Source: Chiloscyllium plagiosum
Lineage: Eukaryota
Length of the DNA: 64,000 bases
Assembly: GCF_004010195.1 (NCBI RefSeq)
Contig: NC_057718.1
Location: 52,408,254 to 52,472,253 of the forward strand
Direction of reading: 5' to 3'
Below, one piece after another: positions 1 through 64,000 of this stretch. The notes beneath the pieces were generated by a model. The model made no database searches, was not told the DNA's origin, and was given only the letters and a program-made list of their open reading frames with translations. The stretch's first letter is position 1; each line of letters begins with the position of its first letter. The position numbers were made by a program, and so were the translations under genes.

Positions 1-97
1 AACCTTGAAGTCTATTCATGTGCATCGTTTAAATGGTAAACAATTAGTTTCAGGTCAAAATAAGCCATCTTCGGAGGAACACTGCCAGCAAAAATAC

Positions 98-409
98 TTA
101 GATTAGATTACATTACAGTGTGGAAACAGACCCTTCGGCCCAACAAGTCCACACCGACCCACCTAAGCGCAACCCACCCATACCCTACATTTACCCCTTA
201 CCTAACACTACGGACAATTTAGCATGGCCAATTCACCTGGCCTGCACATCTTTGCACTGTGGGAGGAAACCGGAGCACCCGGAGGAAACCCACGCAGACA
301 CGGGGAGAACGTGCAAACTCCACACAGCCAGTCACCTGAGGCAGGAATTGAACCTGGATCTCTGGCGCTGTGAGGCAGCAGTGCTAACCACTGTGCCACC
401 GTGCCACCC
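98..409 (-). mobile_element. HE1-type tRNA-derived SINE (V-SINE superfamily), full length
   Basis: Minus strand begins GGGTGGCACGGTGGCACAGTGG (A box) and has GGTTCAATTCC (B box). It has the central TGTGTGGAGTTTGCACGTTCTCCCCGTGTCTGCGTGGGTTTCCTCCGG block and a CR1-like 3' end with an (AATCT)n tail. Near-identical copies lie at 8686, 17896 and 47992. Confidence 0.92.
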
Positions 410-1204
410 ACAAACACTTCATTGTGTTTTGTTAAAACCTTACACTACACACAACTGTCTACTGATGTTCAAAGTAACCCCATAGAGAGCAGTGACTACA
501 TTTCCATTGGTACATTGCACCCAAACTCCTGAGCAACGTAGTGCAATGGTGTCACAATGAGGAATGCACTAGCTCAGTTAAGATTTGCATGTGTTTGTTC
601 AGACTGCTGTTACATACATCGGGTTTGTTTTTTGGGCATCCCTTGGAACAATGAATTAGCACCTTCACATATATTAGCAAGTAATCTACTTCCTTTTTGT
701 GCAACTGAGGTGTACTCTGCTCAGGATTCTGCAACAACTACTACAGATTTGGCAGTGTCCTCCAAAAAACTGTTAAAAAAAAGTTAAAATTGAAAAACAT
801 GAAACAAGAAGGCTCTCAATTTTCATAGCACCCCTGAACTTTCCCCTATTGTATTCAGCTTGCACAAAGTAAAACAAAGGATTGGTTGAAACATTATACT
901 GTTGCATCACCAGTTAAGAATTTTGAAATGAGCCATAACCAATGTCTACTCATTAATTCTTTTGAAATTGAGAAGTATTCTGAATTAAAATTGCAATCTA
1001 CATCACTTAAAGTCTTAAGATGTAGTTTTCCCATTTTGCGTCTATCCAAAAGCAGGAACGGTTTGTGTGGAAAAACTCACATTGTGTTCGGGTCTGAAAG
1101 CCTTCCAGATTTTTCAGCAATCGAGCAGCTAATTGGTCAGCAGTCAGCTTTCCAACAGGATTTGGACCCTAACCAAAGAAAAGAATGGATGGTGGCCAGA
1201 CAGG

Positions 1205-1315
1205 ATTGTGGAATCGAGGCCTTGGCCAAATGAGTAACAAATGCTTATTGAATGACAGAGCAGGCTCAATGGGCTAAATAGCCTAGTCCTGCTCATAAAT
1301 TATATGCTCCTATGT
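1205..1315 (+). mobile_element. CR1 LINE 3' UTR remnant
   Basis: ATTGAATGACAGAGCAGGCTCAATGGGCTAAATAGCCTAGTCCTGCTC resembles the CR1 3' end at 57900-57955. Confidence 0.6.
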
Positions 1316-3499
1316 CCTTCCCACCAGTAGCTGTGGTCAGAGTCTAGCAGATCTCAAATTTGGCAACACCAACATGAAGGCTACTGCTGGAGGGACAGCT
1401 AACATCCTGAAGACCAAGCTGTCAGGTCAGTGCTTTCAGGGAGAAGATGGATTGGGAGGGGTTTGCTGTCAACGTCTCAGGGAAAGTGGAGCAAGGGGAG
1501 AGGATGTCTGAAGAGAGGACAGGAATATGGCTATCAGCATTCAGGCCCCATCCACTGATTGGTTTCCCAATTGTTCAGCAATGTAGATTAATGGCCCTCC
1601 ACTCCCAGTCAATAACAGTCTGTCTATGTTACCAACTCTTTTTCATTCCACCTAAAAGGTAAGATCATTGCAGCCCAGGCAGTCGTAGGCCTTAACTAGC
1701 TCTTAGTTGGTCACTAATGGATAACTGAAGGGCTTTGATTAGCAGCAGGACAGGAAGGTTGAGCTTAGGCCTTGTCACCCAGTACAAAGGCAGAGGTAGA
1801 AATGTTGTAGGGCTCTGAGGTGCCACCAACTTGCCTAATTAGGCTTGCTTTCCCGACTCTAGGCCCACCACTTCTGGGACCACATGATTCTGGCTTTCTT
1901 TGCAGCATGATAAAAATTCTAACTAACATTAACCATGTAGCTAACAAATTGTGTTTAGCTCCAATGTTTATTTATAGTAGTTAAAAATCAGAATTAAATA
2001 TGAACACGTTAGACTTTCAAAACATTAAATGGTATAGAAATGTTTGCAATTATAATCTCATGACAAACCTTTGGCAATGAATTTGGAGGTTTTTTTTAAT
2101 ATTTCAAAGTACTATGATGTAAAAAGTAAGTTGATGTAATATTGGTTTTAAATTTCATTAAATATGAATATGCTCCAAAGGTGTAGGGTTAGAACAATTT
2201 TGCTTTCTAGTACTTGTGTGGATGCTGCCCTGGACATTACATTCTGTTCAGAAATTAAAGGTAATATTATGTGTAGTCATTACATGGTAACATTAATATG
2301 TACTTTTGATAATTTCTAAGTGGTTGTGTTTGAGACAGCAAAATTCCTACAAAATAAGTAGCTGTGCAGTTGTTTAAGTGGATATTTTGTAAATATTTCT
2401 ACTGAGAAGCTCAGATCTCAAAATTCACAGGTTTTATTTTGACTTAATTTTGGTGATTAAAGGAAATGTTAAAAAGATTATGTACTGCATAATAATCGAT
2501 AAATGCAAGTAAGGATGTGTACTTTATCATTATGTCTATAATTCTTCTTGTATTATCGTGATTACATTGCAAACAAAAGCTACTCAAATTGAGAAATACT
2601 TTGTCAAACAACTTCCTCTGATCATGAAGTATTCCAATCAATTCTATTTAGATAAAATTGATAATTACCACATAGAATATGATCCCTGCAAATGGGATTA
2701 TATTCTATGTGGTATTTATCAATTTTAGGGAAGGCCCAATTCTTCCCTATCCCTGCAACCTCCTCCAGCTCTATGCACTGCTCTTATTTTAATCTCTTGT
2801 ATATCTCTAATTGTGTTTGTTTGACCATAGTTAAATTATCTAGCTGGAGTTCAAAGTTTCTTAAAAATCTTACTATTGATCTTTTAAATCGATAACTTTG
2901 GTCCCTTGTTATTTTCTAACTGTTAAGCATGATTGTAATCTGATGAGTTAACTCCATGATATACAATGCTTTTCCTATGAATATCCGTCCAAATTATAGA
3001 GATAGTGAGCAAATTGTCCACTTCTTGTATGAAACAATTAACTTTTTGGTCACTCACATTCCATGGCCAACAAGTCCAGATGTGGGAATTGAACCTCGAG
3101 CTCCTAGCCCAGAGGTAATAACATCACCAAGATCTTCATGTTAGGCATCACAATGTGCAAAAGTGACAAGAGAGGACAGAATTTTTTGGTGGGCTATTTT
3201 ATACTTAATATTGCTGATGATGACAATGAAGAACAGAGAGGTTTCTTGAAATTTACCTTCCTGATTACTGTAAACAGTTAAGGACTTGCAAAAGCTAAAT
3301 TTGCAACAATGAAAAATGATACCACATGGGAAATGCAATCATAATTCATCAAGCAATGATTAAGTCTGCATGTAATCTGCAGTATACAAGAGTCATAATT
3401 CCAAATGGCTTAGTGAAGGAGATTAGAAATAAGTGATGAAAATTCCACCACACAGTTGGTAAGAATGGACTCTGACTGAAGTAGTGTGGTCCATATGTT

Positions 3500-3795
3500 A
3501 TGATGCATTGTCGTTTGCATCCTTATGTTCAAATCCCTCTCCATCTCTGCACCCTCTTCAAGTCCTACAATCTTTTTATATTTCCACATACCTCAAACTC
3601 TATCCTTTTGGGCATCTTTGATTTCTTTCATTCTATCATTAGTGGCTGCATCTTCAGCTATTTTTGCCCTAAATTCCAAAAATGCCTTCCTCAACCTTTT
3701 CACCTTCCTATGTCTAATCTTTATTCTAATATTCCTTTATGTGTGAAATACCTCGGGCATTTTATTACAATAAATTTACTACAGAAATGCAAACT
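3500..3795 (+). mobile_element. Old L2-like LINE 3' fragment
   Basis: Pyrimidine-rich body ending TGTGAAATACCTCGGGCATTTTATTACAATAAA...GAAATGCAA, which resembles the L2/DeuSINE 3' terminus. Confidence 0.5.
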
Positions 3796-4408
3796 TCCAT
3801 ACTTTGTAAAAAAAATATTGCTCATGTAAAGTATTTCTCAAAGCATTAAGTCCTATCTTCCTGCCACCTGCAAGTTCCAAATTCAAGGGCTATTCGGAAC
3901 ACTGAATGAAATATTGTGAGGGTATATATCATTAAAGACGTTCCAGGTTTGTTCCTGTTCTAAGCTGAATTAGCTAATTTCAGCCAGAGGAAACAGTAGA
4001 ACTGCAACATTTTGTTATAGAATCTCTAACATAGGTAAGAGAAAAATCAGATGGCATTTAATTTTCAAATGAGTTTTTCGTGAGCTCAGTTGGAAGGTCT
4101 CACCAGTACCTTCCTGATGAACTAAGAGTGATAACCATCATACCTGGATATCCTGCCAACACTTGCAGTATAAAAAACACTTGTGTAGCATAATGAAAGG
4201 TCAACAATTCCAAGGAACTATACCTTTAAAAACAGTGACTCAAGAAGAAATTCAACATCATTTCACCAATGCTTGTGAGAAGAATGATCATGTCCTGTTC
4301 CAGCCCTTCCTCCAGAGCAGCATTGATCAGCGGGTCACAGTTGTGTTCATCCACAAGTGGATGACTTGTTAACTGTGGCATACAGAACAGTGTGCCTATA
4401 TTTATATT

Positions 4409-4429
4409 ACACACACACACACACACACA
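4409..4429. repeat. (CA)n microsatellite
   Basis: About 10 perfect AC units. Confidence 0.95.
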
Positions 4430-5140
4430 GACAGCTAGGAAAATGGCCCTTTGGTTTTCATGTCAATGCCAACCAACAAGCACCAACCTATACTAACCCC
4501 ATTTACCTGCACTTGGTCCATAGTCTACTATGCCCTGGCATTTTAAATGCCCATTCAGATGCTTTTTAGGTATTACAAGAGTATCTTCCTCCACCTTCCT
4601 GTCAGGAAATGTATTCCATTTTTCTTTCACCCTCTGGGTGAAAAATCTTATCGTCCAATCCCCTCAGAAGCATTTATTCCTCAACTTAAACTTATGCCCT
4701 CTTGTCTAAGACATGTTTGCCATGGAAAGAGATTCTCACTATCTGCTGTATCTAAGCCTCTCATAATTTTGAAGTCCTCAATCAGATCCGCCCCTCAGCC
4801 TCCTCTGTTCCAAGGCTAATGCACCCAACCTATTCAGTCTCTCCATCTAACAGAGATTTTCCATCCCAAGCATCACCCTGGTGAGTCTCCTCTGCACCCA
4901 CTCCAGTGCAATCACATGCTTCCGATAGTGTGGCAAACAGAACTGTACACAGTATTCCATCTGTGGCCTAAACAATGTTTTATGTAGTTGCATCAAGACT
5001 TCCCTGTTACTACATGCTCCAGATAATGAAGACAAGAATCCCATATGCCTTCTTCACCACTTTATCCACCTGTGCTGATACCTTCAGGGACTTGTATAGC
5101 CTTTGTTCCTCAGTACTCACTAGGGACCTACCATTCAATG

Positions 5141-6072
5141 CAAGATAGGTAGCTTTTGAGCTCCTGAGCCCATCTGCTCCAGGTCAGCCACATCCTTCTT
5201 TCTCTTTCCTTTTTGTCTTCGTTATTTTTCTTCATCTTCTGCTTTTCAGTGGAGGAGGTATCATTGTGGAGAAGGCTGGAGTGGGATTAATGGCGAAGGC
5301 AGCGGCTGCAGTGAGGGCTCATGGTTGCGGTAGGCCCGGAGCACAGACTCCCAATGATGTCAGCAAGGTGATGACTGCAGCTTTGACTGCGTGGTGGGCC
5401 CAGAGCACAGTCTCCTAGAATGTTGGCGAGGCAGTGGTTGCGTGGTAGACCCACAGCTTGGAGTCCCAGCGATGTCAGCAAGGTGATGGCTGCAGTTTTG
5501 GCTACATAGTGGGCCTGGAGCACAGACTCCTAGCGATGTTAGCGAGTGTTGACGACAACTTTAGCTGCATAGTAGGCCCAGAACATGAAGTCCCAGTATT
5601 GTCAGCAAGGCAGTGACTGCAGCTTTGGCTGCACAGTGGATCTGGAGCACGAATTCCTAGCTATGTTGGTGAGGCAGTAGCTGCAGTTTTGGCTGCACAG
5701 TAGGCCCGGAGCATAAACTCCTCACAATGTCGGCAAGGCAGTGGCTGCAGAGCCGGGGATTTCTGGGGCATTGGCTGGACCCAGAGTGGAGACTCATTAC
5801 TGCCCAGAGAAACTGGAACACCTTACAGAAACCCCAGAGACATTAAGAAAGCCCATAGCAGTACTTGACAAGAAGGATTGTAAAGTTGGACATTATTTCT
5901 TACTTTTCTGCCTTTAAATTTTCCTGTCAATTGAACAGATGAAGTTCTATTTAAGTAATTCCTTTTTTTTGTTTTGTAATCCAAAACAGCACCAGATTGT
6001 AGCAATAAAACACTTTAACTGTATTTTCTTAAATGCACGTGACAATAAAATCATTCAGTCATTCATTCATCA
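5141..6072 (+). mobile_element. Non-autonomous non-LTR element with internal minisatellite and (CATT)n tail
   Basis: It interrupts the CR1 and ends ACTGTATTTTCTTAAATGCACGTGACAATAAAATCATTCAGTCATTCATTC. The 3' end resembles that of 44790-45375. No coding similarity seen. Confidence 0.6.
5300..5790. repeat. Minisatellite, ~63 bp unit, about 7-8 diverged copies
   Basis: Recurring GGCCC(G/A)GAGCACAGACTCC...GATGT(C/T)(A/G)GC(A/G)AGG...CTGCAG with starts near 5333, 5397, 5449, 5512, 5575, 5638 and 5703. Confidence 0.85.
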
Positions 6073-6776
6073 TTCTTTGACCTCCCACAATGTAGCATCT
6101 CACACTTATCAGGATTAAATTCCATCTGCCATTGCTCTGCCTAATTTATTAGCTGATCAATATCAGACAGAAGCCCGAGTACATCTTCCTCACAATCAAC
6201 AACATCCCCAATTTTCAGGTTTTCTGCAAACTTACTAACTAATCTTCTACATTCACATCCAAGTCGTTAATGTACATAACAAACAGCAGATGTCCCAGCA
6301 CCAAGCCCGTGGTATACTGCTGATTAAAGGCTGCAAATCACATAAACAACTCTCCACCATTATCCTTTGCCTCCTCTTTGTAAGCCAATTTTGGATCCAT
6401 TTTGCCAACTTGCCTTGGATCCCATGGGCTCTTCCTGTTGGACCAGTCATCCATGTGTGATCTTGTCATAGATCTTTTGAAATCCATATAAACCACATCA
6501 ACCTCATGACTCTCATCAATATATTTAGTCATCTTTTCAAAAAAACTTATCTAAGTTAGTCAGAGAGGGTCTCCCTCCAACAAATCTGTACCAACTCTCC
6601 CTGATCAATCGCTGCGTTTCCAAGTATTGTTTAAATCTACTTTTTAGAATTCTTTCCAATGTTTATCCAGCCAATGGTGTCAGGGTTTGTAGTCTGGACT
6701 TACCTGGCTTATCCCTGTTTCCCTTCCTGAAAAAAGGAACCACATTAGTTATCCTCCAGTCATCTGGCTCTTCATG

Positions 6777-8021
6777 TCATAGAGTCATAGAGATGTACAG
6801 CACAGAAACAGACCTTTTGGTCCAACTTGTCCATGCTGACCAGTTATCCCAACCCAATCTAGTCCCACCTGCCAACACCTAGCCCCATATCCCTCCAAAC
6901 CCTTCCTATTCATATACCCATCCAGATGCCTTTTTAAATAGTGCAATTGTACCAGTCTCCACCACATCCTCTGGCAGCTCATTCCATACTCATACCACCC
7001 TCTGCGTGAAACAGTTGGCCCTTAGGTCTCTTTTATATCTTTCCCCTCTGACCCACAACTTATGCCCTCTAGCTCTGAACTTCCCGACACCAGGGAAGAA
7101 ACTTTGTCTATTTATCCTATCCATGCCTCTCATAATTTTTAAACCTCTATAAGCTCACCCCTCAACCTCTGATGGTGCAGAGAAAACAACCCCAGCCTGT
7201 TTAGCCTCTCCCTACAGCTGAAATCCTCTAACCCTGGCAACATCCTTGTAAATCGTTTCTGAACCCTTTCAAGTTTCACAACATCTTTCCGATAGGATGG
7301 AGACCAGATGTGCACGCAATATTCCAACAGTGGCCTGTACAGCCAATGTCCTGTACAGCCGCAAGATGACCTCCCAACTCCTGTACTCAATACTCTGACC
7401 AATAAAGTAAAACATACCAACACCTTCGTCACTATTCTATCTACCTGTGACTCCAGTTTCAAGGAGCTATGAACCTGCACTCCAAAGTCTCTTTGTTCAG
7501 CAACACTCCCTAGGGCCTTACCAAAATGCAGCACCTCACATTTATCTAAATTAAACTCCATCTGCCACTTCTCAGCCCATTGGCCCATCTGGTCAAGATC
7601 CCGTTGTAATCTGAGGTAACCTTCTTTGCTGTTCACTACACCTCCAATTTTGGTGTCATCTGCAAACTTACTAACTATACATCTTATGCTCACATCCAAA
7701 TCATTGATATAAATGATGAAAAGTAGTGGACCCAGCACCGATCCTTGTGGCACTCCACTGGTCACAGGCCTCCAGTCTGAAAAGCGACCCTCCACCAACT
7801 AGTATCCAAATAGTTAGTTCTCCCTGTATTCTATGAGATCTAACCTTGCTAACCAGTCTCCCATGGGGAACCTTGTCAAACGCCTTACTGAAGTCCATAT
7901 AGATCACGTCTACCACTCTGCCCTCATCAATTCTCTTTATTACTTCTTTGAAAAACTCAATCAAGTTTGTAAGACATGATATCCCACATGCAAAGCCATG
8001 TTGACTATCCCTAATCAGTCT
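6777..8021 (-). mobile_element. Younger CR1 LINE (RT domain to 3' end), 5' truncated
   Basis: ORFs 7701-7964 and 7139-7798 give VDVIYMDFSKAFDKVPH, GVPQGSVLGPLLFIIYINDLD and KFADDTKIGG. The 3' tail is the octamer repeat (CTCTATGA)n. It has frameshifts and small deletions. Confidence 0.95.
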
Positions 8022-8685
8022 TTGTGGTCAGCGAATTAATAAAAATATCCACAATGGTCCCAGCAATCTCCTCCCTTGTCCCCCATTGTACTCTGGGATA
8101 CATTTCATCAGGCCCTGGAGACTTATGCACCTTTGTGCCCATTAAAGCATCAAATATTGCCTCCTTATTAATCTTAACATACTCTAGAGCTTCAACATTC
8201 GAACTGAAATCTCCGGCTACAATACCTTTGTCCTTGTGAAAGTAAATGAGAAATATGATTTCAAGACCTCACCCACGTCCCCTGCCTCCATGCACAGATT
8301 GCTTCTTTAGTCTCTAATAGGCCCCATGCTTTTCTGGATAATCCTCTTGCTCTTAACATACTTAGAAAATGCCTTGGATTTTTCCTTAACTCTATCTGCC
8401 AAAGATATTCTGTGCCCCCTCTTTGCTTTCCTAATTTCTTTTTTTACAGATATATGTATCTCTACAAGTAATAAATAAAACATATATGCACATACATACT
8501 CATCAGGAATTTCCTTGAGGGTTCTTCTGATCAATGGAAGTAAATTCAGCTAAACAATTACCAAATCTAATTTTTGATGTGTGACTCCAACATAGAATAC
8601 CAAATTTTTGAACGACAACCATTTTACAGTGATTTCACTATTATGGACTAATTGTGTGACAGCATCCAAGTAGTACTTAAATATA

Positions 8686-9001
8686 TAGATTAGATTAGAT
8701 TACTTTACAGTGTGGAAACAGGCCCTGCGGCCCAACAAGTCCACACCGACTCGCCGAAGCGCAAACCACCCATACCCCTACATTTACCCCTTACCTAACA
8801 CTACGGACAATTTAGCATGGCCAATTCACCTGACCTGCACATCTTTGGACTGTGGGAGGAAACCGGAGCACCCGGAGGAAACCCACGCAGACACGGGGAG
8901 AATGTGCAAACTCCACACAGTCAGTCGCCTGAGGCGGGAATTGAACCTGGGTCCCTGGCGCTGCGAGGCAGCAGTGCTAACCACTGTTCTACCGTGCCGC
9001 C
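8686..9001 (-). mobile_element. HE1-type SINE, full length
   Basis: Same structure as 98-409: A/B boxes, central block and (AATCT)n tail. Confidence 0.92.
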
Positions 9002-12000
9002 GACAATCTGTCACACTGAAGAACACGGAGCAGTTTGAATGCAGTGAGTTCTTTGTCATATGATGGGATGAGGGTACCTGACAGGGGGTAACCTAAGAGG
9101 TTGCTCCTTTCATGCCAAATGCCAAACTGCTAAAGAAATGTTTAAAAATTAAGACTAAGTTTTCTGGGGACTGTCAATCTCAAATAGATTGTAATTTCAG
9201 CCCATTTTATGTGAAAGAAGGGAGCTTCGCATTCTGCTCCGTCTCCCTCAGAAATGCGGAGAGGTGTTTCTGTTCTGACAGCACATTTTTAGTGGAGAAC
9301 TGTCAGAAGAAAGCAAGCCACTCCACCTTTTCACAACAGTCAGGAACTATATTCTGAAATGTAAAGGTCCTGACAACCCAACACTTTGACAACCCAACAG
9401 CTGCTGTCAAAGAATTAGTATACAGACTACGTGTGATGCTAGGGTGCTGGAAGGGTAGGTGCCTGATGGGTAAGGGATAAGGATAGTAGGGTGCTAGGTG
9501 AGTAGGTTGCCAGCTGGGAAGGGTGTTTCAGCAATGGGCTAATGTGCCAAAAGGGCCAGGTGAGCATTTAGAGTTGGTCAGTGTGGGCTGGAGCAATCAG
9601 GCCTGGCAGGTGTCGGGTGGGTGTGAGTTGGATCTCGATATTTGGGTCCGACAGGTGAAGAGGGCAGAGAGAATGCTTTGGTAGTGACAGTGGTGCTGTT
9701 TATGGAGGGCTGTCATGTCCAATCTGACAGGGGAGGTGAAGGGATGGACAGATTCATGGCAGAGATGTATGGTTGCATCAGGTCAGCTCCGACAGCAGTG
9801 GGGTGGGGGAGTAGGTGTGATGGCAGGACCAATAGAGGATCCATAAAACAATAATGATTGATCTCAGCTTTTCATACCTTAATAAACACAGCAAACAACT
9901 CTGTAATATTAAAGTTTGAATCAGAGGAGATTTTCACTGATAAGTTTTTAACTTAAATGTTGCTCCAGTTTGTAAAAAATATATCAGAGTTGGCAGGTGT
10001 ATGCAAGAAGTTTAATTAGAAAATAGGACCATGTAATGATAGCTCTGTAAACTGCAATAATGACTTTGATTCAATGGGTAGAGTTCAGAGGAAAATGAAA
10101 TTCAGCAACTGAAATATTGAAAAGCTTCAGAGAAAGAAATATATTATTTCCATTTACAAAAACAATAATATGCATTTATTTTCCCTTTGAACTGAAAACC
10201 AGTTAATCTGCAAGAATTAAATCAAACTTTTGTTGTCTATTCGTGCTTCATTTTTAGCAATTAATCAACAACCAGGAGCATTTGCTTTCTAGGCACGGAT
10301 CAATTTAGCAACAAAGATTATTCACAATTATGATACCCTGATTATCTAACTTGTCATCTGGATACTCGCAACATCGGATTGATTGGTACATAGCCCAATG
10401 GTGTTTTAACAGGGCAAGGTTACCAAAATCAAAGTGGCTGAGGCCAATTTCCACATCTATCACAGGGGTTCACTAGACTTCTATTTGTGCCCATTTCCAA
10501 ATGTGACTTGCAAGAACAGGCAGTTAAGGTCAAAGCTGTAAATATCAAAACATTCATCAATCACAATACTGAAAGAAAATGTCTTCTGAACTGACCACAT
10601 TACATAAAATATTTTAGCTAAAGCGTTCTTATTTGTGGAATGGCTGTTATGTGTTACTACGTTTGTAAACCTAAACAAACCCGAGAGTTAAACTCAGTGA
10701 GATTTCAATTTTATGGGATTTGCAAAGAACTGTTGTGTTATGCTCTCAAAATTTAAATAAATGGAATCCAGTTTTCATAACATTGGCAAGTGTGTGCACA
10801 ATTGTCGTTCTGTGCAAAACAGCATAGTTTGTAATAAAATTGATTGGATATAGATGTTTTCACACATTCAACTTCAATATTTAAATAGAATATGTGCTAA
10901 ATGACATTTAGAAAGGCCAAATTGGTTGTTGTTTAAAGATCATTAAACATCTTACTCCATAAAGGTTGCCTGTCTTTTAATGAGAACACAGCCACTAAGA
11001 CAGCCTGTCTGAGCTATCTGAGTTAGTTATTTCTTCTACATTTTTAACAATAGGTAATAAAAAGGCAAATATCTGAGCCCATTCAAATAGGATTATTTAA
11101 ACTGCATAGCTTTCAGCCTCATCAATTAATATCAAAATATCTTCTCTGACCTAAACATGCCAGATCTAAAGAAAAATTTACAGGTTAGCTATCTGTCTAT
11201 ACCATATATGGTCAAATTTAATATGCATACCTAGCACCTTCTCTTTTTTATTTTGGTATTCCAACATTCAAATTTGTCTTATTATCTATCCTTGCACTGT
11301 TGATTTCTTTGTCACCTTTTACTAGCTACCACTTCTGTTTGAGAACAGTTGCAACGTACTTTCACACTATCAGCACTTGTCTGACCATGTATGTTAATTT
11401 TTCCTGAGGTAGTTGTCATGAGGTAATTATCATAAGACAGTGGTCTCATAATAACTCACTCATTAGGGATTTATTAGTTCTATGAGTTAGCTTATTTTAA
11501 AAAAAAACATATAACAAGTAATAAAGCAGATATTATAGCAGGATAACTGATTTCCATGTCTGGAGTTTGCTCATCTACAGCAGACTAACTGCCAGACAGA
11601 GTTATAACACTGTATACCCATGGAGCCCTGAAAGGTGAACTCTCGTAAAGGCAAGGTCCATGTACAACAGGTTAAGAATTTTCCCCCCAAAGCTTTTAAT
11701 TATCCCAAACAATAGTCCTAAAACATAAGTAATCAGTGTCAAGGGATCTTATACACTGTCACTAACACACAACCTAATATATCTTTTTTTTAAAAATCGC
11801 TCAAAAGTTTTGTTGTTTTATATTCAATATCTTAAACTAAATTACCGAAATGTTAACTTGCAAATGTCAAGCACTTGCCAGATATTAATATTCTGCATGT
11901 TGATAAATAGCATTTTATTTTATTCTCTTTGTTTTGTTTCCCCCTCGCATATTAAATCCCATTATTTTCCATGCTTTTTAGGTCACAGTGAATTAACCTA

Positions 12001-15000
12001 CCAATACTCAAATAAGCACAAGCAATGATCAGCTGCTTTGATCCTTCATGAGGTACAACTAAGCACTGTAGGATGACAGTGTATAGTTGCAATAGATTCT
12101 TATCTGTCTTTTCACCACCCCAAGAACACAGGGAAAATGATTGAGAAGCCCCACTAAATTTTTTATTCATTACTAGAATGCTTATACATATATTTTAGGA
12201 AGTTTATATTTTATTTGTCACTCAGTCCTTGTTACAGTTATAAAATGTCATGCAATTTAACAGCTCATCGACAGTGATGTGTTTTAATATACATAGTTAA
12301 ACTCGGCCATGTAATTTTCAACATGCATGTGTTAGGATAACATTTTTTGTGCAACTGACATTTCAAGTATGCCAGAGACTCAAGCATCAAAGACTAAATG
12401 CAAAATTTGAAATGATAAGAAAGCTGTATCACTTCTACAACTTTGGGGTAGTTTTTTAAAAGATGAGCTCTGATGAGGAAAATGTTATGTCAATTAGTAT
12501 TTTGAAGTTATTAAAAATACTTGGCATATTAAAATAAAATTGGTTTTACACAGGTGGTTGTAAATTTGACCAAACATATATTGGATAGTCAATCTGATCA
12601 TTATTTATTGTTTATGCAGGAAATGATTTAAATGCCACTTCTTTTCAAGTCATTGACAGAACTGCCAAATCTGTTTACAGAGGCAAATTAATGTTTCAGC
12701 TATTGTTTGTCTGCCAAGGTGAGATCCTGTGCTGTTGTGAAATATGTTTCCAGTAATCAGGTCAAAAATAGACTAAATCATTGCATATGCATTGGCAGAT
12801 TCAAGCAACAGGGAATACTGGAACTGAAACATGCAAAACCAGAAATGTAAAACAAGCAACCACTTTCCTACAAACCTGCCCGAGCAGTGATTTTTATAAT
12901 TAAAACTGAAGGAAATGTATGAGGTGACTAGATAGCTGAAGCAATATGCAAACATATAAGAATTAACTAATAATACAACCAAGAAACGAAGCTTCAATGA
13001 ACAACCAACAATGGAAATAAGTAGGAAGATAAAAGTAAGAAGTAAGTTTATACATGTTCTGCAGATATGTATTTATTAAGGAGACATAAACCTGTCAGGT
13101 CCGACATGTGCCAAAACAATCTATGTGGATTTAAATGAATATCTAATCAAATAGCAGAGGTTTCTAAATAAACCAAATAGGTTTGATAATTCCAAACTTT
13201 TATACAGAGAAATGAGGCTCCTTCCCGATAATTAACAGGAATTTTAATTTCATGATTTAATTACATTTATTCCGAATATGAACATATCACTTGAAACTTT
13301 GAATCAAGTAAATGGAGGTTGGGGCCAGAATGCAGTGAAACATTTCTGCACTCGACCATATGAGTGCCGGAACATGGTGCACAGGTCTAAATCCAGAAGA
13401 AGTGCAATCTGACCAGCAAGCAAATATATTCACTGTTTGATAGGGACTCACCACTGGAGATCTAAAGGACCAGTCCCTGACATTGATCAGCAGTAGGAAC
13501 ATGGGCTTAGTAAGTTTGCAGCTAATGGAGGGTAAATAAAGCTGAGGGAAGGTATAGCTCCAGTTCATTTTTGTTTCACTTCATCCCAGCGGAAATAGAA
13601 TAATATAATTTATTCAGTTTTCTGAGCCTTAACTAACACTATTTTATCTTGGCACAAAATTGGCCCTGGAGAAATGATGGCCTGTGGGGATTGCAAGCAG
13701 CGTGCTGAGATGTAGTGGAGACAATAATTGTGAAGAGGGTAAACTGAAAGTTTAAGGGGAGGAGAAATACACCATTGGAGGACATACAATAGAGGACATT
13801 GCTGTGAACTGGGTGGGGTCATCGATGGTCACAATCACCATGGCTTTGACAGGGGGACAGTACAACATGACTGTTGGCATGGATAAGGCAATTATCCAGG
13901 AGGTAATGTTGGGAAATAAAGACTGAAGTGAAGGATTGGGTGGGAAAGAGTGGAAGCTTATTACTGATCGGGTTGACAATGAGTGCAAAGGAAAGAGGAA
14001 CATGAATGCTGAGGAAGGAGGATGGGGTCTTGATTATCAGACCAAACCTCTAACTTTCATTGCTAAGTGCAAGCTGTGTTGTCTGTCATTCCCTTTAGAA
14101 CAGTAAAAACGCAACAAAAAATAGACATGACTACACCAGAGAGGGCATAGCAAGCAGTTCTGTTCCCCATCTGAGAAGGCGGGCTGTATCTGTGAGTGAT
14201 TTGAAGCCCTTCAAGGGACATTTGCATTAATAGACCAATTCCACAGTGCTAAGTGGAGACATCTGTAACAATAGTACCCAAATGTGAAACACATACAGTA
14301 TCCAACTCTGTGGTCTTCAAATTCTGATTACAAGCAATCTTAACTACACCATTGGTCTTTACAGATTGATCATAGAGTTCTCTGTGAAGCAAAGTAATCA
14401 CAAGCGATCTTAAAAGTGGCACCTACACACCACTGTCCACAAAGACAATCCAAGTTCCCATTTGCTGCACATGGAATGGACCTGATTTCCTCTCATATTA
14501 AATGGCAAGTATTTGCCAACCTGCTGTCATATGTAATGCAGCTTTTATTGGGTGAAGTGGGTGGTGGATTGGGGGTGGAAACAAGACACCTGTAAGTGTA
14601 TAGCACTTCCAGGCAACATGGCTTGTGTTGCATACATTAGAATAAGTTTTCCTCTGTCAAAAGGTCCACACAAAATTATTCCTTGTCACAGCCCTTTATG
14701 CCCCAACGTAGAGAGGACTATGCTATACTTGCATTTGTGACTGTTGCAAATGTTGACTGATCAACTAAGAAGCTGTTCTGTTTCTGATAGTCCCCTTATA
14801 GGTTCATTGAAACTGACCAATGAATCTAACCACAGCAAGGATCACCATTGCTGTTGCTTGCACAGCTACAAATGCACAGAGAAATGGAAGAGGAACAGAT
14901 GCTCCAGTAAATCCAAGAACCGCAACAAACTCTAACGACTGCTGATTAGCTTTCATATAAAGAAATCACAGTGGAAGGTTCCCTCAGGATGGTCCTCTGG

Positions 15001-15599
15001 GAAGTATAGGTGTCTATCATCCACAAAGCTGTTTCCTTCAGATGACCAAGGTGTATTGCCACCACAGGTAGAGAATATCCCAGGACACTGTCACAGAACT
15101 ATGTTAGCTGCTGGAGTGGGACCCATATCCTGAAGTGGTTTGCGGCCATCCTACAATTGCTACCATATTAATTCTTAGCAATAAGCACTTTGAACTTATT
15201 TATTTTTGTTACCTCCAGCAGTTTTGTGCTCTGCTTTCTTTTCCCCAATTCTCCCAACTACTCCAACGTCATTGTTCTTAGTTTTTCTCCTTGCATTAAT
15301 TCATTTGTAAGTAATGGTCCCAAATTTCCATGTTGTAGTTTTACCAAATCTGTACTAAATGTGGTAAGTTTGTTTTGGAGAGCTGTTTCCACCAGAATTA
15401 GGTGGGCTGGCTGAAATGCATATCTGCTGGAAAAATCATTGGTATAAACTGTGTTCCTGTTGCTGTATCTGTTTGGAAACTACACCAAAGCTTTTAAAAT
15501 GTCAGTTCGAGTTGTAGATTTCTACAGCAGGCTAGGGAGCACTAGGTAAGTGCCAAACAGGTCACCTCAATTCAATTCAATGGATGCCACATGAGTGTT

Positions 15600-16500
15600 G
15601 TTGTGCCATCTTTCAAGTATGCTACCATAGCAGCAGCTATCAGATGCAGGCAGACAGGGGTCAAGGACATGGTGCAAGCGTGTAAAAGCCCACAACTACA
15701 AATGGATTTTGCTGATCTGATTTATTGATGAAATAGAGCAAAGGAGAGGCACACTGCCAGCTGTTCATGGGAAGAAACAACCAAGAAATATCCTGCATGT
15801 CATTTGAAGGGCAGTGATATTGGTATTGAATACTAATTCTCTCATGCCTAGGATTGCAGACATTCAATCCAAAAGAGTTAATGAGCTGACAAGGGCAAGC
15901 ACTTTTACTTTTCTTTCTGTATGCACCATAGGTGCCAGCACACTCTTTCCCTCAAAAGTTAACAAGTACACAAAATCATCCTTCATAATGTAGTCTGGTT
16001 GAGGAGGCCATTAATACAGGATTTTGCATGTTACTACTTATCTCCCACAACAGCTGTTGGCTGCATAAACAGCGCAAAAAATAAGCCCTCCATTTTCATG
16101 AAATGATAACAGTACATTTCTTTCTTCATTCACTCTATGCTACCTGCACACTCAGAATTGCTAACCTTGAACTCATTTATTACAACTCATGCAGAGCAAA
16201 CTGGCACAAAATGCCAAGGCGGGATATGCCCATGGAGCTGTTGGGGTGCCATTCTACTCTTGTCACAGGCTTAGGGGTGACACCATGTTAGTGAGTGAAA
16301 ACGTACTGCAGCATCCTTTGTGGAGTATCAGATTACCACAACTTACTATCCCATTCTTTACCTCTTTAATCCCCAAGGGGCAAGTATGCTCACCCATTCT
16401 CAATTTCTACTCTCTAATTAAATTTCTTGCACAGAGGGAATATTAGAGGGAAAAAGAGTATGATGAGGAGGAGGAAATGAGATTCAACTTTTTTCTCAAA
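15600..16500 (+). mobile_element. Possible highly decayed PIF/Harbinger remnant
   Basis: IDEIEQRRGTL near 15725 resembles the start of Harbinger Myb/SANT-like proteins. An acidic GAG-rich end lies near 16460. Weak support. Confidence 0.3.
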
Positions 16501-17059
16501 GCTCATTAAGATGAAGACAGCAAGGACATAATTATGATGAACTTAATGAAGGTGACAGAAGTGTTTCTGCAGCATGTTTGTGCTCCATGTTACACTATTC
16601 CAACCTTTTTCAGTTTTCTTGTGTCATTTGATTTTTCTTCATTTCACGTGGCTCAGATTCTTTACCTGGTGGAAATTATATTGGGTTCATGAGGATGGGG
16701 ATAAATGACTGAAAGAGTACAAAGTAAAATGAAGAGTTATTTTGAAAGCTGCACCTATTTGAAAGAAAGGCTGCTGGGTGTCCAGGAATCACGGCAACCA
16801 GAATTTCTGGTCATCCAAAACAAAGATTTATTGATAGACATTATGCTTCCCCACCTCTGAAATCAGCTTCCAAAGACTTAGAAGTACAACTTTCTACTTT
16901 GCAGTTATCGATTTTCACTACATCGAGAACCTGTTCTTTGTTGCAACTATATCAGAAACTGCAACAGAACCATACATAAGAGGTGCCCACAGATGAATCA
17001 GTGCCTCTACCACCACAGAAGTATAGACTATTGCCCTATTAGCAGATGACAGCCTATAT

Positions 17060-17320
17060 GGGGTGGCATGGTGGCTCAGTGGGTAGCACTGCTGCCTCAC
17101 AGCACCAGGGTCCCACGTTCGATTCCAGCCTCAGGTGACTGCGTGGGTTTCTTCCCATGGTCCAAAGATGTGCAGGTTAGGTGAATTGGCCATGCTAAAT
17201 TGCCCATAGTGTTAGGTGCATTAGTCAGAGGAAATGGACCCGGGTGGGTTAGTTTTCAGAGGGTTGGTGTGGACTTGTTGGGTCAGAGGGCCTGTTTTCA
17301 CACTATAGCAAATCTAATCT
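17060..17320 (+). mobile_element. HE1-type SINE with two internal deletions
   Basis: A box TGGCTCAGTGG, B box GTTCGATTCC and tail AATCTAATCT. The central block is largely missing relative to 17896-18211. Confidence 0.9.
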
Positions 17321-17895
17321 TATACCAGATACAAGTGACTGGGATGAATATCACTTAACAGAGATTCCATTATCCAAAATCCCACGCTGGGCTACCAGCC
17401 CCATGATCACAAGGACATAAATAGGATGGCAATAGCTGCAGAATTGACACCCGAAGCTATAATTTTTCAGGGGATTCGCCTCTGACACAAGCTTTAATCT
17501 CATCCTCAACCTCTTGGAATAAAGGTTCTGCAGTTTCACCAGCTCATTCCTGGGAATGAAGTGCCATCAAAAAAGGATCACCTTGTTCCTGAAGCTCTTC
17601 TTCTTAAACATGAGGGCCAATCACCATGAAAGATACTGACCTAGGTGAATCACCAGCAGGGTAGTGAAAAATGTTTACTTGCAAATAAATTGCTTATGCT
17701 CACTTTGTACTTTATTAAAGTAGAATGTGCACTAATGACATGACTGGCTATTCATGGGTGTTAGATTCAGACTTGAAATGGGGCACCTGCTTTAGATCAT
17801 TTTTGTTGGAATGTTCCTGTATGGGCAAAGCAACCTCATTATACAGAATTGCATTCAGTAAACAACACATAAACAGACTCTTTGGTCTCAATGGT

Positions 17896-18211
17896 CGTGG
17901 TGGCACAGTGGATCTGTGGTTAGCACTGCTGCCTCACAGCACCAGAGATCCGGGTTCAATTCCCGCCTCAGGTGACTGACTGTGTGGAGTTTGCACATTC
18001 TCCCCGTGTCTGCGTGGGTTTCCTCTGGGTGCTTCGGTTTCCTCCCACAGACCAAAAATGTGCAGGTTAGGTGAATTGGCCATGCTAAATTGCCCATAGT
18101 GTTAGGTGAAGGGGTAAATGTAGGGGAATGGGTCTGGGTGGATTACGCTTCGGCAGGTCGGTGTGGACTTGTTGGGCCGAAGGGCCTGTTTCCACACTGT
18201 AGGGAATCTAA
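17896..18211 (+). mobile_element. HE1-type SINE, full length
   Basis: B box GGTTCAATTCC, central block, and 3' GGACTTGTTGGGCCGAAGGGCCTGTTTCCACACTGTAG. Confidence 0.92.
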
Positions 18212-19789
18212 GCTTGTGATTTCAAATAAACCTGTTGGTCAGTAACCTGGTGCCATGTGACCTCTGACGTGATTACTTTACAATGATGATTTACAGCTTT
18301 ACACTGCCTCACAAATGGGAGCATTGGCCAGAATTTTATCAGCTTATTCTGGGACCGACTTGGTGGAGCACCATTTGCAGGTTAGGAATTTAAATGGTGA
18401 AGGAATGAATTGTGCTGAGGTTTCTTCCCAGAGCCATGCCATTATCATCCCTTTGTTGAGATAAAGCACGTCCATTCTGTTAAAATAAGAATTTCCAGTT
18501 AAAGTGAACTACAGCTTGGGGTTGGAGGGCTCACTGACACTTAGACTGTTGAGACTGCACAACCATAGGAATGGAGAAGATACCTGACGCTTTGTCAGCT
18601 ACTGCTGCCCACACACCAGAAAGAAGATTTGTTCCGCAGGACTAAAAAATGTCAGCAGCTACCTACTTTCAGAGCCAGACTCTCCTGAAGCACAAATGCT
18701 CACATATCTCAAGAGACCTGAACTCAGCTTGTAGACCTATTGTTAAGGGGCTCCCAACTTAACAGATGAGACTCAGTTTTCGTCCTTTCAACCCTGTGGA
18801 GAGGCAGATGACTGAGAAGAAAGCGGCCGGACAGGGTGTTACTGCATATGCTGTTGCTTTTCACCTTGCCCTTCAGAGGTACAATGTGTAGCTGCAATAG
18901 CTGCCTCTGTGCCATGGTGAATGCTGGCAACAGTACCCGAATAAAGTGGCATACAAGTAAACTTCCTTCCAAGAAACTGGCAATCACCTGTCAAGTAGTG
19001 ATAGCACTCATTGACATATGCAGTACTTTGATCAGCATCTTCTCACCTTGCTGAAGCTTTCCAGTTTCACTCGTCAAAGCTTTTCTGGCTCGTCTGTTTT
19101 TACTGAAGAGGTTTTTCTCACTGCAATTGTGTCTGTGTGACATTAGTGAGTTGCTGACAGGTTAGGGAGTAGACACCCTGACTGTTAAATCTAAGAGAGG
19201 AGAATAAATCTTAATTGACTTAAGTACCCTAAGTTCTTTCCCAACAGATATAAACGGTGCTCTCTTTGAATCCTGCCACCAGTTGTTTGTTCGAAATCCA
19301 CCTTTGAGTCTACTCTAGACCTTTCACAGTTTTAAAGACCACCATCAGCATCATCTTCACAAATATTGTCAGGTTTAAGGATGGTTCTGGATAAACGGAT
19401 TGGTTGTTTTATGCAGATGAAAAAGAAGCAGTCACAAGTAACTTGAGTAACCATTAAATCAAAGAGAAGACTTGAAGGAACCAGGTTTGGAGGAGCTTCA
19501 ATGGTGATACTTCGGCTATGCATATGAAGTAGCAAGATGTAGCTCATCATTCAAAAGCATTCAATAACCCATGACTTTATTTTTCTCTTAAGCAGGTTAG
19601 GAGGGCCTGAATTTTAAAGAATGAATTCATATTCTGGGGTATTGTGTTTTAAAAAGAAACTTAAGAAGTCTTCTGCATCAGCTCAATGGCGTACAATCTG
19701 TGATTCCTGGATAGTAGGAAAGGCTGCAACAACAGCTGGAATTTTCCCATTTGTGCTTAAAATGTGGTAGCGAGGAAGCTTCATAATGC

Positions 19790-20720
19790 CCAGTCTGCCA
19801 GAAGAAACTTTTCTCATGCAATTGTCCACTCTTCATCTGATTAACTATGTAACTGGGAGGTTGAGGACCCTTCTTTGAGAATCACATTGGCAGGCAGGCA
19901 GAGGTTTTCCCAGGTGGAGTCTGCATAATCTTATCATTGTCTTGCTGGTCCCAGCTTACATGTACCTCGCTGTCTCAGGAACCTCAGTCCAGCACATTCA
20001 GTGTCTGCTGGGTATGTGCATATACCTGTACTTCAGTCCCCTAGCTCTCAGTGCCCTGCATCAATGGCAAGGTGAGATGGAAACAAGTTCAACTTCACTC
20101 CCAACCGCCCTGCCTCTCAAGGATACAAGATGTGCCAACAATTCCCAGAAAGACTAGGAAAGGTGTCATGAGCAATGTATCGAGATGCTACCCCTTATCT
20201 CCCCAAAGCAATTCTTGTATCATCTGAGAACCTTGGAAGGAGGCAAGAGCATCATGGCATCTCCCAGGATCTCTAGTGCATACCTCCAGGATTTGGCCTT
20301 GAGCGTGACATATATTTTGGATATGCTTGGAGCGAAACTTTTTTTCTGTTGACACTAAGGTGCTGTCAAAAACAACTTGCTTGTAGCTGATAGCACCCTG
20401 CACATGACAAAAGTAAATATCGGCGGAGAGGACCATTACCCAAAATGCTCAACTTTCATCGTCAGATGGAATGATACGGGTGAAGCTATTTAGAATCAAT
20501 GCCATCAGTTACATTTTGGATGCCCTTGTGGATCAAGGATGAGGAGATGCCACATAGGTGCCCACCTGACCCTTGAAGCAAGCCACTGACGGAAAAGTTC
20601 AGGGCAGCTATGACCTCAGCGGTCACTTAAATGAGATTATTTCCCAGACTTTCTAAGCATTGGTCCTTCTCCAATAGATGATATAATTCAGGCACGATGT
20701 AGAAGGATATGATTAATTGA
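19790..20720 (-). pseudogene. PIF/Harbinger transposase relic (HARBI1-like DDE)
   Basis: Minus-strand translation gives VIAALNFSVSGLLQGSGGHLCGIS...IHKGIQNVTD, then VQGAI, ILEVCTRDPGRCHDA and LLWGDKG*..LLMTP. These match the Harbinger motifs GSFQ, GAIDCTH, PGS.HD and LGDKGYPL. In-frame stops are present. Confidence 0.8.
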
Positions 20721-22171
20721 TGGCTACACTGAATTGTAGGCAGTTGACAAAAATGACAGTGAGGTCTGTAGATCTGGGGGGCTCATCATTTACTTTGGCC
20801 TTGATCTGTTGCTTTTCCATCTGCAGTATATGCAACAGCCAATGAATATTGCTGCACGCTCTGACAAAGTTGTAATTGCTGTCACTTTTAAGTAGTTTCT
20901 GGAGTTGCACCAAGGCCACAATGACTCCAGAGATGTCCTACTTCATGTGAGATCCTTGAGCAGATTATCTGTGGGAATGTCAGAATGACACATAATTTTA
21001 TTGAAGGAACTCCTGAGCCCTTACATCCATTGCAATGCAGCCGCATGTTATACACTCACAGTGTGGCATGGAGGCTTCCCAAGGAGGTCAATGTCAGGTC
21101 TCCAAAAGAATCTCTAAGCTATGTGACCTTAACCAATTGTACATTGTACAACCAATTTTCATGCCATATTAGGAGTGGAACTCTGCTCATAAGACACTAC
21201 AATAATCCTCTGTCTCCCCTATCTTTGACAGAACACATCCCCGCCAACCACAAAGAAAAGATTCCCCTTCAAAGTGCATGCCATGCCTTTGTAATTCATG
21301 TCACTTCAATGTGCAAAGCTGACAGCTGCGCAGTATTGTCTCCTGCAGCTTACTCAGAAATGGGTTTGTGAATTGGGACCTTGAGGTCTGCTTTTCAGTA
21401 CATTGCTCTCATTATGCTTTCTAGGCTTAATAGACAAGGAGGTAATTTCATCCAACATAATGCTTATGATTGCTTGAAGCCATTAAAAAAAATGAACGAC
21501 CTGCTGAAGGTTCCAACATCATTTCAGTATGAGTCACTTTCAGGCTCCATCAATAACACAAAAGTTTCCTCCAACCCTTCATGTCCTCACTATCGTGGCC
21601 ACCCTTTGATGGCCTTTCAGCCTCTCCCACCCCAGTCCAATTGAGCCCCTTTACATTTACTATTAACATGTGCACTTTACCACCCCAGATTCATAACTTT
21701 GGAAATTCCCAATAGCCTTATTAGACCTGCAGGCTCCCTATGTGAGGTCAGAATTACCATCATTTATTTGATGCCGCCCTTCCATAGTGCCAATTCCTCA
21801 CCTTCATTCACTATGAAGAGCTTGCCTTCTATCCACAATTGTGCTCTATCACTGTCACTATTCCCTAAGATGCCCAGACCAATTAAGCCCATGCCCAGAT
21901 TTGAGTTACCCACTTGCCCCAGGATTTCCTGACCATTGTTAGCCAAAGCATTGTGACTAAACACGATCCAATTTAAGTCTGAGTTGGCAGGACACTGCTG
22001 AAAGACCACAGCCCACCCCAGACTATTGTTTCCACAGAGCCCTGACTATTGTATTCAGGGGAACCTTGATTATCTGAACGAGATGGGCAGGCACAATTTC
22101 ATTCGGATAATCGATTAATCGATATTCGGATAATCCCACCCCCAACCCCCCCACCCCCGCTCCCAACCACA

Positions 22172-22560
22172 NNNNNNNNNNNNNNNNNNNNNNNNNNNNN
22201 NNNNNNNNNNNNNNNNNNNNNNNNNNNNNNNNNNNNNNNNNNNNNNNNNNNNNNNNNNNNNNNNNNNNNNNNNNNNNNNNNNNNNNNNNNNNNNNNNNNN
22301 NNNNNNNNNNNNNNNNNNNNNNNNNNNNNNNNNNNNNNNNNNNNNNNNNNNNNNNNNNNNNNNNNNNNNNNNNNNNNNNNNNNNNNNNNNNNNNNNNNNN
22401 NNNNNNNNNNNNNNNNNNNNNNNNNNNNNNNNNNNNNNNNNNNNNNNNNNNNNNNNNNNNNNNNNNNNNNNNNNNNNNNNNNNNNNNNNNNNNNNNNNNN
22501 NNNNNNNNNNNNNNNNNNNNNNNNNNNNNNNNNNNNNNNNNNNNNNNNNNNNNNNNNNNN
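22172..22560. other. Assembly gap
   Basis: Run of N. Confidence 1.
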
Positions 22561-22898
22561 ATCCTGTCCAACACCACCCCCTCACCCCAACCCTGTCCAA
22601 CCCTGCCTCCTGCCCACCCCACCCCCAACCCCATCCAACACCGCCCACCCGTGTGCCCCGTCCCCTATCCGGGGCAGCCAGATGGTACACCAACAATAAG
22701 ATTGATGCTGCTTCTGTGCCTTTGTGGGGTAAGTCTCCAAATAGCGTGCACACACACACACAGCCACAGCCACACACAACTTTTTACTGCAAGGTTTTGA
22801 CAGGTTCCACCTTTGCCCTGTACAGGACAATGTTGGAGAGATGATTTGGGGATGGAGGTTTAGGGCACACCCCTCCTTAGAACTCCAGGGAAAGTGTG

Positions 22899-22900
<2 letters not shown>

Positions 22901-22929
<29 letters not shown>
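22901..22929. repeat. (GA)n microsatellite
   Basis: About 14 GA units. Confidence 0.95.
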
Positions 22930-22932
<3 letters not shown>

Positions 22933-23747
22933 GGGAGGTCAGTCATTTGGAGATGGTACCTGTTTAATCACTGTAAACAAAAGACGTGATCACTGTTGGA
23001 AACAGTGTTGATGTAATGTTTCTGTCAGGACCTCAAGATCTCCTTCAGATAATCCGATTTCCAGATAATTGATATTTGGATAATCGAGGTTCCTCTGTAT
23101 ATAGTTCTAGGTGCTTGCACTTGACCTACATGAGAAGCCATGCACCAGTCCCTGGATTGCAAGGACAAAGATTCTTGAGCTCATGTGGGACCAAGTGTCT
23201 GATGAACCATAGCTGAACCCCTGTAGCGTTATTGGATGAACCCTCTGTCTGACCGAAGGTTACCTCTTTTGTTTTAATGCTTCTGATATCATCACTGTGT
23301 CATTGCATAAGGGTATAATGATCTCAGACTCTATCTAAGTCTGGGTTTACGTGGCATGACATGCTGATGGAAATATGCCACTGTTTATAACTAATTATCT
23401 TAATGTTAACCCAGACATGGATGTGCCTGCAATATTTGTATATATTAGCAAATGGTGAGAAATACCTGGTGGATCTTTCAGACCACACTACCCACATCCT
23501 AGTTTTTTATGTTATGATGGATAACATAAGAATTGCCACATTAGCTAAAGTTACCCTGCTGTTGGAAAAACACATATCACCCCAACTGACAGGGGTTATC
23601 CTTCACCTTACAAAGCACTGCTCCCCCTGACCTTCACACATAGCCATTTGTTCCAAGCACATGATGTGTGTTTGTGATTAAACTGCTATTACATGCTAGA
23701 GTTCTGATGTTATGACATGTCTATCCCCTGTCTGACAGATGGATTAG

Positions 23748-24114
23748 GGTGCCACTATCACTTAGTGGTTAGTACTGCTGCCTCACAGTGCCAGGAACCC
23801 ACGTTCAATTCCATTCTTGGACAACTGTCTGTGTGAAATTTGCACATTCTCCCCATGTCTGCATGGGTTTCCTCCAGCTGCTCCAGCTTCCTTCCACAGT
23901 CCATAGGTGTGCAGGTTAGGTGGATTGGCCATGCTAAATTGCCATATAGTGTCCAAAGATGTGTTGGCTGGGTAGACTAGCCATGGGAAATGCAGGGTTA
24001 CACGTATCAAGTAGGGTCTGGGTCAGGGTGGGATGGTTTTCGGAGGGTCAGTGTGGACTCAAAGGGCTGAGTGGCCTGCTTCACTACTGTAGGGACACTA
24101 TGATTCTATGATTC
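23748..24114 (+). mobile_element. HE1-type SINE, older and longer subfamily
   Basis: B box GTTCAATTCC and the central block are present. It has an extra segment near 23950-24010 and an octamer-type tail TATGATTCTATGATTC. Confidence 0.88.
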
Positions 24115-25935
24115 GCAGTTTGTTCATCACAGACTGCCTGTCTCCTTCCTCCCACCCATCCCAAATTAATGAAGCAAGGCAAGCCATCCAGAAGCTTGTA
24201 GCCTGTAACCAAGCATTGAAGACCCTGTGCAAAGTGTGCTAAGAAAGTAATATGAAGTGAGCAGAAGTGAGAAAACGCCAAGTAAGCACAAAAGTGAACA
24301 AGAAAGCAAACTAAGACCTATAAGATGCAAGGGTTGATGTCAGTGCAAAAGCATCCTGTGCAGATGTATGTCTGTCCATGCACACAAAGCAACTTGATAG
24401 AAGCGTGCAAGTCAAAAGTGTCTCTGACATCCAAAGTAAAGTGTTGAAGGGCTGAAGTGCCATCTGAGCAGATCTGAGATCAAGCATGTGATGTGATGGG
24501 GTTGGTGGTTTGTCGATACCCACTTATACAGCTGAAGGGCAAGGAAAGTGGTGATCATGGGACATGCTAGGGGTGGTGTTCAGACATATAGTTGCATGAT
24601 GGCTGAAACAAGCATTCAGTAACGATGTCTGTCAGGTACCCAGTATGAATTACGTAAATTTCATGAATCGTGCTAACTAGTTTCCGGGTGGGGAGGCAAA
24701 GAAAATTGGAAATGGCATACAAGTAAGGCGAATTGAATGAAATTCAATGTAGTACTTTGAAACTAAAGGTAGTCATTAGTCCAAGGTAAGGTTCTGAAAT
24801 TGCCATTTAAAGCTTGAGGAGAAGAACAAGGAAAATTTTTTATTGATGTCAGGAATCTGATATTTTCATTCTCATTGTAATTTTCCATTTTTCTTATTAC
24901 AATTTGACTTCGTACAGCTTTAAGGAAGCCCAGCAAAACTACAGTCAGTGGGAATCAGGGGGTAATCTCTCTGTTGGTTGCAGTCATACCTGGCATGTAG
25001 GAAGATGGTTGTGGTTCTTGGAGATCAGCCATCTCAGCTCCAGGACATCTCCGCAGGAGATCCTCAGGGTACTATCCTCGGCCCATCCATCTTCAGATGC
25101 TTCATCAATGACCTTCCTACCATCATAAAGTCTGAAGTGGGAATGTTCTCTGATCATTGCACAATGTTCAGCACCATTTGTAAGTCCTGAGATTCTGAAG
25201 CAATCTACATCCAAATGCAGCAAGACCTGGGCAATAGCTGTGGGTGGGCTGACAAGCAATAATTAACATTTATGCCATATAAACACCAGGCAATAACTAT
25301 CACCAGCAGGAGTGAATCTAACCATCACCCCACGACATTCAATGGTGTTACCTACTCTCAACATTCTGCAAGTTACAATCAACCAAAAACTGAAATGAAC
25401 TAGTCATATAAATATTGACCATAAGAGCAAGTCAGAAGCTAGGAATCCTTTTGTGAGTAACTCACCTCTATTCCCCAGAGCCAGTCACCATTTACAAAAG
25501 TACCATGAGCATGATGGAATACTCTCCACCTCGCTACACAAGTGCAGCTCAAACAACACTCAAGAAACCTGACACCAGGACAAAGCAGCCAACTTGGACT
25601 GTTCCCACAGTCACACTCCTGCATTCACTCCCTTGACCAGCAATGCTCAATAGCAACAATATTTACCATCTATAAGAAGTACGAGCAAAAATCACTAAGG
25701 CTCCTTAGACAGCACTTTCCAAGTCCATGAACCTTACCATCTCAAAGGTCAAAGGCAGGAGACTCATCTGCAAGTGCTCCTCAAAGCCTCTACCATCCTG
25801 ATTTGGACATATATTGCCATTCCTTCAGTATCACAGGGCCAAACTCCTGAAACGCCCTCCAAAACAGTGTGTGGGTATACCTGTACTTACACCAAGTAAC
25901 AGTTCAAGAAGGCAGCTCACCTCTATATTCTCAAG

Positions 25936-26100
25936 CAGCATCCAGGGAACAGGAGAATCGACGTTTCGGGCATAAGCCCTTCTTCAGGCTTATGCCCGAA
26001 ACGTCGATTCTCCTGTTCCCTGGATGCTGCCTGACCTGCTGCGCTTTTCCAGCAACACATTTCCAGCTCTGATCTCCAGCATCTGCAGACCTCACTTTCT
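25936..26100 (+). mobile_element. Short Penelope-like terminal insertion with inverted 5' arm and perfect 16 bp TSD
   Basis: TSD CCTCTATATTCTCAAG at 25920-25935 and 26101-26116. Internal inverted repeat. The sequence matches the PLE terminus at 60520-60650. Confidence 0.9.
25960..25987 (-). ncRNA. Minimal hammerhead ribozyme core (PLE-type)
   Basis: Minus strand reads CTGAAGA-A-GGGC-TTAT-GCCC-GAAAC-GTC: CUGANGA box, 4 bp stem II, GAAA box and GUC triplet, with palindromic ACGU in place of stem III. Confidence 0.65.
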
Positions 26101-28039
26101 CCTCTATATTCTCAAGGGCAACTTGGGATCAGCAATAAATTCTGCCCCAGAAGCCGACATCCACATCTCATGAATTATTTTTTTAAAAATCATCACTCTT
26201 GCCATACCAAGAAGGGAAATATTGTCCTGCTAAGAATAGCTTATTGGCTATATCTCAATGATGCATTTGAAGGGAAAAGGCCTTTAAAAATCCTTATTAA
26301 CAAGCAAATGTTAATGATGGCTGAAACACATTTCCTGTAAGCTGAGAAACAGCAACATTAACGGACATGATCTGTGGAGCAATTGCAGTTAGTAACAAAG
26401 ATCAAATCATGGGTTGCTATGGGAACACCAGAATGAAGTGGCCCAATCTTAACACAAACCATCACCAGTCAGCAACAAGTGACACACATGGTGAGAAGCC
26501 CAATTGAGTGCTGAACAGTGCATGAAGAAAGTAATCACTGAGATGAACATATGAAAATTAGGAAGGAAGTATGGATGCAGAGAACATAAGAATTTAATAA
26601 TACCCACTGTTTTCACTTTTGTCAGCTGCAATGGGTGGGTTGCAGTCTTACAGAAAGTAGGAAATACCTTGACATGAAACCAAGTTCAATGAATTTCAAG
26701 CTCACATATGTGTATCAGCTCGTGAATGAAGTTTTGTTTATACTGCCTCCTGTCTGATATTAAGATGATATCCACTAGCTGCCTGAAATGAATATGTGGT
26801 AAATGTTGAGTGCACTAAGCCACAGAGAATGCAGTGTGGATTTGTATCAGTGTGACCACAAGTTCCTACGACCAAATTAGTTCATCTTTTATGAAACAAA
26901 CATTTCTAATACCTATTTCATCACTATGGTTCCCAAAGGATCTGTTTTGCATATAGATTTGTGGAGGGATGAGGGGTGATACCTGACAGCATCAATTCAG
27001 TTTAAATGCTGTTACATTCTCCTTTCCTCCATTCTGTGTTGCTTATCCGCTCCTTCTCCAGAATAAAGATATACCACAACATTTCAATAGGGAATATCAT
27101 TCATGCCCTGGAATGCCTCTCACTGTGCAGAAAATATTTCCAGTTTTGCAATACCATATGGAATCAAAATCCAAACAGTTGAAGTAGAATTGAAAAATAT
27201 GTAATTCCACAAAATTTTTAGCAGTTTCAGTTATTGTTCCTGAAGCTTTTGCAATATTCAAGCTTAAAAATCAGTCACTACTGATTCTGGAAATTGCAAT
27301 TTCTAATTTGAATCACCCTTAGTTGTATAACAAACAAAAGCAGGACTCATAACACCACTTGTTCCAATTACCATGTAGCCAAAGCATACTCTTTTCCAGA
27401 CAACTATAACAAAAGCCCATTAATGTATTCTAGAGAACATGAATTCAAAACAGGCTGTAAAAGTTTAAAATAATAAACTATTATGGTAAGAGTGATGATG
27501 ATGTTGCACAAATAGCTTTATTTCTCTGCAGAAATTCTTTTAAAAATTAAAATATTTGGAGCTTGACATATCATGAAAGACTTGACAGTTGAGAGCTCTG
27601 ACAGTTCCAATGATTTCATACACTTTTTAGGCATTTTCATGTGTACCTTTAGCAATTCTAAAGGGTGCCTGACCCCTCTCCATCCCTCCCCCACACCAAA
27701 CAAAAATGACTACTGCCACTCCTCCCAGCCCATACATCCCTACACCTAGAAGGTACCCAACACCATATCCAAAGGAATACCTTACATCTTGAAAGGGATA
27801 CCCTTGCTATCTAAGTAAATCCCCAAAGTTCAGACCTACACTTAGCTGTATCGGTGAATAGGACTTGTGATCTCAAAGCATTTCTGCCACCATCATCACA
27901 ACAAAGAGGCTCTCCACTGTGGCCAATGTCCACATACATTCTAGCACAATGTTATGACTAGAATTTGTAAAAAATTACCAAAAATGCTATTCAAAAATTT
28001 TAAAATGAATTTATACCTCAAGAACATCTGCTGTATTGC

Positions 28040-28950
28040 CATTTGATCAGGTCATGGTCTCAACTCCAGTTTGGTCTCTGCCTCCAATTAACCTCAGCCT
28101 TTTTGTATATTAAAAATCTGTCTAATGCAAACTTTAATATCTTTAATGGCACTCTTGCTCATGTTCTGTGGAGGAGAAATTCATACACAATCAGAAAAAA
28201 AATTATCATCTCTGTCATAAAACAGAAACTTCTTATTCTCAATCTGAATTACAGGTTTCCGTTTAAACTCTTTTTCTATTTGAAAAGATTATTTAAAACC
28301 AAACCATTCCTTATGTTTAATCTCCCCTGACAAGAAGAAACACCCTCTCTTTTAAGTCCCCTCAGGATCTGAGATGTTTCAATAGCATCACCTTTCATTC
28401 TTCACAGCTCCAAAGGGGAGAAGAGCAAGCTGTTCAATGGGAACCACCTCTAAGCTGCTTTCAGAATAACTAAAAACAAAGATCTGCAGATGCTGGAAAT
28501 CTGAAGCAAAAATAGAAATAGTTGCAGAGACTCAACATGTCTGGCAGCACCTGTGGACAGAAAGCAGAGTTTCCAGATCCAATTCTGGGAAAGGTTCACT
28601 GGACCCAAAGCACTGACTCTGCTTTCTTTCCACAGATGCTGCCAGATATGTTGAGTTTATCTAGCTATTTCTAATTTTCTTCCTGAATGACTATATGCTT
28701 TTCTAAATAAAAGAGGTAAGAGCCACACAGTACTCCAGATGTAACCTCACAAAGATGTTGTGCAGCTGAAGTTAAAAAGTTTCCCTTTTTTATGTTTGAT
28801 TCCCTTGCAATAAACACCAAACCCATTCCAACTGCATTCCTAACGCTTTGCTGTACCCGCATACTAACTTTACATATCTTGTAACAAGAACCCTCTGTAC
28901 CACCAATTCCTGCAATCTCTCTCCACTGAAATTGAATAGTGCACCAGCAC
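28040..28950 (-). mobile_element. Decayed CR1 3' fragments flanking a PLE insertion
   Basis: CACACAGTACTCCAGATGTAACCTCAC (HLEYCV-like on minus) and related CR1 3' ORF2 sequence. Confidence 0.6.
28472..28682. mobile_element. Penelope-like terminal inverted-repeat remnant (second family)
   Basis: Arms ACTCAACATGTCTGGCAGCACCTGTGGACAGAAAGCAGAGT and ACTCTGCTTTCTTTCCACAGATGCTGCCAGATATGTTGAGT surround a decayed hammerhead-like core. Confidence 0.75.
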
Positions 28951-29167
28951 ATTCTACTCAATGCCGGAGTGCTACAATGGAAGTTCAATCTGAAGCTTGC
29001 AATCTCAGTTTACTGCCATGTAAGCTCAGATCACTGCCATTAAAGTTGTGGATATCAGTTGATATGATCAGCTGGGAAGTGGCAGAATTACTTCCCTCTT
29101 CCTCCATTCCTTGACTAACAACAACATTCAATTTTATTTCCAAGTAACATGTTTTGCATTACAATTT

Positions 29168-29305
29168 GAACATACAAGCAAGGAGTAAGAGTAGGCCATT
29201 CAGCCACTCGAGTTTCCTCTGCCATTCACGAAGATCATGGTGGATCTGACTATAATTCAATTTTTTCCAACCTATCCCTGACAATTGTTCACCTCCCTGC
29301 TTAAC
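29168..29305 (-). mobile_element. CR1 3' UTR remnant
   Basis: GAGTAGGCCATTCAGCCACTCGAG...CCATTCACGAAGATCATGG is the reverse complement of the CR1 3' end. Confidence 0.65.
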
Positions 29306-30179
29306 TGTCTTACGTACTGTGACTGTAAAAGATACATACAGACAAGTTTAGTAGAATGTTTCTAAAAATGAACGTAGCATTTATTGTACTTATAACCTGA
29401 TTTATATAAACATTTATATGACTCTTGCACACACATTGGTTCAAGGATTCTCTCTCTCACTCGTGTGCCCACACACACATTTAAGTCACAAAGTGGCAAG
29501 ATTGTTTAAGTAGTTTAGAAGTCCAAAAAACAGGTCTGATAGCTTATGCATTGCATGGTTTCCAATTGAGCCCTGTGGTTTCTACATTCAGCAATGGGGT
29601 GATTTAAAGATATTGACAAATGATTTCGCTTTGGTTTCCTTGAGTCAGGAGCAGCTAGGTTGCTTTTTAGCTGCTGTCCACAATGTATATTTGGTAAAGC
29701 AATAGGCAAGGATCAAGGTTGTAGAAGGAGAAATACAGAGAGTGAGAGAGAGAAAGAGAATACCCACTCAGAATAATTTCCCTTTTGCATCACTTCTCCG
29801 ATCTCACTGGCTGAAAGAAAAACAATACCTTAATTCACCAAAGAAAGTCAGTTGACTCATCAGCTGATCACTCCTCATAAACTGACCAATTCCTCAATGA
29901 TGGTCATAGCAAGTTTATTACAGGTCCATGTCTGAGATGGCTGAAATTGCCTTCTTCTCAGCAAAGGTCCTCCATCCAAGGTGACTGTGTCTCCTGCCTT
30001 ACTCGACATCTAGCTGATTACAAGGGTGCTGTCTGGAGGTCTTCTGATTGGATCAGGAGATGGGTCATTCAGACTTCTCTAAGTCAAAAGCCTCCAATGG
30101 ATATTTCAGATAACCTGATTCTACTTTCAATGACTTTGGAATTTATAGGACAATGTTATGTAGACATTCGGCAATTTTA

Positions 30180-30416
30180 GACAAAATCAAGAATTGCTGG
30201 AAAAACTCAGCAGGTCTGGCGGCATCGTGGAGAGAAAGTAGCATTACTGCTTCAGGTCCAGTTACCATTCTGAAGTGACAGCTGTGAAGAAGGCTCACTG
30301 GACCTGAAATGTTAACTCTGCTTTCTCTCCAGAGATGCTGCCAGACCTGCTGAACTTATTCAGCAACTTCTATATTTGTTTCTGATTTACAGCATCTGCA
30401 GTTCTCTGTGTTTTTT
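30180..30416. mobile_element. Penelope-like terminal inverted-repeat remnant (second family)
   Basis: Arms CAGCAGGTCTGGCGGCATCGTGGAGAGAAAG and CTTTCTCTCCAGAGATGCTGCCAGACCTGCTG, with a decayed core GTGAAGAAGGCTCACTGGACCTGAAATGTT. Confidence 0.78.
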
Positions 30417-30642
30417 TGACAATCTTAAAGTTACTGCTTAAGTTTTTTTTTCAATTTACCATTGTTCAGTTTTTGTGCTTTTCTGGTGGTTTCAGATTAA
30501 TAAAAACATAATTTCTGACATAAATTATGATTTTATACGGTGTTCAATGGACTTGTAAGATGTCATGTCGAGTGGAATGTTGGGACTGATGAGCCCTAGC
30601 TCTGGAGTTGTGATTCACAATGTAGAGCTTGAATCTATTGTT

Positions 30643-30730
30643 GAGGAGAAAGTGAGGACTGCAGATGCTGGAGATCAGAGCTGAAAAGTGTGTTGCTGGA
30701 AAAGCGCTTTTCCAGCAACACATTTTCAGC
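30643..30730 (-). mobile_element. Very short fold-back PLE terminal insertion with ~17 bp TSD
   Basis: TSD AGCTT(G/A)AATCTATTGTT at 30626-30642 and 30728-30744. Palindrome TGTGTTGCTGGAAAAGC|GCTTTTCCAGCAACACA. Confidence 0.85.
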
Positions 30731-31639
30731 TTAAATCTATTGTTCTCTACTTCGATTTGTCCTTTTGTTATTGCGACTCTGTCAGAGACCCTGCTGTTAT
30801 TGACAAGGCAGCCTGCTCAGTCTATGCTAAATTGATGCAGTTTGGAGCCATGATTAGTTGAGCCAAAGGTATCTGCAGTCTCCCACATCAAAAGTCATAA
30901 CCTTCTACCAGGCAGGCTGTGGCTAATGGTTTGAAACTGCCTAGCCTTGTAATCCAATGGAAAGCTACAAGTAAGCTGGGCATTAAGATAGACATTCAAG
31001 GAATGCACAAAAATGGTGTGTTCACTATTCTATGGATGATTGGATGTTTTATTGAATCAAGTTGATCTGAAACAGCCTTTGTGTTAGCTTTTATTTTAAC
31101 TTTGAAGCCAAGAAGATGGTGGGAAGGTTAGTACGAAAGAAAGTAATATGTGGAGGGGCTGGTGAATGTAAATTATGTTCCCTAGCATCATAGTTGGAAC
31201 TGAATACAGATAGCTGAGATATAAAGGAAGAGATGTGCTAGCTGCCTCCACCCTTCCTTCTCCTCAGGAGATTGGTGTATAGAGTGTGCAGGGATAAGTC
31301 CCCTCACAACACTGAGTTGATGCTGTACATACCAGAACAACCATGTATTGTGACACAGAAATCACTGAATAATGCATGGTTGCTCCACTGCTGTTTAGAA
31401 AGTTAATGAATTGCTGAAGTACTCCAAAGCTCTGTTCAAACAGATATTTTTGAGGAAGCATGGTTTTTGTTATATCCACATTGCCCACATGTGGGTGATG
31501 CATAGCCACCATTTCTCCAGGGGTTAGCCAATGTCCGTATTTGTCATGGTAGGCCAAATTCAGAATATAAAAGGTTAAACTAGATTTATAGGGTTTGGCT
31601 GACATCGTCCTCCTGATGTTTATGTTCTTGAGCCTCTTG

Positions 31640-32120
31640 ACACATTTCTTGTCAACTAAATTTCTTATCCTAACCCTCTGCTCAATTTCCACAGATATGC
31701 CTTTTCACTTTCCCGTAAATGCATCTGTCATATTCATTTCAACAAGGTGCTAAGTTACCAAGTTCCACATCTTTAAGGAAAGAAGTTTCTTCTGAATCCC
31801 CCTAAGATTTTCATGGTGACAAGCTTATGTTGACAGTCTCGATGTTTTTCTTTCCAAAAGAAGAAACATTCACTCTGTCCAGTCTATAAAACCTTTTAAT
31901 AATTTGAAGTAGTTATTAGATGACCTTCAAACCTCCTTATGAAGAGAAAAGGAATTCAGCCTGTCAGTGCTTTCCTAAATGCAGTACCACTGCATTCATC
32001 ATTCTTGTATATCTTCTCTAACATTCTCCATTGCCTGAATATCAATTCAACAATACACTAGCCTGAACCATATTATCAGCTTCAGCTCTTCCTTGATTCA
32101 AGGTCGATACAAGTTCACAA
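31640..32120 (-). mobile_element. Decayed CR1 3' fragment
   Basis: AAGAAGTTTCTTCTGAATCCCC and CATTCTTGTATATCTTCTCTAACATTCTC resemble the CR1 3' region of younger copies. Confidence 0.55.
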
Positions 32121-32726
32121 TTTTACAAACAGTCCACTGGGGAGCTGTGTAAAGTTGACCAGCACCAGCTTATTGGGAACTGGGGCGATAGCCCTGAAAA
32201 ATGTCATCTTATTAAAACAAGTTCATATGTTAAGGAAAATGTGTTACACACCAATCATGTTTAATAATTGACAATTTCTTACCTTATTGTGGGTTCCAGC
32301 TCTCCATCTAGTCTGGCAATTTGAAGATCCAGATTGTTTTATTCTTAAAATCATTCACATATGGCAGCTACTGCATTGGCTACCATGTTGAGTCAGATCA
32401 TGGCCCATTCTCTGAACATCCTTCCTCCATTCCTGCATCCTCTCCCCAGTTACTAACTGGCCCACAAAATCAGTTGTCCTCCTATTCGGTTTCAATCTCG
32501 AGGGAAATGTCAACCAGTTCCGAGTTCACTTTGAGGGCAGGTACACAATCTGGTGATGAGCTCTTCTATGAAATTCCTACCATTTGACTCATTGCTCATC
32601 TCATCATTCAGTGCCACGGATACTTCCTGTAAACATCAATATCTCTCAGTTGTTGCCTTTGGTATTATGCTGTCTATTTCTTAATAGTGCTACTCTCCTC
32701 ACAGCTTTTCATTGTAATGATACAGT

Positions 32727-33373
32727 TGTGACAATACTGTGACTTTAAAAGGTGCACTTTGTCCTGTTCTTTTTTTGAAGAAAGAAGAGGTACTGAGCTG
32801 CCTATTTGAAGTCAATAAAGTAAACAGCTTGTCAGGTCTTGTTTTTTTTTTGTTATAAGTTGACACAATAGAAACAGCATAAATGGGTGGAGTCAGGCTC
32901 CCACAGAACCAGGTTTTAGTTTAGCTCTCAGTAATCATTGGGATTTTGAAGTTGGCTGTGGAAGCTGTTACATCTCTCTCTGCCACAGCAAAATCTTCTC
33001 TCTCTCTACTGCCAGAATCGCATGTGAGACAACCTGTTTTACGGAACTTGTCTTTGTCATGGGTGTGTTACGGAATGTTATTAGATTGGAACAGTTGCTG
33101 TTTAGCAGTTAAATAATCTTTTATTCTGTTAAGTTTTCCAATAAGTTTAAAGTTATACAAATTCCTCTTTCTTTTCTTTGCATTTTAACTGTAGTGAAAC
33201 AATAAAGTGTGTTTTGCTTAAAGCTGAGTAGTGTAACCAATCAAATTACACCTAAAACACAGCAACTTCAAATAAGATTAAAGCTAGAGTCTAGGCCATC
33301 TCCTTGATATATTTGAGGTGGCGGGGTTGGGAGGGGCGGGNNNNNNNNGGGAGGTTTGATCTGGTCTATGACA
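32727..33373 (+). mobile_element. Probable solo LTR
   Basis: TGT...ACA termini, flanks CAGT/CAAT (4 bp TSD with one mismatch), and AATAAA at 33201 followed by GT-rich sequence. About 650 bp with no coding similarity. Confidence 0.6.
33341..33348. other. Assembly gap
   Basis: 8 N within a G-rich run. Confidence 1.
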
Positions 33374-33436
33374 CAATGAACTGCTGCAGAATGATGGCAA
33401 CATGATTGTTGCAAGGATATTGGGCACCGAAGGTGT

Positions 33437-33632
33437 AAGTGAGGACTGCAGATGCTGGGGATCAGAGTCAGGATTAGAGTGGTGCTGGAAAAGCACAGCA
33501 GGTCAGACAGCATCCGAGGAGCAGGAAAATTGACGTTTCGGGCTGAAGTGCTCCTGCCCGAAACATCGATTTTCCTGCTCCTCGGATGCTGCCTGACCTG
33601 CTGTGCTTTTCCAGCACCACTCTAATCCTGAC
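33437..33632 (-). mobile_element. Fold-back PLE terminal insertion with 78 bp arms and ~17 bp TSD
   Basis: Arms 33466-33543 and 33556-33633 are near-perfect inverted repeats. TSD TATTGGGCA(CC/AT)GAAG(G/T)T at 33418-33434 and 33633-33649. Confidence 0.88.
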
Positions 33633-33719
33633 TATTGGGCAATGAAGTTTATGGTCACTTACCAGTTAGATACTGAGGGGGTGGAATCGCTTGTTGTTAT
33701 GCTATATCTCAGAATTTAC

Positions 33720-34330
33720 ACGTGCCACCAACAATGCAAAGGCTTGCAGTCAATGGCATCCTGACCAAGTCTGCATTCCATGCAAAGCTAAGTGCTCACA
33801 CTGTCTGCTTCTCTCTACCCAAGAGAGGATGAAATCCATTTGACCATCCTGGAAAACAAAATTCTCACTGTCCTCGCATAAGCAACACTGGGGAGCAAAC
33901 TGTCAGATATTGCAAACACTTCTTTCTTCCAACTGGAAAGATTCCATGTTTTGAGGTTAATGGCCATGGTAACCTTTGCAGTCACTGGGAATTCCATCCC
34001 CACTTCACTGTGAGGTTGAAGTTGGAACTGCAGCAGCAGCAATTTACAATGAGGCCCTCTTAGTCAAGCAAAAATATTAAGCACACTGTTCCTCACTGAG
34101 GTTTGTTTGGAAAATTGGTTACTGAATGTTTTTTCTGCTTTTCCTGCTCTGTTCCACCTCTGCTCATTCTCTCTGTCAAGCTATTAGCCTAGGGCATGCA
34201 GATGTACATCCACTTCTTGCAGCAAGTGATCTGTATAAAATCCTTGAAGCCAGAAAAAATTCCTTTAGCTCCTCCGCACTCTCTTCAGAAACTTTAAACA
34301 ACTCTGAAAACAACAAACAATCATAGCAAC
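33720..34330 (-). pseudogene. PIF/Harbinger transposase relic (N-terminal half)
   Basis: Minus strand with frameshifts gives FPVTAKVTMAIN, ESFQ...VCNI*QFAPQCCL, REKQ..ALSFA and QDAIDCK. These match Harbinger LPVAVKVT.ALN/GSFQ/CNISQ/VQGAIDCTH. Confidence 0.75.
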
Positions 34331-35439
34331 TGAAATCAATCAGCAAATAATCTAAATAGTACTATACGGAATCTTGCTGTTAAATTTGTGTTTTATGATG
34401 CAGAATTAAAAGAGGGTGTTAGTGTGAATGCTCAGCTCCAAAATCATAGCACTGACATCAAAACATGTAATACTCTGGCCAGTAACACAACCTTCCTGTG
34501 CATGGTATCAATGGCCTCACCAAAAAGGTATCTGACAGAACCAACATCACAACAGTGCATGTGCACTACACCTGCCACTTAGAAGACAAAGCAACATCCA
34601 CAGTGCTGAAGTAATAGCCATATGTATTTTGCAGCTTTTAACCTTGTTTTCACCATCATCAAAGTATATACCTGTCAAAGAGGAACACTAGCTGTGCTGC
34701 AGTAGTCAGTCTTTTTGTTAATGACTGGGAAATCAGCAGCTATTAACTGCAAAGTCAAGTTTAAATGGAGAAACATGAAATGCTGGAAAGATAAAAAGGA
34801 TGGTTAATAACTTAGATGTAAGACCCTTACTCATCAAGTTCTGGAGAAAGATCTTCAATCTGAAAGAGGAACCTATTGAAAAAATCCATCATTTCTGTTT
34901 TATTTGACTGTCACAATTTTCAGATTAGTTTTCCTTTAATTGATAACAGTGCAATTTATATAGCAACGCTATATTATTTAATTTTAAACAATACTTTTTC
35001 TTCTTCATTGCTTCAATGATGGACAGGACATTAATTGCTAATTATTATTCTAAATATATGAGGGCTCAGCTTTTCTGACCGAAGTCCTAATTGGGAAAAT
35101 GATCAAGTTGTGATGGCCATGCTTAGAAAGAAAACTGGCTGTTGCATTGGTCATGTAATTTATCTTCCCTTTGTACTCAAATTTTGCTGTGAGCCCTTGC
35201 TGTCATATTCTAATAAGCCATATGTCAAAATCTCAGATTAAAGCTCACAAATAACAGTGATCACAACATCTGGCCTGTGATGCTGTAACCCTCTCTCTAA
35301 TCCATATACATTCCAACTGCCTTATCCACTGAGAACATTGGATCCAGATTTAGTTCCATGGACAAAAACAACGTTTGAAATCTAATTAAATTCTCCTCCA
35401 TTACCACCACCTCTCAAGCTTCATTGCTCCTGGAGAACT

Positions 35440-35655
35440 CAGCTAAAGATAAAGGAACATCTCATAATGGGAAACATTATTACCTTCCTAACAATATTCT
35501 TTTCTTAACAAACTCAATCAAAACAGATTAACGGCCATATATCTCTTTCCCATTTGTGGAACCTGGCAATGTGCAAGAAAAAAATAATTTTATTAGCTAT
35601 GAAGTGTTGTGTAACATCCTCAGAATGTAAAAGATGCTGCATAACCAGAACAATT
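35440..35655 (+). mobile_element. DeuSINE-like relic (Deu domain plus L2-like tail)
   Basis: CAATATT...AAAACAGATTAACGGCCAT...TTTGTGGAACCTGGCAATGTGCAA...ATTAGCTATGAAGTG...CATCCTCAG..TGTAAAAGATGCT resembles the Deu-domain consensus as I recall it. Confidence 0.55.
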
Positions 35656-36589
35656 ATTTTAAATAAAATTGTGACTGGGAATAAATGAGTCACAGGATGA
35701 ATAAATTAGTTGCTCATCAGCATCTTTAACTAAAAGGTCAATAATATGGGCTCAATTCAACGTATCGTTCAGTGAGGAAATGGCAGGCACTGAGATAAGG
35801 ACAAGGAGAATTTTAACAAAAGTTAAAGGTAATTTCAATGTTCTCTTCCTTGCTTGTATGTTGTTTTCAAATTTATTGTAGGGGTAAATGAATGCCATAA
35901 TTCTGGAATTGGGAGGAAAATAAACTTTATTTTTAAGAATGTTTCTTGTCGGTATTTCATCCCTCCTCTTCCCTCAAGAGGTAGGGACATTACAACAGCA
36001 CCACAAGAGCCGGAGCTACATGATACAAATTTGTTACAGGTTTCTGTCACTGATAATGAAAGAAAGCAGCAAGGACAATCAGAACTGTTTCAGACTGATG
36101 GTAATATTATCACCTACAGGACAATTAACCTCATATAATTAAGCTTACGCTAGCTTCTGCTTAAATCATAAATTCAACTGACACAGGTTAATGTTTAAAA
36201 CATGTGCACTATTTGTCCAACCTAACCCTGCGGTACTCAAACAATTGAGTTATTTATTAAATGAACCATGTGAGCTGCATTGATCCCATTTGCGTTCATG
36301 GAATGTGTGACATATCCATTCTTTTTTGCCCGCCCTTATTTCTTTTAAGGCAAATTTGAAACAGATGTTTTATGTATGGGGAGGTGTCAACAAGAAATAA
36401 ATAAACTTCGCTTCAGCCTCTCTCGACCTCTTCTGATCTGACTCAGGTTTGGATTTAAAAGTTGCACATGAACTTTACCAAGTGAGCAAGTTGGAATGTC
36501 ACATAATATGCCAACTTGGTTCTGCTGAATTGTATAAATAAAATTGTAGATAGGGTTTTAAATAATTATGTGGGGGACAGTTCAACTGA

Positions 36590-37227
36590 AAGGCAAAAGA
36601 AAATGAGAGAGCAGAGGTGCAGGTAGTGAAGAGGCAGTTGATATTGTTGACAGGAAGAGTTAAAAAAAATGCAGATAAATATTACAGAGGTTAGAACCTG
36701 AGTAATAACTGTAAATAGTCAAATCCAAAAGCTCTTTATCTGAATGCATGCAGCATTTTGTAACAAGATAGGTAAGTTGATAGCACAGATGGAGATGGAT
36801 GACTAAATTGACAGCTAGTACAGAGACGTGGTTGCAGGTTGACCAAAGCTGGGAACTCAATATTCAAAGGTATATGACATTCCAAAAGAATACGCAAAAA
36901 GAAAATCAGGTAAGGTACGATAGCTTTGGTAAGGAAGGAAGATGTCAGTACAGTGGTGAGTAGTGATAAAGATGTAATAGTTTAAAATGTTGAATCAGTT
37001 TGGGAGAACATAAGGGAAAGCGAGGGAAAGAAATCACAGGCGAGAGTCATTATATCAGACAGGAAACAAAGTGTGGGGATAAATGGGTACTTTCACAAGT
37101 AGCAGGCAATGACTAGAGAGACATTGGCTTGGACTCTGCCTATACACAACATGTATAAACAACATGGATGAGGAAATGAAATGCAACATTTTCAATTTGT
37201 TGACGGCACTAAACTGGATGGATTATG
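36590..37227 (+). mobile_element. CR1 ORF2 relic: APE endonuclease start joined to an RT fragment
   Basis: KALYLNACSI, TETWLQVDQSWELNIQ, then a decayed F.D.TKL near 37195-37215. Confidence 0.75.
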
Positions 37228-38672
37228 AAACAAAAAAACATCGCTGAAGAAACTCAGCAGGTATGGCAGCATCTGTGGGGAAAAACAGCGTTAATGTTCC
37301 AAGTGACCCTTCCAGTGACTCTTCATCAGAACAGCTAGTAGCTCAGAAAACGTGGTATTTATGCTAAAGTCAAAGGGGGGAAGGCAGGGGAACGGGATGG
37401 ATATAGAGCTCAGAGAGAGAGATATAGAAAGGGGTAGATAAACAAGGAGATTAGGGACAGCAAGCCAGGACAGAAGAAAAGCTGAATAAGTGATAAGAAG
37501 AGCTAAGAGTAAGAGAAAATAGGTAAGCTGTAACTGAATGCAACACATGCAATGTAATACTAGGCCTGGGAGTACATGTTAATTGGTGACTGTGCTAAAA
37601 GCAATCCATGTCATAACAGGACTGGGTGTAGGATGGGTAAAACCATGGAAGGATGGAATCAGACTCTAAAGCTATTGAACTTAACATTGAATCCCAGAAA
37701 CTGCAGGGTCCCCAAGTGGAAAATGAGATGTTGTTCTTTGAGCTTGCACTGAAGCTTGCTGGAACACTGTAGCAGGCCTGAGACAGAAATGTTGGCCAGG
37801 GAACACGGCAGTGTGCTGAAGTGGTGGGCAACTGGAAGCTCGGGGTCATTTGTATGGACAGAACACAGATATTCTGTAAAGCAGTTACTCAGCTTGCTTT
37901 TATCTCCCCAGTGTAGAGGAGGTCACATTGTGAATACAGTAGGCTAGATTGAATAAAGTACAGGTAAATTAGTGCTTCAGTTTGAAGATATGTCTGGGGC
38001 CTTGGATAATGAGGAGGAAGAAAGTAAATGGCAGGTATTACAGATTCTGTGAATGCCTGAGAAGGTACCAGGAATAGAGGACGAGTGACCAGAATGCCTG
38101 GAGGAAATGGTCCGTACAGAATGCTGACAAGGGAGGGGAATATGTGTCTGGTTGAGGCATCCCATTGGAGGTGATGGAAATGGTGGCGGATAATCCTTTG
38201 ACTGGTGAGGCAGGTGGGATGGTAGGTGAGGATAGGGGGATCTATCCTTGCTGACGGAAGGAAGAGAAGGGGTGAGAGCAGAAATGAAAGAGAGGTATTG
38301 AACACAGCTAAACGCCCAGTCTGCCATGGTGCTGGTGAACCCTTGGTTGAGGAAAGGGGTGGACATTTCTGAGACCCTCCTGCGATGGTGACATTGTCAG
38401 AACAATGTGACAGAGACAGATAATGGGTTGGTGTCCTTACAGGAAGCAGGATATGACAATGTATAGTGCAGGTTTCTGTGGAGGTTGATGGATTTGTAGT
38501 GTATATTGGTGGCCAGCCTATCACCAGAAATCGAAACAGAGATATTGAGGAAAGGAAGAGGATTCGGAATTGGATGAGTCGAATGTGAGAGTAGGGCAGG
38601 ACTTGGAAACGATATTGATAAATTTGTCCACCAATCCACTCACCTCTCTCCTCCCACCAGCACCCACTACCC
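37228..38672 (-). mobile_element. Older Penelope-like element (RT C-terminus plus GIY-YIG endonuclease), with its inverted terminal copy continuing at 40059-40168
   Basis: LPFLNISVSISGDRLATNIHYK (RT thumb region), FTCT and SQCDLLYTGEIK (GIY-YIG C..C.L.YIGET-like). The terminus at 37290-37385 is repeated inverted at 40080-40168. Confidence 0.88.
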
Positions 38673-38770
38673 GGTCAAAACAATGACTGCAGATGCTGGA
38701 AACCAGATTCTGGATTAGTGGTGCTGGAAAAGCACAGCAGTTCAGGCAGCGTCCGAGAAGCAGTAAAATT

Positions 38771-38798
38771 GATGTTTCGGGCAAAAGCCCTTCATCAG
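38771..38798 (-). ncRNA. Minimal hammerhead ribozyme core (PLE-type)
   Basis: Minus strand reads CTGATGA-A-GGGC-TTTT-GCCC-GAAAC-ATC. The GTC to ATC change is consistent with CpG decay. Confidence 0.6.
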
Positions 38799-38907
38799 GA
38801 ATACAGGCAGAGTGCCTGAAGGGTGGAGAGATAAATGAGAGGGGAGGTGGGGGTGGGGAGAAAGTAGCATAGAGTACAATAGGTGAGTGGGGGGTGGGGG
38901 TGAAGGT

Positions 38908-39519
38908 NNNNNNNNNNNNNNNNNNNNNNNNNNNNNNNNNNNNNNNNNNNNNNNNNNNNNNNNNNNNNNNNNNNNNNNNNNNNNNNNNNNNNNNNNNNNN
39001 NNNNNNNNNNNNNNNNNNNNNNNNNNNNNNNNNNNNNNNNNNNNNNNNNNNNNNNNNNNNNNNNNNNNNNNNNNNNNNNNNNNNNNNNNNNNNNNNNNNN
39101 NNNNNNNNNNNNNNNNNNNNNNNNNNNNNNNNNNNNNNNNNNNNNNNNNNNNNNNNNNNNNNNNNNNNNNNNNNNNNNNNNNNNNNNNNNNNNNNNNNNN
39201 NNNNNNNNNNNNNNNNNNNNNNNNNNNNNNNNNNNNNNNNNNNNNNNNNNNNNNNNNNNNNNNNNNNNNNNNNNNNNNNNNNNNNNNNNNNNNNNNNNNN
39301 NNNNNNNNNNNNNNNNNNNNNNNNNNNNNNNNNNNNNNNNNNNNNNNNNNNNNNNNNNNNNNNNNNNNNNNNNNNNNNNNNNNNNNNNNNNNNNNNNNNN
39401 NNNNNNNNNNNNNNNNNNNNNNNNNNNNNNNNNNNNNNNNNNNNNNNNNNNNNNNNNNNNNNNNNNNNNNNNNNNNNNNNNNNNNNNNNNNNNNNNNNNN
39501 NNNNNNNNNNNNNNNNNNN
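38908..39519. other. Assembly gap
   Basis: Run of N. Confidence 1.
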
Positions 39520-40169
39520 GTTGGAGGGGTGGGGTCTGAGGGCGGAGGTGCGGGATGTGGACAAGATGCGTTGGAGGGCATCTTTAACTACGTGGGAAGG
39601 GAAATTGCGGTCTCTAAAGAAGGAGGCCATCTGGTGTGTTCTGTGGTGGAACTGATCCTCCTGGGAGTAGATACGGTGGAGGCGGAGGAATTGGGAATAC
39701 AGGATGGCATTTTTGCAGGAGGTAGGGTGGGAAGAGGTGTAATCCAGGTAGCTGTGGGAGTCGGTGGGTTTGTAAAAAATGTTGGTGTCAAGTCAGTTGT
39801 CATTAATGGAGATGGATAGGTCCAGGAAGGGGAGGGAGATGGTCCAGGTAAATTTAAAATCAGTGTGGAATGTGTTGGTGAAGTTGATGAATTGCTCAAC
39901 CTCCTCGCGGGAGCATGAGGTGGCGCCAATGCAGTCATCAATGTAGCGAAGGAAGAGGTGGGGAATGGTGCTGGTGTAATTATAGAAGATGGACTGTTCT
40001 ACGTAGCCAACAAAGAGACAGGCATAGCTGGGGCCCATACAGGTGCCCATGGCTACCCCACCCACGACCCACCTTCCCTTCCCCAATTTCAGCTTCAGCT
40101 TAAATACCACCTTTTCCTTGCTACGAGCAGCTCTGATAAAGAGTTACTAGACTCGGAACGTTAACTGTA

Positions 40170-40605
40170 GTTGGCTTATCAAGGAGGGCTAAACAGATTA
40201 GGCCTTTATGCATTAAGATTTAGAAAAATGCAGGATGATTTTACTGAACTCTAAAAGATTCTGAGTGAACTTGATACAGAGAAGTTGTATCCATTAATGG
40301 GGCAATCTCAAATTAGAGGACAATTACAAAATCAGGAAAAACTCATTTAAAACTGAGATGCAAAGCAATTTCTTTTCTCAGAGGGTAGCGATTGTTTGCA
40401 ATTCCAGGGAGTTGTGGAGGCTATATCACTGAAAGTACTGAAAGAGACAATAGATAAATGTTTGAAATATCAGGGGAATTGAGGGCTATGTTGAGCTGCC
40501 ACAAAAGAGTTGAGGCATGGCCAAATCAGCCATGATCTTATCGAATGGCAAGGTGCCAAAATGTCTACACTTATCCCTATTCCTTATGTTGATATGTTCT
40601 TATGT
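40170..40605 (+). mobile_element. CR1 3' end fragment
   Basis: RLGL-like start, AATTTCTTTTCTCAGAGGGTAG (NFFSQRV) and 3' UTR TCAGCCATGATCTTATCGAATGGC. Confidence 0.8.
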
Positions 40606-40820
40606 CACCTTACCAGCATGGAAACCATATGAACTAAATGAGTTTCACATGATTACCCATCATCTGTGTGCCTTAATTTTACATGGTTGTGCACAGAAGG
40701 GATGAAAATAATATTCCAACATCACCAGCCAACTTCCACAATGCGATGTGGGTTAGCAGTAAAATAGTAGATTAAATGCCCCACCTTTTAAAAATTACTT
40801 CAACTGGTCTAAGTTTCATT

Positions 40821-41432
40821 GAACATAGAGAACATAGAACATAGAAAAGTACAGCACAGAACAGGCCCTTTGGCCCACGATGTTGTGCCGAGGATTAATC
40901 CTAATGTAAAATAAAATAACTTAGCCTATGCACCCCTCAATTCACTGCTATTCTTGTGCATGTCCAGCAGTTGCTTAAATGTCCCTAATGGCTCTGCTTC
41001 CAACACCACTGCTGGCAATGCATTCCATGCATTCACAACTCTCTGCGTAAAGAACTTTGCTCTGATGTCCCCTCTATACCTTTCTCCTAATATCTTAAAA
41101 CAACGACCCCTCATGCCAGTCAATCCTGCCCTGGGGAAAAGTCTCTGGCTATTGACTCTATCCATTCCTCTCATTATCTTATATACCTCAATCAGGTCAC
41201 CTCTCTCCCTCCTTCTCTCCAGACAAAAATGTCCGAGCTTAGTCAACCCCTCTTCATTAGGCAAGCCTTCCAGTCCAGGCAGCAGTTTGGTAAACCTTCT
41301 TTGCACCCTCTCCAAAGCCTCTGTATCTTTCCTATAGTAGGGCGACCAGAACTGGACACAATATTCCAAGCATGGTCTCACCAGGGACTTGTCAAGCTGC
41401 AGCAAAACTTCGTGGCTCTTAAACCGGTTTCT
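40821..41432 (-). mobile_element. Young CR1 3' fragment
   Basis: ORF 40926-41456 gives KSLVRPCLEYCVQFWSPYYRKD...RGDLIEVYKIMRG...FFTQRVVNAWNALP. The tail is (TTCTATG)n-like. Confidence 0.95.
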
Positions 41433-42439
41433 ATTATATAATTTGTGGCTCCACAACTAATTAAAATATATAACCAAAATGTACAATGTACTTAATTACA
41501 CACATAATGGACAAGGTTTTTGTTTGATGCTAATGCTCAGAAAATATTTTATCACTTTTGAAAATACTCCTGCATAAAATACCTTTCAGGCCTTATTTTT
41601 CTGATTTAAAGGGAAGTGGGATATTTTCCACCTTACAACAGAATTGCAGAGGCTACTTACTGAACAATGTTGACTTATTAATTAAGTAACAGGATTAACA
41701 GATATCAATGCATAATTTATTCAATTTTCAAGTGCCATTCATATTGTATGCTTTCTCTATTGTGCAATTCTATGCAACTGTAATTCCATAATTTTACTGC
41801 CTTTTTTTCCATACTACGGTAATTATTTAGCAAAAATAGACATCTTCAATTTTGAGTTCCAAATACAATACCCATTTACATTTTTGTTTTCCTTTTAAAA
41901 CTAACATAAGGCAAAATCACAAACAACCTGGGGTAATTTTGATTTTGTGAAAAAGCTTAGAATAGATGTTGGGGAAATGAAGTTGTCCACAGTATTCACA
42001 AAGAAACTGCAGTGCAGAACAACTATGGGTCACATTGAAGACAGAGTTTAACAGAATACAGAAAAAAAATGGAAATATTAAGCAGATCAGAAAGCATCTG
42101 TGAAGAAAGAAACAGAGCTAATTACTTTTTTTATCAGAAACACTAAACACTAATGAAATTTAAAGACTGAATAACAACATGGTGAATAACTGTGAGTAAG
42201 AAAGGCATACATGAGGTACACGGACAGAGAGTGAATGGTAAGAGAAAATACTGAGGTTAGGAATAATGTAAAACAAAACTAGAAATCAAAGAGAAATTCT
42301 GAACTTTAATTATTAAAAAGCACAGAATAAAATAATAGAATATTTGTAAAACACAGCTATAAAAAGAAAAGATAAGATTCAAATATGGCTATTAAAAATA
42401 GCTGGGATAATAACACAAACAACAATAATAAATGACAGA

Positions 42440-43215
42440 AATAAAGAATAACGATTTTGATTTGGTATTTATGGAGGAAATATAACATAAATGGAGAAAG
42501 GCTGCAGAACTTTACAATATGGGTGCATGTGGGTGTCCAAGTACATGAACCACATAAAGATAATATGTAGGATATGTAAGCAATGTGCACTACAAGTGGC
42601 ATGTTGTTATTTGTTGCAAAGGGATTGGAATATAAGAGCAAGAATATTTTACTCCAGTTGTCTAACGCATTAGTGAAACGACATCTGAAGTGTTGTGCAC
42701 AGTTGTGGCTTCCTTATTTAAGAATGGACATATTGCACTAGAAGGATTACACAACTGATACCTGGGACTAAAGGGTTAGTTTATGAAGAAAAGCTGAAAA
42801 GATTGGGGCCTTTATCCATAGGAATTTGAAAGAATGAGAAGTGATCTTTTTTTAACCCATAAGAACCTGAGGGCACTTGGCATGGTCAATGCTAAATGGA
42901 TGTTTCCCCTTGGGATAGTGATTAGAACTAAAAAGACACAGGTTAAAAGAAAAGGGGTCTCCCGTCTAAGATGGAGATAAGAATTTTTCTTCCTTCTCAG
43001 AAGGTTTGAGTTTACAAAACTTTCTTCTCCAGACAGGAGGAGAGACAAGATCATTGAATACTCTTCAGATCAGGTTAGATTGGTTCTTGACTGACAAGGG
43101 AATCAAAGTGGATACAAAGTCAGGGAAAGTGGAGTTGAGGCCACAATCAGAATGGACATTACCTTAGCAAATGGCATAGTGGACTCAAAGGACTCAATAT
43201 TACTCTTAATTGTAT
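42440..43215 (+). mobile_element. Decayed CR1 3' fragment
   Basis: GGATTGGAATATAAGAGCAAG, ACATCTGAAGTGTTGTGCACAGTT and a CR1-type 3' UTR. Confidence 0.75.
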
Positions 43216-43650
43216 GTGCATGTGAGTAGATAATCATGATACTGAAATGAGTAATAAGAAAGCAGTATTTTAAAAATGAATGGGCAAGGTTGTATAGAAT
43301 AATTTAATCAAACTCAAGTAGGATAAATGGCTGGCCCAGATGGAAGGTATCCACACAAGTTAAAATAATTTAGAGAAGGCAAAGCAGTGGCATCATTAGA
43401 TATATATTTAATAATTATTAGAAAAAGGAACAATGCCAAAGGACTGCCAGACGGCTAATAGGCCTATATTTAAGAAGGGAAATAAAACATCAAAAGAATT
43501 ACAAACTGAACAGTTTTACATCAAAAATGCACATTTGCAATTACAATGTGACCATTCATAATGCCCTAGCCCCTCTGTAAAATATGGCAGAGGGTGGTGC
43601 TGCATGGCCTGAATGCTTTGTGGAATAGCATTCTATTGGAATGCCTGACA

Positions 43651-43780
43651 AAAGTGAGGACTGCAGATGCTGGACATCACAGTCAAGATTAGAATGATAC
43701 TGGAAAAGCACAGCAGGTCAAGCAGCATCCGAGCAGCAGGGAATTCGACATTTCGGGCAAAAGCCCTTCCTCAGGAATGC
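43651..43780 (-). mobile_element. Short PLE terminal insertion containing a hammerhead core
   Basis: Same terminus as 33437 and 38676. Minus-strand CTGAGGA-A-GGGC-TTTT-GCCC-GAAA-TGTC at 43747-43774. GGAATGC occurs at both junctions. Confidence 0.85.
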
Positions 43781-44789
43781 TGCTGATAGTCACAGTGCTA
43801 TAACTAATGGGTCCAGCAGTCTGGTTTGCCAACAAACAGACCCATACAACTGAACTTCTAAAAAATTATAAATATAATAATGAAATACAGCAGGTACTTC
43901 AAAAAGAAAGATCCTACTTGATCGATTTTGCTATTTATTTGCGGATGTAACACAGAAATAGGACAGTAACATACAGGATTGAATTGATCTGGAAATTCAA
44001 AAGACTTTTGACAATGCCCCACAAGAGAATAATGAACAAAATTAGACAATGTGAAGTCAAAGAACAAAGAGTGAACTGACTGGTCTCAAGACATGGAGAC
44101 AGAGAATGGGAGATGTTAATTATATTTTTAAGATACACAGTTCAATGGCATTGTTTAACTGAGTACCTAATTGAGTTGTAAATAGAAATTGGGGGCAGGG
44201 GTACACCATTAACCCACAAATTGACATTTTTAATTTAAGTTCATAAATTTTCTCTGAAATGTTGCCCTTAATTTATAGTGCCCATCAAAGGCTCTATCAC
44301 CCGATTAATTTGGTCTAATTTAGTTCAATTTGGCTTCATTGTTCCTGTTTGTTTCACAACATAGTATAAACAGAAATTGGTTCAGGTTATTTAACTTAGT
44401 AGAAGCTGCTGGGCCTTGTTGGTATTCTGTACAAGGTAGCTGCATGAAATTCTATATCTTGTCAAAAAACAATCATCAAGAAAAGGATTAGCATCCAGTT
44501 TTATTTTTCACCATATGACTTGGGATCCAGTTAACAAAAGGCCAGTTGTTTAGAGTAGCAAGACATGTAAAGTGGAGTTCTAAGAGAAATCATACTGGGA
44601 CCACTGCCATTCCCAACTTGCATTAATGAGCTGCATTTTGGAATCAAAAACACAGACCACTTGTTTAATCAGTGGGCAACTCCATGGGTACACATTGTCC
44701 AGATAGGAGGAGTCAACCCTGACCCACAGATAATTAGATGCCTTAAGACTGCAGAAAAACTACCCGACTGAAAGAGGGCCACATGCAGA

Positions 44790-45375
44790 GTGGCAGACGT
44801 GGGTTCTTTCAGCGGTAGGAGGTTGGCAACAGTGAGCTTGTTTGTCCAGCATTCAGGGCCGGCATGAGCAGCAGCCAAGCTCCTCCAGCGTTGGAGTACA
44901 GTGGCATCAGCAGCAGCAGGCTCTTCAAGATGGCGGAGCAGGCAAAGTGGCATATGCAACTGAAGAGGGACTCATGGTGTGGCGGCCTGGCCTGGCAGCG
45001 GATCCAGGGACTCTTGGTTGTGGGCGAGTGTGAGTGCAGCGGTGAAGAGATGGTGCCTAAATGGGGTCACCCCAAAGTTAGTGGATCCGGCGCAGACGGT
45101 GATGAGATGGTATAGGTCTCCCTTGAGGCTAGGTGCCGGCATGGACTGGTATTCTGAGCTTTCTACTTATTTATTTAACTTTTTAATTTATTCCTATGAC
45201 CTATAATGCTGGAGTATTTGTTTCATTACTTTTCCAAATGTTATTTTGCTTTCAAAAACTTTGAATTTAAGTATCTGTACCTAAGTACCTTTGCATCTAA
45301 GATGGCGCCATAATGCGACGACTGTAAACATTTCACTGTACTCATTTGAGTACATGAGACAATAAAGCTAATACA
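44790..45375 (+). mobile_element. Non-autonomous non-LTR element (GC-rich body, AT-rich 3' part, LINE-type 3' stem-loop)
   Basis: Ends TTTCACTGTACTCATTTGAGTACATGAGACAATAAAGCTAA, similar to the end of 5141-6072. The 5' boundary is uncertain. Confidence 0.55.
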
Positions 45376-45566
45376 ACACTGGTAGAATGCCGAGGGGAGC
45401 AAGCACTTAACAGGCCAATCAAATAGCTCAGCTGAGCACTGCCGGGAATCCACCTTCCACCTTCTCTGCCGGTGCATTCCTGGGCCATTTTACACACCTC
45501 CCATCCCATTGCCTTTACATGGTTGAAAATATTAAACCTGTACTTCCAAAATTTTGGAGATGATAT

Positions 45567-45628
45567 TGTGTCTATGTGTGTGTCTGTGTGTGCGTGTGTA
45601 TGTGTTTATGTGTGTGTTTATATGTGTG
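45567..45628. repeat. Degenerate (TG)n microsatellite
   Basis: Interrupted TG run. Confidence 0.85.
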
Positions 45629-45799
45629 GTTTGTTCTTCAATTAATTATCCTTCCATTAATTTCTGAAGGATATCAATGAACTTGAAACTCACCAACTAG
45701 ATGGTAAATGTACTTCAAACAGATAAAGGAGGTTGTACCTTTTGTTAGGAAATGTAGGGTGCCCAGCTCTGTCTGGAAGTAGTGAATCAGGTGGGTAAA

Positions 45800-46430
45800 G
45801 AAGCAAAGGAATCTTTGGAGAAACAAAATCACTAAAAGTTTTCATCGCAAGTCAGCAACGCCAATATAAAAGCAAGTCAAGGCGGGAAAGGAATATTATG
45901 TTAAAGCAGTATTGAGCCTTGGTTTTGCGACACTTGGAGTGTTATGTCATGTTCCAGTCACAGTTATTTGAAAATAGGATACAAAGACACTGAACAGGGA
46001 ACATCGAAACTTTGCAAGGATGCGAGGATATGACAAAAAAAAGGCTTGGAAAAGGAATGCATGGGGGCGGCAGAATAAGGCTTTCAAATTGTGAAAGATT
46101 TTGACTGAGTGGATACAGATAAAATGTTTCCTCTTGTGGGAAACTGCGTAGCCGGGGCCATCAATATAAAATAGTCACCGAGAAATCCAATAGGGAATTC
46201 AGAAACTTCTTCAAGTAAAAAAAATATGAATTTGCAACATGCTGCCATAGGGAATAACTGAAGGAAGTAGTATAGATGAATTTAAGGTGAAGCATATGAC
46301 TGAAAAGGGAATAGGTGGTTTTATTGGTAGATTTAGATAAGAAAAAATGAGACTCAAGTGGAGAATAAACCCAAGCAATGAAGAGTTGAATGTCCTATTT
46401 CTATGCCATATATCTTATGTAATCCTATAT
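45800..46430 (+). mobile_element. Decayed CR1 3' fragment
   Basis: GCCTTGGTTTTGCGACACTTGGAGTGTT (ALV..HLE) and downstream CR1-like sequence. Further upstream pieces probably lie at 43290-43520, 43950-44110 and 44580-44650. Confidence 0.6.
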
Positions 46431-47000
46431 AAGAGTAGCAGCCCTTTTATCAGGTTTGGGGAAAGACTGTTACAGGCTGTATTTCATTAATTGGAAACGA
46501 ACATCGAGAGAGATATATAACAGCAGTTGAATCACTATCACTGGTTTTAAATACAGCCCAAAGTCAAAATTACTAACCTCACCTCTGACCTTGGATGTAG
46601 ACACTAGAAAAACATTGCCAAACTGTGGCTAATGTTGGGAATGTCAAGTCTTAGCTCCATGCCTAATAGAAATAAGCAAGTTGACTTGTACAAATGTCAA
46701 AATCTGATGACAGTTTCAATAGAAAATTTATTTTTTGCACCAATAACATGCTCCAATTTCTCTAAGCCAGGGAAGGGAAAATTTGAGCACTTGGCAATGA
46801 TTAGATTCTCATTTACCTGTTAGTGGTCAGTATTAACAGAGATCTGGGGAAAAATTTCTGCATATCAATTAGCATTTGTGTAAAAATAAATTGTACAAGA
46901 ACACCTCCAGGCATAAGAATAATTATAAGCTAATTGCTCTGTCACTTTCAGCTTTACTTTTCAAGTATTTTAGCCATTCAATTGTCAAACTCCAGTCACT

Positions 47001-47056
47001 AGGTGAAAGTGAGGACTGCAGATGCTGGAGATCAGAGTCAAGATTAGAGTTAATCT
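47001..47056 (-). mobile_element. 56 bp PLE 3' terminal insertion with perfect 14 bp TSD
   Basis: TSD AAACTCCAGTCACT at 46987-47000 and 47057-47070. The insert is the PLE terminus AAAGTGAGGACTGCAGATGCTGG ending in mini-inversion AGATTA-GAGT-TAATCT. Confidence 0.9.
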
Positions 47057-47289
47057 AAACTCCAGTCACTCTCAATTGGCCATTTTTTTCTCTATTAAGT
47101 CTTAGCAAGGAGAGTCTCCAGGCTATATAATTTCAGGGTGTTTGAACCTATCTGATTCTCTCCACTTCTAACACAGATCACAGGGCAGCAACCAACAGCA
47201 GGAAATCATGCGAACATTTCCTTCCTTAATCTATGAATATTATGGCCAACTATAGTACTCCCTTACCGCACATTTTGAGTTTAGCTAGT

Positions 47290-47746
47290 TCAGGACAGAA
47301 AAGATTTACAAAGATATTGCCAGGTTTGGAAGGTTTGTACTACAGGGAGAGGATGAATAGGCTGGGGCTGTTTTCCCTGGAGCGTTGGAGGCTGAGGGAT
47401 TACTTTATATGATTCTATAAAAGTCTTTTCCCTGGGGTGGGGGAGTCTAAAACTAGAGGGCATAGGTTTAAGGTGAGAGGGGAAAGGTTTAAAAGGGACC
47501 CATGGGACAACTTTTTCATGCAAAGGGTGGTGCAACTATGAAATGAGCTGCCAGAGGAAGTGGTTGAGGCTGGTACAATTCCAACATTTAAAAGGCATCT
47601 GGACAGGTATATGAATAGGAAGGGTTTAGAGGGATATGGGTCAAGTGCTGGCAAATGGGACTAGATTAATTTATGATATTTGGTCAGCATGAATGGGTTG
47701 GATTGAAGGGCTGTTTCTGTGCTGTACATCTCTACGACTCTATGAC
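47290..47746 (+). mobile_element. CR1 3' fragment, same subfamily as 6777-8021
   Basis: RFTKILPGLEG...RLGLFSLE, with tail CTCTACGACTCTATGAC. Confidence 0.92.
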
Positions 47747-47991
47747 AGCACTGGAATCAAACTCATTCAGTAAGATGCAAAATCTTGAGTATAATGTTCG
47801 TCATTTGTTTCCTAATACTTTCCATCATAACAGTCAATGCAGTTTAGGAAGAAAGCAGTAGGTGATAGACTTGTGACCCTCTACCTTGATAACTCTCAGC
47901 CAGCAACAAAACAAAGTGCAAGAGAAAACAACTCACTAAAATAACTCCCTCACTCAGCAAACTCCTTTAAAAACTATCAAATTAATTTTTA

Positions 47992-48317
47992 TTAGATTAG
48001 ATTTTTATTAGATTACATTACAGTGTGGAAACAGGCCCTTTGGCCCAACAAGTCCACACCGACCCGCCGAAGCGCAACCCACCCATACCCCTACATTTAC
48101 CCCTTTACCTAACACTACGGGCAATTTAGCATGGCCAATTCACCTGACCTGCACATCTTTGTGACTGTGGGAGGAAACCGGAGCACCCGGAGGAAACCCA
48201 CACAGACACGGGGAGAACGTGCAAACTCCACACAGAGAGTCGCCCGAGGCGGAATTGAACCCCGGGTCTCTGGCGCTGTGAGGCAGCAGTGCTAACCACT
48301 GTGCCACCGTGCCGCCC
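47992..48317 (-). mobile_element. HE1-type SINE, full length
   Basis: A box TGGCACAGTGG, B box GGTTCAATTCC, central block and (AATCT)n tail. Confidence 0.92.
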
Positions 48318-48559
48318 ATTGTGGTATGTTTTGGTGTTTTTAGTACTCTAATGAAGAGAGATGGGAGGGTGATATGAGGAGCATACAAACAAGCATGGAC
48401 CTGTTGAAATCAATGTCCTGTTTTGCTGCTGTAAATATGTGGTGATTTTAATTATAGTTTAGTTTTGCTACTTTTATTACCAAATCAAAATATATGGTGT
48501 GTTGACATAATAGATCCCACAACGACAGCATGACTGCTGAGAAAAGAGAAACATACTCT

Positions 48560-49175
48560 CAAGAAAAAGTGACATGCACGGAAGCTTTGAGGTTGTCAAC
48601 AATCAGTTGGAGTGTATTAATGGGGGAGATTTGCAACATGCTGAGAGGCGCTCTAAGATGAATGAGAACAACATATTGAAAAATAAATGGAAGTAATATT
48701 TGTTGAAAAGACAGTAAAAAGATCAAGGCTGGAGGACTGGATGTAAATATTGCAGAGGACATTACACAGAAAAAAATGTATATTAAGTGTGATGCAAACA
48801 ATGTTCTAGATGCAAGGAACTGTATCATACTTTCAGCGAGAAAGAAGCAAAGCATTTCTATCAAGATGGCTGCTGGAGAGATGTCATCTAATATTCTGGT
48901 GAATCATTCCAGACCACATAACAGTTTAGCACCATCAGGTCTCTATTTTCATCCTGATATGGTGAGCCTGTGAAATTCTCTTCCACAGAAAGTGTTTTGA
49001 GGCCAAAACATTGAATGCTTACAAGAAGTAGTTAGATATAGTTAAAGAGATTAGAGAGTATGGGGTGAAAGCAGCAACAGGGTACTGAGTTGGATGATCA
49101 GTTATGGTCAAATTGGATGGGGGAATAGGCTCAAAGGCTTATTCTTGTTTCTATTTTCTTTGCTCGTATGTTTCA
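48560..49175 (+). mobile_element. Decayed CR1 3' fragment
   Basis: GTGAGCCTGTGAAATTCTCTTCCACAGAAAG and 3' UTR GGGTACTGAGTTGGATGATCAG. Confidence 0.65.
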
Positions 49176-49724
49176 AAGGTGACAACTGGCTTACGAAATT
49201 AGAAGGAGGACATCAAGCAAATGACAAATGCCAAGTTCACTGGTGCTTACATAACCTGTATGCAATGTAGCTAAAGATGGAAAACCAAAAACATTGAGGG
49301 CACAAATGAAGCTGAGAGTCCAATCCAGTGGGATGAATAAAGATCTGAAGTTCCAGATAGTAGACATGAAGCAACATGTACTCATCTCAGATAAATCACA
49401 TCTAAAGCTTGGACTGGTATCCTTAAATGTGTCAGAAAAGATTTCCAGCATTTTGCAGGCCACTAAGCCATTGGTGGCTGAAAAGATCCAAGAAGATGAC
49501 AAAAATGCTTGAAGGATCATGTTTGCCTGGTGAACATTATCTCTAAGTTGAGGGGAGCCATAAATATAAAGCACTGTGAGAAGCGGGCAATTGGTTACAA
49601 GCAAATAAAAGCAGATGAGGCACTCATCACAGGATTACAGAGAAAAGGGTGATCAGACAAAAAGAACAGAACAAAATAGTTAAAATGAAACGGAAGATTC
49701 CTGGAGTCAAGTACATAGATGGTA

Positions 49725-52700
49725 AGACCATAAGACATAGGAGTAGAAGTAGGCCATTCAGATTATCAGATGTGTTTTGCCATTCAGAAATATCATGCCT
49801 GATCTCACATTGTTTAACTCAATTTTTCTGCCTTTTCTTTATAGCCCTTGATTCCTTCACTGATCAAGATTCTATTTTAGCCTTGAGTGTACTTAATGAC
49901 TCAGTCTCAACAGCCTTCTGTGTTAAGGAATTCTACAGATTCACAACTCTTTGAGAAAGAAATTCCTCCTCACTTCTGTCTTAAAAACGCGACCCCTTAT
50001 TCTGAGCTTATGCCTTCTGGCCCTAGACTCTTCCAAAGGGGAAACAACTTTACCACATCTACCATGTCAAATCCTCTGGAAATCTAATATGTTTCAAGAA
50101 AGTTGCTTCTCAAGTCATTTCTCTTCAACAAGTACAGATCCAGTTTACTCAACCTCTCCTCATAAAACAATCCCTCCATCCCCAATATCAGCCAAATAAA
50201 CCTTCTCTGGACTGCCTCCAGTGCCACATTACCTTCCCATAGACAAGGGGCCCAAACATTGTCCGCATTACTCCAGCTGGGATCTAAAGGATGCCTGGTA
50301 TATGATGAGCAAAATCTGCATAACCTTTATACTCCATTCTCTTTGAAACTAAGGCCAATATTCTCTTTGCCTTCCTGATTACCCAATAAAGTTGGATGCT
50401 AGCTTTTTTCAAATCCATGGCCAAGGCATCACAAATCGCTCTGTTCTGTGGCTTTCCATAGTCTTTCTACATTTAAATAATATTCAACTCCTCAATTTTT
50501 CCTGCTGAAGTGCATAATCTCACACTTCCCATGTTATATTCCATGTGCCAAGTTGTTACCCACTTACTTCACCTGTCTAAGTCCTTCTGGTAAGATTTTA
50601 TGTCAACCTCACTACTTGACTTTCCTTCTATTTTTATGTGATTTGTAAACTTGGCTATAGTACATTCAATTTCTTCATTCAAGTCATAAATATGCATTGC
50701 AAGTAATTGTGGCCGCAGCACTGATATCTATGACACACCACTATTTACTGGTTTCCATCCTGAAAATGCCAGCTTTATCTCAACTCTCTGTCTATTAGTT
50801 AACCAATCCTTTATCCTTGCTAATATACCATATTCAACATGATGGATTCTTGTCTCATTAAGTAGCCTAATGGGTAGCACCATAACAAATGACCTTTGAA
50901 AATACGAATAGATTATATGCACTACCTTCCCTTTATCTATCCTTATTGCTACCTCCTCAAAGAATTCTGGTCAACTTCTAAGGTAAAATAATTTCCCTTT
51001 GATTACATTATGTATTTCTAAATGCACTGCTATTGCATCCTTTCTAATGGAATCCAACATTTTCACAATAAAAAACATTAAGCTAACTGGTCTATTTTTA
51101 CCTTTTTTTCCTGTTTTAAGTAAAGTGTTACATTGGCAGTTTTCCAATCCTCTGGGACTTTTCCAGAATTTAAGGATTCCTGGAAGGTTACTGCCAGTTT
51201 TGTTTGGGACCTGGATGTTACTGGCCAGCACTTATTACCCTTCAGAAGGTGAGCAGCCATCTTGGAAAGCGCACTCCATGTGCTGTAGGTTGGCTCACAA
51301 TGCCCTTAGGAAGGGAATTCTTGGACTTTGCTCCAGTGACCGTAAAGGAACAGCAATATATCTCCACGAACAGGATGGTGTGCAGCTTGGAGAGGAACTT
51401 GTGGGTAGTGGTGTTCCTTTGTATCTGTTGGCCTGTTCTTCTAAATGGAAGTGTTGTGGGTTTCGAAGGTGCTGTCTAAGGACCTTTGGTCAATTTCTGC
51501 AGTATTGTTGACAGTATTCACTGCTGCTACTGAGCATCATGGAGGAGGAAGTGAATGCTTATCGATGTGATATCAATCAAGCTGGCTGCTTAATCCTGAA
51601 TGGTGACAAGCTTCCTGAGTCTGGTTGGAGCTGCACCCATTCAGGCAAATGGGGAATATTCCATCATACTCTTAAACTGAGCACAGATTTTGGAAGGTCA
51701 GAAGGTGAGTTTCTCACCACAGTATTCTGAGTGTCTAACCTGCTTTTTTTTTTGCAACAGTAGTCATGTGGTAAGTCCAATTGAGTTTCTAATCAAAGGT
51801 AACCACCAGCATATTGACAATGTGAATATCAGTCTCAATAACATAATGGAATGTCAAGGGCCGGTGGATAGATTATCTCTTATTGTGATGGCAATTGTCT
51901 CTCATTTATGTAGCGCAAATGTTATTTGCCATCTGTCAGCCCCAGTCTGGATATTTTCCAGATCTTGTCGCATTTGAACATGGACTGCTTCAGTATAGGA
52001 GGAGTCACAAATGCTGAATATTGTCCAATCATCAGCGAACATCCCCACTTCTGACCTCATGTTAGAGGGAAGGTTGTTGATGAAGCAGCTGAAAATGGTT
52101 GGACATCAGACATTACCCTAAGGAACTCATGTAGAGATGCTATGGAGCTGACATGACTGCCCTCCAATAACCATCTTCCTAGGTGCCAAGTATGACTACC
52201 AGAGAGTTGGTCCCCAGTTCCCTTTGATTCCAGTTTTGCTGAACACCTCGATGCCACACACGATCAAATGTGGCTTTGATGTCAAGGGCTGTCACTCTCG
52301 CCTCACTCCTGGAATTCAGCTGTTTTGTCCATGTTTGAACCAAGGCTGTAATGAGGTCATGAGCTCAGTGGCTTTGGTGGAACCAAACTGGGCATCACTG
52401 AACAGGTCATTGCAGAGCATCTGCTGCTTGATAGCACTGTTGATGACACTTCCATCACTTTACTGATGATTGAGTGTAGATTGATGGGACAATAATTGGC
52501 CAAGTTGGATTTATCCTGCTTTTTGTGTACAGGACATAGCTGGGCAACTTTCTACATTGTTAGATAGATATCAGTGTTGGAACTGTACTAGCACAGCTTG
52601 GTTCAAAGTGCTACAAGTTCCAGAGAACAAGTCTTCAGTATTATTATCGGAATGTTGTAGGGTCCCATTACCTTTACAGTATCCAGTTTCACCAAATGTT

Positions 52701-54890
52701 TCTTGATATCATGTGGAGTGAATTGAATTGACTGAAGATTGGCAATGATGATGCTGGGGACCACTGGAGGTGGCTGAGATGGATCATCCACTTGGCACTG
52801 CTGATTGCTGCGAATGCTTCTGCCTTATATTTTGCACTAATGTGCTGAGCTCTTTCATCTTTGAGGATGGGAATATTTGTAGAGCCTCTTCCTCCTCCAG
52901 TGATTTGTTGAATTGTCCACAACAATTCGTGGCAGGACTAGAGAACTTAGATCTGATTTTTTGGTTGTGGGATTGCTTAGCTCTGTACTTCACTTGCTGC
53001 TTATGCTGTACAGCATGCAATAGATCCTGTTTGGTAGCTTCATCAGGTTGACACCTAATTTTTCAGTCTGCCTAGTACTGCCTTGGCATGTCCTCCTGCA
53101 CAGTCCATTGAACCAGGGTTGATCCCCTGGCTTGATGGTATTGGTTGAGTGGGGAAATGCCAGGCCGTGAGGTTGCAGATTACAATGGAGTACAACTCTG
53201 CTGCTGTTAGTGGCTCACAATACCTCATTGATGCTCAGTATTGAGTTGCCAGATCTATTCAAAGTTTATCCCATTTAGCATGGGATAATGCCACACAACA
53301 CAATGGAGGTTATTCTCAATGTGAAGGTGGGGCTTTGTCTCCACTGGACAATGCAGTGGTCACTCTTAACAATACTGTCATGGACAGATGCATGTGCAGC
53401 TGGCAGATTGGCACGGATGAGGTCAAGTATGTTTTCCCTCTTGTTGGTTCCTTTACCACCTGCCACAGGCCTAATCTAGCAGCTATATCCTTAGGGATCC
53501 AACCAGCTTGATCAGTAGTCCTCTGTTGGTAGTCAACATTGAAATCCTCCACCCTGAGTGTATTTTTCACTCTTGCTATCCTCAGTGTTGAATATGGAGG
53601 AGCACCGATTCATCAGTGAGGGAGGATGGTATATAGTTATCAGGAGCTTTCTTTGCCCTTTTTATCCTGGTGCCATGAGACTTCAAAAACTCTGCAGTCA
53701 ATGCTGAGGATTCGCAGAGGAACTCCCTCCTAACTGTATACTACTGTGCCACCACCTCTGCTGAGTCTATCCTGCCTTTGGGATTGGACATATCCAGGGA
53801 TGGTGATGGTGGTATCTGGAACATTGTTTGTAAAGTATGGTTTCATGATTGTGACAATATCAGGCTGTGAGACACACTCCTAATTTTGGCACTCGCTCCC
53901 AGATGTTAGTAAGGAGGACAGAGTTGACAGGGCTGTTTCTGTTGTGGTCATGCCGAGGTTAATGCCAGGTGGTCCATGAAGTTTCATTTCTTCGTTGAGA
54001 TGTTGTAGCAATTGTTCCAAGTAGATAACTTGCTCAGCCATTTCATAGGATAGTTGAGAGTAAATCACATTCTTGTCAGTCTGGAGTTGCATGTAGGCCA
54101 GACGAGCTACGGATGGCAGATTTCCTTCCCTGAAGGAACCAGATAGATTTTTCTGACAATCAACAGTGGGTTCAAATTAGATACTTTTATTGAACTAAAA
54201 TTCCACTATCTGCCATTGTAGGATAGAAAACCAGGTTTCCAGGACACTAATTGAGTTTCTAGATTAATTGTCTTGCAATAATTCCATTCACCATTACCTC
54301 CCTTCAGTGCATCCACTATTTCTGTAGCTATTTCCTTTAATATCCTAGAATGTATTCCATCAGGTTTGGGGGACTTTTCGCTCTTTAGCCCTGCTAGATT
54401 CCCTTGTAATTTTTTTCTCGAGACAGTTATTATATTGATGTTCTCCTCTTCTTTTGCCCTTTGAACATTTGATGCTATTGGTGTCTTCTACTGAGAAGAC
54501 TGATGCATCATTCTCTGACGGGTCATTTTCACTTTGGCATAGTCTCACTTTATATATTTAAAAAAGCTTTTGCTGTACATCTTGACATTACCTATAAATT
54601 TACCATTAATGCTTATTTTCTTAATTTTTTTTTTGGTTGTCTTCTGATAGTTATTAAAGCTTTCCCAATGGTCTGGCTTACTACGAATCTTTGCCGCATT
54701 GTAAATTTTCTTTTTCTCTTCAATCTGATGCTATCCTTAACTTCTAAGGTTAACCATGATTGGCTTATCCCCTTCTTAGCTTCATTCTTCCTCACTGGAA
54801 TATGCTTTTGCTGTGAGTCACGAATTATTTTCTTAAACATCTGCCATTGTTCCTCAACTGTTTTTGCTGCTCAGCTCCACCTCCAGTCCA
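49725..54890 (-). mobile_element. CR1 LINE relic (49725-51198 plus 54305-54890) interrupted by the SINE-headed LINE
   Basis: Tail (TCTTATG)-like at 49725-49740. Peptides SGKVPEDWKTANVT and NRPVSL. ORF2 sequence resumes at 54305 (CAGTGCATCCACTATTTCTGTAGCT). Confidence 0.85.
51199..54304 (-). mobile_element. Near full-length decayed LINE (APE endonuclease plus RT, no ORF1) with a tRNA-like SINE head
   Basis: Reading 5' to 3' on minus: SINE-like head (54304-~54020), then LLTNIW, PDTTITIPGYV..RQDR..RGGGTVVY, EDFNV, ILDLI..SDH (APE), then AQFGF, ALDIKATFDRVWH, PTIFSCFINNLP..VGMFADD (RT). The 3' end matches 26116-26175. CAGT is present at both junctions. Confidence 0.85.
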
Positions 54891-54944
54891 CACCATGTCT
54901 ACTCTGCATTCATTCATTTGAAGTATATGTGCCTCATGAATATC

Positions 54945-56330
54945 CTGTAGCATTGGGATATCGCACAAGAAACAGCTATCACTAGAATCAACCAAGTGAC
55001 CACAATGTCAGCACTGAGGTACCATGCTATGATATCTATGATGAAGTTACCCTGCAGCGTGATGCCTGTGAGATGTGACTTGGAGCAATCCTAATGCAGC
55101 AAGGCCAAGCAATTGCACTTGCAATTCAAGGCATTAAAGTAAACCGGACAATGCAAAGCTCAGATTGAAGAAGTGTGCATGGTTATTGTCTTTGTGAAAA
55201 TTTTAATCAATACATGTTTGGGAGAGCCAAACTGACAGTGGAATCTGACCACAAATACTTCTTCAAAACATCTTCCTCAAGCTGTTTCTTTCGGCCCTCC
55301 AAAACATCTTCAAAAAATGTTACTTCATTTACTGAGATATCATCTCTGGATGTAACATACAAGCAACAGAAACAGATGTATACTGCCAATATATTGGTGA
55401 CAGCAAAATTCTCTATAACACAAGCTGAGGATGCTAAGACAGTGTGTTAAATTTTTAACGAGGAGCAACAGTTTGAAGTCATCAACCCAGCAGTGACAAT
55501 GAATCTGAAAGACAGACATCACAGTCAAATTCAGCAAACTAGGCAAATTGATGCAACACCCAATGTACTGCAGTAGTAATTATAAAATGAGAGCATCAAA
55601 GTCCATTGCTGTGAAAGAGTATGGAATAGGCAGTAATGAAATTATAGTCTAAGAAGTCATCTTGAACAAATGAAATAGCTGTTATTATTCCCAAGGTGAT
55701 GAAAAAAGAAACATTGAGCACATCCATGCAAACAACCAACGAATTGATTTGAGTCTGACAGACCTAGTACAGTGCTGGAATGAGTAGCAAGGTAAGCAAG
55801 CTAAAAAACAGTTGATACCACATGTCACTGGTCATATCACTGATGGTCTGTAAGTTTGCAAAATACCTGAAAACATAATTTATTCATTAGGGCAATCTGA
55901 TATTGGGATGAGCGACTCTGGTCCTCAATTCATGGATGAACAATTTAAGTACTTCATAAACAACTGGAAAAGTCAACACCATATACTGCTGCAGTCAAAT
56001 GGAGAGGCTATTACTGTAGTAAAAATCATCAAAGGGATCATCAAGAGACTAACCAAATCCAGTCCAGGCTTGTACATGGCAATGTTTGAGTGGAAATTAT
56101 ACATCTACTGAAGTTATGGGAAGTAGTACTGTCTAAAGACTAATGTTATGCAACATTCAAACTATTCTTCCAATTAGAAAATAAATAACCGAAGCCAGAG
56201 GTAGTCACAGGCGCGAGCAACAAAATCAAAGTGAAATGACCAAAAGGTGAATTTCAATTTAAAAGGAACCAACTCATTACCAGAGCTGAGCACTGGAGAG
56301 CTAGTCAGCGTGCTAATGTTCAATTTGGAA
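54945..56330 (+). mobile_element. Ty3/Gypsy pol relic (RT-RNase H linker, RNase H, integrase)
   Basis: WDIAQETA, EVTLQRDACE..LGAILMQQGQAIALA, AQIEE, FNQYMFGRAKLTVESDHK (RNase H), then SDSGPQF and QSNGEA (integrase). RH-then-IN order is Gypsy-like. Confidence 0.88.
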
Positions 56331-56859
56331 CAAGAGTTCGCCAACTTGTCAATTTAGGACCTATTTTGAGCAGTTACCCCCCCCTCAATCAAATGTGCTG
56401 AACATGAATGATCAGATATAAAGACACAACTGAAAACAATGACAATTAGAGAAGTTGCTCCTTCACTGCAGACTGCTGAACAGAAAGGTGCAATTATTCC
56501 ATCTGCACAAAATGCAGAAAAAACGATCAGTCCCAGAAGTCCACCATTTGCCAGGAATGGAAATGGATCACCAACAACACTAATCATGGGAGTGACATGG
56601 GAGGGCACATCACACTAGGAATACATGGATGCCAAAAAGAACAGCCATAAAAATGTGCTTGTGTACCATGAGATGACCTGCTAAAAGATTATGTGTGAAA
56701 TACAAATGTAGAGACTGTCAAGTGGGACTGACTTGAATTAACGCAAAATTTTGTGAATCGTCGATTTTCTTTTTTGTCCATGGATTTTGAGTGACTTGGG
56801 TAACTTATAGCAGGATATGCTAATACTTGCAGTTATCTTTTATCTTCTGCTTTCTTTAC

Positions 56860-58120
56860 GAAAAGGGGGATGTTTGGAAAAATGAATTTCTGACTTGGAT
56901 TGAAAATTGAAAATTGGTTGGCTGACAGGAAACAAAGGGTAGTGATAAACGGCTCCCTTTCGGAATGGCAGGCAGTGACCAGTGGGGTACCGCAGGGATC
57001 AGTGCTGGAACCGCAGCTTTTTACAATATAGATTAATGATATAGAAGATAGTATTAATAGTAACATTAGCAAATTTGCTGATGATACAAAGCTGGGTGGC
57101 AGGGTGAAATGTGAGGAGGATGTTAGGAGATTACAAGGTGACCTGGACAGGTTAGGTGAGTGGACAGATGCATGGCAGATGCAGTTTAATGTGGATAAAT
57201 GTATGGTTATCCACTTTGGTGGCAAGAGCAGGAAGGCAGATTACCACCTAAATGGAGTCAAGTTCGGTAAAGGGGCAGTACAAAGAGATCTGGGTGTTCT
57301 TGTACACCAGTCAATGAAGGCAAGCATGCAGGTACAGCAGGCAGTGAAGAAAGCTAATAGCATGCTGGCCTTCATAACAAGAGGGATTGAGTATAGAAGC
57401 AAAGAGGTTCTTCTGCAGCTATACAGGGCCCTCGTGAGACTGCACCTGGAATATTGTGTGCAGTTCTGATCTCCAAATTTGAGGAAAGACATTCTGGCTA
57501 TTGAGGGAGTGCAGCGTAGGTTCACGAGATCTATTCCTGGAATGGCAGGACTACCTTACGCTGAAAGACTGGAGCGACTGGGCTTGTATACCCTTGAGTT
57601 TAGATGACTGAGAGGGGATCTGATTGAGACATATAAGATTATTAAAGTATTGGGCACTCTGGAGGCGGGAAACATGTTTCTGCTGATGGGTGAGTCCCGA
57701 ATCAGAGAACACAGCTTGAAAATAAGGGGTAGGCCATTTAGGACAAAGATGAGGAGAAACTTCTTCACCCAGAGAGTCGTAGGTGTGTGGAATGCTCTGC
57801 CCCAGAAAGAGTTGGATAGAGCTCTCAAGGATAGTGGAATCAAGGGTTATGGAGATAAGGCAGGAACAGGATACTGATTGAGGATGATCAGCCATGATCA
57901 TAATGAATGGTGGTGCAGGCTCAAAGGGCAGAATGGCCTATTCCTGCACCTATTGTTTATTGTATTTGTAAACAGTGTACTGGCTGGCTTGTCACAGTCT
58001 TGTGACCTCTACCTCTGCCTCGAAAGTGTTCACTTTAGTTTGTGCAGCCATTAAATACACTACAAGAAGGAAGTTGAGTTCAGAATTACATTCAAGTGCT
58101 TTACAAAATTGCATATGACA
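56860..58120 (+). mobile_element. Polypurine tract and probable 3' LTR of the Gypsy element, interrupted by a CR1
   Basis: GAAAAGGGGGA is followed directly by TGT at 56871. After the CR1 there is ATTAAA near 58050 and a TGACA end at 58120. Confidence 0.5.
56894..57966 (+). mobile_element. Young CR1 LINE (RT to 3' end)
   Basis: GVPQGSVL, KFADDTKLGG, LQGDLDRL, YRALVRLHLEYCVQF and NFFTQRVVGVWNALP, followed by the 3' UTR. Confidence 0.95.
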
Positions 58121-59414
58121 GCCACTCATGAGTCTATGTTTTGCAGCCTAATATCTGTCCCAAAGTAGCTTTGGTTCAGAAAACAAACACTGTCTTAAAA
58201 ATTCTACCAGAGTTAGACCTACTGGTAAGAGTGTTTTTTTTGTTAGATTTGTCCATTAGCGGGAGATAGAGTGTGCTGCTGGCATTCTGTGCAATACTAA
58301 AAATTGATCCAGAATGTTACAGTGCAATTACAATAATTCTGGCATAAACTTCCAACTCATACTCAAGCAGCCACATCTCTTGTAGTCTGCCTCTCGGCAC
58401 CATGTTCCCAGAACCAAATGTTCTGTTCTGTAACTGTGATATTGTAAAGAAGACCATTGTTTTTGAAACCATTGACCTGTATCCATGAGTGATTTTTTAA
58501 AAAATGTGCTTCTAATGGTATTGAGCTTGGGAGTATTTTGATTTTCAAATTTAAACACTATGCTTATCGAAAAGCTAAAGCTTTTTAAAATTAGCCCCCC
58601 CACAAGACCTGTTAAACATTTTCTTCGCAAAATTAAGTTCTTTTGCAGCCATTCAAAAATTGGAGGTAGCTACAATGAACCAGTAGTCGCAATGACTGTT
58701 GTACAAATACAGTTGAATTGAGATTAAATAAATGGACGACTGAACCTGTAGTTATCTCTGTTTGGTTTTGAAGCAGAGTCATATGGGACTTGAAATGTTA
58801 ATCTTATATCCCTATACAAAGATGCTGCCATAACTGTTGAATTTCTCTCACTTTGCATGATATTTTGAGAGTGCTACCCAACTGGGAAAGGGGAGAAAAA
58901 ATTACCAGGATCATTTTCAAACTTTTGCTAGCTGATGACTTTAGATAATTTTCCTACTCCAAGTTCATCAGAGTTATCCTTTTGACTTCGAAAATATGGA
59001 ATGGAGCAACTACAAATTGATGCTACCCAGGATATCTCAGTTTTTGCAGAGGAAGAGAGTGTTGCAGGTTACTATCGGGTGGTCTGCATGCATTTCTTCA
59101 TTCATATTATTTAAGAAAATCATGTGGGTGAACCAGTAATATTCACAATGCTGCCAGTCCTCAGGAACCGATTTAATCTGAGTAGTGTTACTTAGCAATC
59201 AAATATTAAACTCAACTTCTAATTTTTAACTGAAATTTTTAATTATATTCAAACACAGGGTTAAGGACTTCTGACTTATTTTATTCACTAATTTTGTATA
59301 GTGATTTAGATAGTTTCAGTTCACTGGTAGCACCAGGAGAAACAAGTGTAGAATTTCAAAATTTCCAAGAATTTCTTTCCACTCATTCCAACTGATGTCA
59401 CCTTATGATCATCA

Positions 59415-59582
59415 GTAGTAGACTCACCAACTTTAAGGGCATTTAAGTGGTCATTAGATAGACATATGGATGAAAATGGAATACTGTAGGTTAGATGAGC
59501 TTCAGTATGGTTCCACAGGTCGGCGCAACATTGCAGGCCGAAGGGCCTGTACTGCATTGTAATTTTATATGCTCTATGTTCA
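59415..59582 (+). mobile_element. CR1 extreme 3' fragment
   Basis: GGCGCAACATTGCAGGCCGAAGGGCCTGTACTGC...TCTATGTTC. Confidence 0.8.
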
Positions 59583-60123
59583 GAGCAAACATGTGTTTGA
59601 GATAGCAGATTTTTAAAATATAAATTTGAGCCCAAAGAATGTGGAGACAGAGTTACACATTTGCAGATTCTGAGCAGATCATTGATGGTACAACTGGAAG
59701 ATCAAAATTGATATGTTTAAAATTACTTTCCTTGATCTACGTGAAGCAGCAGGCATTGCTGGATTCCACAGCAGCAAAACAAATCATAATCATCACCCTC
59801 CTCCACAAACTACCTCATTATATCATAGTCGATTCCATATAGTGGTTCAAGCCCTTGAGCCCCGCCCCTCCAATCGCCACCAGGACAGAACCCCACTGGT
59901 CCTCACCTCACCACCCCACCAACCTCCACATACATCGTATCATCCGTCGTCATTTCCGCCACTTCCAAACGGACCCCACCACCAGGGATATTTTTCCCTC
60001 CCCTCCCCTATCAGCATTCCGAAAAGACCACTCCCTCCATGACTCCCTCGTCAGGTCTACACCCCCCACCAACCGAACCTCCACTCCCGGCACCTTCCCC
60101 TGCAACCGCAAGAAATGCAAAAC

Positions 60124-60354
60124 NNNNNNNNNNNNNNNNNNNNNNNNNNNNNNNNNNNNNNNNNNNNNNNNNNNNNNNNNNNNNNNNNNNNNNNNNNNNN
60201 NNNNNNNNNNNNNNNNNNNNNNNNNNNNNNNNNNNNNNNNNNNNNNNNNNNNNNNNNNNNNNNNNNNNNNNNNNNNNNNNNNNNNNNNNNNNNNNNNNNN
60301 NNNNNNNNNNNNNNNNNNNNNNNNNNNNNNNNNNNNNNNNNNNNNNNNNNNNNN
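60124..60354. other. Assembly gap
   Basis: Run of N. Confidence 1.
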
Positions 60355-60527
60355 CTGCACCACCTCCCTAACCTGCAATCTTCTTCCTGACCTCTCTGCC
60401 CCCACCCCCACTCTGGCCTATCACCCTCACCTTAACCTCCTTCCACCTATCGCATTTCCAACGCCCCTCCCCCAACTCCCTCCTCCCTACCTTTTATCTT
60501 AGCCTGCTTGGCACACTCTCCTCATTC

Positions 60528-60555
60528 CTGAAGAAGGGCTCATGCCCGAAATGTC
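60528..60555 (+). ncRNA. Minimal hammerhead ribozyme core (PLE-type)
   Basis: CTGAAGA-A-GGGC-TCAT-GCCC-GAAA-TGTC. The C to T change is at a CpG. Confidence 0.58.
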
Positions 60556-61364
60556 GATTCTTCTGCTCCTTGGATGCTGCCTGACCTGCTGCACTTTTCC
60601 AGCAACACATTTTCAGCTCTGATCTCCAGCATCTGCAGTCCTCACTGTCTCTGAGATGCAAATAGTTCCGACTTTAAGTTTAGCGAGATGCACAGAATCC
60701 TCGGGCTGAATATTGACAGCCCTGAATGAAGATGGCAATGGTAAATCAATTGGGAAAATATGGCAAGATCAGTAGAAATGAGATTCTCAACGCCAAGGGA
60801 AAATAATCCAATCTCCATGCAAGACCTGAATGGCGAGATGAGCATCTTGCAGGTGAATATTCACAGACCTATTTGGAAGCCTTAACATTCCATATGACCT
60901 ATTTGTACCTGATTTATATGCAGTTTACTAATCTCCCATGGAGCTTAGAAAACTAGACGGCAACAATGCCTGACATGAAAGTCGTAGCAGGTACCTGGTA
61001 ACTGCAGCTCGTTGTTTGCTCCACTGGGCTTCACGTTTGGCTACTCTTCAGACAACTTCAGAAATGGCCATGTCTCAAAGTGTAAGGGAGGAGCTCTGAG
61101 TCAAGGAAATCCGGTGTTCCCACCACAACCAGTGAAAGGTGGTATCTGATCTTAGCTCAGGGGCTTGGACACAGTCAGTCAGCTGCATGGAGTAGTCAAG
61201 ATCAATTGTTCTGTATCATTACATTCTGGAGAGTGGGTCACAGTTAGAACTGCAGATCCAGTGCAGATAGTCAGAGATTTAGCAGGAAACCAGTTGGGGA
61301 ATTGCACATAAATCAGGAAAGGGTCTGGTCAGTCATCACTCCTTTCAGGCTGGTCAAGCAGTGG

Positions 61365-61494
61365 TTCCTGATGAAAGGCTTATGCCCAAAACATCAACTT
61401 TTCTGCTCCTCAGATGCTGCCTGACCTACTGTGCTTTTTCAGTGCCACACTTTTTGACTCTGACTCTCCAGCTTCTGCTGTCCTCACTTCTTCC
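61365..61494 (+). mobile_element. Short PLE terminal fragment
   Basis: Starts TTCCTGATGAAAGGCTTATGCCCAAAACATC (decayed hammerhead) and ends GTCCTCACTTCTTCC. Confidence 0.85.
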
Positions 61495-63136
61495 ATGGTG
61501 GTTGGCCATGGTGGGTGTGCTTCCTGAACGTCAAGGAGGTTAGCAAGGGCCACCACTGAGTAACGAAGTTGTGGGGTTTACAGTCAGCATGCTGGGATAC
61601 AAAGGTAATAATAATTTGGCACAGGGAAACTCAATGTATAAGCATGGCAGCTGCTAATGCATTGAAGTGTCTGTGTTACAGTGAGAGTAGGTTAACAATG
61701 ATCACCAGCACTCTGGGGGCATTGTACATTATTACAGTTAAGTTATAGGTCTAGAGGTCAGGAGGTGATATTGGAAGTTGAAGACTTGAACAGAGCAGAG
61801 AATGGGAATTTGGAGATGCTTAGGACTGATGGAATCAACTGGGATTATAAGAAAGTAAATGTGAAAGTTTGTGGCTTACCTAGATTACCAAGCTGAGCCT
61901 TTGACTCAATCTGTGAAGCATGAACTTCCATCCTCATCCAAATTACAAATACAAAATGGTGGCCACCACACAGGGAGTGGGCAGAGCTTGTACTTTTTCC
62001 TGTCTTAACACATGGACTCCATTTGTGAGTAACGTGAGCCTCTTCAAGTGGTAAGCGTATTAATCAGGCACTTATACAGTGCAGGTTAAAGACATTTATA
62101 CTCATAGCATGCTACGTGTGAAATGCATGCAGTGATCGACTAAAAGAGACACAAATCCTGTCCACAATCCATCTTGACCACATCACTGGTCATTATTGTC
62201 ATCTCTGTGAATCAGAAATAATCACAGGTGGTCTTAAAGTTGTTCACTATGGCCAGAAATAACAAAGGCAATCCCTGGTCTCAATGTGTGTGGGCTTGAA
62301 GCTGGTTTCCTTTCCAAGCACTCACTGACACACTCTGATATGCAATGCTGTCTTTCTTGTACAATGTGAGGGGTGGGAGGACAAGACATCAGTAATCATG
62401 CAGCATTTACAATCTCCTATTGGATTTATACAATGTGATTTGTGCTGCATACATCAGAATAAAGCCCGATATGTAAAAGTTCCATATACATGCCCTCCTT
62501 GTCAGAGTCGTCCATCTCTCACTGTATCGAGGATCATGATAAAATCTTATTTATGTATGATGTGAATACTGCTCATATTAATAAGGACATCCTCTGTTTC
62601 TGATATTCCACCCACAAGTTGGTTGGAACAGATTTATATTCAGAAACGATTAGTGTTACTGTGGCTGTGTGCAACAATTGTGCAGAGAAAGTGAGGAGGA
62701 ACAAATGTGCCCACAAGACTAGAACCAGCAGTAACCTCCAGTGACTCCAGCCTCTACATGATGGACTCAGAAGTGAAAATACCCTCAGGATGCAGAGCAG
62801 GCACAGGAAGCTCAGAGTCTATTGTGATCAATGCTATTTCCTCCTGATGAGCAAAGAACATTGCCATTGCAGACTGAGGATGCCCTGGGACATCTTCACA
62901 GAACTACCAGCTGATGGAGTGGGCCCTGTGACATGAAGTTGGCAACCATCTTGTCTTGGGGGCCATCAAGTTAGGACAGATGCACTTGTTTTAAATTGTG
63001 AAATAGAGCATGTAATTTATATACATAAATGTAATTAATTTTGAGTTTGGGTTTTGAACTCATGGCATGTGGATTTTGGTCTACAAGGGAGATAAATAAT
63101 TAAGGTGCCAGTCTTTTTGAAGCCATGATTTTTTAT

Positions 63137-63450
63137 GGGGAGGTGATGGCCTAGTGGTATTATTGCTGGACTGTTAATTCAGACCCAGGTGACATTCTGG
63201 CAGATTGCAGGACTTGAATTCAATAAATATGTGGAATTAAGAATCTAATGATGCCCATGAATCCATTTTTGGGAAAAACCCATCTGGTTCACGAATGTTC
63301 TTTAAGGAAGGAAACTGCCATCCTAACCTGGTCTGACCTACATGAGATATACATCAATTTGGCTGACTCTTAACTGCTCCCTGGGCAATTAGGGATGGGC
63401 AATAAATGCTGCCTTGCCAGTGACACCCTCATCCCATGAATGAATAAAAA
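63137..63450 (+). mobile_element. tRNA-derived SINE with MetaSINE-like central domain and LINE-derived tail
   Basis: A box TGGCCTAGTGG (63147-63157). The B-box region appears deleted. Central block AAAACCCATCTGGTTCAC..TTTAAGGAAGGAAACTGCCATCCT (63274-63345). Tail GGGCAATTAGGGATGGGCAATAAATGCTG...CCCATGAATGAAT. Confidence 0.8.
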
Positions 63451-64000
63451 CAACAGTATGTATCAAAGAGAATCATGCTGGGATCCTCCTAAAGTGATAA
63501 TGTCAGCTTGTTTGTACTGTCAAGAGTTGTAGGATTAGGGAGTGCAAACATTGAAAGGCATTACCTTGCTTTAGAAGCATCAAGAATTAATTTGTTTTTG
63601 CTTAGAAAAATGTTGGTGTCAGTTCACAGATGACCTGACTATTGACAAATGTAATAAATTTGTTTTGAAGAAAGGAGTCGGTTCATAATAGTTCAGGAAC
63701 AGCTCACCTCTGTGTGATGGTTCAGTTTGAAAATTGCAGACTCAAAGGGTGATTTGAAGTTAAGAAATTTGAAGCTCAATTGAATGAAGAATCAAGAAAA
63801 AATCTATCAAGCTCTCAAGACCAGGAATTAAAAGAAAAAAGAACTCTCTCTCTGTGGAAGCGAGTGCTATAAACCTTTAGCATTGAGCTAGATAGGGTTC
63901 TGTTCTCGAATGTTTAAAATCATGCAAATTGTGTTATAAGTAAATAGTTATTTTGTTCTTGTTTACTGTCATTTCTTTTGTGAGATCAACTTCTGATTTC

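Follow-up and report, generated by a model that had tools for sequence, protein, structure and literature searches.

The window, the whole 64,000-nt stretch of Chiloscyllium plagiosum contig NC_057718.1 that was analysed, contains on its minus strand a dead full-length copy of a tRNA-headed Zenon LINE (51199..54304), whose family, ~3.3 kb in length, is self-encoding and was likely transcribed by RNA polymerase III (Pol III) from an internal promoter in its tRNA-Ser-derived, A and B box-containing 5′ end. LINEs normally have Pol II internal promoters, and tRNA-derived heads with A and B boxes are Pol III promoters typical of SINEs. The anatomy, the uniform 5′ start, the purifying selection acting on the ORF of subfamilies that bear the head, and the depletion of T-runs from the sense strand were observed directly, and from the head together with the T-run depletion we infer transcription by Pol III.

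Anatomy of the insertion in the window

The element interrupts ORF2 of a host CR1, which is found on the minus strand upstream (54305..54900) and downstream (50050..51198) of the insertion. ACTG occurs once at the empty site in other copies of the host CR1 but twice in the window, on the 5′ side (54305..54308, minus strand) and the 3′ side (51195..51198, minus strand), indicating a 4-bp target-site duplication and a single insertion of head and body. This one duplication round the whole unit confirmed the sequence-only reading, which had proposed a single-unit insertion in CR1 ORF2 at 51199-54304. Because target-site duplications across the family gave a signal no greater than shuffled pairs (n = 5, P = 0.45; n = 13, 3.31 versus 3.26 nt, P = 0.48), the 4-bp duplication is read from the empty-site comparison at the window locus only. 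The insert was assigned to Zenon by its 5′ 400 nt, which match by eye the published elasmobranch Zenon consensus rows.

From 54304 to 51199 on the minus strand, to which the following positions refer, the succession of head, central block, apurinic-type endonuclease (APE), reverse transcriptase (RT) and tail is as that reading had described it. The tRNA-Ser(GCT)-derived head (54211..54304), recognised through genomic tRNA-Ser(GCT) genes called by ARAGORN and local alignment, contains an A box (54293-54284) and a B box (54232-54221), both of which are decayed in the window copy, the B box as had been noticed, but this decay is private to the copy and the family boxes are canonical. A conserved body common to the LINE and the SINEs (54044..54210) ends at the junction of one SINE family (SINE-a), at which a TGA (54045-54043) marks the upstream limit of the open endonuclease frame. 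The LINE-specific leader (53920..54043) contains a small hairpin, the junction of a second SINE family (SINE-b) near 54019, a conserved ATG out of frame with the endonuclease (53987-53985), and a K/R-rich open stretch in the endonuclease frame without an in-frame ATG. The single ORF for APE and RT (51235..53919; PF14529, PF00078), ~980 codons long in the family and broken in the window copy, carries the motifs VLLTNIW (53919-53899), RQDR..RGGG (~53777), SDH (53364-53356) and FADD (52039-52028), and is followed by a 3′ tail common to the SINEs with an A-rich end (51199..51250), from which ~19 nt are deleted in the window copy. No ORF1 lies between the head and the endonuclease, which had been placed ~100 nt after the head; measured from the 5′ end, the endonuclease begins at ~385 nt, leaving ~125 nt between it and the block that LINE and SINE have in common. 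The window copy is dead, in agreement with the initial judgement: it is 82% identical to the family majority, differs from it by 27 frameshifting indels and contains many stops. A second, older, 5′-truncated copy of the same LINE group, extending from the RT to near the 3′ end and 68-70% identical to family copies, lies on the plus strand at 24902..25935.

The Zenon family and its tRNA-derived head

The window insert belongs to a large, abundant family of ~3.3-kb LINEs consisting of a tRNA-Ser-derived head with A and B boxes, a ~200-nt body, one endonuclease-RT frame with APE and RT domains (PF14529, PF00078) and no ORF1, and a short tail with a poly(A) or A-rich end rather than a microsatellite; a short A-rich run after the head lies inside all family members. 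Among 29 copies picked by endonuclease alone, the full head was present in 15, while 13 were truncated inside the same 5′ sequence and 1 began in the endonuclease, and neither another 5′ UTR (0/29) nor an ORF1 was found. Between two head-bearing subfamilies 94% identical to each other, the dN/dS of the ORF was 0.16-0.23, compared with 1.1 and 2.1 in shifted-frame controls; the ORF has thus evolved under purifying selection (dN/dS ~0.2), which supports the earlier suggestion of an autonomous element. No intact ORF was seen in the C. plagiosum genome, the longest stop-free stretch in a natural copy being 307 codons; for stingray and whale shark, the published Zenon table includes a few intact ORF2s. 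Within the leader, dN/dS was 0.56 in the endonuclease frame, 0.40 in the ATG frame and 1.4 in the third (only 11-12 changes); the family leader lacks an in-frame AUG before the endonuclease, and no conserved slippery heptamer was seen in it by eye.

Three patterns had been named in advance as speaking against a headed LINE, all of which were looked for and none of which was seen: the junction of head and endonuclease, rather than being unique to the window, recurred at dozens of independent loci, the head had no target duplication of its own at the window locus, and no full-length copy with an alternative 5′ UTR and an ORF1 was present among those selected without the head.

Local alignment of the head to tRNA-Ser(GCT) scored 70, against a maximum of 48 in 500 shuffles. 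The A and B boxes are canonical in the family majority, with strict matches in 13 and 14, respectively, of 26 decayed copies. In seven published elasmobranch consensus rows from five species, inspected by eye over the first 400 nt only, the A box varies at tolerated positions only, the B box is canonical in 6/7 and the A-B spacer changes. ARAGORN called no tRNA or cloverleaf in 11 head-bearing loci or in 16 metagenome loci, and the acceptor stem showed no pairing in the alignment; the lack of a called cloverleaf in the 11 head-bearing loci suggests that promoter motifs, rather than tRNA structure, persist. An Rfam scan of 51000-64000 returned six chance-level matches below threshold, none of them in the head, and the first 350 nt of the element fold better than shuffles (z -2.6). 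No A/B-box match was obtained in 31 metagenome loci with related elements, including one whose RT is 49% identical to that of the element (L234; sister clade support 0.84).

T-run depletion and the transcribing polymerase

The majority sequence of 32 copies (3295 nt) contains 6 sense-strand runs of three or more T versus 22.3 expected and 0 of four or more versus 4.6 expected, with A, C and G runs near or above expectation, while the host CR1 majority contains 28 (21.0 expected) and 6 (5.0 expected), respectively. TTTT, the motif that the sequence-only reading had singled out for counting, is absent from 3.3 kb of sense strand in three family majorities. In synonymous-codon shuffles of the LINE, 4 runs of T≥3 were observed versus 13.0, with 0 of 2000 shuffles as low, compared with 24 versus 24.1 in the host CR1. 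Natural copies had 44 runs of T≥4 versus 170 expected, with other bases not depleted, and related ORFs of at least 450 codons among the 31 metagenome loci each had 3-42 such runs (17/17). Taken by itself, the absence of TTTT loses significance in models of codon use (P 0.07-0.09) or of TT depletion (P 0.12), and the T≥3 depletion is significant but weakly under a dinucleotide model (6 versus 13.7, P 0.014). A coding strand stripped of T-runs in this way points to Pol III as the likely polymerase.

We propose that Pol III would start at the first G of the head and read through 3.3 kb because the element has presumably shed its oligo-T terminators, with transcription stopping in flanking T-runs, as with SINEs. 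A single endonuclease-RT protein would be made from this uncapped RNA despite the missing in-frame AUG. Binding of the protein to the 3′ tail, followed by target-primed reverse transcription, would bring about insertion and leave each full-length copy with its own promoter. Internal deletion of the headed LINE would then create a complete SINE in one step. The composite picture, in which shark and ray Zenon is autonomous and protein-coding, transcribed end to end by Pol III, translated from uncapped RNA without an in-frame AUG, maintained since before sharks and rays diverged, and able to yield SINEs repeatedly, each in a single step, asks for more, and we lean towards it by a modest degree. 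Pol III normally makes no protein-coding RNA. In the L1 system, Pol III-made RNAs are reported to retrotranspose without ORF1p (PMC2666806). RNA reads on one copy (L119), in a survey of two raw runs and two contig sets, numbered 623 in one run and 0 in the other and had no discrete start, the library being poly(A) and the copies mixed.

An unlikely but substantial alternative is that the element captured the head as a 5′ UTR and is transcribed by Pol II, from an internal promoter in the head or body or from promoters in flanking DNA, the T-runs having been lost through composition or through another pressure, such as splice acceptors or U-rich decay or termination signals. LINEs are generally taken as Pol II transcripts (PMC5786205), and a capped RNA would solve the problem of translation. 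The conserved leader ATG would suit such an RNA, but it is out of frame with the endonuclease, and although the absence of TTTT alone reaches only P 0.07-0.12, the host CR1 and 17 related ORFs keep their T-runs. Moreover, the boxes are kept in five species while the spacer drifts, and the 5′ ends coincide with the tRNA start instead of being variable. The head could also act at the RNA level, either because a host or element transcript is cut at the tRNA-like structure or because head and body form a ribosome-entry structure, much as R2 and RTE elements have their 5′ ends set by ribozymes. The uniform 5′ end near tRNA +1, the better-than-shuffled folding of the first 350 nt and the lack of an in-frame AUG fit this reading, which we nevertheless judge improbable, as no cloverleaf was called, the acceptor stem is unpaired in the alignment, no Rfam family reached threshold in 51000-64000, and processing would not explain the loss of T-runs over 3 kb. 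A role of the head in translation is compatible with Pol III transcription.

That the head is an ordinary SINE inserted beside, or template-switched onto, LINE copies singly, or that the element is a non-autonomous chimera, is scarcely credible. The same head does exist as abundant SINEs, but this reading is already contradicted: the junction is shared by dozens of loci and by five species, neither a SINE tail nor a target duplication separates the head from the ORF, one duplication surrounds the whole unit, the ORF shows purifying selection, and no headless full-length form occurs among the 29 copies picked by endonuclease alone.

LINEs and SINEs are usually divided by polymerase, the former coding for protein and transcribed by Pol II, the latter being non-coding parasites transcribed by Pol III. 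If Pol III does transcribe Zenon, its 3-kb ORF, selectively constrained yet driven from a tRNA promoter, would not fit this division and would provide a natural case of protein synthesis from Pol III RNA. Deletion of the middle of a headed LINE would, if true, be a new route to SINEs, with a SINE body that is visibly a LINE 5′ UTR, an origin that Kojima reportedly proposed in 2018 for RTE and Vingi only. Zenon sequences from five species are already public.

SINEs probably derived from the LINE, and comparison with known elements

The head is also found in abundant SINEs, and two SINE families consist of the two ends of the LINE joined at different points, the SINE-a and SINE-b junctions. A SINE-a copy on the plus strand of the window (63137..63449) joins the first ~290 nt of the LINE to its last ~65 nt, as defined by alignment to the LINE ends; the insert head at 54302 aligns to this SINE at 63137, and the insert tail to the SINE tail. 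The earlier description of a SINE-type head used as a 5′ UTR is right as anatomy, but the evidence favours derivation of the local SINEs from the LINE, not the reverse. Given that the parent LINE carries the promoter, products of internal deletion would be true SINEs. Such deletion has probably given rise to whole families on two or more occasions and to individual copies several times. The ~315-bp SINE of the window, which we take to be HE1-like, had no match to the element. The body was also considered as a Deu domain, which was dropped, as Deu, Meta and UCON3 alignments are unlike it (by eye; Deu 130-140 nt core only).

By sequence comparison, the family is identified as the elasmobranch Zenon LINE of the CR1 group (PMC13343379), with identity judged by eye over the first 400 nt of each consensus. 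The published members, CarCar, RhiTyp, HypSab, ScyCan and SquAca _Zenon, share the near-identical first 400 nt, a length of 3.2-3.3 kb, a single APE-RT ORF without ORF1 and an A-rich tail, with no structural difference, and the consensus sequences of all five species start with the tRNA-derived head. A missing ORF1 is a known feature of the Zenon clade (PMC13343379), and because headless Zenon elements also lack it, its loss was not caused by the head. In an RT tree of 70 domains that included no labelled Zenon, the element was 34% identical to the host CR1 and 45-50% to the nearest metagenome proteins, and a protein search retrieved relatives at 28-38% identity only. The words tRNA, promoter and polymerase III do not occur in the main text of PMC13343379, where SINE appears once, in a reference, and the head, the T-run depletion and the derived SINEs are not described there. 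A search of the paper literature, mostly at title and abstract level, found no account of Pol III transcription of an autonomous LINE or of such a LINE headed by a tRNA sequence. What appears unreported is the tRNA head, together with what follows from it.

Lepidopteran Zenon and its internal-deletion derivative Persaeus (PMC6740152) likewise represent a single-ORF Zenon spawning short two-end elements, but Persaeus has no tRNA homology or Pol III promoter, whereas in sharks the parent LINE carries the promoter. SacSINE1/Deu-SINEs and HE1/HER1 of sharks are tRNA-headed SINEs that share a tail with a CR1-group LINE, but in their case the LINE partner, L2-2_CM or HER1, is not reported to carry a head. 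Bov-tA/Bov-B, SINE2-1_ACar/Vingi-2_ACar and other tRNA plus bipartite-LINE SINEs similarly combine a tRNA head with LINE 5′ and 3′ parts (PMC4494074, PMC5786205), and in the survey of such SINEs, RTE and Vingi were the only LINEs whose 5′ parts were found within SINE bodies. In these elements, the head was added to the non-autonomous derivative of a headless LINE, whereas in Zenon, a CR1-group element, the autonomous LINE itself is headed.

Architecture and origin of the headed LINE

The element at 51199-54304 on the minus strand carries a SINE-like head, endonuclease, reverse transcriptase (RT) and 3′ tail in one unit that interrupts the ORF2 of a CR1 element. Its 5′ end, with decayed A and B boxes between the G-rich start and the central block, aligns to the SINE at 63137-63449 on the plus strand, endonuclease and RT motifs lie downstream of the head, and the 3′ tail aligns to the tail of the same SINE, confirming the arrangement described in the sequence-only reading. 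ACTG was present at both flanks of the insert and, because it is single at the matching site in other copies of the host CR1, head and LINE represent one insertion, as had been proposed, with a 4-bp duplication around the whole. The window copy is dead, also as claimed, with 27 frameshifting indels and 82% identity to the family majority sequence.

Using the head-endonuclease junction of the window as a query against the 3.56-Gb host genome, all 40 matches scored, of 6810 candidates, extended into the endonuclease, placing the junction at many independent loci, the test suggested in the sequence-only reading; in a repeat search with a better-preserved copy, the 40 scored of 16,584 all spanned the head or body through the ORF start. 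The order head, body, APE endonuclease, RT and tail was found in many of the 20 + 38 loci fetched. The G-rich start position was common to 33 of the 37 copies that matched at their 5′ end. This last count is biased because copies were chosen using the head, and therefore the endonuclease alone served as the query in an unbiased test, in which 29 of 39 non-self matches were examined (6 of the 29 were previously in the set). Fifteen copies started at family position 1-9, 13 at positions 29-398 within the same 5′ sequence, and one at position 561; a different 5′ UTR, the alternative raised earlier, was found in 0 of these 29. The headed LINE is thus a real, family-wide feature. Second copies of the same LINE, in tandem, nested or inverted, lie within a few kb at six loci (L047, L004, L034, L049, L126 and L134).

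In a pattern search of the genome, four of five gene-like matches were called tRNA-Ser(GCT) by ARAGORN, and the LINE head aligned to one genomic tRNA-Ser(GCT) gene with a score of 70; the best shuffled sequence reached 48. With A and B boxes canonical in the family majority, the claim of a tRNA-like head holds; no cloverleaf was called by ARAGORN in 11 head-bearing loci. The head may have been acquired directly from a tRNA or via an older SINE. In this genome, and in four of the five species with published sequences, the tRNA part is followed by an AATAAA and an A-rich run (family position ~113; 54192 or thereabouts in the window). This may be what remains of the tail of an ancestral tRNA retrocopy, and for a Pol II transcript it would be a disadvantage.

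Coding capacity and T-run depletion

The LINE majority, built from the columns of 32 of 38 copies (six with <1500 aligned nt were excluded), is 3295 nt long, with a reading frame that stays open between nt 295 and ~3233 but for one unstable G run, present in about half of the copies. It leaves no space for an ORF1, and none was found in the copies selected without the head, in agreement with the earlier claim. Natural LINE fragments match PF14529 and PF00078. Between two subfamilies that each carry the head and share 94% identity, dN/dS was 0.16-0.23, compared with 1.1 and 2.1 in shifted-frame controls; the headed lineage therefore made its own protein, which supports the proposed autonomous element. 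The endonuclease frame begins directly past a TGA at the body end, no ATG in that frame occurs upstream of the enzyme core in the family leader, and a conserved ATG 55 nt farther downstream sits in a different frame. The closest headless relative recovered, metagenome locus L234, has an in-frame Met immediately before the endonuclease. Related ORFs of three other metagenome loci (L238, L239 and L240) have long N-terminal extensions, that of L238 terminating in GDIHPNPGP, which we take to be a 2A-like ribosome-skipping sequence.

On the sense strand, the LINE majority contained 6 runs of at least three T (22.3 expected) and, in the TTTT count suggested earlier, 0 of at least four (4.6 expected), with no depletion of A, C or G runs. 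A host CR1 majority of the same construction (24 copies) contained 28 (21.0 expected) and 6 (5.0 expected), respectively. With protein and codon usage fixed, the LINE retained 4 runs of at least three T versus 13.0, a count reached in 0 of 2000 shuffles, and 0 of at least four versus 2.3 (P 0.07), while the CR1 control had 24 runs of at least three versus 24.1. The depletion is weaker under a dinucleotide model (P 0.014 for at least three T, P 0.12 for at least four) because TT itself is depleted (105 versus 137). Natural copies are still poor in T-runs (44 of at least four T versus 170 expected). The metagenome comparison covered 31 loci that encode relatives: each of the 17 ORFs of at least 450 codons contained 3-42 such runs, with a mild deficit in one measure for L238 and L245, and none of the loci showed an A/B-box pair. 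With L234 placed in the sister clade of the LINE in the RT tree (support 0.84), both the head and the lack of T-runs appear to be derived traits in elasmobranchs.

Oligo-T is the established stop signal of Pol III, as PMC4494074 also states. Taking the sequence signatures and their controls together, we consider Pol III transcription of the LINE the best mechanism, and a reasonably probable one. A run of at least four T stands directly before the A run in 5 of 13 full-length tails (L123, L128, L140, L141 and L147), the only place in the LINE where T-runs are common; these probably reflect tail decay after insertion, with a terminator in a source copy as the less likely reading.

Derived SINEs and other repeats in the window

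In the SINE family represented at 63137 (SINE-a), the first ~290 nt of the LINE are fused to its last ~65 nt at an identical place in 29/29 copies examined. A pattern search yielded 44 further elements, 40 with a second junction ~25 nt deeper into the LINE (SINE-b) and four with private junctions, one of which spans a 6-nt microhomology that the two ends of the LINE have in common. Judged by identity to its own majority (78%, from eight copies selected for a recognisable head), SINE-b is older than the first family (88%) and the LINE subfamilies (87-91%). By eye, its head resembles the dogfish consensus, and the body of the first family is of the shorter type, as in the LINE of the C. plagiosum genome. 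The simplest reading of these junctions is that SINEs were derived repeatedly from the headed LINE.

A different ~315-bp SINE family, presumably HE1-like, occurs at 98-413, 8690-9006, 17899-18214 and 48007-48318 (88-94% identity among copies), with partial copies at 17061-17324 and 23764-23952, and has no match to the Zenon head within the window. Short palindromic elements are numerous, matching one another on both strands (25931-26103, 30643-30707, 33431-33633, 38685-38814, 43651-43779, 47001-47050, 60514-60651 and 61365-61489), and a degenerate tandem array of ~63-nt units lies at 5322-5750.

Comparison with known elements

The accessible portions of the literature compared also included PMC3747384, PMC4824008, PMC11481361, PMC7245038 and PMC5499810. 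Compared by eye, the body of the LINE does not resemble the Deu, Meta and UCON3 domain sequences, and Deu-SINEs are therefore not supported as its closest known elements. The available text of PMC13343379 describes elasmobranch, coelacanth and hagfish Zenon LINEs, which invariably lack ORF1 and carry poly(A) tails, and states that elasmobranch Zenon is absent from repeat repositories; the window LINE belongs to this known family, with an apparently unreported architecture. Over the first 400 characters of each supplementary row, the seven elasmobranch entries, which cover five species, all begin with the tRNA head. Within the same stretch the head is absent from the coelacanth entry and both hagfish entries, and the main text makes no reference to tRNA, promoter or polymerase III. 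The literature searches, which did not extend to Repbase, Dfam or subscription journals, yielded no account of an autonomous LINE with a tRNA head. As far as the accessible parts of the respective papers go, ORF1p is not needed by Pol III RNAs in the L1 system (PMC2666806), lepidopteran Zenon gave rise to a promoterless deletion derivative (PMC6740152), and SINE bodies with LINE 5′ parts were found only for RTE and Vingi (Kojima 2018, PMC5786205). Bov-tA and SINE2-1_ACar acquired their heads only as non-autonomous elements (PMC4494074), which sets them apart from the headed LINE.
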